In this document: positions 1 through 64,000 of the stretch, one piece after another
Position numbering within the stretch: the stretch's first letter is position 1
Layout of the letters: each line of letters starts with the position of its first letter
IMG/VR virus record: IMGVR_UViG_3300037264_006128
Coordinates: 32,452 to 96,451 of that record
Strand: one strand, 5' to 3'
Source of the DNA: a virus
Length of the DNA: 64,000 nt
Notes under the pieces: generated by a model
Databases searched by the model: none
The model's input: the letters and a program-made list of their open reading frames with translations, nothing else
Told to the model about the DNA's origin: nothing
Position numbers and translations under genes: made by a program

Positions 1-135
1 CGCACGGTAGTCACAGTAGAACAGGCGGTCGTTGTTTGCCGCGAGCAGTGTGACGGTATCCCGATCGAACTCAATCACCCGGACTGCAACTGGCATCCCG
101 CCCAGAACAACCTGAACCACGTTCCCTTCCGCCAT
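1..135 (-). CDS. Hypothetical protein, N-terminal part (runs off window)
   Basis: ATG at 135 opens MAEGNVVQVVLGGMPVAVRVIEFDRD with no stop before the window edge. Confidence 0.55.
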   Translation of the reverse strand, partial: MAEGNVVQVVLGGMPVAVRVIEFDRDTVTLLAANNDRLFYCDYRA

Positions 136-158
136 GATTGCCGCCAGGATCTTTTCCA

Positions 159-695
159 TCACCGCCCATCGCCCAGCGCCTTTTCGATCAGCGCCCGGGT
201 TGCCGGATCCGCCGCCCCCAGTGCTTCCACCGCACGCCGCGTTTCCGTTGCCTTGTCTGCGTCCGTCATTGCACGCACGGTTGCCAGGGCTTCGCTGTAG
301 ATGGCACGGATATCGGCGGGGGACAGGTTCCCCGCAGCGGATTGTTCGCAAGCTGCGTAGAGCGTCGTTCGAAGTACGAGTACAACTTGTGTGCGCCCCG
401 CCAGTTCCACAACGCGCGCCGTCAATTCGGGGGTAAGGCTGCCGGTTGCACCTGCGTAGTTGGCGGTCAGTAAAAGCTTGGCCGTTTGTTCGACAGCAAC
501 ATCCGGGCTTGGCTCAGAGCAGATCGCCCGATGTTCGCCAGCTGGTAGGATGAACGCGCCGCGCCGCGTGGCGTCGTAGTTGGCCCAGTAGGCGCTGCGC
601 GCACCCCCCTTGATTTCCTTGATCCCCGCCGGGGCGGTCAGCATGGAACAGCCAGCGGGAAGAAGGAGCAGTAGGCCGGCTATCGCCTGGCGCAT
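159..695 (-). CDS. Lipoprotein, function unknown (lysis-module associated)
   Basis: N-terminus MRQAIAGLLLLLPAG-C is a signal peptide II with lipobox. Confidence 0.7.
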   Translation of the reverse strand: MRQAIAGLLLLLPAGCSMLTAPAGIKEIKGGARSAYWANYDATRRGAFILPAGEHRAICSEPSPDVAVEQTAKLLLTANYAGATGSLTPELTARVVELAGRTQVVLVLRTTLYAACEQSAAGNLSPADIRAIYSEALATVRAMTDADKATETRRAVEALGAADPATRALIEKALGDGR

Positions 696-895
696 CCCTT
701 CGCCTTCGCTGCCGCAGGCTTTGCCTTCGCCTTCGCCACAACAGGCGCGATCACGTTGGCCTGGACTTGCAGAACTTTCCCAAGCAGATCACCGAGGATG
801 TGCTGCCACATCTTCTTGTCGCGAAGCAAGGCCAGCTTCTCCTTCGACTCCATCTCGATCGCAATCGTCAACTTACGCATCTGCACAACCTTCAT
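680..895 (-). CDS. Small basic hypothetical protein
   Basis: 71 aa, GGGAG RBS upstream, AK-rich tail. Confidence 0.6.
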   Translation of the reverse strand: MKVVQMRKLTIAIEMESKEKLALLRDKKMWQHILGDLLGKVLQVQANVIAPVVAKAKAKPAAAKAKGCARR

Positions 896-913
896 CCGAT
901 TTCTCCCTTTCTG

Positions 914-1477
914 TCAGTTGATCCAGAGCGACGTAGGATCGTATTCCGCACGCCGCAACCATCCATCCAGGAAAACCGCCTGGCCCGGGTTACGCTTCAC
1001 AACTTCCCTGTGGTACTTCGCTTGCAGGTGGGATAATCCGTCGATGACAAGAGGATACCCCTTGATCTCGTCGGCCCGATTCGCGGTGAACGGTCCCAAT
1101 ATGGAATCGATCTTTAGCGCCGCCCCCTGGCCGTGTTCAGCCTGGTAGGCCATGTTCAGGGCTTTCTGGAGGAACTGGATAGCCTTGGGCCCCATCAACA
1201 CCACTTGATCGAACACCTTACAAGCAATCGTAGCAGGCCCCCGCCCGGTAAGCCGCCATAATCCGTTTTTCTGCCACACGTTGCCGTAATACAACTCCAG
1301 CGCATCGGCTAGCGTCAGCTTCGCCGGGTCGGCATCGTCGCCATGCCCGCATTCCCGCAGGAAGCGTTGCGTGATGCCGTACTTCGTGCGCCCGCCAGCA
1401 TCGGCGGGGTGATCCGTGAACCCTTCGCCTTCCCACTGCAACGTGCCGGTGACGGCACGAAGAAAGTCAAGCGTCAT
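914..1477 (-). CDS. Endolysin, glycoside hydrolase family 108 with C-terminal PG-binding-3 domain
   Basis: EGEGFTDHPADAGGRTKYGIT motif; LQKALN, DSILGPFT and VFLDGWLRRA C-terminal motifs. Confidence 0.92.
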   Translation of the reverse strand: MTLDFLRAVTGTLQWEGEGFTDHPADAGGRTKYGITQRFLRECGHGDDADPAKLTLADALELYYGNVWQKNGLWRLTGRGPATIACKVFDQVVLMGPKAIQFLQKALNMAYQAEHGQGAALKIDSILGPFTANRADEIKGYPLVIDGLSHLQAKYHREVVKRNPGQAVFLDGWLRRAEYDPTSLWIN

Positions 1478-1973
1478 CCTCTTCCACTGGATCCTTCAAC
1501 ATCGGCCACAACTGCAACAGCTGTTCCGGCGTGGTTTCCATCGGGATGTCCACCTGCCCGATCCTGTGAACCTTCACTTCGACGGGGCCTTGGATCAGTT
1601 CTTCCAGGTCCTTCTCGTGCTTTTCCTGTTCCGCGATCTCAGCTTCGTACAGCTTCTTCAGTTCCCCTTCGCGGCGTTCGAATTCCGCACGGTTGTCCCG
1701 GATCTGGAACATCTCCCGCCCATTCGGCAGCGTCTGCACGATCGGGTTCCCCCGCTCATCCTTGTCCGACATTTCCACCAACAGGGCATTCCGCGCGTCG
1801 GAATACTTCGAAAACCCCGGCAGGGGCTTCAAGGCATCCGTGATGCTTTCCACTTCATTCCGCAATCGCCGCGCGTTGATCGCCACTGCGTAAGAAAAGG
1901 TGCCGCCCCTGGGCAACCGTTTCTGCATCAGCCCGCGGTAGAACTCCATCACGTCTCGTCGCTTCAGAAGCAT
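1467..1973 (-). CDS. Hypothetical helical phage protein (DUF1617-like)
   Basis: FSYAVAINARRLRNEVE...ARNALL...DKDERGNPI pattern typical of proteins near tail/lysis genes; start MLLKRR after RBS. Confidence 0.6.
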   Translation of the reverse strand: MLLKRRDVMEFYRGLMQKRLPRGGTFSYAVAINARRLRNEVESITDALKPLPGFSKYSDARNALLVEMSDKDERGNPIVQTLPNGREMFQIRDNRAEFERREGELKKLYEAEIAEQEKHEKDLEELIQGPVEVKVHRIGQVDIPMETTPEQLLQLWPMLKDPVEEDDA

Positions 1974-2010
1974 TCGTTCCCCCTTCACTTGCGGATTGCC
2001 AATGCGAGCG

Positions 2011-2040
2011 GTCTTACCACCGCTGGCTGTCGCCTGTCAA
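2011..2040 (-). promoter_or_regulatory. Putative sigma70 promoter for the endolysin subunit of the operon
   Basis: TTGACA-18 bp-(TGG)TAAGAC in the intergenic gap upstream of 1973. Confidence 0.4.
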
Positions 2041-2071
2041 TGCCCAGGCGGTAAATTCGCTTCTAATGGGA

Positions 2072-2659
2072 TCACGGGTAATTGGCCAGGTTCGTCACGC
2101 ACGCCGTGTATTCGGCCGTCAGCTGCCCCCCGCCCACCCACGTTGATTCCATCGTCAGGCGGTTGTACTGCACGGCCTGCCCGCGCGGCAATACGCAATG
2201 CTGCCCAGCAGCGCAGTTCGGATCCCCCACGCAGCACGTTGCCGGCGAACCGCTGCACTTCCCCACGATCGCGTGGGTGCCCGATGAAAACACGACCGTG
2301 AACGGGTTGCTGTTTGGGTCAACGCTGGTTTCTGCGAGCACTTCGCATTCGTTGCTGGCTATCTTTTCCCAGTACCGCAGCTCCGTCCAATCATTCGGGT
2401 CCACCATCGCCCCCGTCAACCCCAACGCCGTGCAGTTCGGATCTTGCACGCCAACCCCATCGCACAGGGTAAGCTGCAAGGCCCCGGTGCTTTGCTCGTT
2501 CACAGAAAGCGTGCAGGTGGGGGCCGTGATTCCTTCGGCAGCAGGCAGTAAGCCGAAAAGGCGGGCCCCAAAAAACAGCGCTACCATCACAGCCAGCCAG
2601 AAGCCGAAGGTGACTAAGGCGGGCAGAATGTTGCCCTCAAAATCCCAATTCTTCTTCAT
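2072..2659 (-). CDS. Exported or membrane-anchored Cys-rich protein
   Basis: Hydrophobic N-terminal segment, about 10 Cys, four DPN motifs. Confidence 0.7.
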   Translation of the reverse strand: MKKNWDFEGNILPALVTFGFWLAVMVALFFGARLFGLLPAAEGITAPTCTLSVNEQSTGALQLTLCDGVGVQDPNCTALGLTGAMVDPNDWTELRYWEKIASNECEVLAETSVDPNSNPFTVVFSSGTHAIVGKCSGSPATCCVGDPNCAAGQHCVLPRGQAVQYNRLTMESTWVGGGQLTAEYTACVTNLANYP

Positions 2660-4425
2660 GGCACTTGGACCTCCTGTGCGTTCATTCCTGGGCTAACCCC
2701 ATCATCGCCAGCTTGCGCGGGGCAACGTTGGGCAACTTCTGCGGCAGAGACAAGCGCAACCGGCGCAGCCCCGGCAGCTTGCGGGGTAACCGCAGCCATG
2801 GGGGGGATGGCAAGCGCTGCCATTTCGGCCGGTACCGGCGTGTTCGTGTGGGTCTTCGTAGGCGTTGCGGTTGGTGTCCATGCGGGGCACCCTTCCACCG
2901 ACACGTCATCAACGTACCAACCGGACCACCCGAAAGATTCGTCCGACCCGAGTCGGAGCCGGAACCTGACCGACATGCCTGCGTAACCGCTTACGTCGGC
3001 AACGACGTGAACGTAACTAGCGAGGTCGGTCCACGCGAGTAAGCCACTCAAGGGGTTCCCGGTAATCGCAAGCGTAGTCGAGTAAGGGCCAATCAGCAGA
3101 TCGTCGTTGGGAACTTGGGCCCACGTCGCCCCGTCGTTCGTCGATACCTCCAGGATTCCACCGTCCCAATCGTCTTCAAGGTCGGGCATGTGCCAGAATT
3201 TGAGGAGTAGTGGGTCTTGCCCAGATGGGAGAACGAGAGAGGGAGACATCAAGCGTTGATCAGAAACACCATCTGGATTGTCGGCGTGGTAAGCGGACAA
3301 CCCGCTGTATGGGTTGCTGGTGAGGATTGCCCAACTGTTATTCGTTCCACTTGAGGTCCACCCATCTGCGCCGGACTCGAAATCGTACGCATGCAACACT
3401 TGCGTGGACGTGCCATAAGAACAGAAGGTTGGTTCTGGTGTGCTAGTTTTGGTTGCGGTTGGCGTTGCCGTAACGGTGGATGTTGCCGTTGTGGTCGAGG
3501 TTCTCGTAACGGTGAATGTTGCCGTTGGGGTCGAGGTCACTGTCGGCGGAGGCCCGCGCACAGCGCGCACCAGGGTGAAATACTGCTGAGCTGGCGCGTA
3601 TTTAGAGACTTTATCCTTAATTGGCCAGTCCAGGAATTGCACGACGTTTTGCTGATTTTGAGTGTACGGGAAGTAGTAATAGCTGCTTGCTGACGCATAC
3701 ATCAGATGGTTCAGCATCCCGGTACAACTACAAGAGGTATTGACGCACCCGGCAACGCACCCTGCATTGAACTCAGGATACACACAAGGACCGCTATTGT
3801 CAGAGCACCCGGGAGCACCGTAGTTGATCAAAGTATCCAACTCCGAGACTGCCGGGACAGAATCTCCCGGTAAACTCACCTGGTTCATCAAGGGGAGCCT
3901 CCAATCGGAGTACCCAGCAAAATTTGAGTCGTTTAGCGCCTTCAGCCACGACCACACCGTGTCGCCGCTAGGGTCGAACGTCACGCATGCGCCAACCAGG
4001 CACATGTCGCACCCACCGTATGGAACCCCGGCGTTCACCCCTCGCGTCACCGAATTGCATAGGGCAGCAAGTTCTGCCGTAGATTGGCAAAACCTCGCCG
4101 CCGCGCACTTCCCAGCCCATTGGTACCCAGCGAGCTTATCGTGTAGCCCGCCAGCCATATCCTTCTTCTCCCACATCAGCCCCGTGCAGTTGTCGGTAGT
4201 GGTGCCGTCACCGTTGTCCGTGAAGCATGAGGTGGGCGTCGGCGTCTGCGTGGCCGTCTGGGTCTGTGTGATCGTCGGCGTTTCTGCCTGCCCAAACGCA
4301 GGTATTGCCCAGACGGCCAGCGCTAGAAGTGTTGCGACGGCGAGGCTGCCACGCATGGGAAGGGGAGCCCGCGTGGCGCCTGGGAGGGGGTGCCTCGCCG
4401 TCACGCTGTCAGATGCCGCCGCCAT
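2656..4425 (-). CDS. Secreted DUF1566 (Lcl-like) protein with Thr/Pro linkers and a jelly-roll domain
   Basis: Signal peptide (MRGSLAVATLLALAVWAIPAFG); FTDNGDGTTTDNCTGLMWEKK, FAGYSDWRLP and VRAVRG DUF1566 motifs; DFESGADGW...GWYVDDVSV domain; start 4425 or 4356. Confidence 0.85.
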   Translation of the reverse strand: MAAASDSVTARHPLPGATRAPLPMRGSLAVATLLALAVWAIPAFGQAETPTITQTQTATQTPTPTSCFTDNGDGTTTDNCTGLMWEKKDMAGGLHDKLAGYQWAGKCAAARFCQSTAELAALCNSVTRGVNAGVPYGGCDMCLVGACVTFDPSGDTVWSWLKALNDSNFAGYSDWRLPLMNQVSLPGDSVPAVSELDTLINYGAPGCSDNSGPCVYPEFNAGCVAGCVNTSCSCTGMLNHLMYASASSYYYFPYTQNQQNVVQFLDWPIKDKVSKYAPAQQYFTLVRAVRGPPPTVTSTPTATFTVTRTSTTTATSTVTATPTATKTSTPEPTFCSYGTSTQVLHAYDFESGADGWTSSGTNNSWAILTSNPYSGLSAYHADNPDGVSDQRLMSPSLVLPSGQDPLLLKFWHMPDLEDDWDGGILEVSTNDGATWAQVPNDDLLIGPYSTTLAITGNPLSGLLAWTDLASYVHVVADVSGYAGMSVRFRLRLGSDESFGWSGWYVDDVSVEGCPAWTPTATPTKTHTNTPVPAEMAALAIPPMAAVTPQAAGAAPVALVSAAEVAQRCPAQAGDDGVSPGMNAQEVQVP

Positions 4426-5129
4426 CAGAACTCCACGTAAACCGGCTTCAACAGCCGCGCATTGCGCCGCCTTGGCAGGCAGCAATCGCCGCCAGCCATC
4501 AATAGCCGGTCCATGTCGTCGAAATTCATGTACATCCGGCCCTTCACGCCCCAACTGCGGCCCCAGGAGTTCTGGCCGATGAAGTACCGCTTCGGGGCGT
4601 TCACGCCGATCCAGACAACTTCATGCCCGCCGACAACGCTGCCCTTTGGGTAGATGAACCCAGTCGAACTTACCCGGCACATATGTTCGTGCCACGACAG
4701 GCCAGTCAACACCGGGCCGCGGTAGGCGATCGCAAGCGCCATCTCGTGCGCCGTGCGTGCCCAGTGGTAGGCATTGTAATACCCCAGCTTCACGCACGCC
4801 TTTGCGCCGGCAGTGGTGGAGGTACCCGAATCGTTGTTCTGGTCGTTGTCCGGATCCTCGTCCAGCGTGGTGGCCAGCCCGTACACCATGTCCCGTGCGT
4901 AGCCGTACGCCGCACGCGAAGATGGGAACTTCACCGGGGCCGGCGTAGCGATCAGTTCGCCCGTGAAGCCGCAGCCGACGCAAGTCGAGTCGTTCCCCTG
5001 CGAAAGCACCAGCGGCAGTTCCCACCGCCACGACTTGAGCGGTCGATCTACATTCATCGCCAACCTCAGCGGGAAGTGCAACGATCGCGGGTCGTGCTCC
5101 GCGTTCCAGCCGAATCGGAATTTCGCCAT
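4425..5129 (-). CDS. Papain-like cysteine peptidase (C1A)
   Basis: QGNDSTCVG (Gln, catalytic Cys), GGHEV (His), QNSWGRSWG (Asn); GAGGAG RBS before ATG 5129. Confidence 0.9.
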   Translation of the reverse strand: MAKFRFGWNAEHDPRSLHFPLRLAMNVDRPLKSWRWELPLVLSQGNDSTCVGCGFTGELIATPAPVKFPSSRAAYGYARDMVYGLATTLDEDPDNDQNNDSGTSTTAGAKACVKLGYYNAYHWARTAHEMALAIAYRGPVLTGLSWHEHMCRVSSTGFIYPKGSVVGGHEVVWIGVNAPKRYFIGQNSWGRSWGVKGRMYMNFDDMDRLLMAGGDCCLPRRRNARLLKPVYVEF

Positions 5130-5152
5130 TATTCTCCTCATCTCAGCGTCGA

Positions 5153-5614
5153 TCATTTGGCCCCCACCCCCAACAACCACGCCAAGAACAAAACCAACAG
5201 TGACCCGACCACAGATGATCCACCACACAATGCGACAATTACTCCGTAACGGCCTCGCAAATGCTCAAGTGCCTCTGCACGTTCGGATCGCAGCATTTCT
5301 GTATGTTCGGCCCGCTCATCTTCGCGCTCTTTTCGCGTGTCCTTCATCACCTGATCAAAGTGCCTAGAACAGTTGGCCTTGATCGAGTCGATGGCCCCGT
5401 GCAGATCGCTGCACATACGCTCCACCTCTCGCGTGCGTGCCAGCAGGCCAGTCATCCCGTTGCCGTCGCCGCGCACCGCAGTCACCATGGCAGTCATGTC
5501 CCGCTGCAACACTCCGAGAATCGTGGAAGCATCACGCAACTCTCCCGTGAGTGATGCCACCAGAGCGTTGCTGCTCGTGACGGCGTGGGCGAGTTCGCGG
5601 ATCAGTTGCTCCAT
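5153..5614 (-). CDS. Coiled-coil protein with C-terminal TM (holin/haemolysin-like, lysis module)
   Basis: GDGNGMTGLLAR motif, coiled coil, C-terminal hydrophobic helix. Confidence 0.55.
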   Translation of the reverse strand: MEQLIRELAHAVTSSNALVASLTGELRDASTILGVLQRDMTAMVTAVRGDGNGMTGLLARTREVERMCSDLHGAIDSIKANCSRHFDQVMKDTRKEREDERAEHTEMLRSERAEALEHLRGRYGVIVALCGGSSVVGSLLVLFLAWLLGVGAK

Positions 5615-6100
5615 CTACTCACCTTTGGTCACGCCCAGTGCGCGTGCCGTATCGCTTAATGCCTCACGAATCTCCACCAGCTCACGCTCGATGCGGCAGC
5701 GGAAGATTGCGTATCGCAGTGTGTGTGCGACCATGAGTGGCGACAGCGCCGTCTTGGGGATGATTTCATCGGCCCCGTCTTCGATCCACTCGATTGCCGA
5801 CTTGTCGTGCTCGGACGTTGTAAACACAACAATCGGCACGTCGGGGGCAAGTCCCTTGAGCCGTTGCACGGACTCCGTGCTGTTCGCGCCAGGAACCGTC
5901 GCGTCCAGCAGCACTACATCAGGTGGTTGCCGAATCGCCTCCTCCATCATGTCCAGTGTGGCTAGTGTATTCACCACGAAGGGCGCGGTGGTTTCTGAGC
6001 CATTGGCAAGCCACTCGCGCACACGTTGGGCAGTCTCGTGCTCTGCCTGGACGACCAGCACACGAATCGGAGGAGGAAGCAGTCGGCTGCGATGATTCAT
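5615..6100 (-). CDS. Stand-alone response-regulator receiver domain protein
   Basis: IRVLVV...PDVVLLD...PIVVFT...GADEIIPK CheY-like pattern plus C-terminal helix; start MNHRSR at 6100. Confidence 0.88.
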   Translation of the reverse strand: MNHRSRLLPPPIRVLVVQAEHETAQRVREWLANGSETTAPFVVNTLATLDMMEEAIRQPPDVVLLDATVPGANSTESVQRLKGLAPDVPIVVFTTSEHDKSAIEWIEDGADEIIPKTALSPLMVAHTLRYAIFRCRIERELVEIREALSDTARALGVTKGE

Positions 6101-6291
6101 AGATCCCTCACGCGACCAACGAACTCTTGCATCTCTTCCGTCACGCCCCGCAATCGCGCTTGTACATCCTCCAACTGCGCGCATGTGTCGCGCAGGCAAA
6201 CGGGGGCATCTAGGGGCCGCGCATACGACAACCGCAAGTAGCGATCCGGCACTGCCGCAACGAGCATCGTGGGCGCGACGACTAAGCACAT
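6097..6291 (-). CDS. Small hypothetical protein
   Basis: TAATG-coupled to the upstream gene and ATGA-coupled to the downstream gene; 64 aa. Confidence 0.5.
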   Translation of the reverse strand: MCLVVAPTMLVAAVPDRYLRLSYARPLDAPVCLRDTCAQLEDVQARLRGVTEEMQEFVGRVRDL

Positions 6292-6578
6292 TACTTCTTC
6301 TCGTCCACGAGAGCAGTAGCTGTTGCGACCCGCTCCTCTTTGCGCAACTCCGGCAAGGTCTTGTTCATCTCGCCGGCTGGGATTAGGCCACCGAGGCCCT
6401 GCATCGCTGCGGCAACAAACAGCCACGTCTCGCGGTCTATGAGCATGAACATGAACGCCGGTAGCGTCCAGGTAATAGCTGCGGCAGACAGCCCAGCTCC
6501 ACCTGTCAGCAGAACCAGCCGGGCGTACCGCGCGAACGCCGATTCGTCCCAGAGTAGTCGCTTCAAGAATGCAAGCAT
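6291..6578 (-). CDS. Putative holin (2 TM)
   Basis: 95 aa, two hydrophobic segments, charged C-terminus, AGGAGG RBS. Confidence 0.6.
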   Translation of the reverse strand: MLAFLKRLLWDESAFARYARLVLLTGGAGLSAAAITWTLPAFMFMLIDRETWLFVAAAMQGLGGLIPAGEMNKTLPELRKEERVATATALVDEKK

Positions 6579-6589
6579 CTCGCTCCTCC

Positions 6590-8506
6590 TTATCCTGGCG
6601 CCTGGTAGTAGTGCGTCCGTGTCGGCGCCACCGTCCTGGTCCTAGTTGCCACTTGCCCGCAAAAAAAGCCACCCCGCAGTTCGCCGCCGTCCAGCTCCGC
6701 GCACGGCGTCTCAGGAACGGGTGTGGGCGTGATCGTGGGTGTAGGCGTCCGTGTCGCTCCGCAATATTCACAGTCAAGACTCATCTGATCCACCCCAACG
6801 CCAGCACCAGCTGATCGCATCATATTCCACGTGAATCCAGTGTCTACACTGTTGACCAGATCGGGCGTCCAGGGGTAGTCAGACACGTACTCGATGATCT
6901 CGTCATCCGCAGGGTCGACAGAGTGCTGGACGTCCTGATAGTCGGACAGATCGGACCCTACTGGCACGGGGGTTATTCCCGGAGCTACAAAGCGCGCATG
7001 ATTATCCCAGACCCATTTTGTTCCCGGCGTTGCTGGAATCGCTCGCACTTCTACCCTGCCGGTGAGTTTGATGCCTGTCGCTTCCGTGGGAATCGGAGTA
7101 AGGTCAAATCCCGAGCAACGCATATAGCACCCATTGCCGCCATTAGGGTTGACAACGATGACTCCAGGCGTAGCCTCTCCATGCGGCGCGTACACGTTAT
7201 CACTCTCCTGCGCATATTCCGGGTGTCCCAAACAATAGCCCCCTGTGGTGTTTCGGCAGTACGTCGGCTTCGCCCGCTGTGTATACAAACCGCCTGCGGG
7301 GCACGTCGGCGTGGGTGTCGCCGCTGGTGTAATTGTCGGAAGACCACGTAACCCCCAGGCGTAGTATCCCGCCGTTGGGGCATTGCATGGCCCCTCCGCA
7401 ACAAAACCATTTGGATCAGTACTGAGGGTCAGGCCACGCTGAATTAGATCGGTATTACCTTGCAGGTACGGATTCGTGGCTAGGTCTGATTGATTATGAC
7501 GCAAGCCACGACACAAGTAAGCGGTTTTTGCGTCGGACGTTATCATCGCCATGCGGGCCATTCCACCGACATTAATAGCCTGCGGTTCCCTTCCGACACC
7601 AGACCAGGTGCTGGTCCATAACCAGTTGCTAACCTCAGCGTTCTTTTTTGCGGCAAAGAAGTAGTATGTTTTCCCCCCCAACACCAGATCGCCAGAGGCA
7701 ACGAACCCCGTGTCTGAGAATGTCAGTAACCCAGTGCCGCACGACGTTACACCTGTAGCCTGAAGGTAAGCGCACGACGTCGTAGTTGGCATGTCTGAGG
7801 TTTTGATTTGGTTGTATTCGGTAAAGCTCGAAGTCGTAATCGTCATCAGTACATCTGGACGCCAACCGAAATCGACCGCTTGAGTAACGCCACTGCCAAT
7901 CCAGGCACCATCTGTCGCTAATGCCCAGCTTTTGCCAAAGGCGTAGTAACAAAACCGAGTATTGTTCTGATTCACATTTTGGTTTGTCCCGAGAGTGAAC
8001 CCATTATCCGTAAGGTCTAAGATTTGGGTTGTATAGCAGGTGGTTCCCCCCTGCCATCCACACGATAAATCCGATGGCATTGTGTCGGTCGCTAGAACGC
8101 CAGAGAAGTCATCGTATGCGCTTCTCACAAACACTATAGATGAGCGAAACCCAACGGTGATCTCGCGAGCAACGCCCGTTCCTGTGTAACAGTCAAACGC
8201 AACGTCCACGAATGCGGGGGGCGTTGGGCTCGATCCAGGGGTGATTGTGGGGGTGCGAGTCCAGGTAGGGGTGTGTGTTTGTGTCGGTGTTCTTGTCAGT
8301 GTTTCCGTCGGTGTTGGGGTTCGAGTCGGAGTAATCGTCCTCGTGTTGGTCGCGGTATTCGTGGGGACAGTCGCGGTTTCGGTGGCTGTCGGAACCGTGG
8401 CCGTCTCGGTTGGCGTCTCAGTAGGGACTGTTTCTGTCGGCGACTGCGCCCACAGCGGCGCGGCGACCAGCAGGCACAGCGCGATCGCAGCAAAGGACTG
8501 CTTCAT
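6590..8506 (-). CDS. Secreted Thr/Pro-rich protein with three YTGxG-type virion repeats and a C-terminal beta-sandwich
   Basis: Signal peptide MKQSFAAIALCLLVAAPLWA; ~75-aa T/P tract; YTGTGVAREITVGFRS, WIGSGVTQAVDFGWRPD and WSGVGREPQAINVGG repeats. Confidence 0.8.
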   Translation of the reverse strand: MKQSFAAIALCLLVAAPLWAQSPTETVPTETPTETATVPTATETATVPTNTATNTRTITPTRTPTPTETLTRTPTQTHTPTWTRTPTITPGSSPTPPAFVDVAFDCYTGTGVAREITVGFRSSIVFVRSAYDDFSGVLATDTMPSDLSCGWQGGTTCYTTQILDLTDNGFTLGTNQNVNQNNTRFCYYAFGKSWALATDGAWIGSGVTQAVDFGWRPDVLMTITTSSFTEYNQIKTSDMPTTTSCAYLQATGVTSCGTGLLTFSDTGFVASGDLVLGGKTYYFFAAKKNAEVSNWLWTSTWSGVGREPQAINVGGMARMAMITSDAKTAYLCRGLRHNQSDLATNPYLQGNTDLIQRGLTLSTDPNGFVAEGPCNAPTAGYYAWGLRGLPTITPAATPTPTCPAGGLYTQRAKPTYCRNTTGGYCLGHPEYAQESDNVYAPHGEATPGVIVVNPNGGNGCYMRCSGFDLTPIPTEATGIKLTGRVEVRAIPATPGTKWVWDNHARFVAPGITPVPVGSDLSDYQDVQHSVDPADDEIIEYVSDYPWTPDLVNSVDTGFTWNMMRSAGAGVGVDQMSLDCEYCGATRTPTPTITPTPVPETPCAELDGGELRGGFFCGQVATRTRTVAPTRTHYYQAPG

Positions 8507-8522
8507 GGAAGAATCACGCCCA

Positions 8523-8636
8523 TCAATCGTCTCGCTTACTGAAGAAGTGCTCACACGCGATCAACACCAGGACCACGGTAAAGAGCCCATAGAGGAAGCC
8601 GCAGAAGATCGTGTCAAGCACACCTATGTCGTTCAT
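8523..8636 (-). CDS. Small single-TM peptide (37 aa)
   Basis: [37 protein letters not shown] fills the gap between two secreted-protein genes. Confidence 0.45.
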
Positions 8637-8643
8637 TTCATTA

Positions 8644-9624
8644 TCAGAGGAAGATCCACGGGGTGTCGCCCCCTGGGACTTCAGTTGCGGTTGCTGTCTC
8701 GGTCATCGTGACAGTAACCGTGTGCGTTGCGGTTTGTGTCGGCGTCTCAGTTGGAACGGTTGCCGTCGCTGTCTCGGTTGGTGTCTCAGTAGGGACCGTC
8801 GCCGTCGGCGTGTTCGTCGGGGTTGCCGTCGGCGTCTCCGTCGGCGTGTTGGTCGGTGTTTGCGTCGGCGTCGCCGTCGGGGTTTCCGTCGGCGTGTTGG
8901 TCGGTGTTTGCGTCGGCGTGTTGGTCGGTGTTTGCGTCGGCGTCGCCGTCGGCGTGTTGGTCGGCGTGCTCGTGGGGACAGTGCTTGTCCGGGTTTGGGT
9001 AGGAGTTCGCGTAACCGTTGGGGTTGGGTTGTTGTAATAGATACGCACTTCAATATGGTTTACACGAGCGGTATTCGTTGTTACTCCTGTCTTTAAAACA
9101 CCAATAGCGACACCCCACGTAGCAGAATTGACAAATGCGCTATCCCATGTGCTTCCCCAAAGGTCAGTAGAACCACCGTAGGTGACATACGCCTCACTTG
9201 CAGCTACGGGCCAAGCAGTACCGGACGCTTTATCGGTCCCAGTTAGGAACCCAACCCACACCGTTTTGACAACCTTGTCCACAAAATTTGTTGATGTGCC
9301 CGACGAACTCTTCTTAAACCGTGCCTCCATACCTACCACTTGGCTTCCGACTGGGATCGAAAAACCCCAGTTGTATCCAGCGAGGCAGTCCGAGAAGTTC
9401 CCATTAGTTGGCGCGGCAGTAGCACGATTCGTGTCGTCAGCTACTATGTAACTGTCGTTTGACCAGGGGTAGGGGGAATTACAAAGTGCGTCGCCAGTAG
9501 CCGTTCCATGGGTCGTTGACCCTGGGCTAGTCCATGCCGTTACTTCAACCGCAAGCGTTTGCCGTGATGCAAACGCTGTGATCGCAGCAACACAAAGCAA
9601 AATGGCCAGAACTTGGCGCATCAC
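8644..9624 (-). CDS. Secreted protein: beta-sandwich domain plus ~120-aa mucin-like Thr/Pro tail
   Basis: Signal peptide [18 protein letters not shown]; [13 protein letters not shown] and [12 protein letters not shown] motifs; (TPT[N/Q/E/A])n tail. Confidence 0.82.
8700..9030. repeat. Degenerate 12/24-bp tandem repeat encoding TPTx units
   Basis: Repeated gtcggcgtgttg / gtcggtgtttgc units. Confidence 0.9.
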
Positions 9625-10226
9625 ATTGCTGCAACCACGAGGTTTTTCAGCCGTGTGTGGCCGATAAGAGTTAGATGATACTCGTCACGGAAATACCTAA
9701 TCCCGTAGGGCAGACCGGCCTGTGTTTCGACGACGATCTTCCCGGTGCAGACCTGCCGGATCGCAGCGCGATAGTTATCGAGTGTCAGACCGAGGGTGTT
9801 TGTCTCACCATCGTGCGCGTTCGGCGGTGGGATAACGCACACGACCTGCGCGTAGGGCCATGAATCGCACATTACCGAGTAAGCAGCGGTGAAATCGGCA
9901 AGCGTCGTAGATAGTATCCAATCGTTTGTACCGAGCAGGACGAACAACCGAGTTGCCCAGAGATCCTGCAAAGGTGGGACGTACGAGACGACTGCGCCGC
10001 CCATGTTCCAGAAAAACGGCTCAGTTGGGTTCCCCGCCGTCTGCCCCTCGCGCGCAAAGACGTGAGGCAAGAAATTCAGCGAATTGGACACCTGCCCCCA
10101 CCATAAGTTATCCGTGTTCCCAAACGTGGTGTCTCGCGTGAGGCTATCCCCTACGAAAGCGACCGGCTCAAGTGTAGCCGCACACGGCGCGCAGAGGAGC
10201 GCGAGCAACAGCAACATTTTTTTCAT
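9621..10226 (-). CDS. Secreted SGNH/GDSL hydrolase (esterase)
   Basis: Signal peptide [17 protein letters not shown]; FVGDSLT (block I), LGTND (block III), DEYH (block V). Confidence 0.9.
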
Positions 10227-10229
10227 TTC

Positions 10230-11192
10230 TCATTCCCCCAACTGATCGGTTGGGTACAGCACCGACACCGACAGCAGTTTGATGTCTGCAACAGTCGTGT
10301 TAGTGGTGTCCACCACGGTGTAACAACTCAGAGAGTCACCAGAGTTACATGGCCCGTCGATAAACACACCCAGCGCTTGCGTATGCACACGATCATTCGC
10401 CACGCCGTGAACAATGTCTGCATCCTTCTTTATACCCCAGGTATTGTTTTCTGGATCGTCACCAGTGCGGCAGTGACAGTAGAGATCAAGGGCTAGGGTG
10501 CCAGAACCAGCAGCTTGCCAGCTTGTAAACAGGAGGTTAATGGTTGTCTCACCTGACGACCACTCCTCTGGCATCCGCTCCACGCCGAAGTCAAAACGAC
10601 CATCGGCATGATCAGCGCAGGTGACGGTACTCTTGAACGGGCCACTGTTGAGCTGTTCGGTTGCTTTGACACACTGGGCACCATCCACTACCCAGGCACC
10701 AGTATGGATCAGAATAGGCTTGATCGGCCAGCTCGCGGTGAAGGTATTGCTCTCAGTGGTCAGGATGCCGGACGAAGCCCCGGTGATCCCAACAACGTCA
10801 TTCGGATCAACGCAATGCGAGCACGCGAGGTTCGCAACATCAACTTCGTCAGCACCGCCGTTGGAATGACGAGCAGCGTGGGTGTTGATCGTGGCGAGGT
10901 GCGCCAGGTCGCCGGTTGGCGATTGGCAGGCGTAGTCCGTGTTCGGATCCCCGCACCGGTTGTCCACATCGCCGCACCACATTTCACCACCAACGACTGC
11001 GGGCGGCACCCCGGCCGTTACGCCGCAGTTCGGGTAGAGCGTCATCCCGGCAGGCTTGCTCGGGTTCATGTTCCGCGCCGCCTGGGTATCGCAGGTTTGG
11101 ACGCCCGCCACTTCAACGCAGGCCGCGCCCCAGGCAGAGACCGGCAAGGAAACTGCAAGAATAAGAAGGGTTGCTAGTCTGAGATTCTTCAT
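10230..11192 (-). CDS. Secreted Cys-rich protein with a tail-fibre-like motif
   Basis: Signal peptide MKNLRLATLLILAVSLPVSAWG; ~14 Cys; HAARHSNGGADEV motif. Confidence 0.75.
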   Translation of the reverse strand: MKNLRLATLLILAVSLPVSAWGAACVEVAGVQTCDTQAARNMNPSKPAGMTLYPNCGVTAGVPPAVVGGEMWCGDVDNRCGDPNTDYACQSPTGDLAHLATINTHAARHSNGGADEVDVANLACSHCVDPNDVVGITGASSGILTTESNTFTASWPIKPILIHTGAWVVDGAQCVKATEQLNSGPFKSTVTCADHADGRFDFGVERMPEEWSSGETTINLLFTSWQAAGSGTLALDLYCHCRTGDDPENNTWGIKKDADIVHGVANDRVHTQALGVFIDGPCNSGDSLSCYTVVDTTNTTVADIKLLSVSVLYPTDQLGE

Positions 11193-11569
11193 GCAGGGGC
11201 CTCGTGCTCGTGATCGTGCAGTATGATGCGGAAGCGAAATGCAACGTCGAATCCGTCAACATCCCCGCCCTCGTCAAATACAACACGGAAGCGGTCGCCG
11301 TCGTAGACACCAACCGGGCCTAGGTCGGTTTGCGCCTCGGTTGTGGTTGTCGCGATTGCGTTCCCACCGGGCAGGTGCCCGAACGTAGGCATGTCCCTAG
11401 TTTTGCGCTGCACGGCAAACACGCCGGAACCAGAAACGGTGGCATGCTCCACGCCGATCAGCCACGCCTTCTGCCCTGGGCCGACCGCAATGAACAGGGC
11501 GTGGGTGGTTACACCGCCAAGCGGGCCTACGATCGCCAGACATTCCGCCCTGTAGATCTCGTGTGCCAT
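11189..11569 (-). CDS. Hypothetical beta-rich protein (tail-fibre associated)
   Basis: TGATG-coupled to the tail fibre gene. Confidence 0.6.
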   Translation of the reverse strand: MAHEIYRAECLAIVGPLGGVTTHALFIAVGPGQKAWLIGVEHATVSGSGVFAVQRKTRDMPTFGHLPGGNAIATTTTEAQTDLGPVGVYDGDRFRVVFDEGGDVDGFDVAFRFRIILHDHEHEAPA

Positions 11570-14500
11570 CAGCTATCCACTGCAAGCGTAACCGTGTACC
11601 CGTCGCCGAAGGTAACCTTCAGGTCCCCATCGGCCGTGTCTACAAAGATGGTCGCTGTGCCTGCGATGGCAGCCGGTGCGGTTACGCCGTCCGTGATGCC
11701 CAAGACGCCCGCAGCCCCGCCAAGCCGCAACGCGAGGTTTGGGTGGGCATTGATGTCAACGCCAAGGTGGTTGTCGATCCGAACCTGGTCCCCGTCTATG
11801 GTAACCACTTCGCTTCCGGCGGGATCGCCCAGATACGTACCGCCGTTGGCAATCTTGAACTTGTCCCCATCGCTGTTATCGACCCCGAGAACCCAATCGT
11901 AAGTTCCGGTGATGCAGAAGTGGATGTACGTGTCCGCATCGCTGTCGTTCTCGATCTTCATCCATGCGTGTTCGTTGGCCGTGTTCCGGTAGATGTGCAG
12001 CATGGACTCTGGCGTCGGCAGCACTGTTTCTGGGGTTAACAGCAGGGTGCCCGCCAAGAGGCTATCTTCCGTGCCCGTCTGTTTGATGCCCCATCGGTTT
12101 GTTGCCGTGCCCGTTACCGTGAATGCCGGAAGGAGGAGGCCAACAGCGTCCGTTGCTTCCCCCGCCACGGAAACCGCAGCTTCAACCCCAGCAAGAACAG
12201 CAACCACGCCACCTGTAGCCCCGGCGTACGCCCTGCCGTACACGCCAACAACCTTTGCGGCGGTACCGCTGCCGTAGTGTAGGGCATATCCGTAGAGCCC
12301 GGAAAGATTCGGATAATTGCCTGCGGTAAGATCCATCGCGCACGCAACGGCGGACGCTGCCCGGCCTTGCACTCCCGTGAAACCAGCCACAGAAGCTGAA
12401 GCGGGGTCCGCTTCGACGCTAGCATAGGCCGCCGGTTCGAGAGTAGCCCCAATCGCGGTGTAAGATGCTGGCTCGACACTCAGAAAGCCGGGCCTCGTAG
12501 GGTACGACGTTGCATCGTGGACAACGACGGAACCCGTACCGCTTAAGACCTCGAATCCCTTCGACGGCTTTACCGAACTGCCGAAAATCGTACGCCCCGC
12601 GAACACGTTGCACTGGTCCGTGCTCGGCTGGTAAATCCCGTAGTTGTTCGTTGCCGATGCGCCAAGGTCGTCTGCGATGTACACCCGGTAGGCGTTGGTC
12701 ATCGTAGCGTTGTTAGTGATGCCGACGTACAGGCCGTAGGCGTCTGTGATCGTACCGCTGCCGTCGTGGGTAACCTGGGCGTAGAGCGCGCGTAGGCGGT
12801 TAAGATCGCCGCTTCCCGTGGGCCAAATGTGGAAATAGCCTCCGTCCGAGTTGTAGCTGTCGCCAGATCCGGTAACTGTCAACGTGCCGCTGAACAGACG
12901 GAACGTTTCCCCCGCAGCAGCACCGGTGAGCGTTGCGGTGAGGTTTGAGATGAAGGCGAAGGCGCTTGTGTGCTCGGATGGGGTAACATCGACACGTACC
13001 ATGCCGTCGCTTTGGATGGCGCGATAAGCCTGGTCCCCCGCCACCACATAGAGTGGAACGGTGGTAGAGGCTGCCGGCGTGGCAACTTTGAGTAGATAGT
13101 TCGAATCGCCAGTGCCTGCCGCCTCTTCGGTGACCACGAACCCTAACTGGTTGTCGTTGCCACTGAAGTTCCACCGCCACGTTTGGGTGTATGCCTCGCA
13201 GTCTATTGTGCTGGCTGCGGCGGCGTCCCCAAGCCCAGAAATGTACCCAAGCGGGCCTACTACCACACCAGCGTCGTCTTCTGTGTACAGCCCGTCTGAC
13301 TTGAAGAACAACCGCCAGTGATCGGCATCGGGATCGCCAGCCGGGTTCCCCGCCAGTTCCCGCCACAGGATGGTGCGGTCATCTGGGATCGAGAAAACGT
13401 GGGTTGAGCCGTCTAGGATCTCCAGGTACCGGCCAACCCCATCGCTAGTAAGCCGCAACAACGGTTTGTCGTCTGTAACGTTGTCTGCGAAAATCTCCAC
13501 GATCGCTTCTGCAGGTGCAGATGTGGAATCCCTGTAGAAATACCCAGCCCGCCCGGTTGTCGAACTGCCGTAAATCCCAGTACCAGATGCGCTGCTTCCG
13601 GTCGTGCCGACACCAATCGTTCCGGTTCCCTTCACGCCGCTCTTGCCGGCGGTGCTTGCGCTACCTACGATAGCGTCCTTGCCATCGCCGACGACGTTGA
13701 ATTCCCCGCTGCCAGAGAATGCGTTGATGCAGACGCTTGCGGCATCGCCGTCAACAAAGAACAGCGGAGTTGCGCCCGTTCCGTACACGGCGAAGTCGTA
13801 GGCGGACTGTGTCGCGTTGACAACGAACGCGGTGTTCCCAACTGAGACGATCTCGTCACTCCCGATATACGCATACAGTAAACCGGCGTCTGGGCTTGCT
13901 ACCTTCAGAAGCAACGCCGCCTGCGTTGCGGTGGCATCCTGGTCTTCAATCTGCACCACAGGTTCGGTTGGGGAACTTTGCGCCCGCAGAAAATACCCAG
14001 CCTGCACTGCGCCCCCGCTGGCCATGATGGTTGCGCCTAGATTGCCCGGCGTTGTGGCCGTTGCCCCATCCATCGCCGCCACGATCGCACCGTAGGCCGT
14101 ACCGCCCTGCCCCAGGGCGTAGATTGCCGGCCGCGCGGTGCCCACAGAGGAAGCGTGAAATACCCCAAGTGCCGTGCCGGAAGCGTTCACGAACACCGCA
14201 TTCGTGCCTGCGTCGATGTTGAAGGCGTACTCTAGGCCGGTTGTTTCGACACGCAAGTTCCAATCAGCCCCAGCGTCGTTGAACACGGTGTCCGTTGTCG
14301 CCGGTTGCCGCAGGGCGTACTGCGTGTGGTCGTCGTCGGCAAGGCCGGCCAGATCCCCGTGGTGCACAACGCCGCCAGTCAGCACGGGGCCGACTTCCAC
14401 GCCGGCATCGCTGACGTAGTACAATCCACCTGCCTTGAAGTACAACTTCCATTGGCCTGTACTTGGAACAACCGGCTTCGCGCCAATTTCGGTGACAAGT

Positions 14501-15348
14501 AAGCTGTGGGCGCCAAGCTGCAGGTCCCCGGCCATCACTCTGGTGCCGTCCGCGAGTACGTACTGCGAATGGTCGTCGTCGGCAAGGCCGGTCAGCCCCC
14601 CGTGGTCCGTTACGCCACCCCCGCCTGCACCAAGCGGCCCTATTTCCGCCCCGGTAGCGTCTTGGTAGTACAAACCGTCCGACTTGGCGTAGGCGAAGAT
14701 CGATCCTGCGGCGGGATAAACTGCGGGGGTAGCGCGATTGTAAAGCTGAAGCGTACGGTTTGCGACACGCAGGTCTTCCTGAAGTGATCCAGCCCGCATC
14801 GAGGAGATCGCCAGGTAGGCATCCAGACCTGTGGCAATGTTCGCATCCTCCCATGCCCACACGAACTTCGCCGCAAGGTTGCTCGTTCCGCCGTCATCTT
14901 CCAAATACACAGGCAGGGCGCCACCGAACCCATCTTGGGCTGCGCCGGTCGTGTTCAGCTTCAGCGTCAGTAGGTCGTAGACTGCCGCAGTGCCGGCCAC
15001 CTCCCGTTCGACAACCACGCCGTTCGAAACGGTCGTTGGGATGTTGATGGTAGTTGAACCGTCCGCGAGAACGTACTCGCTTCCCTGTTTTCCGTCGAGC
15101 AAGTCCGCATCTAGGCCAGTGTCGTGCCCATCCTGAAACGAGAGCGCCCACAGCACATCCTCTGGGTCTAGGTTGGCCCCCGGGATGTAACTGCCGTCAA
15201 GCATTGGAATGCCATCGGTCGCGTTGCGGGCTGCGATGATGATGTTGACGGCATCCACCAAATCAAGAAGGTCCTCCCTCGCATCGTCCGGGTCCTTGCT
15301 TGAATCGATCAGGTTGCTGCGGTTGATTGGGGCGGTTGGCCACGACAT
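11569..15348 (-). CDS. Long tail fibre protein
   Basis: GLDADLLDGKQGS and repeated GLADDDHxQY fibre motifs; Gly/Ala/Thr-rich; follows the tip gene; AAGGAG RBS before ATG 15348. Confidence 0.85.
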   Translation of the reverse strand: MSWPTAPINRSNLIDSSKDPDDAREDLLDLVDAVNIIIAARNATDGIPMLDGSYIPGANLDPEDVLWALSFQDGHDTGLDADLLDGKQGSEYVLADGSTTINIPTTVSNGVVVEREVAGTAAVYDLLTLKLNTTGAAQDGFGGALPVYLEDDGGTSNLAAKFVWAWEDANIATGLDAYLAISSMRAGSLQEDLRVANRTLQLYNRATPAVYPAAGSIFAYAKSDGLYYQDATGAEIGPLGAGGGGVTDHGGLTGLADDDHSQYVLADGTRVMAGDLQLGAHSLLVTEIGAKPVVPSTGQWKLYFKAGGLYYVSDAGVEVGPVLTGGVVHHGDLAGLADDDHTQYALRQPATTDTVFNDAGADWNLRVETTGLEYAFNIDAGTNAVFVNASGTALGVFHASSVGTARPAIYALGQGGTAYGAIVAAMDGATATTPGNLGATIMASGGAVQAGYFLRAQSSPTEPVVQIEDQDATATQAALLLKVASPDAGLLYAYIGSDEIVSVGNTAFVVNATQSAYDFAVYGTGATPLFFVDGDAASVCINAFSGSGEFNVVGDGKDAIVGSASTAGKSGVKGTGTIGVGTTGSSASGTGIYGSSTTGRAGYFYRDSTSAPAEAIVEIFADNVTDDKPLLRLTSDGVGRYLEILDGSTHVFSIPDDRTILWRELAGNPAGDPDADHWRLFFKSDGLYTEDDAGVVVGPLGYISGLGDAAAASTIDCEAYTQTWRWNFSGNDNQLGFVVTEEAAGTGDSNYLLKVATPAASTTVPLYVVAGDQAYRAIQSDGMVRVDVTPSEHTSAFAFISNLTATLTGAAAGETFRLFSGTLTVTGSGDSYNSDGGYFHIWPTGSGDLNRLRALYAQVTHDGSGTITDAYGLYVGITNNATMTNAYRVYIADDLGASATNNYGIYQPSTDQCNVFAGRTIFGSSVKPSKGFEVLSGTGSVVVHDATSYPTRPGFLSVEPASYTAIGATLEPAAYASVEADPASASVAGFTGVQGRAASAVACAMDLTAGNYPNLSGLYGYALHYGSGTAAKVVGVYGRAYAGATGGVVAVLAGVEAAVSVAGEATDAVGLLLPAFTVTGTATNRWGIKQTGTEDSLLAGTLLLTPETVLPTPESMLHIYRNTANEHAWMKIENDSDADTYIHFCITGTYDWVLGVDNSDGDKFKIANGGTYLGDPAGSEVVTIDGDQVRIDNHLGVDINAHPNLALRLGGAAGVLGITDGVTAPAAIAGTATIFVDTADGDLKVTFGDGYTVTLAVDS

Positions 15349-15375
15349 GATGGGCACTCCTTTTGCTTTCTTCTA

Positions 15376-18300
15376 TCATACAACGGACGACGGACCTTCG
15401 ATAGAAAGATCCACCTTCCCGCTGCACTCTTGGCCGGTTTGGGCATCGAATAACTTCACCCGCACGCCATACGGCTCGCGGGCCACAATACGCGCCACAG
15501 CAATAGACTCCCCGGCCGCCGTTCCCTGAATAGCTGAAACCATCGCGGTAGTAACCGCACGAAACCGCCGCTTCGGTATGTACGTGAAGTCGCCGGATGA
15601 ACATCGGGTGCCAAACCGGAATTTGAACTTCCTGATATACGGTCTGGGGAACTCGAATTCGCCCACCTCTGCGACGATGAAGATCCGAGCGTAGACCCTG
15701 TAGTTGAACAGGTCTTCGCCGTGCAACGCGCCATTGCGTTGGAATTCCTCAAACGGCAGCTCCCCATCGCACGCTTCACCGCCATACTCCATTGAAGTCC
15801 AGTCGTGCGTTACCTCTTCGGTTCCGTTCTCTTTGATGTGCGCCAGCTTGACATGCACGGCCATGAAAGCCTCAAGGCCCCCGGAAGCCTGCCAGTTCAA
15901 CCTCGCACTCATTAGGCACTGGATCACATCGCAGTTGAACGGGGGGGGCAGCCAGGTACAATATCGCACTCGTGCTGGGCTTTGCATGGTAGCCATGTGC
16001 ATCGCGTTTTTCGTGAGATCCCAAATCACCTCCCCATCTTCCTCTGAGCATGGCCAGTAGCCCACTAACCCCGTCTCTGTGCCGTTGTGCACGGCCCAAC
16101 AATCCGCGGCAACATCACCCTTCGACCTTGCGTAGTTCCACACCCGTATTTCTTCGACGATCCCAGAGAAGTAATCACTTACCGTTCCTGGGGCAGGGGC
16201 AGGGCCACTGGGTGCCCCCGCACCGACCATGAATAGGGAGTCTGAAGGGTTGATGGTGAACGCTAGCTGATCTTTTTCGAACTGAAGCACGCCGTCGAGA
16301 TACCCGCGGAACAAGCCACGCTCCTCATCGATCGCATCATATGTGTAGGCGATGGTGGTGGGCGCGAACCCTTCGTTCCCGATGTTCATCATGGAATACG
16401 GCTGCGGGTCGTCTCCGCTATGCCCCACGCAACAGAAGTCGATCACCCCATTGCCTGCCATACCGTAACGAATCCGCCAGTCTGGGCCTTTCCCAACCAA
16501 AACCCCGCTGCTCAACCACGACAGTGGCCTAACCTTGATTTCGACGGTCCAACTGCCTGGAAGGCGCAGGTGGGGGGCGTCACTGGAAAACGCCCCCTGT
16601 TCCGCTGTCTCGTCAAGGTACAGGGACGGGTCGTGCTCCGGGCAGAGGCACGCCTTTGGTTTTTGGTTGGTATCCGCGGCCCCGCTTTCGCCGTCCCCGG
16701 TGATATTGAAGGCATGTTCGAGCACGTGCGTGTTGCCGTGCGTTCCCGTGTTCCACTCGGAAGTATATTCGATGCGATAAGAAACCGCCCGAAGCAAGGA
16801 AGTGCCCCCTACGCCATCCGGTACGGTAGACATGCAATCGTTGGCAACTTCACGCACCGCGTTTTCAACCAAGTACATCGCCATGCGATTGATGCGGGAG
16901 GCCATCTGAGATTCGTCTTGCCTCCATCCGACCATTCTGAATTCCACGAAGCGAACGTCACCAAGATCCCCCAGGGGCTGGAAGACTCCGAACTCTCCCG
17001 TAGCCGAACGGCCACGCGCAAACACGAACACGAAGGCGTTCTCGCTTGAAATGTCGCATACGGCAGAAACGTTCGTATCTGTGCCAAGATCGATCTCGTG
17101 CGTGTACGAAAACGCATTCGCGGAAATTGGCCAACGCGGGAACGTCCCCCACGTATGCTCATCCCCACCCGCATCCGCCCACGTTCCGACACCACGGGCG
17201 AACAGCGCACCGCCTTCGGTGGAGCGCCGGCACCTGACAAGAGTGCCGGGCCAATTCATTTCACTCGCCTCTTCGGTGCGTACGATGTTCCTGTGTAAGG
17301 TGTCCTGCACTTCGACCACGATCGCCGTGGTGTTGTCACTCAAAAACCCCTGGGCATCCAAGGCGCGGATGTAAAAGGTGTACTCGCCTGGCGCGTTCGG
17401 GAACGGGGTGCTTACTTTGTTACCCTTTACGGTCAGGAAATTGCTTGCGTCTTCCCATTCGGTGTTGGGATCTGTGCCCAGGAGGCCATTGCGGTAGCGG
17501 ATCTGATACCCCACCAGGTCGCTTGGTTCCGGCTCTGCCATCGACCATTCGAAGACGCGAGCGCCGTTCTGGATAGAGAACAGAAAGGAAGTCACGTCCG
17601 GCGGCCCGATGGTAAGGATGGTAGTTGAAACGTAGGCCCGCGCCGCGTGAATACTCTGGACCCCCATCTGGTTCACCGTCCAAACGTAAATGCGGTACAT
17701 GCCCTGTTCCATGCCGCGAAATTCGTAGTGCCTCCCTGCCGTTTTTACATGACTAGCACTCGCAGCCGGCTCCCCGATCTTGCGCAGACGGATATGGTAG
17801 TGCCCCACGTGCGTTCGGTCTGCTGGGGCATCCCAATCCAGGACTATCTTTGACGTTCGCTTTCCATCCGGCTGTACATGCGTAGCTTCTACCGCTACTA
17901 GGTTTGTTGGGGTACCGCACGTAAATGGGTTCGCCAGCGAAGTGTCAGGTGCGGCATCGCCAACGATCGCGTCTTGTTCCGTCCAGGCGTAGACGCTGTC
18001 GCTGTATTCGGTCAACTTGAGCGTCACCCCCGCATCTTCGGAGAATCGCCAATCCTGGACAAGGAACTCTTTTGGGGAATCCCCATCGACTCCCCACCCG
18101 AACGTAGTGCTAGTTACGCCAAGAACGTCCCCCTCCTTCACCGTGATCTTTTTCGGCTTAGCGACCGCTTCGCACACGATTCCCTGCCGCATCCTCTTCA
18201 GGTGGATTTGGGCAACGCGCTGCGCGCGGTACACGTCGTTGATGAAGGGGAAGTCCACATCTTGAACGTATTCGTGGCCACCATCTTCTTTCACATACTG

Positions 18301-19500
18301 ATCTATCACCACCTTCGGAAATTCCGAACTTACCCACTGGTTCTGTGGGTCAATAAAGGTCCCCTTGATGGCGTTCACCTTGCCTTTGCGCCCCGGTTTC
18401 GGCAAGACCGAAATTGAGCCGCAAATATCATCCTCCGTAAGCTCCCCGACTTCCCCATCGTACTGCGGATTCAGCTCCCCCCCCGTTCCAACGACGTACA
18501 TTTCGCTCTCGTACGGCCTGCCGCAGCGGATCTGCCATTTGCCCTGAACGAAGGAGATGGAACCTGCGGCAGAGGCGAGGAGGCTGGTGAGCACTTCTAT
18601 CCGCGGGGTTGTAGTTTCCCACACCCCATCGATGGTGTACCGCGCCTGCGTCGTTACCGGGTCTGGGTCGGCAAGCGAATTCGCCTCAAGCAAACTCTGC
18701 GGAATGTCCACGGGTTGGTCGCAATAATCCGCTTCGGCCGCAATCTGCACAAGGTCAAATTCTTCGATCGAAATGCCCATTCCGTACCGGGTGCTCGTCA
18801 AGAAGTCCAACACGCACAAGACCCAGTTGTTCGACCATGCCCAGGTTACGTCATTAGATGAACTCTGCGTACCGTCCCTGGGGTCGTACACCAACCGGCC
18901 ATCTATCGTTGCGGTGATATTCGGGGCCCCGGACGGAAACGATTCGGCGTTGAACTCCATACACATCCACAGATATGCAATCCCACGAAGCCTGTGCTTG
19001 GCAGTCCATAGATCCCCGCCATTCCAGTCCGTTTTGGGAATGGAGATTTCCGTTGACCCGATCTTTATCTTTGGGTCGATGGCTTCCTGGTCGGTTGTCC
19101 CCAGGAACGGGATGGCGATGGCCTTGTCCGCAAACATCGGATCGTCCATGCTGGCCCCGTTGAACTGCACATCGTAAATACTTTGAATAGGGCCATCGGC
19201 CATAAGTAGGCACGAATGGAAATACTTCGCTCCGTTCGTCTCTACGCCGTCCTTGTCTGTTGTATCTGCAAATGCCAGCACACCGCTTGTTCTTACCGTT
19301 CCGTAAATGATCCGCGTGGGGGCAGCCGCATCACGTTGAATGTCGCTCAGGCCGAGGCGGGAAGAAGATGGCTTTTTCTTCGGGCGCGGCGCCAGGGCAG
19401 CGGAAACAAACTGAATCGTTGTCATAAGCAGGGCGGACGCGAAGATTGCCCCTGCCGGATGAGCCAAGAATGCCAAGAGGGCTACGCTTATTCCCGCCAT
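15376..19500 (-). CDS. Tail tip/central fibre protein (lambda J-like) with FN3-like and LamG domains
   Basis: RIIYGTVRTSG, HRLRGIAY, GRLVYDPR, WSNNWVLCVLDFLT motifs; FSGIVEEIRVWNYARS LamG signature; start MAGISV at 19500. Confidence 0.92.
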   Translation of the reverse strand: MAGISVALLAFLAHPAGAIFASALLMTTIQFVSAALAPRPKKKPSSSRLGLSDIQRDAAAPTRIIYGTVRTSGVLAFADTTDKDGVETNGAKYFHSCLLMADGPIQSIYDVQFNGASMDDPMFADKAIAIPFLGTTDQEAIDPKIKIGSTEISIPKTDWNGGDLWTAKHRLRGIAYLWMCMEFNAESFPSGAPNITATIDGRLVYDPRDGTQSSSNDVTWAWSNNWVLCVLDFLTSTRYGMGISIEEFDLVQIAAEADYCDQPVDIPQSLLEANSLADPDPVTTQARYTIDGVWETTTPRIEVLTSLLASAAGSISFVQGKWQIRCGRPYESEMYVVGTGGELNPQYDGEVGELTEDDICGSISVLPKPGRKGKVNAIKGTFIDPQNQWVSSEFPKVVIDQYVKEDGGHEYVQDVDFPFINDVYRAQRVAQIHLKRMRQGIVCEAVAKPKKITVKEGDVLGVTSTTFGWGVDGDSPKEFLVQDWRFSEDAGVTLKLTEYSDSVYAWTEQDAIVGDAAPDTSLANPFTCGTPTNLVAVEATHVQPDGKRTSKIVLDWDAPADRTHVGHYHIRLRKIGEPAASASHVKTAGRHYEFRGMEQGMYRIYVWTVNQMGVQSIHAARAYVSTTILTIGPPDVTSFLFSIQNGARVFEWSMAEPEPSDLVGYQIRYRNGLLGTDPNTEWEDASNFLTVKGNKVSTPFPNAPGEYTFYIRALDAQGFLSDNTTAIVVEVQDTLHRNIVRTEEASEMNWPGTLVRCRRSTEGGALFARGVGTWADAGGDEHTWGTFPRWPISANAFSYTHEIDLGTDTNVSAVCDISSENAFVFVFARGRSATGEFGVFQPLGDLGDVRFVEFRMVGWRQDESQMASRINRMAMYLVENAVREVANDCMSTVPDGVGGTSLLRAVSYRIEYTSEWNTGTHGNTHVLEHAFNITGDGESGAADTNQKPKACLCPEHDPSLYLDETAEQGAFSSDAPHLRLPGSWTVEIKVRPLSWLSSGVLVGKGPDWRIRYGMAGNGVIDFCCVGHSGDDPQPYSMMNIGNEGFAPTTIAYTYDAIDEERGLFRGYLDGVLQFEKDQLAFTINPSDSLFMVGAGAPSGPAPAPGTVSDYFSGIVEEIRVWNYARSKGDVAADCWAVHNGTETGLVGYWPCSEEDGEVIWDLTKNAMHMATMQSPARVRYCTWLPPPFNCDVIQCLMSARLNWQASGGLEAFMAVHVKLAHIKENGTEEVTHDWTSMEYGGEACDGELPFEEFQRNGALHGEDLFNYRVYARIFIVAEVGEFEFPRPYIRKFKFRFGTRCSSGDFTYIPKRRFRAVTTAMVSAIQGTAAGESIAVARIVAREPYGVRVKLFDAQTGQECSGKVDLSIEGPSSVV

Positions 19501-19502
19501 GA

Positions 19503-19964
19503 TCACCTCAACGGAAACACGCGGACACCCATGCGCAGGAGGGGGTTGATGGGGATCGAACGCAAGCCGTCTGTGGCAAGGAAAATGCCCGCTTCGCCTA
19601 CCGCGACCCCAAGCATCCCTATGGGGCCGCCATCGGGCAACCCGGGGCCGGCAGGGGGAATCAGCAAGATGTCCCCCGAACGTACGCACGCTGGATTCTT
19701 CATCGCTGGGGCCACAAGCGATTCGAGCATTTCGCCCAGATTCACCCAACCGAATTGGGCCAGAATCGCGATCGCTTCCGCTTCGGTTGCGTACGGGGGA
19801 ACGTTCAGGTGCTTGATGAAATCAACCCCACAGACTGCGCGAATCGCGCCGGCAGCCCACAATACGCAGTCGTGCACCCCGTACGCCAATTTGCGGTCCT
19901 GCGCCTCGTTGACGTAACGGATCAGTTCGGTTTCCCAGCCGGGCAATTTGCGGAGTAACACCAT
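19503..19964 (-). CDS. Tail-associated NlpC/P60-like protein (DUF6950-type)
   Basis: LPGWETEL...YGVHDCVLWAAGAIRAVCGVD; canonical position before the tip gene. Confidence 0.82.
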   Translation of the reverse strand: MVLLRKLPGWETELIRYVNEAQDRKLAYGVHDCVLWAAGAIRAVCGVDFIKHLNVPPYATEAEAIAILAQFGWVNLGEMLESLVAPAMKNPACVRSGDILLIPPAGPGLPDGGPIGMLGVAVGEAGIFLATDGLRSIPINPLLRMGVRVFPLR

Positions 19965-22205
19965 CTAGAATCCGCCACCCACACCGGGGGTGCTGACGCC
20001 ACCTGGATACGAGGGCACCCCGCCGCCGGTTTCCCAATCCCCACCTTCGGATGCCACTTCGGTGGCAATCCTCCCTGGCCACCACAATTCCTTGTCCTTC
20101 ATTACGGCGATAAACTCCAACCCCTTGTCGTCTGGAAATCGCCGACGCTGTTCTGCGTACGACCATCTCCTCGTAGCGGACGATTCCCATTCCGCGAATC
20201 TGGATTCGATCGTGACTGAAACAGCACCGCGTTCCTTTTCGATGGCGATCGGCATGGTATCCATCTTGCCCTGGAACAAGAGAACCGGATCGGCAACCAT
20301 CACGCCATCTTCGTCGAAGTACACCCCGTACAGCTTTGCCCCGCGATCCATGTAGTGCTGGCCCAGCGCCAACGAAATGAAATCCGGGATTACACCGGAA
20401 AGCGTTAGCTTGATCGTTCGCGACTCCAAATCGGACGTTTCCTGTATCTCCCCATCAACACCACCGAAATTGCCAACCCCAATGTAGGTGTTGCCATCCC
20501 ATGCGATGTCGAAGGGGGCGTTCGTGATGTGCAGCGTATCCCCCGCGTACCCCAATGACATCGCCCGCGAAACGCGGAATGGGTAAAGTCTACCGCTCGG
20601 ATCGTTCGGGATTCTCCTACCTGGCCACCCCTTTGGCGATTGGGTTCCCATGACGAGCAGCCCCATAGGATCGTGCTGCCCGTAACAAATTGGCTCAAGC
20701 ATGATCCCGTTGCTCGTTTTTGACCGTCTGCGCTCGCTCCTTGAACTGCCTTCGAAACTCCAATACGCTTTCAGCCCGATCAGTTCGAACCTGGCCACTT
20801 CCTGCGCCGTCAACGGCCTGCGTTGGCGGCTTCCAAGGCCGGTCACCCCACGTTCGGAATTCCACAGGCGGATGTCCCCAATTTTCCCGTTCAAGAACCG
20901 AGTCGGCAGGGTTCCGGTTGGATCGCACCCGATCGTCAACGTTCCCCTTGTTTCGCAAATGAACCCTCGGCTTAACCGCCTCGTTCGCCACCCCCCGGTC
21001 TGGTAGGAGTCGCCCCACCATATCGTTTCGCCGGTTTCGGGATCCTTCATCGATTGAGCGAAATCAGCCACGGTTGTAGATACGTAGGCAACGGACTTTC
21101 CATCAACAACGATCTGCGCCTGCGTTCCACTATGCACGAATGCGATGTGGTGCCATATGCCAATCTGAACCACGCCGGCTCGGCTGGAAAAGTGCATCCC
21201 ACGGTGGCGTGCGCTAAGGGCACCCACGGTTGGGTGCGCCGGCCAGTAAAGGAACCGAGAGTCAACCCTGATAGACCCATCCGATTGGACGCGCAGCGAA
21301 GTGCCAATCGTCGGATCCCCATCGGGATCGTTTACCGTTGGCGGCCAAGCCCCCGCTGGTGAAGTTGTGCGCGGCGGCCCCTTCCAAAACCACAAAGCGA
21401 TCGGATCGTTCGCAGCGGGGAGCGCGTTCAAGAAGACCCACATCTCGACCGTCATTGCGGCATCTTCGGCCGTTGTGTACTGGATAGCTGTAGTGTCAAT
21501 GTAATACTGGTCTATGGGTGCGCCCACGAAGGTCCACGCCCCTTCCTTTCCTCTCGACAACCACAGATCTCGCTCTGAATAACTCTGCCTCGCTACAAAG
21601 CAGGCGCCCGCGGGTGGGGTCGCAGTTGGGGATGGGGTAAACGCAGCCGCATTGTAGAATTTTGTAACCAGCTTGCCATCTTCAGGGTCGTTTGGGTTGG
21701 CCACAGCGATACATCCGTACAAGTCGCCATCTGCCCATTCGTCGTACGTCCGCTCTGTGTATTCCCTGGTGAGCACCTCGTCATTAGCGTTGACCATGAC
21801 GGCCCGGATAGTAACGTAGTTGATCGCCAAGCCCGGGTATAGAAGCGTTATCCGGGTACGAATGCTCGTGCCACCCAACGAATCGCCGATTTGGATGTTA
21901 GGCAGTGGCGCGGAAGTGACCCCAGTGCCGTGATCTAAGGAATACGACCACCCGGCTTTTTCGGCTTCCACGATCGGGCTGTACCACGTTTCCCCATCGT
22001 AGCTGACTTCAACCATCTCGGCTGGTTGCTCTGTCCCCATCACAGATGGGATTGTTTTCCATTCGATCAGTGTGTCTGGTTCTCCCGGATGGGTGAGGCT
22101 TTCCCGCACCTTGCTGTCGAACTCCAGCTCCGCCATGAAGAAAAACTGCTGCCGCTTCTGTTCCTCTGCCGCTTCGACGGCAGCCGCTGTCATGTTTCGC
22201 GCCAT
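19965..22205 (-). CDS. Tail hub/minor tail protein with a large LamG-containing insertion
   Basis: N-terminal FMAELEFDS and C-terminal IAWDGNTYIGVG...KLTLSGV...FQGKMD...FPDDKGLEFI flank WHHIAFV / LNGKIGDIRLWN LamG motifs. Confidence 0.8.
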   Translation of the reverse strand: MARNMTAAAVEAAEEQKRQQFFFMAELEFDSKVRESLTHPGEPDTLIEWKTIPSVMGTEQPAEMVEVSYDGETWYSPIVEAEKAGWSYSLDHGTGVTSAPLPNIQIGDSLGGTSIRTRITLLYPGLAINYVTIRAVMVNANDEVLTREYTERTYDEWADGDLYGCIAVANPNDPEDGKLVTKFYNAAAFTPSPTATPPAGACFVARQSYSERDLWLSRGKEGAWTFVGAPIDQYYIDTTAIQYTTAEDAAMTVEMWVFLNALPAANDPIALWFWKGPPRTTSPAGAWPPTVNDPDGDPTIGTSLRVQSDGSIRVDSRFLYWPAHPTVGALSARHRGMHFSSRAGVVQIGIWHHIAFVHSGTQAQIVVDGKSVAYVSTTVADFAQSMKDPETGETIWWGDSYQTGGWRTRRLSRGFICETRGTLTIGCDPTGTLPTRFLNGKIGDIRLWNSERGVTGLGSRQRRPLTAQEVARFELIGLKAYWSFEGSSRSERRRSKTSNGIMLEPICYGQHDPMGLLVMGTQSPKGWPGRRIPNDPSGRLYPFRVSRAMSLGYAGDTLHITNAPFDIAWDGNTYIGVGNFGGVDGEIQETSDLESRTIKLTLSGVIPDFISLALGQHYMDRGAKLYGVYFDEDGVMVADPVLLFQGKMDTMPIAIEKERGAVSVTIESRFAEWESSATRRWSYAEQRRRFPDDKGLEFIAVMKDKELWWPGRIATEVASEGGDWETGGGVPSYPGGVSTPGVGGGF

Positions 22206-22822
22206 TAGACTGCCACCAGATCTTCCGTCATGCTTGCCGTGAAAGAATAGAACGCAGGCGGAACGGCCTGCGGGATAACCGGGCCGTCAAGCCGCACTTT
22301 CAGAATCGCGCTGGTCCCCGTTTGGATCAGCTTCCCGTTAGTCGGGGAATCGCGGATGTAGGGCGCTATCGATACAGCCGCAAGGCCGGTCGGGCCTGCG
22401 TTTACGTCGTCTGTAACCACAAAGTATTCCCCGGTCGTTTCTATCGAAAACACATCGCCCGCGAGGAGCACGCCAGTGGCGTTATGCGTCCACCCCTTGG
22501 TGTTGAGCGTTGTACCGGTTTGCCCAGAACCGTTAACGAGCGGCGTGCCGGCTACGCTTCCCAGCGGCGTGCACCGAATGTCATCGTACAACGTAAACAC
22601 GTCGTTCTGCCCGTTCATCTTGTCAAAGAAGGCAAGAAGCGGCAGGGCATCTTGGCGGTCGATCATTTCCCATTCGAGTTCCACCTTCCACACCGCCGGC
22701 CGGCGCAACCGCTGTTCCGTCCGCGTGAAAGGGGAGGTGAACACGACCGCAGCGTGGTCGAGGTAAAACTTGCCCCGGCCTGGCAGGTACAAGTTTCCTT
22801 GCGGCATCGCTGGGTACGACAT
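22205..22822 (-). CDS. Distal tail protein
   Basis: FTSPFTRTEQ...WKVEL...PLVNGSGQTG motifs; directly after the tape measure gene. Confidence 0.8.
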   Translation of the reverse strand: MSYPAMPQGNLYLPGRGKFYLDHAAVVFTSPFTRTEQRLRRPAVWKVELEWEMIDRQDALPLLAFFDKMNGQNDVFTLYDDIRCTPLGSVAGTPLVNGSGQTGTTLNTKGWTHNATGVLLAGDVFSIETTGEYFVVTDDVNAGPTGLAAVSIAPYIRDSPTNGKLIQTGTSAILKVRLDGPVIPQAVPPAFYSFTASMTEDLVAV

Positions 22823-22827
22823 CTACG

Positions 22828-25800
22828 CTAACTCCTTCGCCCCACAGCCCGGGCCAGGGTGCCCCCACGTTCGATTGCCCGGTAGATCCCTGCTTCAATC
22901 TGCGGCATCTGGGCCTGAATCACTGCGGCTGCGCCGCGGGGGTCCAGGCTCGTCACGCCGATCGGCATGGAAAGGTTGATCATTATGCCGCCGCTTCCAC
23001 CACCACCGCTATCGCCAGCACCGCCGGCGCCGGACAACACCCCGGCCACATGCTCCTTCGGCACCACCAGTTCACCGCGCTGCAGGATGGCAGGCATTTC
23101 GTTGGAAGCTAGGCCCCCGGAATGCTTCTTGGGCGCGGAAGCGTACCGTTCCCCGAAGTTGGCCGCGTTCCAATCCATCTGCTCGCCCTGCGTCATGGGA
23201 ATCCGGGTCTGCTGCGATGGCCCAGCTGCCAGTGCGCCCATCCCCCAACCAAACGCTGCCCCGCCCGTGTTGATAGCAAGCGACTTGAAAAACCCCCCTG
23301 CGGAAACATCGGGCTGGCCGCCGATCAGCGCGGTAAGCAGGGTACCCATCATGGTGTTGAAGGCGCCGCCCACCCATTGCAGCATGCCAACGAACTCGCT
23401 GCCCATCTTGACGGTTTCCTGTTTCCAGGAAGTGCCCATTTCCTCGACGCCCTTTTCTACGACATCCCCGGTTGGGGCCATCCCTTCACCCCAGGGGCCA
23501 TTGCCGGTAGGCTCTAGCCCCCTACGATACGGCGATGCGGGCACTTCGTATGGTTGCTCGTACCCAAGGGGGGATGTTGGGTATCCAGTTAGGCTCGGGC
23601 GCCCCCCGTGGCCGATCGTTACTGGCGTGTAATGTTCTTCAAGTCTTAGGGAATCCTGCGGTGGTTGAACCTCGATCCCGCGCCCCAGCCGGTATGGCGA
23701 ATACGCCGGCCCTTCGTTCACAGGCTGCGTGTTGGCGGTGTTCCAGATCGCCTGTTGCCCACGTTGCCCAACGTTCGCAATCGCTTCCGGCATGAGGCCG
23801 GCTTCGGCCCGGGCCTTTACGCTACCGATCGTTTCGTATTCGTACCCGGCGACCTGCGCCATCATCTTCTTCAACGGCGTCTCGATCGGCATCACTAGCG
23901 CCTGGTGGATGTTCCACTTCAGAAGATCCTTCGCCAGCGACTCGAAGAAACCCTTCCAGTCCCCCTTCCCGGTAAGCAGCGTTTCCGCCAGCGTGTCCTC
24001 GAAGGAACTGCAGAAGTTGTCCACGACGGACATCAGGCTTGAGAACCCCCTGTTCACCGTGTCGAAGTATTCGTTCCACCGCTCCTGCGAACTGTTCATG
24101 TCGTTCGCGATCTGGTCCCACAGCTGTTCCCGCAGGCGGGATGAAACTTCCGGCGTCATGCCACCAACCATCGGGCCTTCCAGGTCGGCATCGCGATGTA
24201 CCTTTGCGTACGCCTCTTCCTGTGCCCTTAGTTCGCGCATGCCTTCCGCAAGGGCGTACAAGGGATCCACAGACGCTCGGCGTTGCCTTACCGTTTCCTC
24301 TTCCGCGGCAGTCTGTTGGCGTTGGGCGTTGGTCATCTCGAAGATTTTGTCCAGCCGCCTCTGTTCGACCGCAGATAGGCCAGAACTGGATTCCCCGAGC
24401 CCGTCCACAGCTTTCCGTGCCAGTTCGTACGTGAACGTAACACCTTCAACGGTGTGCCCAACTGAAGCCCAAATCAAACGCTCCTGTTCGGCAACCAACG
24501 CCGCTGACGACCCATATTCCTCTACCGCCTTCTTGGCAGCTTCGAACTGTTCCGGGAACCACTTCTTCCAGGTCCCCTCTTGAAGCTCGGCTGCCATCTT
24601 CGCCGTAATGAGAATGCCGTTGTAGTATTGCCCCTCTGTAGGTTGCCTTGGGCCGACTGCCCCAGGGCCGCCGGCCAACTCCTCCAGCTCTTCCTGGTAG
24701 CTTCGTTTGTACAGGGCCGATTTGTACGATTCGGAAAGTTTCTCCAGCTGCGGCCCTATCCTTTGCATCTGCTCGCTATACAGCACTTGCGAATCGAGGA
24801 GTTCTTTTTGTAGGTCGGAAAAGCGCCCGACGAAACTTTCCCAAGCCCCCATAAGCCCAACCAGGAAGTTCTCCTGATCCGCGAACGCAACGCCCCCCTC
24901 CTTCGTGGCGTCCGTTATGTCCTTCAGTGCGTCGATGATCTCCCCGGTGATCGGAATCATCTCTCCGCGAACGTTCTCAAACAGTGCTGCAAGGATGGGG
25001 GTGCCCCTCATCACCGCCTTTGTCTGCTCGTCGAAGGCGGCCGTGAAGTTCTGCGTCCACTGCACCAACTCCTTCGACTCGTCCGGTATGCCCCCTACGT
25101 ACCCTCCCTTTTCGCCGTACAGCTCGGCGCGCGTCATCACTTTCGGCAGGTACTTCGACTTAACCAGCGTCTTCGCCCAATCATCCGATGCCAGCTGCTT
25201 CAGCCAGGCTTCAAGAAAATCCGTTGCTGTCGGAAGTTTCGCGACTTCGGTTTTCAGGAACCCCGCCGGGACTTCGAACATGCCCTGAATCCCGTCCGTG
25301 AATTCTTCCGAAAACGTCTGCGTGCTGTCGCGCAGGTGCTCCGCGCCTTCCCTTACCCGATCCCCCATGTCCTTGAAGAACGTCTTCAGTTCGTGCTCGG
25401 TTGGGGCACGCAGTTCCGCAAATTTTGGGGCGAGCGCTGGCGCCTGAAGTTCAAGTTCGGTTGGGGCGCGCAATTCGCCAACTGCCCCCTTCGCGGAAGC
25501 GGCAAAATCAGAGATCGAGGACGCAAACTGGCTGCCAAGATCGCGCATCGCCTTTCCGGCAAGTTCGCTTTCCCTGTCTACTGGGGCTGGGAAGTTTCGA
25601 ACTGCCTGGGTGAGGTTCTTCAGCGCCCCGTCAAACGGGGACTCCACTGCCTCGCCTTTATCGCCTACGAACAAATTCGCTATACGTTGGTCAAGCGATT
25701 CGAAGTCTCGCCTGAAATCACTGAGCGACAATACGCGATTGCGCGACCCGGAAGGAAATACATCGTTGGTGAGCGCCCCCGGCATCCTGCGTTCGAAAAT

Positions 25801-27453
25801 CTCCCGAACTTCCCCCGTATTGATGCCGCGTGCGAATTCCCTGAAAACATCACCAAGCTCGCTTAAGGCATCCCCTGCCTCCAAAGTGCCTTCCTTGGTT
25901 TTCCGCACGTCTTCTAGGTAGGCAGTGACGAATTTGGAGCCGAGCCAAGCAGCGCCCGACTTCGTGTACTCCATCGAGCTTTGCCCGCTTTCCTCCGCTG
26001 CCTTACCGTAAAAGTGCGCCCCGATTCCGCCAGCAGCAATGGCGCTAGTAAGTGGGCGTGTTTGCGGGATGGCCATGCCAAGCAGGAAAGCCCCCTTTGC
26101 CCACTCTGGAATCTTGTCGAAGGAAGCCGCCAATTCACCAATGGCAAGGGCGAATTTGCCGACGTAGGGGGCTGCAACCTGCGCCGTCTTTCCCATCCCC
26201 TCCATGACCCCGCGCATGCCTTCAGCAAGCGCTGGCTCGTTTGCTGCAACCCAATCGCGGGTTGCGGAAATCATGTCCCTCATGGCCGGCAGGTAATCGT
26301 TACCAACCGCAATGGCCACCCGGGTAAAGTCGTTCGCCAGCAGGGTCAACTGGTTGCGGATCGTTGCGAAGCGCACTTCTGATTGCCGCTGTAGGGCGAT
26401 GTCCTTCTCATACGCATCCTTGTTTAGCTTCATCGCAGATTCGAGAACGCGATACCCAGCAGCCACCCTCAACAAAGCATCGCGCAAGCGGATCTCCTGC
26501 AGCCCAAGCTGCCTGACGGCTTCGTACTGTTCGCCGGAGCCTTTCTTCATCTGCCCAAGGCCCTTGAGGAAATCCGCGTACACCCTGGCGGGGTCCCCAG
26601 TCTCGGGATCCAGTCCGGCCTTGAACGCATCGACGCTCGCCCTTATGGCCGCGCTGCGGTCTGTCTTCCACAGTTGCGTAAATTTCTGGGCCCCCTTCGC
26701 CGCGATTTCCGCGAATAGCTCAAGTTTGTGTCCGCCAGTTGAGGCGGCTTCTCCGATGCGCAGCATCATCCTGGAAATGGCCGAACCACCGGCATCGGAC
26801 CGAACGCCCAACGAGGCCAGGGCGGTACCAAATGCCAGGATGCGGTCTTCGCCAACGCCAACCACGCTGGCCGCACCAGCGATCCGCAGCGTCATGTCCA
26901 AGATTTCGGATTCCGTGGCTGCCGACTTCACCCCCAATTCCACCAACGCGCTGGCCAGATTCGTCAGCTTGTCCCCAGCCGTTCCGGTCATGTTCTTCAG
27001 CTTGGCCAGGCCCACGATCGCCTCTTCGGCGGACATATTCGTGGCTACGCCCAAGCGAACGGCCGTTTCAGCGAAGTTCTCGATATCCGCGGTTGCTACA
27101 CCCAGCTGCCCTGCCGCTTCACCAAGTTTGTAAATGTCGTCCACGGAAACTGGCAGGGTGCGGGTCATCCCCATCATGGTCTTGCGCAGCTCTTCCAGTT
27201 GGTTGTTGGTTGCCTCCACCGTTCGCTTGACGCCGGCAAAGGCACTTTCGGCCGATATTGCCGGGCCCGCGATGGCACCCATCACGATTTCCACACTGCG
27301 GAAAGTGCGGCGGGCAAGATCCAGCGCCTGGTTGAAGGTGATGATCCGATATTCGAGGCCGGAAAAGGCGTTGTCGATGCCCTTCACCCCGGTGATCACC
27401 GCCGCCTGGCCAGATGTCTGGAAGGCAAACGTCGTCCCGCTGCCTACAGCCAT
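22828..27453 (-). CDS. Tape measure protein (TP901-type core)
   Basis: 1541 aa; ESAFAGVKRTV, AAGQLGV, GGSAISR motifs; C-terminal HSGG...EMPAILQRGELV. Confidence 0.95.
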   Translation of the reverse strand: MAVGSGTTFAFQTSGQAAVITGVKGIDNAFSGLEYRIITFNQALDLARRTFRSVEIVMGAIAGPAISAESAFAGVKRTVEATNNQLEELRKTMMGMTRTLPVSVDDIYKLGEAAGQLGVATADIENFAETAVRLGVATNMSAEEAIVGLAKLKNMTGTAGDKLTNLASALVELGVKSAATESEILDMTLRIAGAASVVGVGEDRILAFGTALASLGVRSDAGGSAISRMMLRIGEAASTGGHKLELFAEIAAKGAQKFTQLWKTDRSAAIRASVDAFKAGLDPETGDPARVYADFLKGLGQMKKGSGEQYEAVRQLGLQEIRLRDALLRVAAGYRVLESAMKLNKDAYEKDIALQRQSEVRFATIRNQLTLLANDFTRVAIAVGNDYLPAMRDMISATRDWVAANEPALAEGMRGVMEGMGKTAQVAAPYVGKFALAIGELAASFDKIPEWAKGAFLLGMAIPQTRPLTSAIAAGGIGAHFYGKAAEESGQSSMEYTKSGAAWLGSKFVTAYLEDVRKTKEGTLEAGDALSELGDVFREFARGINTGEVREIFERRMPGALTNDVFPSGSRNRVLSLSDFRRDFESLDQRIANLFVGDKGEAVESPFDGALKNLTQAVRNFPAPVDRESELAGKAMRDLGSQFASSISDFAASAKGAVGELRAPTELELQAPALAPKFAELRAPTEHELKTFFKDMGDRVREGAEHLRDSTQTFSEEFTDGIQGMFEVPAGFLKTEVAKLPTATDFLEAWLKQLASDDWAKTLVKSKYLPKVMTRAELYGEKGGYVGGIPDESKELVQWTQNFTAAFDEQTKAVMRGTPILAALFENVRGEMIPITGEIIDALKDITDATKEGGVAFADQENFLVGLMGAWESFVGRFSDLQKELLDSQVLYSEQMQRIGPQLEKLSESYKSALYKRSYQEELEELAGGPGAVGPRQPTEGQYYNGILITAKMAAELQEGTWKKWFPEQFEAAKKAVEEYGSSAALVAEQERLIWASVGHTVEGVTFTYELARKAVDGLGESSSGLSAVEQRRLDKIFEMTNAQRQQTAAEEETVRQRRASVDPLYALAEGMRELRAQEEAYAKVHRDADLEGPMVGGMTPEVSSRLREQLWDQIANDMNSSQERWNEYFDTVNRGFSSLMSVVDNFCSSFEDTLAETLLTGKGDWKGFFESLAKDLLKWNIHQALVMPIETPLKKMMAQVAGYEYETIGSVKARAEAGLMPEAIANVGQRGQQAIWNTANTQPVNEGPAYSPYRLGRGIEVQPPQDSLRLEEHYTPVTIGHGGRPSLTGYPTSPLGYEQPYEVPASPYRRGLEPTGNGPWGEGMAPTGDVVEKGVEEMGTSWKQETVKMGSEFVGMLQWVGGAFNTMMGTLLTALIGGQPDVSAGGFFKSLAINTGGAAFGWGMGALAAGPSQQTRIPMTQGEQMDWNAANFGERYASAPKKHSGGLASNEMPAILQRGELVVPKEHVAGVLSGAGGAGDSGGGGSGGIMINLSMPIGVTSLDPRGAAAVIQAQMPQIEAGIYRAIERGGTLARAVGRRS

Positions 27454-27456
27454 CGT

Positions 27457-27867
27457 TTACCTCTTCTTGCCGCGCGGCTTTCGCGGCGGTTGTTCTTTCG
27501 GTGGTTTATCATCGGCGGCCTTCTTCCGTCTCGACTTCCGCGCTGATTCTTCGCTGTGGATCTTCATGTATTCGCGATCCAGGTGTTCTGTGACTTCCGC
27601 AAGCTCCTCCCATCGTCGCCGCGGCACATTGTGCAGAACGCAGTACGCCAGCATTTCCGACTGGGGGATCCCCTGCGGGTCCCCCATGTCGCGCTGACGT
27701 GCGTTGGCAAGCGTGCTGTAAGCGTCCCAGAGCCACTGTAGATCGTGTCGTAGGCATGGCCCTGGCGGTTCCTTCTTGCGCAGCCCTAATCGGACGAGTT
27801 CGTCGAGGATGTCTCTGTCTCGCTTCCCCCGCCGGTAGTTCCAACGAAGGAAGCGAGCAAGTTTCCC
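27457..27867 (-). CDS. Tail assembly chaperone GT, C-terminal part reached by -1 frameshift
   Basis: -1 frame reads KLARFLRW...LWDAYSTLANARQ...GIPQSEMLAYC...LDREYM. Confidence 0.8.
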   Translation of the reverse strand, partial: GKLARFLRWNYRRGKRDRDILDELVRLGLRKKEPPGPCLRHDLQWLWDAYSTLANARQRDMGDPQGIPQSEMLAYCVLHNVPRRRWEELAEVTEHLDREYMKIHSEESARKSRRKKAADDKPPKEQPPRKPRGKKR

Positions 27868-28256
27868 AGGGCGTTCCCATCCGTGTGCGCCATGTACGGC
27901 TCCCGCAGCTGGGCCATTCGCCAGATGCGTTCGCGGAACCACGAAACGTTCTTCAGGATGACGTAAGCAGCTTCCGGGCTGTACGGGATCACCTGATCGC
28001 GGAACTTCATGTTCTCCCATCCCAACAGCGTGGCCTCTGCCATCGTCTTCGCCAGGGCTTCTTCCGTGATTTCGTTCGCCCTGCCATCGGCGCTTGCGTC
28101 AAGGAACTCCTCTCGTCGTTCCTCCATGTTCTTCTGCAGGCACTCCGCGTACCTGCGGCTGAACGCGCGGCCGATCAGAACCTTCGCGTCGTCGATCTCT
28201 TGCCAAACGCCATCCTCGACCTTCTCCGAGTCGAGGACCCATTCTTCGATGTTCAC
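27786..28256 (-). CDS. Tail assembly chaperone G
   Basis: KVEDGVW...LLGWENM...IPYSPEAA motifs; between tail tube and tape measure. Confidence 0.85.
   Translation of the reverse strand: MNIEEWVLDSEKVEDGVWQEIDDAKVLIGRAFSRRYAECLQKNMEERREEFLDASADGRANEITEEALAKTMAEATLLGWENMKFRDQVIPYSPEAAYVILKNVSWFRERIWRMAQLREPYMAHTDGNALGNLLASFVGTTGGGSETETSSTNSSD
27861..27867 (-). other. Programmed -1 frameshift slippery site G GGA AAC
   Basis: XXXYYYZ heptamer in the correct phase (CTG GGA AAC) joining the G and T frames. Confidence 0.82.
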
Positions 28257-28292
28257 GGCATTCCCCTTCCTGCCCCCGCCGGGCGCTTCTTC

Positions 28293-29537
28293 CTACGCAA
28301 ACGAATCCACTTGGATCATGTACTTTTCGTTGTCGCTGGCGGTGTACGGCTCAACGCCGAAGTTGATCGTTTCGATGATGTCCGTGTTCAGCCCGCTTGC
28401 CGGCGTGTCTTCCGCCATCAGCTCGATCTGCGGCAGCGTCACGATGAAGTAGTTTCTGGCGGGGTTTCCGACGGTCACGCCGTAGCCATCGTGCATGGTG
28501 TATTCGAGGGAAGTTCGTTCGTCCGCCAGGAACTTCGTGTACAGGGCCAGGTTCTGGAAGTACATTTGCACCTGGCCGGTGATCTCCACATCGCCTTGCC
28601 CGAAGCTGATCGGCCGATCGCGCCGCGGCGTGTCGTCCGGGCATCCCAAGCCGGTACGCTGCCGGATGTTGTTCATCATCTCCAGCGTGATCCCACTGAC
28701 GACCACGGTCATCGTAGTCCCATCCTCTTTGATCGGGCACACGTTCAAGCTGCCCACATACGGGGTGAAGTCGATCGCATCCAGAATGGACCCGCCACCA
28801 GGGATGGTGCCGTCCGAAACGAGCACGGTGTTCGCGCCTATCCACGTGAAGCTCGTCTGGATGATCTGCTTCGCCGCAGCTTCCAACCGCCAGCGGTCCA
28901 CTTCACAGCCCGTGTGGTAGATCCTGGCGCCCAGCGCGTTCACGTCGGTCATGTCCGTCATCGACTTGATCAGCGTGAAGGCAGTTTCACGTGTTCCGTT
29001 GCGAATGCAGTGAACGTTCACGTCCCCGGTTTCAGTCCCGTTGGTCAAGGTTTCACTGACAACCACGGTGGTTTCGTTCGTCACTGCGGTGATCGTATGC
29101 ACGCCGTTGTCCGCCAATAGCCCAGTCGTGAACCCCTTCAGGCGGATCTTCATCCCCACCTGCACCCCGCTCGTCACGAATGTGGCCCCAACGACGGCAA
29201 TGGTATGCGTGGTGCTGACGGTAACGCTTGCCGTGTAGTCGCAAGTGACCCACGTGTTCATCATCACGGCCTTCAGCCAGTCGTCCATGGCCAGGTATCC
29301 CAGCTCCGTAGCCACGTCGCCTTCGGCCCCCTGCATCACCTGCATGTACTGGCCGCCCATGCGGTCGGATCGCAGCCGCGCAGACTTGATCGTTTCCTTC
29401 GTCGGCTTCAGCGTTTCCGAGTTGATGTAGATCGCCCGCTTGTTTTCGGTCGGTACGACGTTCCATCCGTTGGTGCTGGCGCGGAGTTCTTCCCCGTACG
29501 CCATCTGCATCCTGTTGCTTTGCGCCTGGTTGCCCAT
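28293..29537 (-). CDS. Major tail tube protein
   Basis: KETIKSARLRSDR, GAEGDV.TEL, ITGQVQMYFQN motifs; no sheath gene present. Confidence 0.9.
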   Translation of the reverse strand: MGNQAQSNRMQMAYGEELRASTNGWNVVPTENKRAIYINSETLKPTKETIKSARLRSDRMGGQYMQVMQGAEGDVATELGYLAMDDWLKAVMMNTWVTCDYTASVTVSTTHTIAVVGATFVTSGVQVGMKIRLKGFTTGLLADNGVHTITAVTNETTVVVSETLTNGTETGDVNVHCIRNGTRETAFTLIKSMTDMTDVNALGARIYHTGCEVDRWRLEAAAKQIIQTSFTWIGANTVLVSDGTIPGGGSILDAIDFTPYVGSLNVCPIKEDGTTMTVVVSGITLEMMNNIRQRTGLGCPDDTPRRDRPISFGQGDVEITGQVQMYFQNLALYTKFLADERTSLEYTMHDGYGVTVGNPARNYFIVTLPQIELMAEDTPASGLNTDIIETINFGVEPYTASDNEKYMIQVDSFA

Positions 29538-29550
29538 TGATTCTCTCCTT

Positions 29551-29961
29551 TTACTGCGTCAAGTGATAGAAATACTCCCAGGCGAATCCCTCGCCGTACC
29601 ATTCTTCCTCTTCGGCCATCGACCACGGGATGCGATCCCCGGTGGTGATGCCATCGAACTGTTGCGTAGCAAAGATCCCCTCTGCGCGATCCAACAAAAC
29701 CGAAACCTCATGCCGCCCCGAATCCCTCGGTACGAAGATGTACAGAACAACGTGCCCAAAGTTCCGCAGCCGCGTGCTTCCCGGGCCGCACCCCAAGCTG
29801 ATCGGGCCACCTAACCCCTCCTGAATGCGCAACCGCACCCACGGTGCCGGCGGATTGCGTGGCGGCGTGAAATCCAGGTTTGGCAGCGCGTACGGACACG
29901 CACCAGCCCAGCCGGTTATGAAATGCGATTTCAAGGCAATGTCCACTTCCGCCGCGGTCAT
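29551..29961 (-). CDS. Tail terminator protein
   Basis: PNLDFTPP...PWVRL...GHVVLYIFVPRDSG; position. Confidence 0.8.
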   Translation of the reverse strand: MTAAEVDIALKSHFITGWAGACPYALPNLDFTPPRNPPAPWVRLRIQEGLGGPISLGCGPGSTRLRNFGHVVLYIFVPRDSGRHEVSVLLDRAEGIFATQQFDGITTGDRIPWSMAEEEEWYGEGFAWEYFYHLTQ

Positions 29962-29996
29962 TTGCTTGCCCTCGCGTGAGATGCTAAAACGCCGCC

Positions 29997-30560
29997 ATGG
30001 ACGAACAGATGGCAATTGCCGAATGTGCCCCCAACGAAGAATGGCGCCCCGTCGAAGGGTACGTGGGCCTGTACGAAGTCAGCAACCTCGGCCGCGTCCG
30101 ATCCCTCCCGCGCTTCGTGCGTTCCCGTGGCGGTGGAACTGCCTCGATCGACGGCCGCATCCTGAAGCCCTCCCCTGTGGAGGGGGGCTACCTGCAAGTA
30201 CGGCTTGCGCGGGACGGAAGGCAGAAAGCCGTTAACATCCACAGACTCGTGCTGGCCGCCTTCTGCGGGCCCCGGCCGCCCGGAATGGAAACGCGGCACC
30301 TGAACAACGACCCGGCCGACAACCGGGTTGAAAACCTCCGGTGGGGCACCCGCAAGGAGAACGCTGCGGACAAAGAACTGCACGGGACGGTTGTGCGTGG
30401 AAGTTCCCATCCGATGGCCACCCTCAACGAATCCCAAGTGCTTTCCGTTCTGGCGCGCATTGAACGCGGGGACAAGATGACCGACATCGCCCGGGACCTG
30501 GGGGTTTCCACCCACGCGATCTTCAGAATCAAACATGGCATTTCCTATCGCCATCTGTAG
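29997..30560 (+). CDS. NUMOD4-HNH homing endonuclease (antisense insertion)
   Basis: EEWRPVEGYVGLYEVSNLGRVRS; IHRLVLAAF...RHLNNDPADNRVENLRWGTRKEN; C-terminal HTH. Confidence 0.93.
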   Translation: MDEQMAIAECAPNEEWRPVEGYVGLYEVSNLGRVRSLPRFVRSRGGGTASIDGRILKPSPVEGGYLQVRLARDGRQKAVNIHRLVLAAFCGPRPPGMETRHLNNDPADNRVENLRWGTRKENAADKELHGTVVRGSSHPMATLNESQVLSVLARIERGDKMTDIARDLGVSTHAIFRIKHGISYRHL

Positions 30561-30565
30561 CCCGC

Positions 30566-31162
30566 CTAGAACTTCCTCGTCTTCAGCTGCTTCAGGTGGC
30601 CGGCAAGCCCTTCAGTCTTGCCATGCCACTTCACGTACACATCGACTTCCGGGGCAATCGGGACATCCATCCTGGGCAGCACGACGGTGAAATCACCGCT
30701 GTACTTGTTCTTCACGGCACGCTGCGCATCCAGCACCCAGTTCTCCGATTGCTGGTCGCTCCACCCGTGCATCAACCTGAAGATGTAGGGCACGCTGTTC
30801 GTGATGAACACCGCCGTGTCCAGATCGATGTTCTTTATCAGCGCGGTTGGAACCTTGGGGCGGATGTAGTAGCGCCCACTGCCCCACGGGATCGGGGCTT
30901 CCGGTAGCGCGTACGAGTCCACGTAATCCAGGCCCATGCGCCAGCTTCCCTGCGCGCGGCCGGAATCGACCGGTGTTCCGTTGACCGCCAGGATCCAGAA
31001 ATCCCGCGCCATCGCCCGCTTCGTGTCCCGCATCGCCTGCCAGCACGCAGGCGCCAGGCCGAACGGCATAGCCCTGTAACCGATGCGCGTACCCTGGCCT
31101 TCGAATTTCCCAGCCCGGTACACTGGTTTTCGCATCGTCACGTTGACTTTGAGATCCATCAA
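30566..31162 (-). CDS. Neck/tail completion protein (HK97 gp10-like)
   Basis: TPVDSGRAQGSW and ITNSVPYIFRLMHGWSDQ motifs. Confidence 0.85.
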   Translation of the reverse strand: MMDLKVNVTMRKPVYRAGKFEGQGTRIGYRAMPFGLAPACWQAMRDTKRAMARDFWILAVNGTPVDSGRAQGSWRMGLDYVDSYALPEAPIPWGSGRYYIRPKVPTALIKNIDLDTAVFITNSVPYIFRLMHGWSDQQSENWVLDAQRAVKNKYSGDFTVVLPRMDVPIAPEVDVYVKWHGKTEGLAGHLKQLKTRKF

Positions 31163-31163
31163 C

Positions 31164-31532
31164 TCATCCTGCCCGCAGCTGCAAGATCCACAATGCCGCG
31201 GCCGGGTCGGTCTTCCACTTCACCACCCGCACAATCCCACCGCCCGGCCGCGTGATCACATCGCCTTTGCCCGGCGTAATTTCCAGATCCAACCTCGCAA
31301 TGTACCCCTTCATGTCTGTGGCCAACACCTGCGGGTTCATGCGCTCGTATTCCGTGTACTCGTCGAAAACGACAGGGATGGCAGTGTAGTCGGTCGATGT
31401 CGCCGTCACGGCCCCTGTGGCTGGATCTTCCACCGAATCCGCCTTCACGGAATACGTGCAGCTTTCCGGGATGTTCCCGGTTGCCCCAATCGCCATTTGC
31501 GCGACTTTTCTTACTGTCTCCGCCAAGCCCAT
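31164..31532 (-). CDS. Head closure/stopper protein
   Basis: DPATG...DMKGYI...PGKGDVI...DPAAALWILQLR; position. Confidence 0.78.
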   Translation of the reverse strand: MGLAETVRKVAQMAIGATGNIPESCTYSVKADSVEDPATGAVTATSTDYTAIPVVFDEYTEYERMNPQVLATDMKGYIARLDLEITPGKGDVITRPGGGIVRVVKWKTDPAAALWILQLRAG

Positions 31533-31535
31533 AAC

Positions 31536-32060
31536 TCACGCCCGCAGGATCGGGATCGTCCATTCCGTCGAACTCGTCTCCGCGTACTGATCCAGCAACG
31601 CGCGAATGTACCGCGGAATGATCGCCGACCTTCCGATCGTACCATAGAACCCATTCTGCAACTCGATCTCGATTGGCCCAACCCGCAGGCGGCGAATCCC
31701 CGCCATGGAGCCCGTTTCCGATTCCCGATCGCCAGCCAAGATCAGATCCGCCACCTGGCACTGCGCCAGCTTCACGTCTTCCGGGTGGCTGTCTTCTGCA
31801 ACTTCCCTGCCGTACTTGTCGTACAGCCCATCCCGCGGCCAATCCCTGGCCTGATCGTCATAAGTGCGCGTGCCTTTGAACTTGTACTCCCGCTCAATTT
31901 CCTTCACTGCGTATACCAACGCCTCGTTCCGCCAGTCGGCATCCGCGGCATCCCACCCGTACCTGTACGGCAATGCCATCAGGATCGCGTCCGCTTCGAT
32001 CGCCGTCACGTACGAGTTTGCGGCGGTTCCGCCGACCGTTGCGTCAATCACCACCGGCAT
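31536..32060 (-). CDS. Head-tail adaptor (DnaT-like family)
   Basis: ANSYVTAIEADA...FKGTR...QARDWPR...PEDVKLAQC. Confidence 0.88.
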   Translation of the reverse strand: MPVVIDATVGGTAANSYVTAIEADAILMALPYRYGWDAADADWRNEALVYAVKEIEREYKFKGTRTYDDQARDWPRDGLYDKYGREVAEDSHPEDVKLAQCQVADLILAGDRESETGSMAGIRRLRVGPIEIELQNGFYGTIGRSAIIPRYIRALLDQYAETSSTEWTIPILRA

Positions 32061-32082
32061 CGCATCACCATTCCCTTATGTC

Positions 32083-32112
32083 GCTATACTCCGCCCGAAC
32101 TTCAACTGTCAA
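32083..32112 (-). promoter_or_regulatory. Putative sigma70 promoter re-initiating the connector/tail operon
   Basis: TTGACA-18 bp-TATAGC upstream of the RBS of 32060. Confidence 0.5.
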
Positions 32113-32228
32113 CTTCGAACACCCCACCAGGCCATCAAAACCCGCCCCAGGGGCACCATCAGCCATTCTGCGGGCCGTTCCCATCAATCTACCCCCACCT
32201 GCCAACCAGCGGCAAAGGAAGCCGCAAA

Positions 32229-32393
32229 TCACCGCTTTCGCCGTTTGCGGCTAGGCTTCCATCCATGGGCGATGGCGTTCAGTAGCCGCTGTTGCGCCTG
32301 GGCCTTCCTCTTGCTTGTGCCCTTCGCGTGCGCTTTCCCCGTGTTGTCAACCACTTTCCACCTCTTGCCCGACTTCCGAAGACGCACGGGCAT
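32229..32393 (-). CDS. Small basic phage protein
   Basis: MPVRLRKSGKRWKVV...TSKRKAQAQQRLLNAI, a recurrent small phage protein pattern. Confidence 0.6.
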   Translation of the reverse strand: MPVRLRKSGKRWKVVDNTGKAHAKGTSKRKAQAQQRLLNAIAHGWKPSRKRRKR

Positions 32394-32428
32394 TGAAATC
32401 ACCGCCCCCCTGTGCCAAGGTGGGCACC

Positions 32429-32998
32429 ATGAGGGGAAAGAAGGTCGCGCCGGAAGTCGAAGCAGCAATCATCCGCCAGTACGCTACTGGCCGATTCACC
32501 CAGGCTTTGCTGGCAAGCGCCTTTCACCTTTCCATTCCCACCGTGAACAAGATCCTGCGCGCGGCGGCCCCCCGGTACTCCAAACACGGGATGTCCAGCA
32601 GCCCGGAATACGATATGTGGGTGAAGCTGCGCCGCAAGCCGAACGTTTGCGCCAGGTGGAAGGCGTCCTTTTCCGACTTCATCCTGGACGTTGGCCCCCG
32701 GGCTACCCCGGAATGGGTGTTGCGCAGAAAGAATCCGATGCGGCCGTACGAACGCTCCAACTGCCAATGGGTGAAACGCCCCCGGGCAGTGCCGCAAAAG
32801 CCACGAACCGCCATCCGGGCACGCCAGCTGCCGAAGCACCTGACTTTCCGTGGCCGGACCATGAGCATCGCAGCCTGGGCGCGGGAAACCGGCCTCGGCT
32901 TTACCCGCCTGCGGGGAAGACTGCGCACAGGTTGGGGCACGGAAGAGGCCCTGACCACACCGCCGAACCAACCCCGCCAGACCCGGGCCGAAGGGTAA
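32429..32998 (+). CDS. Degenerate HNH-endonuclease-like DNA-binding protein with N-terminal HTH
   Basis: HTH (TQALLASAFHLSIPTVNKI); KHGMS.SPEY..W, VCARW.SF..F..DVGPR, YERSNCQW; C-terminal TMSIAAWARETG...RLRTGW..EEALT. Confidence 0.75.
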   Translation: MRGKKVAPEVEAAIIRQYATGRFTQALLASAFHLSIPTVNKILRAAAPRYSKHGMSSSPEYDMWVKLRRKPNVCARWKASFSDFILDVGPRATPEWVLRRKNPMRPYERSNCQWVKRPRAVPQKPRTAIRARQLPKHLTFRGRTMSIAAWARETGLGFTRLRGRLRTGWGTEEALTTPPNQPRQTRAEG

Positions 32999-33201
32999 CC
33001 AACAGCGCAACGCCGATGCCCGCAATTCGCTTGTGGGCGCCCACCCCGTTCCCACCGCTGCCACGTTGGAATGCACGTGACCGGATGAGGCATTCGGGCG
33101 CAACGATCCGGCAGGCCGCACCACTAGCCCCCTCACGCCATCTTCCTGCGTGCGCGGTTTCCAGCTTTTCGCCATCGGGGTATCCCCCGCGGCGAGTCTA
33201 G

Positions 33202-33696
33202 CTATGCGGACTTTTCGATGCCGATCTTGCGTGCGGTTGGGTCGTCCCCCAATGCGGCCGATGCGGGCGGTGGCCCTTCGCCGGCCGGGAACGGCGATAC
33301 TGAACCTACGTTCCCAACCCTGCCCTTGAACGGAACGCGCCCAGCCTGCTTCTGCGGTGCGGGGCTGGGCCCTTGGGCAACGGCTTCTCCATCTTCGCCT
33401 TCGTCGTCTCCGTTGCCTTCTGCCACATCAGGAACATCCGGCCCTGGGTCCACCAACAGGCTTACCGCCCCGGGCAGGGCCTCTATCGGATCCCCATCCT
33501 CGACGATCTGCTTCTTGCGCAACTTCCCGCCAAAGGATTCTACCGACCGTTTCAGCTTGGCGAACTCGCTCCGTTTGATTCGCACCTCGCCGCCTGTGAG
33601 CAATTCGACTGCATCGATTGGGCGGCGGCGTATTTCCATGCCGTCCGGCAGATGCAACTTCACCCAGTACGCTACGTTCGGTGCCTGCTTCGCCAT
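33202..33696 (-). CDS. Hypothetical protein (head region)
   Basis: AAAGGA RBS; PIDAVELL motif and low-complexity tail. Confidence 0.65.
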   Translation of the reverse strand: MAKQAPNVAYWVKLHLPDGMEIRRRPIDAVELLTGGEVRIKRSEFAKLKRSVESFGGKLRKKQIVEDGDPIEALPGAVSLLVDPGPDVPDVAEGNGDDEGEDGEAVAQGPSPAPQKQAGRVPFKGRVGNVGSVSPFPAGEGPPPASAALGDDPTARKIGIEKSA

Positions 33697-33802
33697 GTCG
33701 GTCGTTGTTCCTTTCTCTTCGTTTTCGGCCAGAGTGCCCGGCGTGGATTCTGTAACCCACGCCGGGCGTGTTGTCCGCGCTCGCTAGCCTCCCGCTTCTC
33801 GC

Positions 33803-34219
33803 TTAGGCCCGGTTGGCGATGGTGGCCTTACGCACCGTCTGTGGCCGCAGATAGCACCCGTAGGTGATGCTCGGATCACCTGCCGAACCCGTCACGTCCA
33901 GCCGGCAACGGATGTGCGTGGGGGCGGCCAGCTGTGCGCCGATCGAGGCCCCGTTGCCGATGGCCAGGGGGTATTCCCCTACCGCATCGACGGTCAGGCT
34001 GGCCAGGATCGCGCTCGTTCCGAAGCCAACCGCCGTGGCAGCCTCGACGTAGATGGTGTAAACCCCATCCCCCGTGGCTGCGTGCAGGTCCGTCACGAAC
34101 AGCACTGCTTCCGTGGGGCCAAGGCGCAACAGATCCAGGGCGATCCCCGTCTCCGAAGCGTCTGCGACTTCTGCTCCGTCCGCGTAGTTGCGGAGAACAG
34201 TCAGCGTATCGTAATTCAT
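33803..34219 (-). CDS. Capsid decoration/cement protein (putative)
   Basis: Beta-rich 138 aa directly after the major capsid gene, strong RBS. Confidence 0.6.
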   Translation of the reverse strand: MNYDTLTVLRNYADGAEVADASETGIALDLLRLGPTEAVLFVTDLHAATGDGVYTIYVEAATAVGFGTSAILASLTVDAVGEYPLAIGNGASIGAQLAAPTHIRCRLDVTGSAGDPSITYGCYLRPQTVRKATIANRA

Positions 34220-34281
34220 GTTTGATCCTCCCGATCTTTTCTTTCGTTCAGTACGAAAGCCAGAACGCGATCAATCGCGCT

Positions 34282-35211
34282 TTACACCGTGACGGCTGCG
34301 TTCGTGATTGCGCGCAGGCGGGCCGCGCAGCGCCCATGCTCGGCGGCGATGGCACTGTACCACTCCACCCGAGTCCGCATCACCGGCTGCGCCTGCACTT
34401 CGCCCAGGTCGTCCACCCGCATGGCCCCGTTCTGGATGCCATACAGGTACCCCTCGGAGAGGTTGACGCAGTAGATCGAGGTGCACAGCGCGGCTGCCCC
34501 GGTTGCCGATGCCTCCGTGAACGGCAGGATCTCGTTCCCGTCGTTGTCCTCCTCCACCACCACAATCGGAAGGCCGTTGTACTGGGTGACGGTGCGGCCG
34601 AACTCGTCCTTCACGTAGTTGATGTTTCCGGCAACCGCCGTGTCCCGCGCTGCCTGACTCAAGCGCAGGCGCAAGGTGTCGTTCATCAACAGGTGGGTCG
34701 GGTCCACCACCTTGCTGATCATCGTGTCCAACTGGAACAGCGAAAGGGCCGCGCCGGCAGCGCCAGCGTTGTTGTTCACCAGCTGGTTGCCGGTGATCCT
34801 GGTCTGCAGCCCGTCGAATTCCCGCGGGTTGCTGGCGGAATCACCCTTGATGAACGCTTCGGTCCATCGCAGGGCCAGGGCCTTCACCTTCATCTGCTCG
34901 TGCACCGCACGGATGCGGGCGCCGCGGGTTTGGATCAGGAACTTGTCCACATCCAGGTCCCCACCGGCAATCGCCAGCAATTCGGTGACGGGGTTCAGGA
35001 TGCCCGTGCTCTCCGTGTACGCCTCGTTGACGCCACGAAATCCGATGCCCGGGAGCGTTTGTTCGCGGTTGTAGGTGAGGGACGCCCCATCGATGTCAAC
35101 GAACGGAAGGGCGAGCAACAGGGCACTCGACTTTGCGTACATTTCGACGATGGCCGCTTGAAGGGTATCCCCCGAGTTCAGCTTCGATGCTTCAAGAATC
35201 GTGAGAGCCAT
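34282..35211 (-). CDS. Major capsid protein (HK97 fold)
   Basis: LPGIGFRGVNEAYTESTG, GGDLDVDKF, EFDGLQTR, RTRVEWY motifs. Confidence 0.93.
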   Translation of the reverse strand: MALTILEASKLNSGDTLQAAIVEMYAKSSALLLALPFVDIDGASLTYNREQTLPGIGFRGVNEAYTESTGILNPVTELLAIAGGDLDVDKFLIQTRGARIRAVHEQMKVKALALRWTEAFIKGDSASNPREFDGLQTRITGNQLVNNNAGAAGAALSLFQLDTMISKVVDPTHLLMNDTLRLRLSQAARDTAVAGNINYVKDEFGRTVTQYNGLPIVVVEEDNDGNEILPFTEASATGAAALCTSIYCVNLSEGYLYGIQNGAMRVDDLGEVQAQPVMRTRVEWYSAIAAEHGRCAARLRAITNAAVTV

Positions 35212-35213
35212 TA

Positions 35214-36041
35214 TCAGGCACCTCCTCCTTTGTTAGCGGCGCGCTCCTGGCGGATGCGCGTCAGTCTGTCCACAGGGGGCAAGTTCGCGTAGTCGTCTTT
35301 CCCGCCACGCTTTTTGCTCCCGCCAGCACCACCGCCATCAGACGGCGGCCAGAAGCTGGGGACCTTCTCGCGGAGATGATCCATGAATTCCGTTGGTGTC
35401 AGCTCAGAAAACCCGTCGCGCCCGACCCAGATTTCTCCGTCTTCGGGGCGCTTGGCGTGCAGCTTGCCGTCGTCATCAAGGGCGAAGATCCTGACCCCCC
35501 GCGCCACAATGTCTTCCATCGTGTCCGGGTTAGCCTTCTTCTCCGCCGCCGCAGCCAGCAAGCGTTCGCGAACGCGGTCGTTCTTCCACTTGCTCTTCCA
35601 TTCCGCCGCTTCGGTGGTCTTCGCCAGGTTCTCGTCTTCCTTGGCCTTGACCATGCGCTCGTAGTGTTCACGCATGTCCGCTGTGTGCTTGGCCTTCAGG
35701 GCTTCCAGGCCGTCCTTGTCGAGAACGCTCTTATCAGCCAGTGCGGCTATCTTGTCCAGCGCTTCCCGCGCCACAGCGGGATCGAGTCCATCGAACCGCT
35801 GTTCAAGTTCCGCCTTCGCCCGGCGCATTGCGTCGGTTTCTTCCCTGGATTTCTGAAGTGCACTCTTCAGGCCGGTCACGTCCTCGGAAATGCACAGCCG
35901 GTAGGTCTTCTGATCCTTGTTCTGCACCAGCAATGCGGTTCGCACCTCTTCCGGCAATTGGTCGTACGCCTCCTGGTCGAACACGAGTCTGCCGGCGAAC
36001 GTCTGGTCGAGGAACGCTTTCACCTCTGCTGCTGTCACCAC
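35214..36041 (-). CDS. Capsid scaffolding protein
   Basis: EDVTGLKSALQK coiled coil; C-terminal SDGGGAGG; upstream of the capsid gene. Confidence 0.85.
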   Translation of the reverse strand: MVTAAEVKAFLDQTFAGRLVFDQEAYDQLPEEVRTALLVQNKDQKTYRLCISEDVTGLKSALQKSREETDAMRRAKAELEQRFDGLDPAVAREALDKIAALADKSVLDKDGLEALKAKHTADMREHYERMVKAKEDENLAKTTEAAEWKSKWKNDRVRERLLAAAAEKKANPDTMEDIVARGVRIFALDDDGKLHAKRPEDGEIWVGRDGFSELTPTEFMDHLREKVPSFWPPSDGGGAGGSKKRGGKDDYANLPPVDRLTRIRQERAANKGGGA

Positions 36042-36218
36042 GTGAATTCCTTCCCTTCTCCGCTCGATTCGGGCTTCCCGCCCTCAAAGGCCCCACGGCG
36101 GCTCTCGGTTCCCCCGTAGCAATCGGCAGTTCCCCCGCCAACGCACCACCACGGCTTCATCATCTTGCTTCGCTTCTACTCCCGATCATCTTCGGGTGTC
36201 AACTGCTTTGCGTAAATA

Positions 36219-37733
36219 TCACTGCTTGGGCACCGCTGGATCACCTGGATTGCCCCCATCCCCCTTGCCTTTAGCCCCGGCGGAATCCGCCAAACGCTTG
36301 GCAGCCAGGAGGGCTTTCGCCTCTTCCTCTTTAACCGCAGCCAGGTACTTCTCCAGCGTCCATCCTGGCGGGATACGTTCCCCGTGCTCCAGGTTCCAAA
36401 ATAGAATCTCGGTTGGCAACTTGCCAGCCTGGTGCAGGAGCAACAGGGCCTGCATTTCGGCTGGATCGATTGCGATGTCCAGGAAGTCGTCGTTAACGGA
36501 TACGATCGCCTGCTTGGCCGTTGCATCCGGCACCCCAGCCCATGCCAGCAACGTCCGCGAAGAAGTCGTCAACGCCGAACTCAGCTGTTTCGCCAGCCTT
36601 GCCAGCCTGATTGTGCGGCTACTGATCTTCATCCGCATGCTCAGCGCAACTTCCGGCTGCCGCTTCTCTGGCATCAGCATCGCAACCCCCAGTTGCGCCA
36701 TCTGATCCTCAAGATCCCCCAACAGTTCCCTGGATTGCTGCGCGGCGGCGCCGGTGACTTCCAGCATTCCGCAACGCCCCCCTTCAGGAAGCGTCAACAG
36801 CCTGGAACTTCCCATCCTGATCACCAGGGGCCTGCCTTCCGCGTCCGTAGACGAAGGGCTCAAACCCTGCGCGGAAGCCCACGCCATCGGGCACGTCGTC
36901 AGGTGCATCATGTGGGCAAGATCGGCCGCCCGCATGTACCAGTCCCAGTTCAGGTCAACCACCGGTAAGATCGGTGGCGGCTGGACCGTCCACGTGCGCC
37001 CGAACGGGGTGCACAAGGTGAACGGAATTTCCCGCAATGGCACATCGTTGATCGTCGGCTGGATCAGGTCAATCTGCTTGAACCGCCCACCCCCCTTGTT
37101 TCGTACCCAGATCGACTGGATGTAGTTCCCATTCTGGTCGATCTCCAGCACGCGCCACTGCACGTTCGAGTCCAGTTTGTACCGATCGAGTGGGTCTGGT
37201 TCATCCTGAACCTCCTCCAGCACCACCCACTGCAGAACCTGGCGCCCGTTCTCTATGGTGGTCCACCAGTTGATGATGCTCTCCGCCGGGTAAGCCGCCA
37301 GGTACGGTCGGCCCTGCGGTTGATCCTTCGGGGTGTGATCGACCAGGACCCCCACCCGGCCAGTCAGGATGAACTCAGTTGCCAGCGAATCCAGAAACGG
37401 CTCGATTCCCGTCCCACTGCGGTCGATATCGTCGCTGAACTTTGGGCCGGAAAGCCCGGGGATCGGCACCTGCAAGGCGGTGACTTCAGGCGGCTTGCGC
37501 GTCATCACGCCGGAAAGCATCTCCAACGCCGCCCCGCTGGCGTTGTAGAACGGCGTACGCATCAAGTACGCCAGGTACTCTTCGCTGTCCAGCCCCCCCG
37601 GCTGCGGCAGGAACGCCGTTTCCTCCGCTTTGACGGCATCGCGCCCTTCGCAAAATGTGCGGCAACGATGCCATCGGTCTGCCATGCCTGTGTATTCGGG
37701 ATGCCTTCGATCGACCTGCGGTTGACTAGCCAT
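36219..37733 (-). CDS. Portal protein (DUF4055-type)
   Basis: HPEY, YLAYLMRTPFYN, GRVGVLVD, YPAESIINW, EIPF motifs. Confidence 0.92.
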   Translation of the reverse strand: MASQPQVDRRHPEYTGMADRWHRCRTFCEGRDAVKAEETAFLPQPGGLDSEEYLAYLMRTPFYNASGAALEMLSGVMTRKPPEVTALQVPIPGLSGPKFSDDIDRSGTGIEPFLDSLATEFILTGRVGVLVDHTPKDQPQGRPYLAAYPAESIINWWTTIENGRQVLQWVVLEEVQDEPDPLDRYKLDSNVQWRVLEIDQNGNYIQSIWVRNKGGGRFKQIDLIQPTINDVPLREIPFTLCTPFGRTWTVQPPPILPVVDLNWDWYMRAADLAHMMHLTTCPMAWASAQGLSPSSTDAEGRPLVIRMGSSRLLTLPEGGRCGMLEVTGAAAQQSRELLGDLEDQMAQLGVAMLMPEKRQPEVALSMRMKISSRTIRLARLAKQLSSALTTSSRTLLAWAGVPDATAKQAIVSVNDDFLDIAIDPAEMQALLLLHQAGKLPTEILFWNLEHGERIPPGWTLEKYLAAVKEEEAKALLAAKRLADSAGAKGKGDGGNPGDPAVPKQ

Positions 37734-37765
37734 AGGGGACCCTCTGCTCCTAAATGCCCCCCCTG

Positions 37766-39316
37766 TCAAGCCCGAACTGGAATGAACCCCAGATGCCCAT
37801 GCCCGCGGTAGTATCTACTTAGGGCCTGCGTCATGGCGTCCACCTGATCGTCGTACCGCCCGATAGGGAAGGCCGATGCCTCGTCTAGGAACGCTTCAAC
37901 CCACGGGGCGTGGGCCGGAACGTGAACGTTCCCAGCTTCCACCTTCGGTGCCACTGCGTTGCCACGGGCAATCTTCCCGCCCTCCGGCGGAACCCCGATC
38001 AAGCCAGGCACCTGGCTTTTAAGGGCATTGACGATCGCCGTTCCGTTGGCCTTGTCCTCCACCAACGTAACGTTGGCCTGCGGCCACCGGCGGTCCATGC
38101 GCAGCACCAAGGACAGGGACTGCGTGAACGTTGCCCGGACGCGGACCAGATCGAGCAGGAACGCATCGGCGCCCAGGAATCCCCAAACCTGCCCGGCGAC
38201 GTAACTCGAATCTGTGGTGTCCTTGAAGCTCATGTCCCAGCTGACCACGATTGTGTCTACGCGATCAGGCAGCTGCGCCTTGTGGTAACGCACGAAGCTG
38301 TCCCGCTTGAAGATGCCACCACCGATTGGAACGGGACGTTGCTGAAACTGCGCTGAAAAGGCCACGTCCCCCAGTGTAATCCGCAAACTCTCGGTCATTT
38401 CCCGACCGAGACGCTCTGGGCATAGAAGTTCCCCTTCTTCTGTGCGCGGGTCGATCCATCCTATAGACGTGGGCCTCTTGTTGCCCTCGAACTCGTTCGG
38501 GAAGGACAGAAGTTCCACGCCCGAGTCGATCAAGTAGGCGGCAAGGTCATCGTTGTGACCACGTTGCATGATCGTGACACGGCAGTCGCTTTGTTGGTCG
38601 TTTAATCTAGTGCTCCATACTTCTCGATACCACCTAATTACACCTTTGCGTATAGGTTCGCTATGTATCTCTTCCAAGTTGTGCGGGTCGTCGCAAACCA
38701 GAAAATTGGCGCCCTGCCCCGTAGAACTACCACCTACGCTTGTGCTTATACGAAAGCCGCTTTTATTGTTCTGGAAGTGCGACTTTATGTTCTGGTCTGT
38801 GGTCATCGAGAACTTCGCACCCCAATGCTCTTGATACCACGCGCTATCGAGAAGCCTACGCGAAGTTACTGCGTGCGCTAGGCTAAGGGAACTTGAATAC
38901 GAAGCGAACAAGAACCGCAAAGACGGATCTATCGTCCATGCCCAGCACGGCCACGCTATGGACGTTATGGTACTTTTCGAAAAGCGCGGTGGCACGTTTA
39001 TGAGCAAATTACGTATACGTCTGGACATGACAGCTTCCAAATGGTCGCATATAGCTGTCATGTGCCAAGACCATACTAATGGCGCCCCAGGCTCAATATA
39101 CGGCCACGCTTGCTTAAAGAACTCCGCCAGCGTCAGCGCGGGCGCAGCCACGCGCGGCGTTTCGCCGCGCAGCACCGCGTCTGGGTCGTCAGAAACGAGT
39201 CCTTCCGCAAGCCGCTTAATTGCCAGCTGGCGCGGCGAGAACTTGGGTTTGGACTTCGACTTCGATTGGGTCTTCGTAGATTTTTGGCTTTGGGGCATCG
39301 ATGCGTACCGGGGCAT
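37766..39316 (-). CDS. terL: Terminase large subunit
   Basis: LLINVPPRFSKS (Walker A), LVCDDPH (Walker B), SWD, VEDKANG, DDQVDAMTQ nuclease motifs. Confidence 0.96.
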   Translation of the reverse strand: MPRYASMPQSQKSTKTQSKSKSKPKFSPRQLAIKRLAEGLVSDDPDAVLRGETPRVAAPALTLAEFFKQAWPYIEPGAPLVWSWHMTAICDHLEAVMSRRIRNLLINVPPRFSKSTITSIAWPCWAWTIDPSLRFLFASYSSSLSLAHAVTSRRLLDSAWYQEHWGAKFSMTTDQNIKSHFQNNKSGFRISTSVGGSSTGQGANFLVCDDPHNLEEIHSEPIRKGVIRWYREVWSTRLNDQQSDCRVTIMQRGHNDDLAAYLIDSGVELLSFPNEFEGNKRPTSIGWIDPRTEEGELLCPERLGREMTESLRITLGDVAFSAQFQQRPVPIGGGIFKRDSFVRYHKAQLPDRVDTIVVSWDMSFKDTTDSSYVAGQVWGFLGADAFLLDLVRVRATFTQSLSLVLRMDRRWPQANVTLVEDKANGTAIVNALKSQVPGLIGVPPEGGKIARGNAVAPKVEAGNVHVPAHAPWVEAFLDEASAFPIGRYDDQVDAMTQALSRYYRGHGHLGFIPVRA

Positions 39317-40325
39317 GAACCAGCGTGGTTATCTTCGCGCTGATCCGCTTCATCGCAGCAGGATCAGTCACTTCCTCCCTCAGAATCCAAACCAGCTGGT
39401 GCATGATCTGCAAGAACTCCTGCACGCTGATCAGGTTTTCCAGTTCCGTCTGCCGCTTGCGTTCCGTCTCTACCAGCTTCCTTCGTTGCTCGAACACCAT
39501 CTGCAACTCAGCCCATACGGCGGAATCGTTTTTGCGGTACAGGGCTTTGCGCATCTCCTCGACGTGCACTTGCGCCCCTTCGTAGTCCTGCCGGCGCATC
39601 GCCAGTTCCCACCGTTCGAACGCTTGCTTGGCCTGCACCCAACCCGGGCGGCTTTCGCCGGATTCCAGCTTTTCTAGCAGTTCGCAGGATCGCGCATCGA
39701 GCAGTGCGATCTCCTCCTGAAGCTCAAGTAGGTCGTCGGAAAGCCGCGACTTCTCGTACCGATCGGAAAGCCCGTGCGGAACTGCCTTACTGTACCTGGC
39801 AATCTTAGTCATGTGATTCAGAACCCCCATCAGGGCCTTGCCGCCGTGGAACCGGCACACGTGCCTGCCGCGGATAGACCAGTGCTTGCACCGGAACCGC
39901 CTCCCCCCATACTTCGTCACCCTTGGGGTCTTCCACGTGTGCGTGCACTGCTTCAGTCTCAAGGGCCCCTTCCAGTAGCGAATCATCACCATGAAGCGCT
40001 TGATCGCCTTGAACGTGTACGCATGCCGCTGCATGGCCTCGCGGAACTCCTGGTTCTTCCTGGCCATGATCAGGATATCCCGGCGCGTGAAGGGGCTGGT
40101 GAACTCCTTCGGGAGGAGCAGCTTCATTTCGAAGATCTTCTCCTCCACGAACATCTCGTGTTCGGCCAGGATGGCGCAGCGTTCTTCCCACGGCAGGGTG
40201 GTGTTGAGGCCGCGGATCTGTGCGGCCCTGCGGTTGTACGCTTCTTTCCATTCCGGCGTGCGCTTTTCGTCCGGCATGTTGTCCATGTCGAACTCTAGGC
40301 GCAGGATATCGATCTCTCTCATCAC
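39216..40325 (-). CDS. Putative terminase small subunit (HGG Cys/His motif) with N-terminal extension
   Basis: C..WSIRGRHVCRFHGG...RYSK...LELQEEIALL; directly upstream of terL. Confidence 0.65.
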   Translation of the reverse strand: MMREIDILRLEFDMDNMPDEKRTPEWKEAYNRRAAQIRGLNTTLPWEERCAILAEHEMFVEEKIFEMKLLLPKEFTSPFTRRDILIMARKNQEFREAMQRHAYTFKAIKRFMVMIRYWKGPLRLKQCTHTWKTPRVTKYGGRRFRCKHWSIRGRHVCRFHGGKALMGVLNHMTKIARYSKAVPHGLSDRYEKSRLSDDLLELQEEIALLDARSCELLEKLESGESRPGWVQAKQAFERWELAMRRQDYEGAQVHVEEMRKALYRKNDSAVWAELQMVFEQRRKLVETERKRQTELENLISVQEFLQIMHQLVWILREEVTDPAAMKRISAKITTLVHAPVRIDAPKPKIYEDPIEVEVQTQVLAAPAGN

Positions 40326-43231
40326 TCATTTGCGGTTGCAATCGCCATCCCTTCTACTTCAACCGGCCCGCAGGCGCGCGTTGCAGCAAGCGGATCGCCT
40401 TTGCAAAAGACGAGGACGGTTTGATGCGAATGACCAAGTTTGCGGGCTTGCTGAAATTGGGCCTGAACTCGCAGCGGTAGGCTCCCAACCGGGGAAACGA
40501 TGATCGCCTCATTGTACAGCATTGCCCCAGCCGCTTCGAAAGCCGCAATCGCGTCCTTTGCGAACTTTCGATAGAATCCGGTCTTCTTGTCTCGGAAGTT
40601 CCCCACCACCACCATCGCGAAGCGATCGTTTTTCAGCGCCATCACAGCCTGCGCCACGATGGACGAAAAGGCCAGCATGAAGTCTTCGTACGACGGTGCG
40701 TTGCTTAGGTCTAGCGGATCGTCTGTGTAGATTTCCAAGTCCCCGTAAGGCGGACAGGTCATAATCATGTCAACCTGCTCCGCAATCCCCGCATTTCCCA
40801 GCACGGTTGCCAGATTGCGGCTGTCCCCTTGCAGCCACACCGGGGCCGGGAAGTCCGTTTCCGCTTGCGTCGGCAGTTCGCCGGATGCCTGCCCAGCTTC
40901 GCGGGTAACGGTATCGGCAGCCATCGCCGCAAGCGTTGCTGCCTGCCCCGGCGGGTTTGCATTCTCCCGTTCCTGCTTCTTTTCCCCCAGGTAACACTGC
41001 CAAACGTTTTCCGGCACGATAACTTCGATGTCCTCGCCCCGCACAACCCCATCGCGGATGCGTGTGTATTCCTCCTCCCCAAACAGCAACGTCAAGTTAC
41101 GGGCTAGGGCGTCAACTAGCATCGGCCCATTCCCGTGGGCCGTCTTGCAACAGCTGGTCTTCTGGGTGGTTCGGTTGTGTAGCACCACCGTTCCATTCTC
41201 GTTCAGGCGCAGCGGGTACAGATGGCACGTCACTGGGCGATCATCCCCCAGGGAACACCCTTGCGGCGTCAGGTGCGCGCAGGCCATGCCGGGGGTTGCC
41301 CGGGGCGGCCAGTATCCAACAGCATTGCAACACCCACCGCCGCAGCGGTCCCGGATTCCTTCCGCCGTGCAGTCGTGATTCCTTCGCAGCCAGGCAGCAC
41401 TGAACTTCCAGCGGACGGTGTTGCCGCTGGCCCCGGGGACCGCCACGCGCCTACCGACGCTCATCGTTTGCCGCACCCCGACCATCCACAGGAGGTCCCC
41501 ATCGTCAAGAAACGGAACGCACTTCGCTTCGTACACCGGATCCAGATTCAGACCGCCCCACGCGCGGTCCTGCGCCGGGGCCCACTGGTGGTAGTCGATC
41601 TGGGCATTCACCAATGTGCACATCTGCCGCCACAGGGGCGGGGCGTAAGCGTCAAGGCGGGCAGTTGGGTCCGCCCCTACCACAACCCCCAGCACCGGGA
41701 TGGTGATCCCCTTTTCCTGAAGGCCACGAAGGATGCCGGAAAGCGTCATCCCACTTCCAACCGGCACCACGATCCTCCGTACCCCATCCGGGAAACGATC
41801 TGGGATTTCCGTCGCCGTTTGTTCTGGCGCCTCTCGGCATTCCATCCCGAACGGAATCAGCCGCCACCCGGAACGCGCTTCGCAGTCTTCACGTGCGCGT
41901 GCCACGATCACGCTGTTATGCCCGGGGCTATGCTGGATCACTTCAGCCCCAGCGTTCGCTGCGGCCCGGATCTCCGGCGTCCATTCCCCTTCCGGCGTAT
42001 GCACCCGGCACGGGATTTCCAGGCCACGCGCGATGTGCGCCACGATCGCCACCTGTGGGCTTTGCCTGGAACCGGCCGTGATCAGGCCGGCCGGGATTTC
42101 CCCCGCAGAAGCGATGTGGAAGCACGTACGGGCCTTTCCCCCGCGCACCCCAGCGATGGCGTACAGATCATCCCGCTTCGCCCAGATCGACTTCCCGCCG
42201 ATCGTTTCCGGCGCAACCTGTTCGATCGGGGTTTGCCCCCCGTTCCAATCCGGCGCGGCTTCCCACACCACCTGCCCCCCGAACACCTGGCGCACCCGCG
42301 GGCCAACCTCTTTCCACTGTTCGTCGTTCGCATCGCATTGATCTTGCCGCAGGTCCACACCGATGTACTTCCGCCCCAGGGCCGCCGCCACAATCCCACG
42401 CACGCTTCCGCCAGCGAAAGGGTCCAGCACGACTCCCGCAATCGGGCAGAACCATCGATACGCCAGCTCCGCCACCACGGGATCAAAGATGCTGATATTC
42501 TGAACGTCGGCATCCGACGCTGTGCGGCGGGTAGTGATCTGGAACGTGGGCAGCTTCATCTCCGGCCGCCCCAGTTCGCTGCGAATCCCCAAAGAAAGCC
42601 ACGCCCGCTTACGTTCGATCCAGTACCCCTGCCTGCCATCCCACACCGTGAAGGGCGGGATCAGGAACCGTTGGGCAAGGCTACCCACCACGCCATCGCA
42701 GTATCGTTCGTCAGGCGTCAGGCCGTCCGAGTACACGTTCAGATCACCCGGCTGCCGCTGCGTGGCAACCCGGCGCGCGTTAAGCTCCTGCAGCTGCTCC
42801 GTAGAAAAGATCCCCTGCGTTGCGCCAGCCTTCGCCAGCATTTGAAGGCGGTCCACGTTCCACGTTGCCAGTTCCGCCGTGCGGTTGTCGTACAAGGCAA
42901 GGCGCTTCTTCTGTTCTTCGGTAAGGCCCGTACGTCGAACGGCAACCAGTTCGTCAGCTTTGGCATCGACGATACGAACCTTCTTGACGCCAGCTTCCAA
43001 CGCCCCCAGCTGCGTAGCGTTCCCGGCCAGGATCACGTTGTTCTCGTCGATCACGATACTGCGCGCCGTACCCACTTCGCGGATCGAACCGGCAATCATG
43101 CCGATGTTCTCCAGCGTGTGATCCCGGGCATTCTCGGGGTCTTGCACCAGCTTGTTCAGCTTCTTGTAGGTATCGCGTTCGACCGGTTCGCCTTCGCACT
43201 CGTCGTCTTCCACCTGATCGTCAGTCGGCAT
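40322..43231 (-). CDS. ParB-like / DNA methyltransferase fusion with inserted PLP enzyme and YkgJ-like Cys domain
   Basis: ParB (DPENARDH, IVIDENNVILAGN, LYDNRTAELATW); MTase motif I LDPFAGGSVRG; KRDDL..GGKAR, VPVGSGMT, LDPVYEAK; CGGGCC, CAHL...GC...RPVTCHLYP; MTase motif IV MTCPPY. Confidence 0.88.
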   Translation of the reverse strand: MPTDDQVEDDECEGEPVERDTYKKLNKLVQDPENARDHTLENIGMIAGSIREVGTARSIVIDENNVILAGNATQLGALEAGVKKVRIVDAKADELVAVRRTGLTEEQKKRLALYDNRTAELATWNVDRLQMLAKAGATQGIFSTEQLQELNARRVATQRQPGDLNVYSDGLTPDERYCDGVVGSLAQRFLIPPFTVWDGRQGYWIERKRAWLSLGIRSELGRPEMKLPTFQITTRRTASDADVQNISIFDPVVAELAYRWFCPIAGVVLDPFAGGSVRGIVAAALGRKYIGVDLRQDQCDANDEQWKEVGPRVRQVFGGQVVWEAAPDWNGGQTPIEQVAPETIGGKSIWAKRDDLYAIAGVRGGKARTCFHIASAGEIPAGLITAGSRQSPQVAIVAHIARGLEIPCRVHTPEGEWTPEIRAAANAGAEVIQHSPGHNSVIVARAREDCEARSGWRLIPFGMECREAPEQTATEIPDRFPDGVRRIVVPVGSGMTLSGILRGLQEKGITIPVLGVVVGADPTARLDAYAPPLWRQMCTLVNAQIDYHQWAPAQDRAWGGLNLDPVYEAKCVPFLDDGDLLWMVGVRQTMSVGRRVAVPGASGNTVRWKFSAAWLRRNHDCTAEGIRDRCGGGCCNAVGYWPPRATPGMACAHLTPQGCSLGDDRPVTCHLYPLRLNENGTVVLHNRTTQKTSCCKTAHGNGPMLVDALARNLTLLFGEEEYTRIRDGVVRGEDIEVIVPENVWQCYLGEKKQERENANPPGQAATLAAMAADTVTREAGQASGELPTQAETDFPAPVWLQGDSRNLATVLGNAGIAEQVDMIMTCPPYGDLEIYTDDPLDLSNAPSYEDFMLAFSSIVAQAVMALKNDRFAMVVVGNFRDKKTGFYRKFAKDAIAAFEAAGAMLYNEAIIVSPVGSLPLRVQAQFQQARKLGHSHQTVLVFCKGDPLAATRACGPVEVEGMAIATANE

Positions 43232-43901
43232 ATTCGATCCCCTTCGCCCTCGGGAACTTCTCGTACGGTGTGGTTGGTTCCCACTTAGCCATCCGTACCG
43301 GCTTCCCTAGATCATAGTCCTCTTGTGCCTGGTAACGCCAGTGCGTAACCGCACCTAGGCAAACTATTCTCGGCTGCGGGTCCATTTCCCCCACCTGCCA
43401 CCAGAAGCGCAGATCGCTACCGTGCCCTTTCGTTGCCTGCCGCCGCGGGTCCGGGTGCCAGCCGATAGGGGATAGATCGAAGGAAAATCTGGCTGGGGCA
43501 AAGATGCTCCGTTTCCCCCAGTCGGTCATCTCCCGAAGCAGGTCGATCGATACCCGCAGCATCACCGTCCCGGAAAACAGGAACATCCCTTCCCTATTGC
43601 TGTGCAGGTTCCATTGCCCATTGCGGCACGGGGCAGCGGCGAAAAGTATCGTTTTGGTGTGGTTCGCGGGGGACATCGCCAGATCCCAGATCCGGGCATC
43701 CGCCGTGATGTCGTCTTCGATCAGCAACAGATCCCGGCCCTCCCCCATGGCGATCCTTACCGCTTCGTTCTTTGCCTCCGCCGCCGGCAATCCCGACACA
43801 AGCCGGAATATCCCCCCGTGCCTGTATGCGTGCGCGACCGCTTCCGACAAGCACAAGGCCGGGCACACCCCGCGGGTGATAACTACGGCTACGGGGTACA
43901 T
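43221..43901 (-). CDS. Putative GT-A fold glycosyltransferase
   Basis: AKNEAV...LLLIEDDI (DxD-like)...GSDLRF; inside the glycan operon. Confidence 0.55.
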   Translation of the reverse strand: MYPVAVVITRGVCPALCLSEAVAHAYRHGGIFRLVSGLPAAEAKNEAVRIAMGEGRDLLLIEDDITADARIWDLAMSPANHTKTILFAAAPCRNGQWNLHSNREGMFLFSGTVMLRVSIDLLREMTDWGKRSIFAPARFSFDLSPIGWHPDPRRQATKGHGSDLRFWWQVGEMDPQPRIVCLGAVTHWRYQAQEDYDLGKPVRMAKWEPTTPYEKFPRAKGIEYAD

Positions 43902-44761
43902 TTCAGGAGGCTTTCTGTGACTTCGACAACCATCGCCGGATCGATACCTTGGCACTTCCAGTCCGTGCACTTGTGCCAAACTGGGGTCGAAACACACGGC
44001 TGGCATACGTAGTTCGTGTGCAGCTTGTAGGTAGGGCGGCCGACCGGATCGCCCTTCATGGCGCTTACGGCAGTATACAGAACGACGGTTGGCACCCCAA
44101 GGGAAGACGCCATGTGCACCTGCCCACTGTCGATGCCAACGATCACCCGGCACATCGCCAGGTGTTCCGGCAGCTGCACCAACGGAACGTTCCCGATCAC
44201 CTGCGTGTCGTCAATCCCTTCTGTGTCCATCGGAACCCCAATCGCCGCAACGTTCAACCCTTTCGCGCGGAGCATCTTCGATACTTCACCCATGGCCGGG
44301 TAACGCTTCCGCGCCCAAACGGAACTTGGTTTGCACCCATTGACCAGCCCAACATCGAACCGTGGCACCGTGCGATGCAAGCCGGAACACCAGTTGGAAA
44401 CATCGATCAGGCCGGGGCTGCCGATCATCTTGCACGGCAGTTCCCATTCCGGGCATTCGTAAACAGGCTCGTGCAACCACCGTGCGTGCATCAGGAGGGG
44501 GAACCCGCGCAGCTTCCTGGGGCACCAATGCCCAGAGATGTAGAAGTCTGCCTGCGGAACGTCTTCCCACCGACCGTCCAGCACCCGTTCCGCGAAAGCG
44601 CACCGGTTCCACAGGGGCGTCATGTCGTAGTCGCCATCCACGAACAGCGTGATGCGCGCTCCGGCCGTGCGCAGCTTCTTGATCGCAGGAAGGCAAAAGA
44701 TCGAATTCCCGATCCCGGAACTCAACCCGAAGACGACACTTTTTCCAGCAAACTGCTCCAT
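43889..44761 (-). CDS. Glycosyltransferase family 9 (heptosyltransferase-like)
   Basis: GIGN...LPAI, KRYP, VGIDSGQVHMASSLGVPTVVLY, CQPC...C..WKC. Confidence 0.9.
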   Translation of the reverse strand: MEQFAGKSVVFGLSSGIGNSIFCLPAIKKLRTAGARITLFVDGDYDMTPLWNRCAFAERVLDGRWEDVPQADFYISGHWCPRKLRGFPLLMHARWLHEPVYECPEWELPCKMIGSPGLIDVSNWCSGLHRTVPRFDVGLVNGCKPSSVWARKRYPAMGEVSKMLRAKGLNVAAIGVPMDTEGIDDTQVIGNVPLVQLPEHLAMCRVIVGIDSGQVHMASSLGVPTVVLYTAVSAMKGDPVGRPTYKLHTNYVCQPCVSTPVWHKCTDWKCQGIDPAMVVEVTESLLKCTP

Positions 44762-45606
44762 GCTTTTGCCCACACCTCGAATCCGTAGTTGCCGTAGAAG
44801 GATGGATGGAAGCGCCCGCGCGCCATTGCGGCAAGCACGATCCCGGCGATCTGCCCCGGCTCTGCGTCCAGGGGAATTACATGCGCCCGGAATTCCGCTG
44901 CGTTCCCCACCGGGGTACTGATCACAGTCAGGCCGGCAGCTTCCGCATCAGCAACCGAATACGAACCGCCTTCGCTCAACGACAGGCACAGGTAGCCATC
45001 TGCCTTAGCGTACGTGATGGCCCGCTGCACATCGGTCGTAAAGTGCAGCGGAACGAACTCGAACTGCGGGAGCAAACGAGCAACGCTTTCCCACAGTCCC
45101 GCCCCCTTGTTAGCGTCCCTGAAGTCCCCAACGATTCGCAATCTGTCCCGCCCCATCTTCCGGCCAGTGGGCTTTCGTTTGATAGGCGGTACCCAGTTCA
45201 CGATCACCGTGGCGTAATCCAGGGGCAGACCGTAGTGGCGGCAGAACTGATCCCGCACCCAAGCGGAAGGCGCCACGTAGGTCCGGTTGGGTTTGTCGAA
45301 CATCTTCCGTTGGCCGTTGCAGATCTCAAGCGTTCTGCGCGTGCGCCATTCTGGGTCGCGGTCGTAATGGCACTGCGCCATCCCGTGGTGCGTGACCACG
45401 GTGCGAATATCGTCGGGCACAAGCAACGAAAGGTGGTTGTCCACAATCACGATGTCGTCACGATCGAACCGCGGAAGCTCGTCCGGTGTGATGGATTCCA
45501 GCCCCGGAATCGCCATCCGCAAGTAGGAATCAAACCGCACCACCCCCGTACGGATCTGCCCCGGCGGGACATCTTCTTGCCGCTTCGCTACCAGGGAATA
45601 GATCAC
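44722..45606 (-). CDS. Glycosyltransferase family 4 (GT-B)
   Basis: GVVRF, VAPSAW, VIVNWV, LSLSEGGSYSVADAEAAGLTVISTPVG (EX7E-like); GTG start overlapping the upstream stop. Confidence 0.82.
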   Translation of the reverse strand: MIYSLVAKRQEDVPPGQIRTGVVRFDSYLRMAIPGLESITPDELPRFDRDDIVIVDNHLSLLVPDDIRTVVTHHGMAQCHYDRDPEWRTRRTLEICNGQRKMFDKPNRTYVAPSAWVRDQFCRHYGLPLDYATVIVNWVPPIKRKPTGRKMGRDRLRIVGDFRDANKGAGLWESVARLLPQFEFVPLHFTTDVQRAITYAKADGYLCLSLSEGGSYSVADAEAAGLTVISTPVGNAAEFRAHVIPLDAEPGQIAGIVLAAMARGRFHPSFYGNYGFEVWAKAWSSLLEKVSSSG

Positions 45607-46361
45607 TGCTTGCCCACACACGCCGCCGCAATGAATCCCTCTGGCGAAAGCGCATACGGCGCAATCATTGCGGCAAGTGCTTCTACCCCTTTGAACAACG
45701 GGGCGGAAGTGACCTCCCACGGAATATGCACAACAATCACGGCAAAACCGGGAGTCTCCAGCATGCCAGGAATCGTTTCGAGCAACGGCGCCACAGTGCC
45801 TTCGCCCATCCGCTTGCACGTCGCCCCGTACAGTGGGTACCAGGATGGAATGAACGTCGTGCCACGCGCCGGGTATGGCGGCGGAGGGGTGTCCCACCGC
45901 GAGGGAGAAACGTCGTCGTGGTTTGCGCCGCCCCAAACGTAGTCTATTTCCTCCGCGTGCAAGATATCCAAGGTCTCGCAAGTCACGGCGTTGAATGGCG
46001 GAACGTAGTGCCTGGTTTTGCTTCCCGTGCAGTCGAGCAAGAGCGCCTGCCCTGCCGCAACCCGCGCCCTTTGCTGATCGGGCGTAAGGCAGTGAAATTC
46101 GTGCCGTACACCGCCGGAGGTCGTATGGTCCCAGCCGTGCAGTGCGACGGTTAAACCATCCGGCTTGCTAGAGAGCCATTGCTTGGCTTCAACGTCGTTC
46201 ACAACGGAAGCCGGGATCAGCGCCCCAAGGTACGGAACCCCATTCATCGCATCGTGGAATGCCCGGGCCAGCCGCAGCCCAGTATCAGGCTTTTTGAGCG
46301 GGAAGTCATCAGCGGCATCGCCAGAGAAGCCAATGTCATCGACCCTTGTCAGAAATCTCAT
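45603..46361 (-). CDS. Polysaccharide deacetylase-like protein (DUF2334/NodB fold)
   Basis: RVDD, ALHGWDH, YVPPFN motifs. Confidence 0.82.
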   Translation of the reverse strand: MRFLTRVDDIGFSGDAADDFPLKKPDTGLRLARAFHDAMNGVPYLGALIPASVVNDVEAKQWLSSKPDGLTVALHGWDHTTSGGVRHEFHCLTPDQQRARVAAGQALLLDCTGSKTRHYVPPFNAVTCETLDILHAEEIDYVWGGANHDDVSPSRWDTPPPPYPARGTTFIPSWYPLYGATCKRMGEGTVAPLLETIPGMLETPGFAVIVVHIPWEVTSAPLFKGVEALAAMIAPYALSPEGFIAAACVGKQ

Positions 46362-47068
46362 TCACGGCCTCCTGCATTGCCCCAAATAAAGTCGCCAGCT
46401 TTCCCCCCTACCATGAAGAGTAGGTCCACAATGGACACCTGCGGATCGTACGGAGGGTAAAGCTGTGGGTATTCTGGATAATCGTAAGTCATGTACTCAA
46501 GGCCGATTCCGGCGATGTGGAACTTCTCCTCCTCTAGGTAGTTGCTGGCGGCTGGCCCGGTGATGTAGTGCGTCGCCTTCAATTGCCCGAGAATCGATAA
46601 AAGCCGGTCAGTTTTTTCCCCTTCCGCGTCAAGGGTAGACGACCGCACGAATTTCGTATCGCGAATGCCAAGCAACCAAGAAAGCTCAATGGTCAGGTCA
46701 ATTACGAAATCCGCCAGGAATTCCGGCTGCCGCTCGTAAAAGTTCCTTATAGCATGGCCGTATTCGCTGAAGCATGGGGCCCTTCCATAGGACTGCTCGA
46801 TTGTCATCCAATGCTTCCTGCCCCACCGCTCTGCCTGCGAAACGCGGATCTCGTTTGTTTTTCTGCCATCCGCCACGTTGCCTTTGCTTTGCACGGGAAT
46901 CGTCAACCACCTGCTTCCCTGCGCCGTCTTCACGCGATTGCGGTTACGCCAGCCATGCTTGTCGTACTGTACGTCATCGTAGAATACGAATGTGTCGGCA
47001 CGGTATATCTGGTGGAAGTGCCCTCGCCACGGCACGTACGATGGCTGTAGGATCACGCACTTCATCAC
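46358..47068 (-). CDS. wbqC: WbqC-family protein
   Basis: ILQPSYVPWRG, YDDVQY...WRNRNRVK, YITGPAA.NYL, SIVDLLF. Confidence 0.93.
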   Translation of the reverse strand: MMKCVILQPSYVPWRGHFHQIYRADTFVFYDDVQYDKHGWRNRNRVKTAQGSRWLTIPVQSKGNVADGRKTNEIRVSQAERWGRKHWMTIEQSYGRAPCFSEYGHAIRNFYERQPEFLADFVIDLTIELSWLLGIRDTKFVRSSTLDAEGEKTDRLLSILGQLKATHYITGPAASNYLEEEKFHIAGIGLEYMTYDYPEYPQLYPPYDPQVSIVDLLFMVGGKAGDFIWGNAGGRE

Positions 47069-47071
47069 ACC

Positions 47072-47620
47072 TTATTCCGTTCCAACCTTAAGCTGCCTGA
47101 AGTCCGACTCGACAATCCCCATATACAGCATCGGCAGCCACCGCCCATCATGTAGGCGTTCGTCTCGCAGCACCCCTTCGAGTACATATCCAACTCGGCT
47201 GAAGGCGTTGAGCGATGCCCAGTTGTCGGCGTGAATGCTGGCCCATACTTTATGCAACCCGTGCTTCTCGATTCCCGCCTGGGTGCCCAAATAGATTGCC
47301 GTACGCCCTACCCCCCTGCCACGGCATTCAGCCTGGCCCACATAGAGCGATAGTCGCGCATTTTTCACATATGTGTCAATCCGATCCAACACCACGTTCC
47401 CGACATGCGCGCCATTGGCGATTACCGCGAATGCACTGATTGATGGATCATCGCAGGCCCGCTCAATCCACGCCGCAGTTGCGCTGAGGCTTGGCTGCCT
47501 TCTAAGCCCGAAATTCACGCTGACTTGCGGGTCGCACATCCACGCATACATAGCTGGTGCGTGTTGTGCTCCGATGGGCGCGAGCGCTATGTCTGATCGT
47601 ATTGTAATCGCAGAGCACAT
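47072..47620 (-). CDS. GNAT (RimJ/RimL-like) N-acetyltransferase
   Basis: RGRGVG, LHKV, N.AS...F.RVGY.LEG.LR. Confidence 0.9.
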   Translation of the reverse strand: MCSAITIRSDIALAPIGAQHAPAMYAWMCDPQVSVNFGLRRQPSLSATAAWIERACDDPSISAFAVIANGAHVGNVVLDRIDTYVKNARLSLYVGQAECRGRGVGRTAIYLGTQAGIEKHGLHKVWASIHADNWASLNAFSRVGYVLEGVLRDERLHDGRWLPMLYMGIVESDFRQLKVGTE

Positions 47621-47622
47621 AA

Positions 47623-48252
47623 TTACCCCACCATTCGTGCGGCAACCCTAACGGCAGCGGCGGTGTAGACAGGTGATTTTTCCAGATCCGGGTATCCCTG
47701 CTCTTCAACGGGCAAGTCTGCTAATTCCTTGTGGGCAACCGCATCGAACAGCAGTATTCCACGTGCTGCTTGCTCTGGCATCATATAAGCGTTCACACCG
47801 ATCACCTCGAATCGGCCCTGCATGTTCAGGCCGCACTCCTCCCGGCCATCGAATCGAGCCAGGCGTAGCCACCGAGCCGCATCGGGATCGTTCGTCAAGA
47901 TCATCCCGCCGCGCCCAATCGGAAGGTGCTTGCGGATGTGAAAAGATAGGCAGTGTAGGCCACCGGCATACATCTTGCGCCTGAACCGCAATGCGCCGTC
48001 CCAGATGTTGTAGGGTCTTAACTCGTAGGCGCCATCCCATGATTCGCGGAGGAAGACAACTGAACCCCCAGCCAGGATGATGGAACATGGGACGCTGGGG
48101 TAGGTTCTGGCCGGGATGTAGGTCCTTCCTACCTTTACGTACATGCAACTGAGCAGGATAGCCGCAGATCCACTTTCTACAGCAATGGCATGTTTGGCAC
48201 CGGCATATTCAGCCACCCGACGCTCGAATTCCCTGACGATTCCGTATGGCAT
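47623..48252 (-). CDS. DegT/DnrJ/EryC1/StrS sugar aminotransferase, short form
   Basis: FERRVAEYAGAKHAIAVESGSAAI; SFHIRKHLPIGRGGMILT (PLP Lys). Confidence 0.88.
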   Translation of the reverse strand: MPYGIVREFERRVAEYAGAKHAIAVESGSAAILLSCMYVKVGRTYIPARTYPSVPCSIILAGGSVVFLRESWDGAYELRPYNIWDGALRFRRKMYAGGLHCLSFHIRKHLPIGRGGMILTNDPDAARWLRLARFDGREECGLNMQGRFEVIGVNAYMMPEQAARGILLFDAVAHKELADLPVEEQGYPDLEKSPVYTAAAVRVAARMVG

Positions 48253-48282
48253 TTCAATCCTCGGCTACTTAGCTGTGCAGGA

Positions 48283-49017
48283 TCAGGAAAGCGGCCACCG
48301 ATTTTTGCGGACAAAATGGAATTTTAGGATTTCGCCACCAACATTACCTTGTTCGTCCATTCGGTACAGCTTCTTTCCGCGCAGCACGCATCTGTTCCAC
48401 ACTTCATGCCGATCGTGGGCGTTAATCCCGGCAGCGTACAGGCAGCGCATTCGGCCGGCGGCGGATGCATTCCGCACGATGCTCTCCATGCCAGCCTCAC
48501 CTAAGTGGTAGTCCCCTGTTGGGCACCGGACCATATCTGGCCGATCTTGGTATAGCCGCACAATCGAAGGCGTGTTCTTGAACAACTGAAGCGGGCCGTT
48601 CACAGTAGCGCCGTTAGTTGATATCGCATCGAACTGAGACAAGATCCCGTCATTGAGGAACGAGTCCCAATCCCCCCACACCACGTCCCAGTCTCCATAG
48701 CCCCACCACGGATAATCCTGAATGATCTCCTGATACACGTCGGCCATCAACGGGCACAATTCGCACACCAGCTGCCCTGGGATATATCGTGGATCATACT
48801 TATGAATTGCGATCCCCGAAACCTCCGATGCCCGGCGTTGGAATTCGTCCATGGTGCATGGGATACGCACCACCCGCACTTCTGGAACCCAGGCGGCTGC
48901 ATCGCCGACTAGCACCGGCATCAGCGCCTCTATGTCTGTCGTGCGCAGCAGGAATTGCCGCTCCCAACCAGGCGATGGCCCCCACCAGGGCAGGAACACA
49001 GCAACCTTTGCCGTCAT
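48283..49017 (-). CDS. DUF6625-like putative glycosyltransferase
   Basis: WWGPSP.W...YPWWGYGDWDVVWGD...GPLQLFKN...FHF. Confidence 0.72.
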   Translation of the reverse strand: MTAKVAVFLPWWGPSPGWERQFLLRTTDIEALMPVLVGDAAAWVPEVRVVRIPCTMDEFQRRASEVSGIAIHKYDPRYIPGQLVCELCPLMADVYQEIIQDYPWWGYGDWDVVWGDWDSFLNDGILSQFDAISTNGATVNGPLQLFKNTPSIVRLYQDRPDMVRCPTGDYHLGEAGMESIVRNASAAGRMRCLYAAGINAHDRHEVWNRCVLRGKKLYRMDEQGNVGGEILKFHFVRKNRWPLS

Positions 49018-49033
49018 TGTCAGAACTACCTTC

Positions 49034-49657
49034 CTAGCAAGCCTCGGTGCGTGCGATTTCGTCTGAATTCATACGTGTCCACCAAATGCTCGTATTCGGC
49101 ACTACGTTGATGTGCCATCCCGCGAAAGAGTGAACGGCGGCCCGAACTCGCTGGTCGGCATAATCGTGTCCGCAAAGCAGGCCGCCGGGTTTCAGGTTTG
49201 GCAGCCACGCCTTTATGTCTCCGGTGACACCTTCCGTGTGATGTGCCGCATCGACAAACACTACGTCCGTAGATCGACCATCAACCAAGGTGGCCGCCTG
49301 AATCGTAAATTCGTGGATCACCGGGCAAAGGAGGTCCGGCCGGATGCGCATCACTTCATCACGTACGGCCATGAATTCGCGCTCTGTGCTGCCACCCGAT
49401 TTTTCGAGTTCTACCTCGACCGCCGCATCGTACGTTCCGGTTCCGCCATCGAATGTATCGACGGCTATGATCGTTGAGCCCGCAGGTAGGCTTAGAGCAA
49501 CGCAGGCCCAACTGCGCCCCCGCCAGGTGCCGAGTTCCACCCACTGCGCACCGGGCGTTAGATAGCCAGCAATAAAGGAAAGCCAACGCAGTGCCGCTTC
49601 CTCCATCCAGCCACTGACCCCAAGTGAAAATCCAACCGGTGAAACGTCTGCCTGCAT
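49034..49657 (-). CDS. Class I SAM methyltransferase (Methyltransf_24)
   Basis: VELGTWRGRS, AVDTF, VFVDAAH, LKPGGLLCGHDY. Confidence 0.92.
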   Translation of the reverse strand: MQADVSPVGFSLGVSGWMEEAALRWLSFIAGYLTPGAQWVELGTWRGRSWACVALSLPAGSTIIAVDTFDGGTGTYDAAVEVELEKSGGSTEREFMAVRDEVMRIRPDLLCPVIHEFTIQAATLVDGRSTDVVFVDAAHHTEGVTGDIKAWLPNLKPGGLLCGHDYADQRVRAAVHSFAGWHINVVPNTSIWWTRMNSDEIARTEAC

Positions 49658-49659
49658 TG

Positions 49660-50301
49660 TTACACGCTTGTTCCGTATCCCCATACCTGCGCTAGGTTCA
49701 CGAGGGGCAAGTTGCATTCAAACACGCCGCGCAGGTAGGTTTTGTCTTCTTCGCTGGCCCACTTGTAGCTAGCCGCCCGATCTGCATCCAAGGCACGTAT
49801 GCCCCCCATGGTCAAGGCCGCCTCTGGCGAACACCTCATGCTGGCTGCCAGCTCGTCAAAATGCTTACGTGCATCTTTGGCCCCAAAGAACTTGAGCAAA
49901 TCCGATTCAATAGACAACGGGGCGCACACGAGATCCTCGAACTTTACAACCCTCGCCTGATCTGCATATGCCGGCATCAGCGCCATAGCCGTGGCAACCT
50001 GCGCACACGCGATCCACCGATCTGGCGACACCCAATACTGGCCCGGGGCCTTCCAGTGCTTAGAGATCAGCACGCAGCGTGGGTCGCGCATCACGTAGAC
50101 GATGCGGAGTTCCGGGTCTTCGTCCGCAAGGATCAAGGCGCGCTCGCCAACGAGGGGAAGCCTTCCAATGCTGTAGGGGGCGTCGTTCCTCTCTGGCATC
50201 CCCTCCCACTCTAAAATTACGGCCCCTGGAAGGGCAGCCGCTAGCAAGTGCGCCATCAGCGTGGTGCCGCTTCTCGCGCATCCTGTCACAAGAACCCTCA
50301 C
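49660..50301 (-). CDS. Sulfotransferase family protein
   Basis: VTGCARSGTTLM (5'-PSB), MRDPRCVLIS (3'-PB), VKFEDLV. Confidence 0.88.
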   Translation of the reverse strand: MRVLVTGCARSGTTLMAHLLAAALPGAVILEWEGMPERNDAPYSIGRLPLVGERALILADEDPELRIVYVMRDPRCVLISKHWKAPGQYWVSPDRWIACAQVATAMALMPAYADQARVVKFEDLVCAPLSIESDLLKFFGAKDARKHFDELAASMRCSPEAALTMGGIRALDADRAASYKWASEEDKTYLRGVFECNLPLVNLAQVWGYGTSV

Positions 50302-50801
50302 TGCTTCACCCCGGACATAAGGGCGTGAAGTTCCCCCATCCACTCAAAATCGCGGATGTCAACGCCCCACTTCACGGCATCTCCGAACAGCCGCATGTAG
50401 TCCGCAACCTCCATGTCCCGCACGTGCACCGCGCCAGGGGACTCGACGTTCTCAAGGAGGACCATGGCGCCACCAGGGCGTAACGCGCGAACAAGAGAGA
50501 GTGCCGCCGCATCGAGTAGATCGTCGTCCGTAATGTGCTGAAGCACCGTGCAGGTGATCACCAGATCGACGCCAATCAAAAACGCCCCGGGGAATCTTGT
50601 CCGCAGCCGCTTTAACATGCGCCCGTAGCCGCTTCCGAATTCAAGGATCTGGTCAGCAGCCTCGGGAAGGAACGGAAGCATCTGCGCAAAATAGAAGTCC
50701 CCCTGTTCCTCAACGGCCTTCCCGCCATGCGCCGCCTGTTCAGCCCCGGCGCCCATGCGGGTGCGCCAGTAGTCCACGTACGTCTTCCCGGTCAGCTTCA
50801 T
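50298..50801 (-). CDS. Class I SAM methyltransferase (apparent internal deletion)
   Basis: ILEFGSGYGR, VLQHI, RALRPGG. Confidence 0.8.
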   Translation of the reverse strand: MKLTGKTYVDYWRTRMGAGAEQAAHGGKAVEEQGDFYFAQMLPFLPEAADQILEFGSGYGRMLKRLRTRFPGAFLIGVDLVITCTVLQHITDDDLLDAAALSLVRALRPGGAMVLLENVESPGAVHVRDMEVADYMRLFGDAVKWGVDIRDFEWMGELHALMSGVKQ

Positions 50802-51532
50802 GCGTCAATGTCCGGCCCCAATGGGGCCCGGTTGTTCCAGCATGAATCTTCAGCCTTCCATAGAAAAGTGAGCACTAACCCAGGCACGCAAACGACGTAG
50901 CCTCCTTTGGCGACAACGGATTGCGGGGCCCGGTGCGTGATCCAATGATCCACTTCGCTACCGCATCCACGGCTTTCTGGGGTCTTGGCGTAACGTTCCC
51001 GCCATTCAGGCGGCATCATATCCGGCCTGCACGGGGTATGCAGGCCGCGGCTTTGGAGCGGCATCACGCCAGCCCAATAATCGCGGTGGGCATGCAGGTG
51101 CGTGGCCCGGCAGTTGCCTTTGCCGGTAACGCTGACGCCGTTGACAACTTCGCTGCGGACCGCCTTGTGCTCCGCGGCATCATGCCCAGTCAGAAGCGGC
51201 CTTGTGCCCCGGTCTTGCACTTTTGCCAGCACCTGCAGGGCGTCTTTCCGCACGTCCACGTCGTCCTGGAAGTACGATATCCATTCGACTGCGGGGTCTG
51301 CCAGCCAGTAAGACAGCCCGATGTTCATTGCGGCGGCTAGGCCACGGTTCTCCGGCAGGAACAAGAACGCAGCGCCGTGATCTTCGGCTAGGGATTCGTT
51401 CTGGTCAAGATCCGCAGGATTCGATCCGTCGTCAACCACCAGCACGGGGGCCCCCAACCCAACGATCTGCGGCAACGATCGCGCCAGGGCCTGCGGCCGG
51501 TTGTAGGTGGTAACAAAGACGGCGGTGCTCAT
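50798..51532 (-). CDS. Glycosyltransferase family 2
   Basis: VTTYNRP, VVDDGS, ENRGLAAAMNIG, YFQDD. Confidence 0.92.
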   Translation of the reverse strand: MSTAVFVTTYNRPQALARSLPQIVGLGAPVLVVDDGSNPADLDQNESLAEDHGAAFLFLPENRGLAAAMNIGLSYWLADPAVEWISYFQDDVDVRKDALQVLAKVQDRGTRPLLTGHDAAEHKAVRSEVVNGVSVTGKGNCRATHLHAHRDYWAGVMPLQSRGLHTPCRPDMMPPEWRERYAKTPESRGCGSEVDHWITHRAPQSVVAKGGYVVCVPGLVLTFLWKAEDSCWNNRAPLGPDIDA

Positions 51533-52096
51533 GCCCCGACATCCCTCTTCGCCCGACGCCACACGGATTTCGTGGTGGGCGCCCACCCCCCCAGCTTCAA
51601 CAGCCGATCCCGTTCCTGTTCGGCGTGCTTGCCGATCAGCCTGGCAATCCGCCCCCGGTTCGCATCGGTCCCGCGCAACGTTTTTGCCATCACCCCTCCT
51701 GGCCGTCTACCAGCCCGGCCCGATTCGCCGCTTCCACCATCGCCGTCAGAACATGCTTCGTATGTGCACCCGTTACCCGGGGCCTGTACACTACTTTCCC
51801 AAGGTTGTCCATCACCATCCACCCATCGTTGGCACCACCGCAACAATCCTGCACCACCCGCCAGGGCAGGCTGAGCAGCCGTTGGGCTTCCGTCATTGCG
51901 CCGGGAACCATGCGAAACCCGGCGTGGCCTGCCGCTTAGAATGGGCCCTGCGCGCTTCCAGGGCCTTCTTAAGGGCGTATGCCGGCGTGCCGAAGGTTCG
52001 CTGCGATTCCGCCACCACGCGGCCCGCAAGCATCAACTGGGCGCGGTACTGGCCGTGATCTACCAACTGGGCACGAATTGCCATCGGTTGCGGCAT
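51529..52096 (-). CDS. Three coupled small hypothetical genes (51893-52096, 51690-51896 approx., 51529-51690)
   Basis: ATGA/TGATG-type overlaps; no family recognised. Confidence 0.5.
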
Positions 52097-52120
52097 CCCC
52101 CTTCCCCTTCCCGATCCACC

Positions 52121-52620
52121 CTACTGGGGCAAGATGTCGATCTTCCCCCACGACTTCTTCCCACAAAGGCACGGGGCACCGACCGGGATCCAGCAATTGT
52201 GGGAACGCTCGCTGGTCACCATCCAAACGTGGTTGCTGCCGCAGCACGGGGATGGGGCAACCGGTGGCGTTGGCACCGGGGCAACGCTTCCGACCCCCGC
52301 GGGCACCCCATCGGCAGGGTTTTTCTTCCAATCCCTGGCCTTCACTTCGCCCCACACCTGGGCAAGGATCACGCTCAGGTCCAGCCGCGCCGGCCACAGT
52401 AGTCCGCCAGGTACACGATCACATCCCCAACGGCATCTTTGGCTAACGCTTGGAGTTCTTCGGCCGTGCCGCGGATTTTCTGCTCTTCTTTCAGGTGAGC
52501 GTGGGCCAGCTCGCCAATTTCCTCAACCGCGCCAAGCAGGGGCCTGTACGCGGGTTGGTCGCCGAAGTTCCGGCGTGTCCATTCCGAGACTTCACCTTGA
52601 AACTTTTCCAGGTCGAACAT
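52121..52620 (-). pseudogene. mazG: MazG-like NTP pyrophosphohydrolase with C-terminal Cys/His module, split by a 1-nt frameshift near 52380
   Basis: EEIGELAHA...DAVGDVIVYLADYC; TGG ACC TGA would read W-D-L-S-V-I-L-A-Q-V-W...KARDW with one extra G. Confidence 0.78.
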
Positions 52621-53029
52621 CACCCCTCCCTTCCCGCCTCTAGCCGTTCCAGCAGTTCCTTCTGGGCCTCCACGGCAGCGTGGGCCTGGACCCATTCGGG
52701 AAAATTCTCGGCATCGACCCCCACTTCCCCCGCTTTCATCCTGGCGTCAACCGCCCTCCACACCAACGTGCACAAGTGGCTACGCGCCTCCCAGTAGTCC
52801 ATCAGTAGTCCCTCTCGATCTCGCGCCGCGCTTCTTCCTTCTCCCCAACTGGGCCGTATCCGTTGACAACGGCGACAAGTCTTATGACTCGTTGCAGTTC
52901 ATTCAAGAATCTTTGAGCATCCGCAACCGGCACCTCCCCTAAAGAAGACCAGCTAATCCCCCATGCTTTTCGGTTAGAGCACCACGGTTTGATTACGTGG
53001 ACGAATTTTCGTGCTTGCTTTGATGTCAT
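52620..53029 (-). CDS. Two small hypothetical genes (52802-53029, 52620-52802)
   Basis: TGATG-coupled ORFs of 60-76 aa. Confidence 0.55.
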
Positions 53030-53295
53030 CACTCCCCCCGCTCGATCTCCTCGGCCGTCCGTTCCGCAAAATCGACAATCCGTGGGCCTACGGAATCATC
53101 CGGCAGCGCCAGCGCAGAGCGCCTGATTACCTCCGCCGCCCGCTCGAAGGCGCGGCGGCGTGCATCAGCCAGCGCGAGGCGGAGTTCGGTGATGGTGGAT
53201 TCGGTACGGCAAAGCGGGCATTTTGGTCCGTAAGCGTGTCCGGTATCGTCACCTGAGTGGTCCGGGCAAAGCAACTCTTCGATCTTGTAGGCCAT
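53029..53295 (-). CDS. Small Zn-ribbon protein with TIxELRLALADAR coiled-coil module
   Basis: CPDH...CPLC; shares its C-terminal module with the adjacent gene. Confidence 0.65.
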   Translation of the reverse strand: MAYKIEELLCPDHSGDDTGHAYGPKCPLCRTESTITELRLALADARRRAFERAAEVIRRSALALPDDSVGPRIVDFAERTAEEIERGE

Positions 53296-53564
53296 CACTC
53301 CTCCCGCTCGATCTCCTCGACGAGCGCAGCGGCGTAGTACCAGTTGCAACGCGCCGCGAATTTGCGAGCCACGTCCGCGCACCGCTCCCGCTCTCGCTGT
53401 CGCGCATCGGCCAGAGCGAGGCGGAGTTCGGCGATGGTGGCGTCTTGCGCCATCGCCTTCAGCGCACCTTCCCCACACGCCGTTGCTCCACACTTGGCGC
53501 AACATCCGTCCTCGTCAAAATGTTCGACCGGACCGCAGATGGGACACCATCCGTTTGCCATCAC
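53295..53564 (-). CDS. Small Zn-ribbon protein with TIxELRLALADAR coiled-coil module
   Basis: CPICG...CAKCG; shared module. Confidence 0.65.
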   Translation of the reverse strand: MMANGWCPICGPVEHFDEDGCCAKCGATACGEGALKAMAQDATIAELRLALADARQRERERCADVARKFAARCNWYYAAALVEEIEREE

Positions 53565-53611
53565 TCCTCCATTGTTCCTTTACGGTTCTCGTTGATCGGC
53601 CTTCGCGCCTC

Positions 53612-53821
53612 TCATTCCTCCTCTTCTCGGAAGAACTTTTCCGCTAGCGTCATCATCTCGACGACCGCGTGAATCGCGTCAGCCGTCGGGCGCTCCCTGA
53701 TTACCACCATGGCCGTAGGTGTTTTCCACACCGCTCGGGTGCTGCGATCGCTTACGTCGTGGAGCTGGCCGACATCACAGCGGACAAACCGTGCACCGCA
53801 ATCTGGACACGTCGTCGCCAT
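53612..53821 (-). CDS. Small hypothetical protein (CPDCG)
   Basis: TGATG-coupled start. Confidence 0.55.
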   Translation of the reverse strand: MATTCPDCGARFVRCDVGQLHDVSDRSTRAVWKTPTAMVVIRERPTADAIHAVVEMMTLAEKFFREEEE

Positions 53822-53904
53822 CATCCCTCCATCACTCGCCGCAGGCGGGCGAGCTTGCAGCGCTCGCGCCACACGTTCTTCTCTGGGGCCATGCCGTCAG
53901 ACAT
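53821..53904 (-). CDS. 27-aa mini-gene MSDGMAPEKNVWRERCKLARLRRVMEG
   Basis: In-frame; same ends as 54466-54738. Confidence 0.55.
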   Translation of the reverse strand: MSDGMAPEKNVWRERCKLARLRRVMEG

Positions 53905-54142
53905 CACGCCTCCTTATCCCCAGCATGGCGTTGTCAAACGCAAACATGGCGGCCTCCGGCGTGTCGCCGAATGCGGCAATGCCATCCTGTATGTTCTCCC
54001 CCCACAGCACGCACCATTTGTCTCCGTCCTGGAATGGGCATAGCCGCAGGATCGTGGCCCACCAACTACTCCGATGGGCGGCTATTGTTTGAAGGTCGAT
54101 CAGTTGCGCTGCATGTTGGTGCAGATGTTCAGGCACTTCCAT
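53897..54142 (-). CDS. Conserved-type phage hypothetical protein
   Basis: DGDKWCVLWGENIQDGIAAFGDTPEAAMFAFD. Confidence 0.65.
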   Translation of the reverse strand: MEVPEHLHQHAAQLIDLQTIAAHRSSWWATILRLCPFQDGDKWCVLWGENIQDGIAAFGDTPEAAMFAFDNAMLGIRRRDV

Positions 54143-54155
54143 CACTCCTCCATTT

Positions 54156-54738
54156 CTAACGCACATTACGCATACCATCCAGCTCCTCGGACACGCTACG
54201 CCAGAACGGCCAGAGCACGTACGTCAACCACGCGACGGCACACAGTGCGGATAGCGTCACGCCGACAGCGATGCCGACGCAGAACGGGACGAGCCAGAGA
54301 GCCATCACCCCTCCATCACCCGCCGCATTCGTTCGGCAAGTTCGTAGAAGTTGTCCATCCCGTAGGCAATACTGTGCCCGCAGTTCGTTCGGTGGGCGTT
54401 CTCCGCCAGCATGCCCTCACGCTCTGTTTTGAGGGCTTCAAATTCGATTGTCTGTGCGTCGGTCATCACCCCTCCATCACCCGCCGCAAGCGGGCGAGTT
54501 CTGTGCGCAAGTCATCCCGCTCTTTCTCGGTGGCTTCGAGGCGGCACTGAAGCCCATTGGCACACTCATACCACTCGTCGCGTTGCTGTTCGACAATCTT
54601 CCGAGATCGGCACGTGGGGACTAACATCGCACCATCCTCGTCTAGGAGTTCCCGTATCGCCTCCCGCGCCTCAAGCACGATCGTGTACTGCTCGCGCCAA
54701 TGATGTTCGCCCCGCTCTGGGGCCATGCCGTCAGACAT
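54156..54738 (-). CDS. Three small genes (54466-54738 coiled coil, 54305-54466, 54156-54305 single TM)
   Basis: TGATG-coupled; two of them end in RRVMEG. Confidence 0.6.
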
Positions 54739-55088
54739 CACTCCTCCTTCTCTAGACACCATGCCGCATTTATCCACGCCAGCACGGCGTTGCAGATGGC
54801 CTCGGCGATGGTGTCGCCCTTCTCCAAGAACTCGGTGTAGTCATCCACTTCGATGCGGCATTGCCAGGGAGGTACATCCAGAGCAGGTGTTCCTTCGATG
54901 CTAATCCATACGCCCTGGTGGAGGCAATGCTCAAACAACTCCATCGCGTCAACGATGCAGTCCTGGGGCCGAAACAGACTGCGGGTTACGTGTGATGTCC
55001 CGATCGTTAGACCGTCCGCGTCTGACCAGCCTCGGATCTCGTATCCCATCCACTTCGCCAGCTTCTCAACTTTCTCTCGGTCGGTCAT
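54738..55088 (-). CDS. Phage ABA-sandwich/NinX-like protein
   Basis: LAKWMGY...FRPQDCIVDAMEL...GDTIAEAICNAVL. Confidence 0.65.
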   Translation of the reverse strand: MTDREKVEKLAKWMGYEIRGWSDADGLTIGTSHVTRSLFRPQDCIVDAMELFEHCLHQGVWISIEGTPALDVPPWQCRIEVDDYTEFLEKGDTIAEAICNAVLAWINAAWCLEKEE

Positions 55089-55586
55089 ATCGCCTCCTCC
55101 GTCGCCTTCTTCAACGCCTCGCACAGCGCCGCCTCGTTTGCCAATTCACCCGCAGCGATCATCCCGCCGGCAATGCCGATGATTCCGGCAGGCCAGCCGC
55201 ACCATTCGACGTATGCGCAGAACGGCTCGACGGTCACGTCCTTGTACTTGCGCGGCTCTCGATGCCCGTTGACTGCAATCGTCCAGTTCTCGTCCACCAC
55301 GATCTCGCAGCAATCCGGGTGCTTGTGCAGCGGGTGCAGGTTGCGTGCGATTGCCAGGTCGGCGATGAGCTTGAACAGCTCGGATACTTGGTCAGCCATC
55401 CCGCCTCCTCATTTCCGCCAGCGCCCGCGTCAGGTCGAGACTTGCGCGACGGCACGCGGCAGCGCCAGCGCCAGCCTCGATGTAATCCGTCAGGTTGATG
55501 GACCTTACAGTTTGCTTTGCCCCGCGCGCGGTGCGCAGAAATCGCTCTGCCTCACGAATGGCAACGTCAACGCTATCGGCTCTCAT
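55085..55586 (-). CDS. Two small hypothetical genes (55392-55586, 55085-55399)
   Basis: Coupled ORFs with RBS. Confidence 0.55.
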
Positions 55587-56164
55587 ATCACCACCTCCAT
55601 GTTTGGAGGCGTCGGGTAGTGCTCGCGCACGATCTCGGCGCAGCGCAGGAGTGCGGCGTCCCTTGCTGCGGCCCATGCGGCGGCCCCTGCGGCGTCCCCT
55701 GCGTCCCCTGCGGCGGCCCATGCGGCCCATGCGGCGGCCCCTGCGGCGTCCCCTGCGTCCCCTACGCCCCATGCGGCGGCCCATGCGGCGGCCCCTGCGG
55801 CGTCCCCTGCGTCCCCTGCGGCGGCCCATGCGGCGTCCCATGCGGCGGCCCGCACGTCATCTAGTGAGCACGAGGCATCTCCGCGAGCCCAACGCTCCGC
55901 AGTCTCTATCGCTACTCGTGGCCGATACTCACCAGACGGCACCAAATGCAGTGCCGTATGCGCACACGCACATGCGGCCATCACCACACGACGGCGCGAA
56001 ACACTTTCCGACGGGCCGCTTATCCGTCCCACATACCACAGCAGCCAGTCGCCTCGATCACACGCGGCCCACGCAGCGTCGAGGGTGGCGTAGCCACGCG
56101 CCCACTCGACTGCATCGGAGCATGCGTCAAGGGCAACCAGTGCGTCTGTCCAGTGTCGTGTCAT
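55583..56164 (-). CDS. Phage protein with Ala/Trp (AAWxAA) repeats, Imm5-like
   Basis: LDACSDAVEWA...AW...RGDWLLW; RPRVAIETAERWARG; AAWDAAWAAAGD repeats. Confidence 0.75.
   Translation of the reverse strand: MTRHWTDALVALDACSDAVEWARGYATLDAAWAACDRGDWLLWYVGRISGPSESVSRRRVVMAACACAHTALHLVPSGEYRPRVAIETAERWARGDASCSLDDVRAAAWDAAWAAAGDAGDAAGAAAWAAAWGVGDAGDAAGAAAWAAWAAAGDAGDAAGAAAWAAARDAALLRCAEIVREHYPTPPNMEVVI
55655..55850. repeat. GC-rich 9/12-bp tandem repeat encoding AAW/AAG/DAG units
   Basis: Repeated gcggcccat / gcggcccct / gcgtcccct. Confidence 0.9.
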
Positions 56165-57006
56165 ACCGTCACCTCCACGTCTTCGGTGTCCGCGAGCGTC
56201 CAGTGCTCGCACTGCACCCACTCGCGGCACCATTCGTCGAGAGCGTCGTTCAGCGCGGCCTGGGCCTCACCCTCGGTCCCGCGCACGGAAAAGATGGTGT
56301 CTTCGAGGGCCAGCTCGTCGCAGGCAGATTCCTCCATCCGTTCGAGCACCTCGTCAACGCCGATCGTCAGACGATCGGCCGGAATGACCGGCTCGCAGCG
56401 CCCGACGCGAAATGCGATGGATTCAACGTCTTCGTTCTCAAGCTCGTCGGCGAAGTGATCACGCGCATCCCCCTCGGCCTCAGCGCGCGACTCAAACGGC
56501 CCGAACGCTTCTTCGGCGCCGATCTCCATCCAGCCCCATTTGCGGTCGTCAACGCTCATGCTGCCTCCTCTTATTCCTGAGTTGCTGATTCACCTGCATC
56601 CCCAAGAACTTCCGCCAGATTGGCGGCGCCTTGCAGATCTTGCCGTTACGCACCAGCACGGCCCCAGTAGCGAACCGGCTGGAAACGTAGAACCATTCCC
56701 CTTCTTCAGTCACGATGCCCCACCCCCCTTATGCCACCCCACCAACCGCAGCACTTGCGCCCCCAGGCGCGATACTGGGCGCACTTCCGTGTGCACCCCC
56801 AGCTTCTGCAATACCGCCTGCAGTTCCTTCCGCTTCACCGCCACGGCATCCTCCAGCACCTTCGCTTCTTCGTGCAGTTTGATCAGCCCTGCAATCGCCG
56901 GCACCTCGTCAAGGTGGGCGCCGCGCAGCACCGGAAGCGTCTCCTGCACAACGGCCATCGCCTTCTGGAACCTGCCCGCAGCTTCATTGATTTCTTTGTC
57001 CGTCAC
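56161..57006 (-). CDS. Three hypothetical genes (56710-57006, 56549-56713, 56161-56559 acidic)
   Basis: Coupled ORFs; the 132-aa one is very acidic. Confidence 0.55.
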
Positions 57007-57015
57007 GTCCTCCTC

Positions 57016-57870
57016 CTATCGCCAGCGCAGATTCGGCCGTGCCGAATCCGGCGGTTCCACCCATTGCCTCCCATCAGGCAGGAACACGCAGTAGTACGCC
57101 TGCGTGGTTCGCATCGCGATCGGGTAGTGGTTTGATTTTTTCCCCAGCCGAACCTTTTTGCGCGGCATCGCACGGCGCACGGGGGCCCACCCTTCGTCAT
57201 CCCACGGCGATTCCGCCCCCGGCTTGCACCAGCCGCTGCCGCCGTATCCGAACCGGGATGGTTTCACTTTCACCCAGTAGCCATGTGACGCCAGCAGGGA
57301 CAGGCAGAGCATCAGGTGCAATCCTGCTTCCGTTTCCATCCACCCAACCCGCCGTTCATCCCTGCGGCGCGCAACCGCCTCCGCCATACGCTTCTTGCAA
57401 TGCTTCACCCTGGCGGCGGCGCACCCGTAGTAGTTCAGCACCTGCCTGATCCGCTCCCGCGTCACGCCAGCCCTGTCCCCGGTTTGCTGCAACGTCAATC
57501 CGTCCCGCACAGCCTGCCGCAGCACATCCCTTGCCGTCACCACGATTCCAAACGTGTTGGGTTCCCGTCCCCCGCGGCGAGGCCGGCATACTGCCCGCAC
57601 ATCCTCCAGCCCGAAGCGCAAGATCCACAGTTCGATCGTCGATTGCCCCGCTTTGAAAGCGTCCTGCATCGCCTGCCTTGTGGCCCCTTCGGCAACCATC
57701 ACGGCCAGCCTTGCCACTTCCTCGTCAGTTGGTTCCCGCTTGCGATGCTTCCCCGGCGGCCTGCCCCTGCGATTGGAAGCCCTTCCCCACCACAGGGTCG
57801 GTGGCGGTTCGTGCAGGTCTTCAGCGGGAAGCAGCAAGGGTTGGGGATGGCCGTTCATTTTGCCCCCCAT
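57016..57870 (-). CDS. HTH DNA-binding protein (sigma70 region-4-like)
   Basis: GLTLQQTGDRAGVTRERIRQV. Confidence 0.75.
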   Translation of the reverse strand: MGGKMNGHPQPLLLPAEDLHEPPPTLWWGRASNRRGRPPGKHRKREPTDEEVARLAVMVAEGATRQAMQDAFKAGQSTIELWILRFGLEDVRAVCRPRRGGREPNTFGIVVTARDVLRQAVRDGLTLQQTGDRAGVTRERIRQVLNYYGCAAARVKHCKKRMAEAVARRRDERRVGWMETEAGLHLMLCLSLLASHGYWVKVKPSRFGYGGSGWCKPGAESPWDDEGWAPVRRAMPRKKVRLGKKSNHYPIAMRTTQAYYCVFLPDGRQWVEPPDSARPNLRWR

Positions 57871-58819
57871 TCTTCCATCTGCTTGTTTAGGTCTGCGATT
57901 GCCGCTCTTCTCGTGCCGAATGGACCTTTCTTCTCAAGCAGGAACGCCTTGTGGCACCAGTACCACCCTGTTTTGTTCCGCTGGCTCGTAGCGGCCCCCC
58001 ATCCGCCTGCGTTACTCCACGACAGTACCTCCCATTCCCGTGTGGGATCCGCATACCAGCCAGCTTCTATTTTCTCCCACTTCATCCTTCTTCCACCTCC
58101 CCCAACACCTGCCTGCCCAGCGGCGTAATCGCACACCGAAAGGCGTCCGTCCGTACCGCCAACCCGCGGTGCACCAGTGCAGCCACGTGCAGCCCCGATA
58201 CCGTGCTTGCCGTCGTGTTCACGCTACGCAGGAGCGGTTCTGGGGCATCGCACAGCCGTTGAAGCAACTTGAAGTGGTGCTCCCCCAACCCCCGCGCTTC
58301 CGGCGGTAATCTCTTCCTCATCGCGTCTCCTTTGGCCCGCTTCTGGCCCGCTTCTTGACGAAGGGCCCGTTGCCCCGCTCGGCTTCCGCCATCGCCTTTT
58401 CCATGCTTGCGAATGGCCCCTTCCGCCCCCACAACGCCCTGCGCCGCCGGTAGCCCGGGACCAAACAAAACCAACCATCCCCCAGCCCCCTCGGTGGGGG
58501 CGATTCACCATCAGCCAACCGCACCACTTCCGCTTCTCCCGTGTTGCTCACAAAATGATCCGAATTGTGCTTCCTCCAATACGCAATCGGAACAATCATC
58601 GGCTTCATCTTACCACCTCCTCAGCGCAAAGGGCCGCTGCGCCGGCCCCTTCGCTGTACGAGCAGAGTTGTCGGTTAGACAACTACATCCGCGGGGGCGC
58701 AGCCCCGTTGATGCCAGCCCCAGCTTGCGTGCCATCCTGCGCACCTGCCCGACGGTTGCCCCGTTCTGGATCTGCCGGAACCCTTTCGTGTTGTGATGCC
58801 GCCGCCTGTGCCCTTTCAT
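57855..58819 (-). CDS. Four small hypothetical genes (58610-58819, 58318-58608, 58082-58321, 57855-58085)
   Basis: ATGA-coupled; two share a GW(F/Y)...KGPF motif. Confidence 0.55.
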
Positions 58820-58856
58820 CGCCACCCCCTTCGTAAAGCATTCGTACTGTGCAAGC

Positions 58857-58885
58857 ACACTACACGCAATGCCACTTGAAGTCAA
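58857..58885 (-). promoter_or_regulatory. Sigma70-type promoter
   Basis: TTGACT-17 bp-TAGTGT in an intergenic gap. Confidence 0.6.
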
Positions 58886-58902
58886 GCGGCGAAATCAAAT
58901 GA

Positions 58903-59277
58903 TCATTCCACAGGGAGCGTCGTCACCCCTCTCTCGCGCTCGCAATCCATCAGTTCCGGGTGTGCTTCCCGCATATGCAGCAAAGCCAGCAGGCCCCAGG
59001 CGGCATGCGCAAGGTGATCTTCTTCGCTGCTTTCCCCCGCCAACCACGCGAAGATGTGTTCCAGCGCGTGATCCATCAGGTTCGATGCCGGGATCCCCTT
59101 TTCCCAGTTGTACTTCCCGTATCGCCCGGCGCCGTAGGCGTAGACTTCCGCAACGGCACGCAAGGCGATGGGGCTAAGTAGATGCCACGCCCGTTCCGTT
59201 TCTGGCTTCGCCCGCTTCGCCCCGGTCGTGAAGTTTTCCATCGGTTCCGTACTGTTCGTTTCGATCATACCGTTCAC
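58903..59277 (-). CDS. dATP/dGTP diphosphohydrolase-domain protein (DUF5664)
   Basis: FTTGAKR...LLSPIALRAVAEVYAYGAGRYGKYNWEKG...HIFAW...EDHLAHAAW. Confidence 0.88.
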   Translation of the reverse strand: MNGMIETNSTEPMENFTTGAKRAKPETERAWHLLSPIALRAVAEVYAYGAGRYGKYNWEKGIPASNLMDHALEHIFAWLAGESSEEDHLAHAAWGLLALLHMREAHPELMDCERERGVTTLPVE

Positions 59278-60327
59278 GCAAACCTTCCTTTGGTTGATTC
59301 AAGCAGCATCAGATGCTCTTCGCGCCGCTTCTCGAACTCCTCGCGCATTTCCTGCGTCACCGCCACCAGATCCGGCGTGCTCGGCGCGAACGAAGCCAGG
59401 TCCGCTTGCGCCAGCTTTTCGATTGCCGCTTCCTTGTTCGGCCAACAGGCGGACATTTTCGCTCCGTCCCTAGCTGGTACGTTCCACCACAGATCTACGT
59501 ACTTGCGACGATTTTCCCGGGCCCTCTCGATCGTCAAGTTCACAAAGATCCGATCCCCAACCATCGGCACATGGTAGGGCGCGTACGGGTCGTTCTGCCA
59601 GTCAACGTGTTGCTGTTCTTGCCCGTTCCGGTTCGGCACGATGAACGGCGTGATCCCATCCCGGCTGTTCCAGATCCGCTCGATGTTCCCACCCGCATCC
59701 CGGTACTTCATCAACCGGAACGCTTCCGCGTATTCGTGGCCTTCCGGCGTTCGCCCTTCTTTGCTCATCCAACCTCCTGCCGTTGTTCTTCCGCCGCCGG
59801 CCCGTCAAAGATCGCGTTCACCAACAGGCGGCATTTACCGCAGCCAATTATCACGAGGTGCTTGCCGCCCCTGACTGGGGACCGTTTCCACACAGCAAGG
59901 TCGTGCTCGCATTCCTTCATGCTTCGCAGCATCTGCCGGATTTCCGGGGCGAACTGTGAATCCTCCCACCCCACACCCTTACCGCAACTCATCGCGCATC
60001 CCTCCTCCCGATCTCCCCGCCGAACAACCCCTTCCCCGCTGCCTGTTGCATCACGATGCTGCTCATGTAGTCCACGCCGTTTTCCTTCGCCCACCGCAGC
60101 AGGCCGTAGATGTAGCCGTCGATGTTCAGGCCCATCTTCTCGCAGTGGCGCAGCATCACCATTTCCGTGCTCTTCTCCGGCATGGCCCAGGTAACCCCAT
60201 GCTGCCCTGGGCCGAATCGAACGACGGCGAAGAAGCACAGGCCAGCCTCGTTGCAGCGTTCGGCAAGGGCCTTCAGTTGTGGCGCAACTTCCTCGTCGTA
60301 CCACCGCTCCTTTTCTTCATCCGTCAT
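59274..60327 (-). CDS. Three hypothetical genes (59989-60327, 59765-59992, 59274-59768)
   Basis: ATGA-coupled; the 164-aa one has EAFRLMKY...IWNSRDGITPF. Confidence 0.6.
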
Positions 60328-60764
60328 GCGAAATCACTTTCCCCATCCAGAAAGCGCAGGAATCTGCTTACGTCCGTGAGCCCGGACGCTGTGCGTTGGT
60401 GCAGGAATGCGCAGACGATCAGGGCCACCTGGCGGTTGGTGAAGATCGGGGCGGAAGCAGGCGATACCCCCGTCAGTATCCCCGCGGTCGTGTATTGCGG
60501 GTGGTCGTACAGCGGCGGATGCGGTTCGGGTTCCATTTCCGGCCTGCTTAGCGGCGGGTGGGCTTCCCCTTCCCTCAACTCTTCCCAATCGTCTGCGAAT
60601 AGGTCCCCCCCTCCCAGCAAGAACAACCTTCCCGTATCTCTCTCGTTGCACCACGCCAGATCATCAACATCCCCCACTTTTCTGATTCCATTCCCCACCG
60701 TCCACCGCTGCCGGCGGATCACCCAGCCGCTACGCAGCAACCCCATCGCTTCTTCGAACTTCAT
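60324..60764 (-). CDS. DUF2829/Tad2-like protein with C-terminal extension
   Basis: MKFEEAMGLLRSGWVIRRQRW...DLFADDWEEL. Confidence 0.65.
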   Translation of the reverse strand: MKFEEAMGLLRSGWVIRRQRWTVGNGIRKVGDVDDLAWCNERDTGRLFLLGGGDLFADDWEELREGEAHPPLSRPEMEPEPHPPLYDHPQYTTAGILTGVSPASAPIFTNRQVALIVCAFLHQRTASGLTDVSRFLRFLDGESDFA

Positions 60765-60985
60765 TCGTGAAAATCCTCCTTCTCGCTCAGATCTTCGGGC
60801 ATGGCTTCGACAAACTCCGATTCTTCGCAGATGTACCGAATCCCAAACGGCGTGATCTCCTCCCCATCCTCCGGTTCCCCGTTTTCCTCTACGATCACCT
60901 CACGCCACGCTGCCAGCGCCTGTTCCCACGATGGGGCATGCACGTGCATCGGCCGATCCGGGTCCTGCACTTGATACAACGGCAT
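60761..60985 (-). CDS. Small acidic hypothetical protein
   Basis: TGATG-coupled, MPLYQVQD. Confidence 0.55.
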   Translation of the reverse strand: MPLYQVQDPDRPMHVHAPSWEQALAAWREVIVEENGEPEDGEEITPFGIRYICEESEFVEAMPEDLSEKEDFHE

Positions 60986-61191
60986 CAGTCCTCCTTCCTT
61001 TCCTTGCCGTACGTTTTCGGCGGCATCACCAAATCTTCCCCGTGAATCACCAACACCAACCTTGCCAGCGCCATCCACGCCGCCCGGTACGTTCCGTACC
61101 CATCAGGCCCGCACGTGGCCACCGTAGGCCCGTTCAACCCATAGATCCGCCAGAACCAGCGGCGGCGTTCGCTGTAGATTTCGGATCGCAT
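60985..61191 (-). CDS. YegP/DUF1508-like protein
   Basis: WFWRIYGLNGPTVA...DGYGTYRAA. Confidence 0.6.
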   Translation of the reverse strand: MRSEIYSERRRWFWRIYGLNGPTVATCGPDGYGTYRAAWMALARLVLVIHGEDLVMPPKTYGKERKED

Positions 61192-61348
61192 CCTTCCGCC
61201 TCCTTTTCGATCTTCCCCAGTAACCCTTCCACCACCCACTGCCCTTCGATCGTATCCAGTTGCCGCACCATCCACGCCCAGTTCAGCCCTGCATCAATCG
61301 CCCCCTTCTTCCCCACGCTGCGCACCGGCCGGGCCTTCCCGTTCCCAC

Positions 61349-61862
61349 TCAGGCGCCATACCACCAGCCGTTCGCAGCTAGGATCCAGCTACGCCCCGGG
61401 TTCGCATCGTCACTCCCTTCCCGCAACCGCCGGTCCGCTTTCCCGCCGTCGCACCCTTCCAAGTACAGATGCAAAAGTCTCGCCAATGCACGCAGGGTCG
61501 GGATAGGAATTTCATGCAGAAAGTGCACTGCTTGAAGCATCACATCAAGGGTTATTTCTTCAACTTCCCTCCCCTCTGTGCTCGCTTCCGCTAGCGTCAT
61601 CAAGTCCTTCCAGGTGCCCTTTCGCATCGTCACTCCCTTCCTTCCGCTTGCGTTCTTCTTCCCCGGAATCGAAGCCTTCCAGATACCCCTGCAAAACCTC
61701 CGCCAGGCCGCGCAGGGTTACGATTGGGATTTCGTGCAGGAACAGCATGGCACGCAGCACGGTTTCGAAGTCTATCTCGCTGTCCTCCCCCACCGCTTTT
61801 GCTTGCGCCATCAGATCTTCCCAGGTGCCGATGTCCAGTTCCACGTTCTCCTTTTCAGCCAT
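61349..61862 (-). CDS. Two tandem paralogous hypothetical genes (61560-61862, 61349-61633)
   Basis: Both contain GTWxDLM...FLHEIPIxTLRxLA...YLEGxDxG...EGSDDA. Confidence 0.7.
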
Positions 61863-61863
61863 C

Positions 61864-62496
61864 CTACAGCTCCTCCTTCACTTCGATCGGTCCCGCCCGG
61901 AACGGCATCACGTGCACCACCACCACCCCCACGTCCGGCGCCGCCGCGGCGAAGCGAACCGGAACGTCGCCTTCACTTGCCCAGATCTCGATCTGCACAA
62001 ACTTCGCCCCGATGTCTTTCGCAGAAGCCGCCACCCGCGCCAGGTATTCCGTCTGTATCGCCACCTGCCCGGCCGGGGGCCCCTTCGGCACGATCGTCTT
62101 TTTGTCCGGGAAGTCCCCTGGCCACTTCTTGACGCGCCGGATGGAATCATCGCACGCCATCCCGAACGAAACCGCCCCGGTGGCCGTTTCCGCCCCGGCC
62201 GCAGCATGCCCGCGCGCGGCGATCTTAAGGAAGTGCTTGCGGGGCAGATCTTCGATGACTTTCCCCACCCCTTCCGCTTCCAGCACCACCACTTCATGCC
62301 CAGCCGCCTCAAAGCCATCGATCGTTGGCAGATCTTCCGCCTCGAATACCCGGGCCGGCGTGAACGTAGCGAACCCATGCCCGTTCGTTGCCGCCTGCTT
62401 GCCGTCTTCCCGTAGTTGCACCACCGGGATTGCAATCCTGCCGTAGGCCCCCGCCCACCGCACCACCGCCTTCGTTGCCCTTGTGATTGTGATCAT
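61864..62496 (-). CDS. DNA sliding-clamp (beta)-like domain protein
   Basis: AATNGH and GDFPDKKTIVPK, I..EYL, C-terminal VMPF resemble the DnaN middle/C-terminal domains. Confidence 0.55.
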   Translation of the reverse strand: MITITRATKAVVRWAGAYGRIAIPVVQLREDGKQAATNGHGFATFTPARVFEAEDLPTIDGFEAAGHEVVVLEAEGVGKVIEDLPRKHFLKIAARGHAAAGAETATGAVSFGMACDDSIRRVKKWPGDFPDKKTIVPKGPPAGQVAIQTEYLARVAASAKDIGAKFVQIEIWASEGDVPVRFAAAAPDVGVVVVHVMPFRAGPIEVKEEL

Positions 62497-62641
62497 CGCC
62501 ACTCCCTTATTGCCCTTCTGATCCGGTCCTGCTCGCCTCGCCTCGGCACTTCCCACCGGAAGTCCACAAACGCACAGTTTGCTTCGTGTGCTTTCTGCCC
62601 CAGGTCCTCAAGCGCAGCCGCAACCCGTTCGATCGTTTCCG

Positions 62642-62992
62642 TCAAGCGCCTGGTTTGATCTGCTCTTTGTGCTCCTTGCTCATCCGCGCAGCTTCTTCCG
62701 GGTTGAATGTTGAGATCGACACCGCAAGCGGGGCCTTCCCGGTGAAGCACCCAATATCCCGTTCCAGTTTCGTCACCCGCGCTTCCAGTTCAGCAAACCG
62801 GCCGCGTTCGGCAGCTTCGCGTTCGGCAGCTTCCGGCTGCCGTGCCATCACCACTTCCCAATCGTCTTCAAACAGATCCGTGGCCGCCACCAGGGAATCC
62901 CGGTGGCGCATCAAGCGCCTTCCCGGCCCCCACGCTTTCCTGTACACCGCCCCCCCGCTGGCAAGTACGCCCTGCACGTCTTCAAACTTCAT
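62642..62992 (-). CDS. DUF2829/Tad2-like protein with coiled-coil tail
   Basis: MKFEDVQGVLASGGAVYRKAW...TDLFEDDWEVV. Confidence 0.62.
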   Translation of the reverse strand: MKFEDVQGVLASGGAVYRKAWGPGRRLMRHRDSLVAATDLFEDDWEVVMARQPEAAEREAAERGRFAELEARVTKLERDIGCFTGKAPLAVSISTFNPEEAARMSKEHKEQIKPGA

Positions 62993-63239
62993 CGCTTTCC
63001 CCCTTCTTCAAGATGGCAATCGCCTCTTTCAGGTCGCACCCAGGATCGAACACCGCCACCCACACCAGCATTCCCAACCAGATCGGCCAGGCCAGCAGCA
63101 CCGATACCAGTATCCCTAAATGGGCCAACCACAGCTTCAGCCCGCACAACCCCTGCTTTTTCGCGATTTCTAAGTGTGGCCGCACCATGATCCCGATCGC
63201 AAACAAGGCCCCTAGTACCCACACGTCAATCAGATTCAT
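62982..63239 (-). CDS. Small membrane protein
   Basis: Two hydrophobic segments, AGGAGG RBS. Confidence 0.65.
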   Translation of the reverse strand: MNLIDVWVLGALFAIGIMVRPHLEIAKKQGLCGLKLWLAHLGILVSVLLAWPIWLGMLVWVAVFDPGCDLKEAIAILKKGESDEV

Positions 63240-63271
63240 CGCCGTTTTCCTCCTTCCTCTTCAAAACGAAC

Positions 63272-63305
63272 CCGGGCCGGGCAGCTTCGTTCACCACCCG
63301 GCCCG
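63272..63305 (-). terminator. Possible hairpin/terminator
   Basis: GGGCCGGG...CCCGGCCC stem followed by GTTCGTTTT. Confidence 0.35.
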
Positions 63306-63347
63306 TCCCGCAATCACATCACCACGCCCCCCTACTGTGGGCCGCCC

Positions 63348-63620
63348 CTACTTCTTCGCCTTCTTCTTCCTACCCCCCTGCGGCACCACCTCCGTCGCCT
63401 CCACCCACATCAACCCGTTCCCCTTGTCCACCCCCACCCGCACCTTCACCCCCACCCGCTTCGCAGCCAGGTACACCACGGATCGCATCGCGTTCGCGTC
63501 CGTCTGAAAATCCACCCCCTGCGCCAACTCCCACACCTGCCCATCCAACCACTGATCCCACGGGTACTTGCTTTCACGCCGCCGTACCTGCGCCGGAAAT
63601 TCCTTCACTATCTTCGCCAT
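63348..63620 (-). CDS. Small putative DNA-binding protein
   Basis: SKYPWDQWLDGQVWEL..G.DF...RS.VY.AAKR.G, basic tail. Confidence 0.65.
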   Translation of the reverse strand: MAKIVKEFPAQVRRRESKYPWDQWLDGQVWELAQGVDFQTDANAMRSVVYLAAKRVGVKVRVGVDKGNGLMWVEATEVVPQGGRKKKAKK

Positions 63621-63684
63621 GCTTGTTTCCCCTTCCTTCTTGCAGTTAACGCGATCGCACAACGCAATCGCTTCGTTACCACGC

Positions 63685-63713
63685 TAGATACATCTTTACC
63701 GTACATTCGTCAA
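63685..63713 (-). promoter_or_regulatory. Putative sigma70 promoter
   Basis: TTGACG-17 bp-TATCTA in a lower-GC intergenic gap. Confidence 0.4.
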
Positions 63714-63791
63714 GTGGTGCCGCTTGTAGTTAGGATCACCTAGCGGCCTTCCGCGTCACGCTGAACAACAGCTCCCGCTTCTTCATCCCCA

Positions 63792-63983
63792 TCACATTTC
63801 CCCCCACCGCCGCTGCCCACAGCTGCAGGGCTTGCCCAGTAGGATCTCCCCCGCCCCCTCCCTATCAATAAGCCAGGTGTGGGTGTTGTTGCAGCAGATC
63901 AATGGTGGCGGATCCCCCTGCGCCGCATCCAACTCCACCTCCTCCGCGTACCGCGCACCCTGCCCACCCCCACCCCGATCCAT
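63792..63983 (-). CDS. Protein with C-terminal CCxxxHxW...PCxCG module (5' end uncertain)
   Basis: CCNNTHTWL...PCSCGQRRWG. Confidence 0.55.
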   Translation of the reverse strand: MDRGGGGQGARYAEEVELDAAQGDPPPLICCNNTHTWLIDREGAGEILLGKPCSCGQRRWGEM

Positions 63984-64000
63984 GGGACCCCCCAGGAAGC

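Follow-up and report, generated by a model that had tools for sequence, protein, structure and literature searches.

The uncultured tailed phage analysed here, a novel siphovirus with a 96-kb genome, has a series of late genes lying between the tail fibre and the lysis genes, six of which encode proteins that begin with a Sec-type signal or a membrane anchor. Tentatively, we read this block as an exported, envelope-acting accessory module under late structural transcription, which would mask or destroy receptors and perhaps ease lysis. If this reading is correct, host-recognition modules of the tail type are delivered to the envelope from inside the cell. The window, meaning the whole stretch of 64,000 nucleotides that was analysed, is the last 64 kb of one 96,451-bp virus record; no close relatives of the phage were found. 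Since the window lies inside this single record, the block is phage DNA, and an origin as flanking host DNA is ruled out; phage genes lie on both sides of it.

Gene order runs from the tail fibre through the exported genes to the lysis genes, with the block entirely on the minus strand (Table 1). The six genes that a sequence-only reading had described as carrying signal peptides or anchors were confirmed on that strand with the same stop coordinates, as were their co-orientation and tight spacing. The fibre, g11189, g10230, g9621 and g8644 are joined by 1- or 4-nt overlaps or 3-11-nt gaps (a 1-nt overlap between the fibre stop and the next start, 4 nt between g11189 and g10230). Equally tight junctions link g6590 to g6291, g5153 to g4425 and g2656, and g2656 to g2072 (4-nt overlap). 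Before the 1262-aa fibre, in which a DDH-QY fibre motif is repeated, comes a J-like central fibre (15376-19503) with matches to phrog_31 and phrog_5616. Pfam and PHROG scans gave no match for g11189, nor did a family search for the lipoprotein-like protein. The GH108 endolysin and the lipobox proteins suggest that the host envelope is diderm.

Within positions 1-16000 there was no excess of promoter-like sites (7 versus 5.4 expected) or terminator-like sites (10 versus 14.3 expected). Together with the overlaps with late genes, this suggests that the block is expressed late in the lytic cycle and not in the lysogen.

Table 1. Features of the block and its boundaries, with predicted signal peptidase cleavage sites (hyphen).
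Feature	Coordinates	Strand	Description	Cleavage site
Tail fibre	11569..15357	-	1262 aa, 0.4% Cys, no signal peptide; upstream boundary of block	
g11189	11189..11569	-	126-aa protein, no signal peptide; between fibre and exported genes	
g10230	10230..11192	-	Signal peptide, N-cap, fibre-type motif, C-terminal tip; 14 Cys	VSA-WG
g9621	9621..10226	-	Signal peptide, minimal SGNH/GDSL esterase	CAA-TLEP
g8644	8644..9621	-	Signal peptide, 170-aa CBM/MAM-like beta-sandwich, 130-aa Thr/Pro tail	AFA-SRQ
g6590	6590..8506	-	Signal, 95-aa Thr/Pro tract, DUF7483-like, linker, C-terminal domain, Thr/Pro	LWA-QSP
g6291	6291..6578	-	Small membrane protein, 95 aa, holin-like candidate; not exported	
Receiver domain	5615..6100	-	Stand-alone response-regulator receiver (PF00072 E=2.4e-11, phrog_731); cytoplasmic	
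g5153	5153..5614	-	153-aa protein, helical by eye, one C-terminal TM (residues 123-153); no family	
g4425	4425..5156	-	Papain-family (C1) peptidase homologue (phrog_16701 E=1.6e-41, PF00112)	
g2656	2656..4425	-	Signal, short Thr/Pro, DUF1566/Lcl_C-like, Thr/Pro linker, MAM, Thr/Pro	AFG-QAE
g2072	2072..2659	-	N-terminal membrane anchor, 150-aa domain with 10 Cys	
Endolysin	914..1477	-	GH108 + PG_binding_3, no signal; downstream boundary of block	
Lipoprotein-like	159..695	-	178 aa, LLLLLPAGC; located after endolysin	

Signals were called with a rule-based heuristic and inspection, the criteria being a positive n-region, an uncharged h-region of 9-15 residues and a small -3/-1 site. By these rules, g10230, g9621, g8644, g6590 and g2656 have N-termini of the Sec/SPase I type. 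The sixth gene, g2072, has a single N-terminal TM segment (residues about 10-40) without a cleavage site, and its N-terminus is therefore read as a membrane anchor. Over the 96-kb genome (about 120 ORFs), signal peptides occur in 5 of 13 block genes versus 2 of 107 genes elsewhere (Fisher p=1.3e-4). The start of g6590 was corrected from GTG 8554 to ATG 8506, and the long ORF is real because its homology begins upstream of the public 461-aa gene call. For g2656 the most likely start is ATG 4425, where the start codon and the stop codon of the peptidase gene before it share the sequence TGATG; the signal is kept with the alternative start, ATG 4356, as well. An apparent TM segment at the start of ORF 4425-5228 was rejected as a longest-ORF artefact: the real start is ATG 5156, with an ATGA overlap, and after this correction the peptidase homologue, which has weak cathepsin B matches, is predicted to be cytoplasmic.

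Compared with the whole 96-kb genome, block proteins are richer in Thr+Pro (15-34% versus a median of 10%, p=1e-4), and the three long Thr/Pro tracts described previously were found in g8644, g6590 and g2656, each encoded by 12-nt tandem repeats. Cys is also higher (0.9-5.1% versus a genome median of 1.55%, p=0.012). The description of most of the six proteins as Cys-rich is thus moderately true, failing for g8644 and g9621.

The C-terminal tip of g10230 (residues about 150-320) is a CBM-like jelly-roll, modelled by AF2 with pLDDT >90 at 150-320. Its Foldseek matches are CBM22/35/6 and uncultured-phage proteins, and there is a weak fold match to the Bdellovibrio structure Bd1399 (8okh, TM 0.2-0.3). 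The N-cap contains Cys (CVE..G..TCD.Q.AR) and is followed by one HxxxHxxGGxDE fibre-type motif. No Pfam family was found in a scan of g10230, and PHROG scans of g10230 and seven domain-bearing homologues gave no match for the tip family, which comprises 214 matching clusters at E<=0.001. The nearest Atlas clusters of g10230 are viral (94-100% in the feature search; 89-100% in four of five structure rows). Among 149 inspected homologues, 125 have the tip domain, C-terminal in 124 of them, and its cysteines are conserved in the alignment. The strict signal rule was passed by 83 of the 109 Met-starting tip homologues (at least 76%, several others being visible false negatives), and the median Cys content of tip-domain homologues is 2.3%. 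Of the 17 homologues that share only the fibre motif, 2 carry a signal, and median Cys is 0.1% in the other 15. Both N-cap and tip are common to signal-bearing homologues of 712 and 1163 aa, one of which contains widespread tail-fibre shaft motifs. The same layout, tail genes and then signal-bearing Cys-rich tip proteins, is repeated in three other viral contigs (L050, L053 and L054). Endolysin and small hydrophobic, holin-looking proteins come next in L054, and in L053 and L054 the signal-bearing proteins fill the usual fibre slot, one in L054 being 1,990-2,009 aa long depending on the start.

As judged from its sequence, g9621 is an intact SGNH esterase: it keeps all catalytic blocks (GDSL, GTND, DEYH), scores 34.7 bits against PF13472 (cutoff 32.9) and matches the esterase part of tail-fibre phrog_5240. 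The g8644 domain corresponds in tblastn to residues about 10-162 of the tail tubular protein A of one podovirus. Its model (AF2 + VIA) reaches Z 8-8.7 to CBM32, MAM and CBM36, a Z of about 8 being middling, and its BFVD matches are phage tail proteins. In homologues P0154 and P0155 this domain stands at the extreme N-terminus without a signal, and P0156 has a signal and a T9SS domain. The g6590 protein, with 18 Cys, matches P0003 (BLASTP E=4e-12), a protein with six DUF7483 copies and hits to phrog_24898 (tail fibre) and phrog_19943 (virion structural protein); in g6590 a Thr/Pro linker leads to the C-terminal domain, which is unassigned. In g2656 the DUF1566/Lcl_C-like domain is Cys-rich and the MAM domain is InhA-like. 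These two matches fall just under the Pfam cutoffs (PF07603, 31.1 bits, cutoff 34.9; PF20773, 25.6, cutoff 26.9), which counts against the envelope reading. Pfam and PHROG gave no family for g2072 or g6291, each of which has AGGAGG upstream, a strong ribosome-binding site in the case of g6291. The latter has one hydrophobic segment scored at residues 29-47 and a second one by eye.

Canonical signals, the conserved cysteines of the g10230 tip and homologues with the same signal and domain design argue strongly that late co-transcribed proteins are routed via Sec into an oxidising compartment. Passage through the periplasm for oxidation and glycosylation had been proposed earlier; the Sec and oxidation part gains support from these arguments, and the glycosylation part is not. 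The mature parts are of the host-recognition type (CBM-like tip, SGNH esterase, tail-tubular-A-type beta-sandwich, DUF7483-like and, weakly, DUF1566/MAM). Sugar-binding and sugar-modifying domains of this kind behind secretion signals suggest that the products probably act in the host envelope. CBM-like folds are generic and no module has an assignable ligand, a point against this reading.

Our model proposes that this tail-distal module is transcribed along with the late structural genes, that five products would be exported by host Sec and cleaved by signal peptidase I, and that g2072 would be anchored in the inner membrane, facing outward. Folded with disulfides outside the cytoplasm, the proteins would display one SGNH esterase and modules of the lectin-like or carbohydrate-binding beta-sandwich type on extended Thr/Pro spacers. 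Signal-bearing copies of tail-fibre and tail-tip module types would in this way reach the envelope from inside the infected cell. Late in infection, they could bind envelope glycans or strip acyl groups from them (for example LPS or capsule, O-acetylated peptidoglycan or the receptor of the phage itself), so that receptors on the dying cell and its debris would be masked or destroyed and lysis perhaps eased. The data show how the genes are ordered and coupled, that the N-termini are signal-like, which domains and folds follow them, and that the design recurs in other viral contigs; from these we infer that the proteins are in fact exported, cleaved and disulfide-bonded, that the host is diderm, which glycans are targeted and that receptors are masked.

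The exported proteins might instead be virion appendages or decorations that mature in the periplasm and dock on finished particles only at lysis. Their domains are of virion type and their translation is coupled to that of the tail fibre; g10230 follows the plan of the longer homologues P0006 and P0010 (N-cap, stalk, tip), and signal-bearing proteins in L053 and L054 sit where fibres normally are. The N-cap and tip of the longer signal-bearing homologues also fit a real appendage, which speaks against the envelope reading. However, we consider docking at lysis unlikely: fibres are already present in the form of the signal-less J-like central one and the one of 1262 aa; the exported proteins consist of globular modules joined to Thr/Pro linkers instead of shafts and show no recognisable tail-attachment domain; and tail assembly after lysis is not known to us from any tailed phage. 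Decidedly unlikely, too, is lysogenic-conversion cargo (morons), in which host-derived secreted adhesins or enzymes would benefit the lysogen, for example in attachment, biofilm or polysaccharide use. The slot between tail fibre and lysis genes is the classical cargo site, as for lambda lom and bor, codon-usage scores per codon are lower in block genes (0.06-0.14) than in core structural genes (0.15-0.25), and some domain relatives are cellular (P0003 is pilin-like, P0156 T9SS-secreted). Against cargo stand the late-lytic expression suggested above and the overwhelmingly viral make-up of the clusters closest to the g10230 and g8644 domains; nor was an integrase noticed in passing.

We give little credence to an extended lysis system that would include, as a minimum, the SGNH esterase, the anchored protein and the small membrane proteins, and in which, for instance, the GH108 muramidase could cut peptidoglycan once its O-acetyl groups had been stripped. 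The block borders on the endolysin, no holin adjoins the latter, holin-like small membrane proteins (g6291, g5153) lie inside the block, and periplasmic esterases of the SGNH type that act on O-acetyl-peptidoglycan (Ape) are known; but this accounts for only one or two of the six proteins, and lectin-like modules and Thr/Pro spacers have no known lysis role. Highly improbable is the attachment of sugar from the glycan operon at 43-51 kb to the Thr/Pro tracts. This operon is real and co-oriented with the block, and encodes GT9, GT4, GT2, WbqC, DegT, GNAT, deacetylase, methyltransferase and sulfotransferase proteins. Thr/Pro tracts are typical O-glycosylation sites, and autotransporters are O-glycosylated by GT9-family heptosyltransferases (Aah/TibC) while still in the cytoplasm, ahead of their export by Sec. 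Mycobacteriophages use transferases of their own to glycosylate virion proteins (cf. PMC11256854). However, the operon is 32 kb distant from the block, its neighbours are a ParB-methylase fusion and packaging genes, and all its products look cytoplasmic; the functional link suggested by the sequence-only reading is not supported. Phage sugar operons can equally serve LPS, capsule or DNA modification. No protein in the genome has more than two TM segments, so the phage has no flippase, Wzy/PglL-type oligosaccharyltransferase or accessory Sec channel of its own. As this machinery is missing and Thr/Pro tracts are also ordinary, commonly unglycosylated spacers in secreted multidomain proteins, the suggested undescribed glycoprotein-export system is speculation.

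Several known systems resemble the envelope-acting module that we favour. Cor of T1 and phi80 is a superinfection-exclusion and receptor-blocking protein whose gene adjoins receptor-binding genes. In T5, the exported receptor blocker Llp likewise has its gene adjacent to that of the receptor-binding protein (PMC9586334; 10.64898/2026.03.26.714494), and receptor blocking protects progeny (10.1101/2024.03.05.583538). Like Llp and Cor, the block proteins are phage-encoded, adjoin host-recognition genes and, in our model, would be Sec-exported, target the receptor from inside the infected cell and shield progeny from debris. Llp and Cor, however, are small lipoproteins that bind an outer-membrane protein, whereas the block has five or six consecutive proteins of the SPase I type, 180-640 aa long, whose Thr/Pro linkers carry modules of the lectin-like or esterase kind; this difference weighs against our reading. 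In MAT fibres of Bdellovibrio bacteriovorus, the signal peptide is followed immediately by a conserved N-module, then by a variable stalk and a C-terminal binding tip that is diverse and made of phage-fibre-like parts (PMC10769870), a logic common to g10230 and its longer homologues P0006 and P0010. Unlike the block, they are chromosomal predator genes with an S74 chaperone-protease, which was not seen in the block, and no sequence similarity between MAT fibres and block proteins was found. Porphyromonas gingivalis phages also have genes with Sec signals, read as users of host general secretion and possible shapers of physiology (Matrishin et al. 2023, PMC10367356); that study mentions neither tail-fibre-type domains nor Thr/Pro tracts nor clustering distal to the tail, and the host phylum differs. 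The same domain types occur in SGNH esterases and carbohydrate-binding tips of tail fibres and tailspikes (phrog_5240; cyanophage A-1(L) short-fibre CBD, 8ke9), but these are signal-less virion parts assembled in the cytoplasm, whereas the block domains are free-standing behind export signals. The tail-fibre-like PblA and PblB of Streptococcus mitis phage SM1 become surface adhesins through holin/lysin-dependent release without a signal peptide.

The window occupies bases 32452-96451 of one 96,451-bp virus contig, which carries a complete siphovirus-type late operon on its minus strand (see table). Thirteen co-oriented genes lie between the 1262-aa fibre and the endolysin, and six of them, named here by window coordinate (g10230, g9621, g8644, g6590, g2656 and g2072), had been singled out by a sequence-only reading as exported late proteins. 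This block is phage DNA: phage genes flank it on both sides within a single virus record, and more phage genes are present in the left 32 kb. An origin of the block as host flank was therefore rejected. No cultured phage has a portal more than 32% identical to this one, and IMG/VR contained no close relative for synteny when g10230, g6590 or the J-like protein served as query; thus, the phage represents a singleton lineage. No tRNA genes were found in the genome. The J-like fibre begins with two hydrophobic helices and has no charged n-region; since PHROG 5616 aligns from its residue 2, this hydrophobic N-terminus seems to be a family trait.

Features of the late operon, the block and the related viral contigs (window coordinates unless a contig is named)
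Feature	Position	Strand	Remarks
Portal	36219-37769	-	
Scaffold and major head protein	34282-36041	-	
Tail tube	28293-29537	-	
Tape measure	22828-27453	-	
Distal tail and tail proteins		-	
J-like central fibre	15376-19503	-	
1262-aa fibre	11569-15357	-	
g10230			predicted cleavage VSA|WG
g9621			predicted cleavage CAA|TLEP
g8644			predicted cleavage AFA|SRQ
g6590	start ATG 8506		predicted cleavage LWA|QSP
g2656			predicted cleavage AFG|QAE
Response-regulator receiver domain, stand-alone, non-exported	5615-6100	-	PF00072, phrog_731; mid-block
Papain-family peptidase, non-exported	block		phrog_16701
Small membrane protein, non-exported	block		strong ribosome-binding site
Tail-anchored protein, non-exported	block		helical by eye
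Endolysin	914-1477		GH108 and PG_binding_3
g10230-type region	L050:10001-17098		
g10230-type region	L053:7128-11863		
g10230-type region	L054:4535-13870		

Sec/SPase-I N-termini were sought by a rule-based scan of the translations followed by inspection, using as criteria a positive n-region, a hydrophobic h-region of 7-15 residues and small residues at positions -3 and -1. Five block genes carry canonical N-termini of this type and g2072 has a single N-terminal membrane anchor, which bears out the signal peptides and anchors proposed earlier for the six genes. Over the ~120 ORFs of the genome, the strict rule is passed by 5/13 block genes, and outside the block only two credible cases were found (Fisher p=1.3e-4), both of them lipobox proteins close to the endolysin. 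The canonical lipobox [LVI][ASTVI][GAS]C is absent from all five signal-bearing genes, g9621 having only LLC and APC; lipobox-like sites were seen elsewhere, in g159 and in genome 31216-31893. The late strand goes on beyond the endolysin into genome 31216-32437 (14-1235 nt before the window start), which contains a 183-aa gene with a HELAH motif and a second lipobox protein (LAAAGC). Together with g159, these genes could be spanin-like or encode further envelope proteins. The start of g2656 is most likely ATG 4425, in a TGATG overlap with the stop of the preceding peptidase gene, and the hydrophobic start of ORF 4425-5228 vanishes when the coupled ATG 5156 is used.

The tight spacing of the block was confirmed, as, from the fibre stop codon onward, neighbouring genes overlap by 1 or 4 nt or lie a few bases apart. 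Promoter- and terminator-like sites (sigma-70-like and intrinsic, respectively; the promoter type of the host may differ) are not enriched in it. Thus, the block reads as part of the late transcript. The Thr/Pro tracts noted earlier also stood, with Thr+Pro content above that of other genes (p=1e-4), and are encoded by 12-nt tandem repeats. The claim of Cys-richness held in part: Cys content is moderately above that of other genes (p=0.012), but two of the six proteins are not Cys-rich. We also considered the block as the target of a diversity-generating retroelement, a role known for DUF1566/C-type-lectin variable proteins, and rejected this, as there is no template repeat matching a variable region: only the Thr/Pro tracts repeat, and a blastn search with the block had no match in the remainder of the genome. 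A domain shared by two neighbouring block genes was likewise discarded, all-against-all BLASTP giving nothing below E=0.01.

We then analyzed g10230, which has no Pfam or PHROG match and in a word-indexed search found only itself. An exhaustive HMMER search recovered homologues in 214 representative clusters. Its C-terminal domain, or tip (residues 150-320), is present in 125/149 inspected homologues and is C-terminal in 124/125. Of 109 homologues starting with Met, 83 passed the strict signal rule, and P0011, P0027 and P0035 are among several obvious false negatives of that rule. The median Cys content of the tip homologues is 2.3%, and the family alignment contains near-invariant cysteines. 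AlphaFold, run with 47 sequences, modelled the tip as a jelly-roll with pLDDT above 90 and the N region at low confidence. The closest solved folds to the tip are CBM22, CBM35, CBM6 and Eph ligand-binding domains; among predicted viral structures, it comes closest to uncharacterised proteins from uncultured tailed phages, to the C-terminal parts of collagen-repeat proteins, and to tailspikes. Its nearest ESM-Atlas clusters (173-237 aa) are 94-100% viral in the feature search, and four of the five structure rows are 89-100% viral, the fifth being a bacterial sialidase cluster. Directly after the predicted cleavage site stands a Cys-containing cap motif, CVE..G..TCD.Q.AR. Both cap and tip are common to P0006 (712 aa) and P0010 (1163 aa), which also bear signals; therefore g10230 looks like a short form of a cap-stalk-tip design. 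Residues 90-135 carry one HxxxHxxGGxDE unit. Long proteins that lack a signal and have almost no Cys contain 5-14 copies of this unit, and at least one of them, P0017, matches tail-fibre PHROGs. No second copy of the tip was found elsewhere in the genome, for example in a fibre, and neither g10230 nor g2656 had a tblastn match in cultured phages.

The neighbouring genes encode further modules. The product of g9621 is a minimal SGNH esterase: it scores 34.7 bits against PF13472 (gathering cutoff 32.9) and, read in translation, has all the catalytic blocks that we required besides such a score, with GDSL for block I (GDS), GTND for block III (GxND) and DEYH for block V (DxxH). It matches the esterase part of a tail-fibre PHROG. 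A 170-aa beta-sandwich is carried by g8644; this domain lies at the extreme N-terminus of two signal-less homologues and, in a third, behind a signal and ahead of a T9SS sorting domain. By tblastn it corresponds to the N-terminal domain (residues ~10-162) of an uncultured-podovirus protein of 753 aa named 'tail tubular protein A'. The g8644 model is similar to CBM32, MAM and CBM36 with generic Z values of 8-8.7, and its BFVD matches are phage tail proteins. The central domain of g6590 matches P0003 (BLASTP E=4e-12 over 249 columns, ~240 residues), a protein with six DUF7483 stretches that matches one tail-fibre and one virion-structural PHROG and also has Thr/Pro linkers and a pilin-like N-terminus; g6590 itself has no direct match to the DUF7483 Pfam model (PF24299). 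The public gene call for ORF 6590-8554 is P0002, a 461-aa protein that starts at an internal GTG and has neither the signal nor the Thr/Pro tract, and the homology to P0003 starts upstream of this GTG. Thus, such proteins are likely undercounted in viral catalogues. The matches of g2656 to DUF1566/Lcl_C (PF07603; 31.1 bits, E=3e-7) and InhA-like MAM (PF20773; 25.6 bits, E=1e-5) are below the respective cutoffs of 34.9 and 26.9. No sequence match among solved structures was obtained for g2656 or g9621, and g2072 has no family match. The receiver-domain protein in the middle of the block may interfere with host two-component signalling.

Similar layouts were observed in three other viral contigs (L050, L053 and L054), where signal-bearing Cys-rich proteins with a g10230-type C-terminal domain follow tail genes. 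On a 44-kb contig, P0011 is preceded by a terminase fragment (by eye), a portal/head-tail-adaptor homologue, a major head protein and a virion structural protein, and is followed by two more hydrophobic-start proteins with 21 and 94 cysteines, the latter of 1,264 aa. On an IMG/VR contig, P0012 is preceded by a tail protein of 1907 aa and a signal-bearing protein of 958 aa. In L054, also from IMG/VR, a signal-bearing tip protein of 1,990-2,009 aa, depending on the start chosen, and a signal-bearing protein of 412 aa immediately precede a GH24 endolysin and small hydrophobic proteins resembling holins. Therefore, the order of tail genes, exported Cys-containing proteins and lysis genes extends beyond this phage. 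The virion and host-recognition proteins of tailed phages are conventionally regarded as made in the cytoplasm; in this phage, and in no fewer than three further viral contigs, the tail-distal end of the late operon encodes host-recognition-type domains behind predicted secretion signals.

The sequence-only reading had suggested that the block and a glycan operon could form a phage glycoprotein-export system, in which the operon would build sugar for the Thr/Pro tracts of the exported proteins. The operon is real: twelve genes (window 43221-51586, minus strand) ahead of a ParB-methylase-PLP fusion and packaging genes, including GT9, GT4, GT2, WbqC, DegT, GNAT, DUF2334/deacetylase, DUF6625, two methyltransferases and a sulfotransferase; its target may be LPS, capsule, virion or DNA. 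However, an O-glycosylation system, of the PglL/PilO type or with a cytoplasmic Gtf and accessory Sec, is defined here as encoding a polytopic oligosaccharyltransferase or flippase, or SecA2/SecY2, together with its targets, and this genome lacks a flippase, an oligosaccharyltransferase, any accessory Sec component and any polytopic membrane protein. None of the operon products has a clear TM segment, and across the 96-kb genome every ORF has two hydrophobic segments at most. No link between operon and block was found, and the proposed system is not supported. Autotransporters receive GT9-type O-heptosylation in the cytoplasm ahead of Sec export, and the same route for the block proteins is conceivable but unsupported; glycosylation of the Thr/Pro tracts by host enzymes is possible.

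We infer with good confidence that the signal-bearing block proteins are exported. We hypothesize that they mask or destroy receptors. In this model, the block proteins would be produced together with the late genes, exported through Sec and folded with disulfides in the envelope of a host that is probably diderm, given the GH108 endolysin, the lipobox proteins and the AXA-type sites. Lectin-like modules and the esterase would then be displayed on Thr/Pro spacers in the envelope. Because the modules are of the host-recognition type, we propose that the envelope glycans recognised by the virion are also the ones they bind or de-acylate, so that receptors on the infected cell and its debris would be masked or destroyed. 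The esterase would perhaps also de-O-acetylate peptidoglycan ahead of the muramidase. A role as lysis helpers could account for no more than the esterase and the small membrane proteins.

We weighed two further rival readings. The exported proteins could be appendages that join virions after lysis, as would be suggested by their cap-stalk-tip architecture and by those contigs where signal-bearing giants occupy the fibre slot; yet ordinary fibres without a signal are already present in this phage, its exported proteins are globular and, to our knowledge, such late joining has no precedent among tailed phages. It is improbable, in our judgement, that fibre-tip-type proteins are Sec-exported, disulfide-bonded in the periplasm, possibly O-glycosylated on Thr/Pro, and added to virions only at lysis, with the ~200 mostly viral g10230-type clusters marking a widespread, undescribed route of tailed-phage assembly. 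Alternatively, the block could be lysogenic-conversion cargo (morons). Morons are autonomous cassettes flanked by a promoter and a terminator of their own and expressed from the prophage. The position of the block and its weaker codon adaptation fit this reading, but its genes are translationally coupled to late genes and its domains have a viral distribution, which do not.

Receptor masking would make the block work most like exported receptor-blocking proteins encoded beside receptor-binding genes. Llp of phage T5 is such an exported protein (PMC9586334), and receptor blockade protects progeny (10.1101/2024.03.05.583538); the proposed action is alike, but would be aimed at glycans. The block proteins differ from Llp/Cor in having no lipobox and in not being small. 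Five of them share a signal peptide with the Bdellovibrio MAT fibres, whose architecture the block resembles and in which a signal peptide is followed by a conserved N-domain in 21/21 cases (PMC10769870). MAT fibres are recognised by a conserved ~130-aa beta-rich N-domain and a C-terminal S74 chaperone-protease or equivalent trimer shaft, whereas Pfam and PHROG scans of the block found no Peptidase_S74 or other fibre-shaft family, and no similarity to MAT fibres came to light. Thus, the block belongs to neither group. In Porphyromonas phages, signal-peptide genes of unknown function have been read as adapted to the general secretion system of the host, with a potential effect on its physiology (PMC10367356). 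Phage-encoded exported proteins that act on the envelope are, as a kind, already known. What is new, as judged from sequence, is the combination of a predicted signal peptide with a conserved CBM-like tip family that neither Pfam nor PHROGs match in g10230 and the scanned homologues. The design is recurrent and, as far as we found, undescribed in print for tail-fibre-type domains. If these proteins are exported receptor blockers or destroyers, they would extend the Llp/Cor principle from protein to glycan receptors and would be a source of new lectins and esterases pointing to the phage receptor; if they are virion parts instead, tailed-phage assembly would have an unrecognised extracytoplasmic branch.

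Repeats were also observed in the window outside the block. A 216-aa ORF (55583-56233, minus strand) has AAWAAAGDAGDAAG-type repeats in its C-terminal third, encoded by a 9/12-nt tandem DNA repeat of 17 copies (55645-55891). Between 53000 and 54800, several near-identical intergenic repeats of 35-40 nt (families D7, D10 and D14) precede small minus-strand genes; they contain CATCAC(C/T)CCTCC, the reverse complement of a ribosome-binding site and start context.

What the first reader, a model, noticed from the sequence alone, without database searches (positions are those of the whole stretch)
40322..43231. DNA methylase split by an inserted PLP enzyme and a Cys-cluster domain: candidate one-polypeptide DNA hypermodification enzyme
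Seen: one intact 969-aa ORF beside the terminase. It reads ParB-like domain (~43170-42830), first MTase half with motif I (LDPFAGGSVRG...GVDLRQDQ, ~42690-42320), a complete fold-type-II PLP enzyme (TPIEQ, KRDDL, GGKAR Schiff-base Lys, VPVGSGMT, LDPVYEAK; ~42240-41460), a YkgJ/FliB-like Cys domain (CGGGCC, CAHL...GC...RPVTCHLYP; ~41420-40970), then the second MTase half (WLQGDS, MTCPPY, LYNE). Known: ParB-MTase fusions with a CPPY motif are common near phage terminases without this insert; PLP enzymes process amino-acid adducts on hypermodified thymidine in phages such as ViI and M6; ACC deaminase acts on a SAM-derived substrate. Inference: the ~480-aa insertion into one loop, with all motifs retained, suggests coupled chemistry. 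One option is transfer of a SAM-derived group (methyl or aminocarboxypropyl) to a base, followed by PLP-dependent deamination/decarboxylation, loaded at packaging by ParB.
Basis: partly seen in the sequence, partly recalled or inferred. Interest (0 to 1): 0.88.

Follow-up and report, generated by a model that had tools for sequence, protein, structure and literature searches.

The report
Three-enzyme phage DNA-modification fusion protein
A phage gene next to the DNA-packaging genes joins a DNA-tethering domain, a DNA methyltransferase-type enzyme, a vitamin-B6 (PLP) enzyme and a metal-binding cysteine domain in one protein. The last two resemble enzymes known to reshape chemical groups hanging on phage DNA, so this unstudied protein probably makes a DNA mark more complex than methyl.

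Summary
Window 40322-43231(-) is one intact 969-aa ORF: ParB-N domain, N-half of a CPPY amino-methyltransferase, a complete fold-type-II PLP domain, an 8-cysteine domain, then the C-half of the methyltransferase. The insert covers residues 311-796.

It is not a chimera. At least 12 other proteins from other contigs have the same domain order.

The three catalytic modules (MTase, PLP, Cys) recur in almost every order and also as separate adjacent genes. They therefore work as one system rather than one composite active site.

The closest studied relative of the PLP domain is ViI gp226, which decarboxylates amino acids attached to phage DNA. The Cys domain has no solved fold. It belongs to the CxxCxxCC/DUF3109 superfamily, whose two studied members (FliB, phage DpdM) N-methylate primary alkylamines; DpdM does so on DNA.

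My best model is inferred, not shown: SAM aminocarboxypropyl transfer to a base, then PLP decarboxylation to aminopropyl, then N-methylation.

PLP-less CPPY methylases with identical motifs weaken this model, and plain methylation stays a live rival.

This scan has already found the MTase-PLP fusion three times on other DNA. The new points here are the Cys module and its link to DpdM/FliB. I found no paper on the fusion.

The parts
42830..43231 (-). N-terminal ParB-N (ParB/sulfiredoxin-fold) domain, residues about 1-134. The GxxR arginine is replaced (N71, T73).
   Evidence: phrog_620 E 6.2e-24 on residues 21-133 and phrog_15396 E 1e-23. In the column for residue 73, 44 of 66 homologues have R and 12 of 66 have T, as here.
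42299..42693 (-). N-half of the CPPY amino-methyltransferase, residues about 180-311. It holds the conserved PPF...SELGR block, a short variable segment (229-243), motif X (SIFDPV..ELAYRWF), motif I (DPFAGGSVRG), strand beta-2 (GVDL) and the following helix.
   Evidence: PF01555 stretch 266-301 matches profile positions 183-218. phrog_12517 and phrog_498 match in separate pieces. Invariant columns are, the alignment with contiguous relatives, and the secondary structure.
41459..42253 (-). Fold-type-II PLP domain, residues 327-591. It has Schiff-base Lys366 (GGKAR), S391-P392-Q393, the phosphate loop S493-G494-M495 and Y567-E568-A-K570.
   Evidence: PF00291 E 7.1e-20 and phrog_3650 E 6.9e-32. 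BLASTP to ViI gp226 gives 26% identity, E 2e-8, with Lys366 aligned to K92. VIA Z is 25.7 to 1j0a and 25.3 to D-Cys desulfhydrase. Key residues are invariant in 66 of 66 homologues.
40952..41416 (-). Eight-cysteine domain, residues 606-760, with pattern C621-x8-C630-x3-C634-C635 ... C651-x7-C659-x9-C669 ... C695. It belongs to the CxxCxxCC/DUF3109 (YkgJ, FliB, DpdM) superfamily and has no solved structure.
   Evidence: The AlphaFold2 model has pLDDT 90.7 and pTM 0.84. It has no PDB match: Foldseek best E 1.2, VIA-wide best Z 2.2. The BFVD hit A0A6J5S5H4 has E 4.9e-7 and TM 0.58. ESM Atlas gives TM 0.66 to a PF03692 cluster and 0.56 to a DUF3109 cluster. DUF3109 scores below its threshold (E 6e-5) and is hit by 13 of 28 homologues.
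40322..40843 (-). C-half of the methyltransferase, residues about 797-969. It holds strand beta-3 (WLQGDS), motif IV (MTCPPY, C826), the remaining motifs (YNE, RK.G..HQ) and the stop codon.
   Evidence: phrog_498 E 6.2e-89 on 782-959 and phrog_12517 E 7e-89 on 794-958. C826-P-P-Y is invariant in 66 of 66 homologues.
40844..40951 (-). Low-confidence linker, residues about 761-796, between the Cys domain and the C-half of the methyltransferase.
   Evidence: pLDDT is below 50 for residues 777-792 in the full-length model.
37766..39316 (-). Large terminase subunit. This is downstream context and belongs to the same transcription unit.
   Evidence: phrog_38 E 6.7e-88.
39317..40322 (-). Gene of unknown family between the fusion and TerL, possibly the small terminase. 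Its ATG at 40322-40320 overlaps the fusion's TGA by 1 nt.
   Evidence: ORF list, no Pfam or PHROG match, sequence of the junction.

Best explanation
The protein is a self-contained, multi-step DNA base-modification enzyme. It acts on phage DNA and is expressed with the packaging genes. It combines a degenerate ParB-N domain (probably a DNA or partner tether) with three catalytic modules that act in sequence.

Proposed steps, all inferred:
1. The CPPY methyltransferase-fold domain uses SAM to alkylate a base nitrogen, most likely an exocyclic amine of A or C. It transfers the 3-amino-3-carboxypropyl group rather than, or in addition to, methyl.
2. The PLP domain, a relative of the DNA-amino-acid decarboxylases ViI gp226 and M6 gp52, forms a Schiff base with the appended alpha-amine and removes CO2. 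This leaves a cationic 3-aminopropyl side chain. The reverse order, decarboxylating SAM first and then transferring aminopropyl, gives the same product.
3. The eight-cysteine domain carries one or two metal sites, as in FliB and DpdM, and N-methylates the terminal primary amine.

Shown here:
- The architecture.
- Intact catalytic motifs in the MTase and PLP modules, and eight conserved cysteines in the Cys domain.
- Obligate genomic linkage of the three modules.
- Their nearest characterised relatives.

Inferred: the transferred group, the target atom, the order of steps and the metal content.
For: Linkage of the modules:
- MTase, PLP and Cys occur as MTn-PLP-MTc, MTn-PLP-Cys-MTc, MTn-Cys-PLP-MTc, MTn-MTc-PLP, MTn-MTc-Cys-PLP, MTn-MTc-PLP-Cys, MTn-PLP-MTc-Cys and PLP-MTn-MTc. 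They also occur as separate adjacent genes: AlanGrant gp1+gp2, Mae-JY30, L078, L079, L088, L096 and L099.
- All seven Cys-domain loci on viral contigs not already fetched hold the PLP and/or CPPY-MTase modules, in the same or adjacent genes. The exception is L100, which is cut at the contig end.
- No other gene is conserved around the module in 80 loci. The next largest cluster is present in 11 loci. The modules plus common metabolites should therefore suffice.

Intact active sites:
- Lys366, the phosphate loop, YExK, DPFxGG and CPPY are invariant in 66 of 66 homologues.

Relatives of the PLP domain:
- It matches phrog_3650 at E 6.9e-32. ViI gp226 belongs to phrog_3650 at E 2.5e-241.
- Pairwise BLASTP gives E 2e-8 with the lysines aligned. 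This is better than the best solved structure by sequence (E 1.5e-4).
- gp226 and M6 gp52 decarboxylate amino acids attached to DNA bases (PMC8989533).
- The S-P motif after the active-site Ser is shared with gp226 and AlanGrant gp2. D-Cys desulfhydrase has S-N at that place.

Relatives of the Cys domain:
- The fold equals the viral 'zinc- or iron-chelating domain'.
- FliB is a [4Fe-4S], SAM-dependent lysine N-methylase that also cleaves SAM to MTA (PMC8598068).
- DpdM is a YkgJ homologue assigned to DUF3109 in the paper. It N-methylates the aminomethyl group of dPreQ1 in phage DNA (bioRxiv 10.1101/2023.04.13.536721). phiSM DpdM scores above the PF03692 cut-off.

Chemical precedent:
- In microcin C maturation, MccD (methyltransferase fold, aminocarboxypropyl transfer from SAM) and the MccE PLP decarboxylase together give aminopropylation (PMC10491745).

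Genome position:
- In cluster-B mycobacteriophages the same left-end slot holds either the CPPY-MTase+PLP pair (AlanGrant) or a 7-deazaguanine cassette with a DpdM homologue (Knocker).
Against: - PLP-less CPPY methylases (Listeria phage LP041, Enterococcus phiFL3A gp36) have essentially the same motifs I and IV. Nothing in the sequence marks a switch from methyl to aminocarboxypropyl transfer.
- No CPPY enzyme has been characterised.
- The PLP-Cys pair is also fused to an unrelated Dam-type (D12, DPPY) methylase in a 1513-aa polyvalent-like protein (P0021). That fits a module which works beside any methylase.
- Stand-alone PLP genes 51-55% identical to the insert exist with no CPPY methylase within 8 kb. 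The one near-complete record among them does carry N6_N4 methylases elsewhere.
- The link from the Cys domain to DpdM is at superfamily level only. Profile-profile hhalign was not significant (Prob 1.4%), and DUF3109 scores lie below the Pfam threshold.
- No chemistry was measured.
Confidence: 0.4

Rival explanations
1. The CPPY domain is an ordinary N6-adenine or N4-cytosine methyltransferase. The PLP module, with or without the Cys module, does a separate supporting or anti-defence job on a small molecule. Candidates are removing or converting an amino-acid-type metabolite linked to SAM use (SAH, SAM, ACC-like compounds or D-cysteine). The fusion would then only co-localise two activities.
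For: - PLP-less relatives have identical catalytic motifs.
- The PLP-Cys pair is also fused to a Dam-type methylase inside a polyvalent-like protein.
- The PLP fold is closest to ACC deaminase and D-Cys desulfhydrase, which act on free amino acids (Z 24-26).
- Free domain order and insertion in a helix-to-strand loop show that no composite active site is needed.
Against: - The nearest characterised sequence relatives act on DNA-bound amino acids, not free ones.
- Fold-type-II enzymes are not known to cleave SAH or SAM (my own knowledge).
- The characterised relatives of the Cys domain methylate amines on macromolecules, one of them on DNA.
- Linkage to amino-methyltransferases is very tight across hundreds of proteins.
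Confidence: 0.3
2. Sulfur route. The D-cysteine-desulfhydrase-like PLP domain releases sulfide or a persulfide from cysteine. This would build or repair the Fe-S cluster of the Cys domain, or thiolate DNA with the CPPY cysteine as carrier.
For: - D-Cys desulfhydrase is the best solved match by sequence (E 1.5e-4) and is tied for best by fold (Z 25.3).
- Two extra cysteines (C370, C465) are invariant in the PLP domain.
- The motif-IV cysteine is invariant.
- FliB-type domains hold an oxygen-sensitive [4Fe-4S] cluster.
Against: - About three quarters of PLP-methylase proteins lack the Cys domain.
- CPPY is also present in PLP-less relatives.
- The invariant YE(A/G)K glutamate is the ACC-deaminase and gp226 state. 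D-Cys desulfhydrase has Thr at that position (alignment; my own knowledge of the family).
- Known DNA sulfur systems use fold-type-I desulfurases (PMC10853773).
Confidence: 0.08
3. The PLP domain trims an amino acid that another pathway attaches to DNA, as in ViI/M6 thymidine hypermodification through 5-hmdU, a kinase and an amino-acid:DNA transferase. The methylase would be unrelated to this.
For: The PLP domain lies in the same PHROG as ViI gp226. The paper reports fusions of PLP enzymes with other hypermodification genes.
Against: - The 96-kb record has no thymidylate-synthase-like gene and no homologue of the ViI gp247 transferase or gp243 kinase. The record is estimated 78% complete.
- No such genes are conserved next to the module in 80 loci.
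Confidence: 0.07
4. The insert is catalytically dead and serves as a target-recognition or structural domain, or the fusion is an assembly chimera.
For: The insertion lies between the SAM-binding and catalytic halves. Alpha-class methylases carry their target-recognition domain in that region (my own knowledge).
Against: - All PLP catalytic and cofactor residues are invariant in 66 of 66 homologues.
- The same domain also occurs C-terminal, N-terminal and as a separate gene.
- The same domain order occurs on many other contigs.
Confidence: 0.03

Closest known systems
Phage ParB-N / N6_N4 DNA methyltransferase fusions with a CPPY motif (phrog_498, phrog_12517), for example Enterococcus phage phiFL3A gp36, Listeria phage B054 gp77 / LP041 and mycobacteriophage AlanGrant gp1
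   Same: They share the ParB-N domain, the conserved PPF...SELGR block, motif X, motif I (DPFAGG) and motif IV (CPPY). They also share the position beside the terminase genes.
   Different: Those proteins are 290-480 aa with the two halves joined directly. Here 486 aa (PLP plus Cys domains) are inserted between the helix after beta-2 and beta-3. None of them has been characterised biochemically as far as I could find.
ViI gp226 and M6 gp52: PLP-dependent decarboxylases of amino-acid:thymine conjugates in phage DNA (PMC8989533)
   Same: The PLP domain and gp226 are both fold-type-II and lie in the same PHROG (phrog_3650), with aligned Schiff-base lysines and shared QSP and YE(G/A)K motifs. The stand-alone PLP genes next to CPPY methylases fall in phrog_3650 (AlanGrant gp2) or phrog_7093 (Mae-JY30).
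   Different: Identity is only 26%. Those enzymes work with a 5-hmdU kinase and an amino-acid:DNA transferase, which are absent here. Here the only constant partner is a SAM-dependent methyltransferase-fold domain.
DpdM (phage dPreQ1 N-methyltransferase) and FliB (flagellin lysine N-methylase), both in the CxxCxxCC/DUF3109 (YkgJ) superfamily
   Same: All have eight conserved cysteines in the same kind of pattern: a C-x(n)-C-x(2-3)-CC block, then C-x(7-9)-C-x9-C with a P-x-[ST]-C signature, then a last Cys. The predicted fold matches viral 'zinc- or iron-chelating domain' proteins. DpdM also acts in a phage DNA-modification pathway.
   Different: No significant sequence or profile match to DpdM. 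The first Cys spacing is x8 rather than x3-4. PF03692 is not hit, and DUF3109 is hit only below threshold. DpdM sits in 7-deazaguanine clusters, whereas this domain sits with PLP and CPPY methylase.
MccD + MccE N-terminal domain (microcin C aminopropylation) and other SAM aminocarboxypropyl transferases such as TYW2
   Same: The logic is the same: a methyltransferase-fold enzyme that takes the aminocarboxypropyl group from SAM is paired with a PLP decarboxylase to leave an aminopropyl group (PMC10491745).
   Different: This is an analogy only and no homology was tested. From my own knowledge, MccE is not a fold-type-II PLP enzyme. The acceptor there is a phosphoramidate on a peptide-nucleotide, not DNA.
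ACC deaminase / D-cysteine desulfhydrase family (1j0a, 4d8t, 1f2d)
   Same: These are the best structural matches (Z 24-26 over about 260 residues). Lys, the active-site Ser, the phosphate loop and the YE.K motif are conserved.
   Different: Sequence similarity is marginal (E 1.5e-4; NCBIfam scores far below cut-offs). The residues after the active-site Ser differ: S-P-Q here against S-N-H in D-Cys desulfhydrase. This domain is embedded in a DNA enzyme.

Membership tests
N6_N4 amino-methyltransferase (PF01555), circularly permuted CPPY subgroup (phrog_12517 / phrog_498) | SAM-binding motif I (FxGxG type) and catalytic motif IV ((D/N/S)PP(Y/F/W)) in one Rossmann-like domain | tested here: met
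   PF01555 scores E 2.9e-11, 44.2 bits against a cut-off of 26.7, in two stretches. phrog_498 and phrog_12517 score about E 1e-89. DPFAGG is at 270 and CPPY at 826. The first residue of motif IV is Cys, which is outside the classical D/N/S set.
N6_N4 amino-methyltransferase (PF01555), circularly permuted CPPY subgroup | Methyl transfer to exocyclic N of adenine or cytosine | not testable with these tools
   I found no biochemical data for any CPPY member. This needs LC-MS or SMRT/nanopore analysis.
Fold-type-II PLP enzymes (PF00291), ACC deaminase / D-Cys desulfhydrase branch | Schiff-base lysine, glycine-rich phosphate loop and a complete two-lobe fold | tested here: met
   PF00291 scores 72 bits against a cut-off of 35. 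Z is 25.7 with rmsd 2.9 A over 263 residues to 1j0a. Lys366 aligns with K51 of D-Cys desulfhydrase. The key residues are invariant in 66 of 66 homologues.
ACC deaminase / D-cysteine desulfhydrase equivalogs (NCBIfam TIGR01275, NF003030, NF052482) | Score above the curated cut-off | tested here: not met
   The best scores are 36.6 bits against a cut-off of 450 (CuyA) and 23.5 against 289 (ACC_deam_rel).
Phage DNA-amino-acid PLP decarboxylases (ViI gp226 type, phrog_3650) | Sequence membership in the same PHROG as the characterised enzyme | tested here: met
   The PLP domain matches phrog_3650 at E 6.9e-32, and ViI gp226 matches it at E 2.5e-241. Pairwise E is 2e-8. The PHROG is a remote-homology cluster, so membership does not fix the reaction.
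Phage DNA-amino-acid PLP decarboxylases (ViI gp226 type) | Co-occurrence with 5-hmdU DNA kinase and amino-acid:DNA transferase | tested here: not met
   The own record has no homologue of ViI gp243 or gp247 and no thymidylate-synthase-like gene. None is conserved in 80 related loci.
Phage DNA-amino-acid PLP decarboxylases (ViI gp226 type) | Decarboxylation of a DNA-tethered amino acid | not testable with these tools
   This needs an enzyme assay.
CxxCxxCC / YkgJ family (PF03692; FliB, DpdM) | Pfam HMM match above the gathering score | tested here: not met
   PF03692 gives no hit at E <= 1 for the domain or for 28 homologues. phiSM DpdM does pass, at 25.7 bits against a cut-off of 23.
CxxCxxCC / DUF3109 superfamily | Shared fold and an eight-cysteine signature with the C..CC block and P-x-[ST]-C | tested here: met
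   The BFVD hit named 'Zinc- or iron-chelating domain containing protein' has E 4.9e-7, probability 1.00 and TM 0.58 over 173 columns. ESM Atlas gives TM 0.66 and 0.56. Eight cysteines are conserved. 13 of 28 homologues hit DUF3109 below the threshold.
DUF3109 (PF11307) | Pfam HMM match above the gathering score | tested here: not met
   The score is 23.4 bits against a cut-off of 33.5, and only profile positions 117-179 are matched.
DpdM (dPreQ1 methyltransferase) | Detectable homology to DpdM and location in a 7-deazaguanine (DpdA/QueCDEF) cluster | tested here: not met
   tblastn and a single-genome search found nothing. hhalign gives probability 1.4%. The neighbours here are PLP and CPPY-methylase modules, not Que/DpdA genes.
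ParB-CTPase fold (PF02195) | Conserved GxxR nucleotide-binding arginine | tested here: not met
   The fold is recognised (phrog_620 E 6e-24), but the motif reads G70-N-A-T73. 44 of 66 relatives have Arg at that position.

The most novel reading that the evidence does not exclude
This family would be the first DNA aminocarboxypropyl/aminopropyl transferase system. A single polypeptide using only SAM and PLP would write a cationic N-(3-aminopropyl) side chain on A or C, or N-(3-methylaminopropyl) when the Cys domain is present. That would be a new class of DNA hypermodification made without any modified nucleotide precursor. It would also assign a substrate type, DNA-borne alkylamines, to a new branch of the structurally unsolved FliB/DpdM metallo-methylase superfamily.
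Probability: 0.3. Interest if true: 0.92.

Novelty: new variant of a known kind. Interest (0 to 1): 0.76.

Why it matters
Phage DNA hypermodifications block restriction and CRISPR enzymes and give new enzymology and tools. Every known pathway that hangs amino acids or amines on DNA starts from a pre-modified base such as 5-hmdU, 5-hmdC or preQ0.

This module has more than 370 members and occurs in cultured cyanophages, Erythrobacter phages and mycobacteriophages. It has no such upstream pathway. If it alkylates DNA directly from SAM and then tailors the adduct, it would be a new and very compact route. It could be tested at once by expressing one gene in E. coli.

The Cys-bearing form found here would also supply a third functional context for the FliB/DpdM superfamily. 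That superfamily's mechanism and structure are still unsolved.

If the product turns out to be plain m6A or m4C, the tight methylase-PLP linkage would still need an explanation.

Tried and rejected
Tools that could not be used:
The chimera reading was rejected from independent contigs instead.

Searches for the Cys domain that found nothing:
- tblastn against 50,697 phage records: no match.
- PDB by sequence: chance hits only.
- PDB by fold: Foldseek best E 1.2 and VIA-wide best Z 2.2. This does not prove the fold is new.
- PF11307 search, and a direct search with the Cys domain, of the Vibrio phage VH7D genome: nothing. DpdM was found there through PF03692.
- hhalign of the Cys-domain profile against DpdM, as a single sequence and as a six-sequence profile: not significant.
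- The search for related loci with 61 stand-alone Cys proteins failed because no stretch was conserved enough. A single protein found nothing. A 14-sequence subset worked.

Alignments and fold searches that fell short:
- A global alignment of all Cys-bearing proteins failed because of the domain permutations.
- The fold search with the full-length model listed only PLP enzymes. The reunion of the two methylase halves therefore rests on sequence alignment and predicted secondary structure, not on a structural match.

Ideas rejected or left open:
- The neighbouring sugar-modification operon is not part of the module. None of its genes has a homologue beside any of 80 related loci.
- A quick FastTree of PLP domains showed the architectures interspersed. 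Branch support was not assessed, so I draw no conclusion about the number of fusion events.

Literature: ten searches found no paper on the fusion, on CPPY methylases or on aminocarboxypropyl transfer to DNA.

Full report
**1.

Window 40322-43231 (minus strand) is a single 969-aa ORF. It starts at an ATG with a GAAGGGG Shine-Dalgarno-like sequence 7 nt upstream. It is translationally coupled to both neighbours. The window is part of a 96,451-bp IMG/VR virus record estimated 78% complete. The large terminase (phrog_38, E 6.7e-88) and the portal (phrog_145, E 3e-94) follow downstream.

Family scans give:
- ParB-N on residues 21-134.
- PF01555 in two pieces, with motif I at 266-301 matching the C-terminal end of the profile.
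- PF00291 on 331-524.
- A weak DUF3109 hit on 664-724.

phrog_12517 is a 316-position methylase family, and the protein matches it in two separate pieces. Aligning the protein with contiguous relatives places the insert at residues 311-796. The relatives used were phiFL3A gp36, Listeria phage LP041, AlanGrant gp1 and the second gene of Mae-JY30. In them '...EIG' runs straight into 'NWxxDDS'.

The full-length AlphaFold2 model (pLDDT 83.4) places strand beta-1 at 267-270, beta-2 at 288-293 and a helix at 296-317. The insert follows, and then beta-3 at 798-801 and beta-4 at 820-825, ending in CPPY. The insertion therefore sits in a helix-to-strand loop. In Rossmann-type folds that side is opposite the edge that binds ligands (my inference from general knowledge).

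**2. It is a family, not an accident**

Cultured phages carry the form without the Cys domain:
- Pseudanabaena phage Pam4 gp70, annotated 'pyridoxal-phosphate dependent enzyme'.
- Erythrobacter phages ZS04 gp7 and vB_EliS_R6L, annotated as DNA methylases.

In 66 aligned insert-type homologues every expected catalytic or cofactor residue is invariant:
- K352-R-D-D.
- G364-G-K366-x-R.
- S391-P-Q.
- S493-G-M.
- D564, Y567, E568, K570.
- D270-P-F-x-G-G.
- C826-P-P-Y.

Both enzymes are under purifying selection, so the insert is not a dead spacer.

**3. The modules are shuffled, which is the real evidence for coupling**

I mapped five segments of the query onto the 120 best homologues and onto 87 loci from viral contigs. 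The methylase, PLP and Cys modules appear in these orders:

| Order | Examples or count |
|---|---|
| MTn-PLP-MTc | about 70 of the 120 best homologues |
| MTn-PLP-Cys-MTc | this protein and about 11 more |
| MTn-Cys-PLP-MTc | - |
| MTn-MTc-PLP | - |
| MTn-MTc-Cys-PLP | - |
| MTn-MTc-PLP-Cys | - |
| MTn-PLP-MTc-Cys | - |
| PLP-MTn-MTc | - |
| Separate adjacent genes | PLP, Cys, MTase as three genes (L078, L096); ParB-PLP, MTase, Cys as three genes (L099); MTase then PLP (L079); PLP then MTase (L088) |

In cultured phages, AlanGrant/Vincenzo gp1 (CPPY methylase) is followed by gp2 (a stand-alone PLP enzyme, phrog_3650, E 2.7e-106). Mae-JY30 has ParB, methylase and PLP as three consecutive genes.

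An all-against-all clustering of neighbours in 80 loci found no other conserved partner. The next largest cluster occurs in 11 loci, and terminase and portal families occur in 9 each.

The glycosyl/sulfo/acyl-transferase operon just upstream in this window has no counterpart at any other locus. It is therefore not part of the module.

**4. The PLP module**

By fold it is a complete ACC-deaminase/D-cysteine-desulfhydrase-type domain: Z 25.7 to 1j0a and 25.3 to 4d99 over about 260 residues.

By sequence it is far from the cellular enzymes (E 1.5e-4 to 4d8t; NCBIfam scores far below cut-offs). It is closer to phage proteins, matching phrog_3650 at E 6.9e-32.

I fetched ViI gp226 (YP_004327553). 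It belongs to phrog_3650 (E 2.5e-241) and aligns with the insert at 26% identity, E 2e-8. Lys366 falls on K92, the lysine that the authors propose for the internal aldimine.

gp226 and M6 gp52 were shown in vitro to decarboxylate O-serinyl- and C-alpha-glycinyl-thymidine in DNA (PMC8989533).

Two motifs deserve note:
- The S-P pair after the active-site serine is shared with gp226 and AlanGrant gp2. D-Cys desulfhydrase has S-N there.
- The YE(G/A)K glutamate is shared with gp226 and AlanGrant gp2. From my own knowledge of the family, ACC deaminase has it too and D-Cys desulfhydrase has Thr.

The ViI-type upstream enzymes are absent from this record.

**5. The Cys module is what is new in this window**

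Eight cysteines are conserved: 621, 630, 634, 635, 651, 659, 669 and 695. The domain folds confidently on its own (pLDDT 90.7, pTM 0.84). It matches nothing in the PDB by Foldseek or by an exhaustive VIA-align pass.

Three lines tie it to the CxxCxxCC/DUF3109 superfamily:
- In BFVD it matches a phage 'Zinc- or iron-chelating domain containing protein' (E 4.9e-7, TM 0.58 over 173 columns).
- The ESM Atlas gives TM 0.66 to a viral PF03692 cluster and 0.56 to a DUF3109 cluster.
- 13 of 28 homologues hit DUF3109 below threshold.

Its own family is small: 168 clusters at 50% identity among 1.84 billion representatives. Most members are stand-alone proteins of 160-200 aa. In viral contigs, seven Cys-domain loci lay on contigs not already fetched. 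Six of them also held the PLP and/or CPPY-methylase modules. The seventh, L100, is cut at the contig end.

Two members of the wider superfamily have been studied:
- FliB carries a [4Fe-4S] cluster on its Cys motif, needs SAM, methylates lysine epsilon-amines and also produces MTA (PMC8598068).
- DpdM is a YkgJ homologue with a CxxxCxxCC motif. It methylates the aminomethyl group of dPreQ1 in phage DNA and was described as a fold new to nucleic-acid methylases (bioRxiv 10.1101/2023.04.13.536721).

I located DpdM in VH7D, phiSM, Pan1 and Knocker. phiSM DpdM passes PF03692, and these genes sit in 7-deazaguanine clusters. Direct profile comparison with the domain studied here is not significant. 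The relationship is therefore at superfamily level: fold and cysteine pattern only.

**6. Mechanism**

The facts to explain are these:
- A SAM-dependent alkyltransferase fold.
- A PLP enzyme whose nearest studied relatives need a primary amine next to a carboxylate on a DNA side chain.
- An optional domain whose studied relatives methylate primary alkylamines.
- No other conserved gene.

The only amino-acid-bearing group the first enzyme could supply is the 3-amino-3-carboxypropyl group of SAM. I therefore propose aminocarboxypropyl transfer to a base nitrogen, then decarboxylation to 3-aminopropyl, then N-methylation. N-methylation must come after the PLP step, because a secondary amine cannot form the external aldimine.

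The pairing of a methyltransferase-fold aminocarboxypropyl transferase with a PLP decarboxylase has a precedent in microcin C maturation (MccD/MccE). The reverse order through decarboxy-SAM has not been excluded there either (PMC10491745).

This model is inference. I give it 0.40.

**7. What speaks against the model**

- CPPY methylases without any PLP partner have the same motifs.
- The PLP-Cys pair also occurs with a Dam-type methylase in a polyvalent-like protein.
- Some PLP genes stand without a CPPY methylase within 8 kb. Their neighbours are ThyX-like, NUDIX and NAD-salvage genes. The only near-complete such record does carry N6_N4 methylases elsewhere.

The main rival, plain methylation plus an auxiliary small-molecule PLP activity, gets 0.30. 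A sulfur route gets 0.08 and a ViI-type pathway 0.07. A dead domain or a chimera gets 0.03.

**8. Novelty and earlier notes**

This scan had already flagged the methylase-PLP fusion three times on other DNA. Follow-up agents named ViI gp226 and M6 gp52 as the closest known enzymes. I re-tested the gp226 link and it holds.

New in this report:
- The Cys module, its obligate linkage to the other two modules and its tie to FliB/DpdM.
- The free permutation of all three modules.
- The MccD/MccE analogy.

Ten literature searches found no study of the fusion or of CPPY methylases.

I class the finding as a new variant of a known kind (phage DNA-modification enzymes). There is a realistic chance (about 0.3) that it is a categorically new DNA modification route.

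Noticed in passing
window 43221-51586 (- strand): A co-oriented, tightly packed operon of sugar-tailoring genes runs directly into the fusion gene. It contains an unknown 310-aa gene, GT4, WbqC-like, GNAT, DegT, DUF6625, Methyltransf_24, a sulfotransferase and another methyltransferase. None of these genes accompanies the PLP-methylase at 80 other loci. Its target (DNA, virion or host surface) is open.
   Followed up: partly
window 47623-48252 (- strand): The DegT/DnrJ/EryC1-type aminotransferase ORF is only 209 aa against a 360-position profile, and it matches in two stretches. It may be truncated, frameshifted or mis-started.
   Followed up: no
window 43012-43021 (- strand), residues 70-73: The ParB-N domain has G-N-A-T where 44 of 66 relatives have the nucleotide-binding G-H-x-R. 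Twelve relatives share the Thr. This ParB domain probably does not bind NTP.
   Followed up: partly
L101 (Mycobacterium phage Knocker 1-7146) versus L006 (AlanGrant 1-2868): In cluster-B mycobacteriophages the left genome end, next to the terminase, holds one of two cassettes. One is a CPPY methylase plus PLP enzyme (AlanGrant). The other is a ParB/DUF6610 protein plus a 7-deazaguanine cassette with a DpdM homologue (Knocker). The slot looks like an exchangeable DNA-modification locus.
   Followed up: partly
P0021 (1513 aa, metagenome): A polyvalent-like protein runs PLP, Cys, a D12-class Dam methylase (DPPY) and, at the C-terminus, an XkdF-type protease domain. It suggests that the PLP-Cys pair can be delivered in or with the virion.
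   Followed up: no
P0110 (1059 aa) and P0105 (1306 aa), metagenome: Two variants carry further enzymes. P0110 has an Asp/Arg beta-hydroxylase-type dioxygenase domain and no detectable CPPY half. P0105 has an extra N-terminal class-I methyltransferase.
   Followed up: no
window residues C370 and C465 of the PLP domain (about 42122-42124 and 41837-41839, - strand): Two cysteines in the PLP domain (GGKxRxC and PFGMEC) are invariant in 66 of 66 methylase-embedded PLP domains. ViI gp226 has Ala at the first position. Their role is unknown.
   Followed up: no
L085-L087 (viral contigs), about 6582-8747: Stand-alone PLP genes 51% identical to the insert sit directly after a ThyX-like gene and a NUDIX hydrolase. 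This may be a different, nucleotide-level use of the same PLP enzyme.
   Followed up: no
The only ParB-fold protein seen here lacks the HTH that reads parS, so I assume no link.
   Followed up: no
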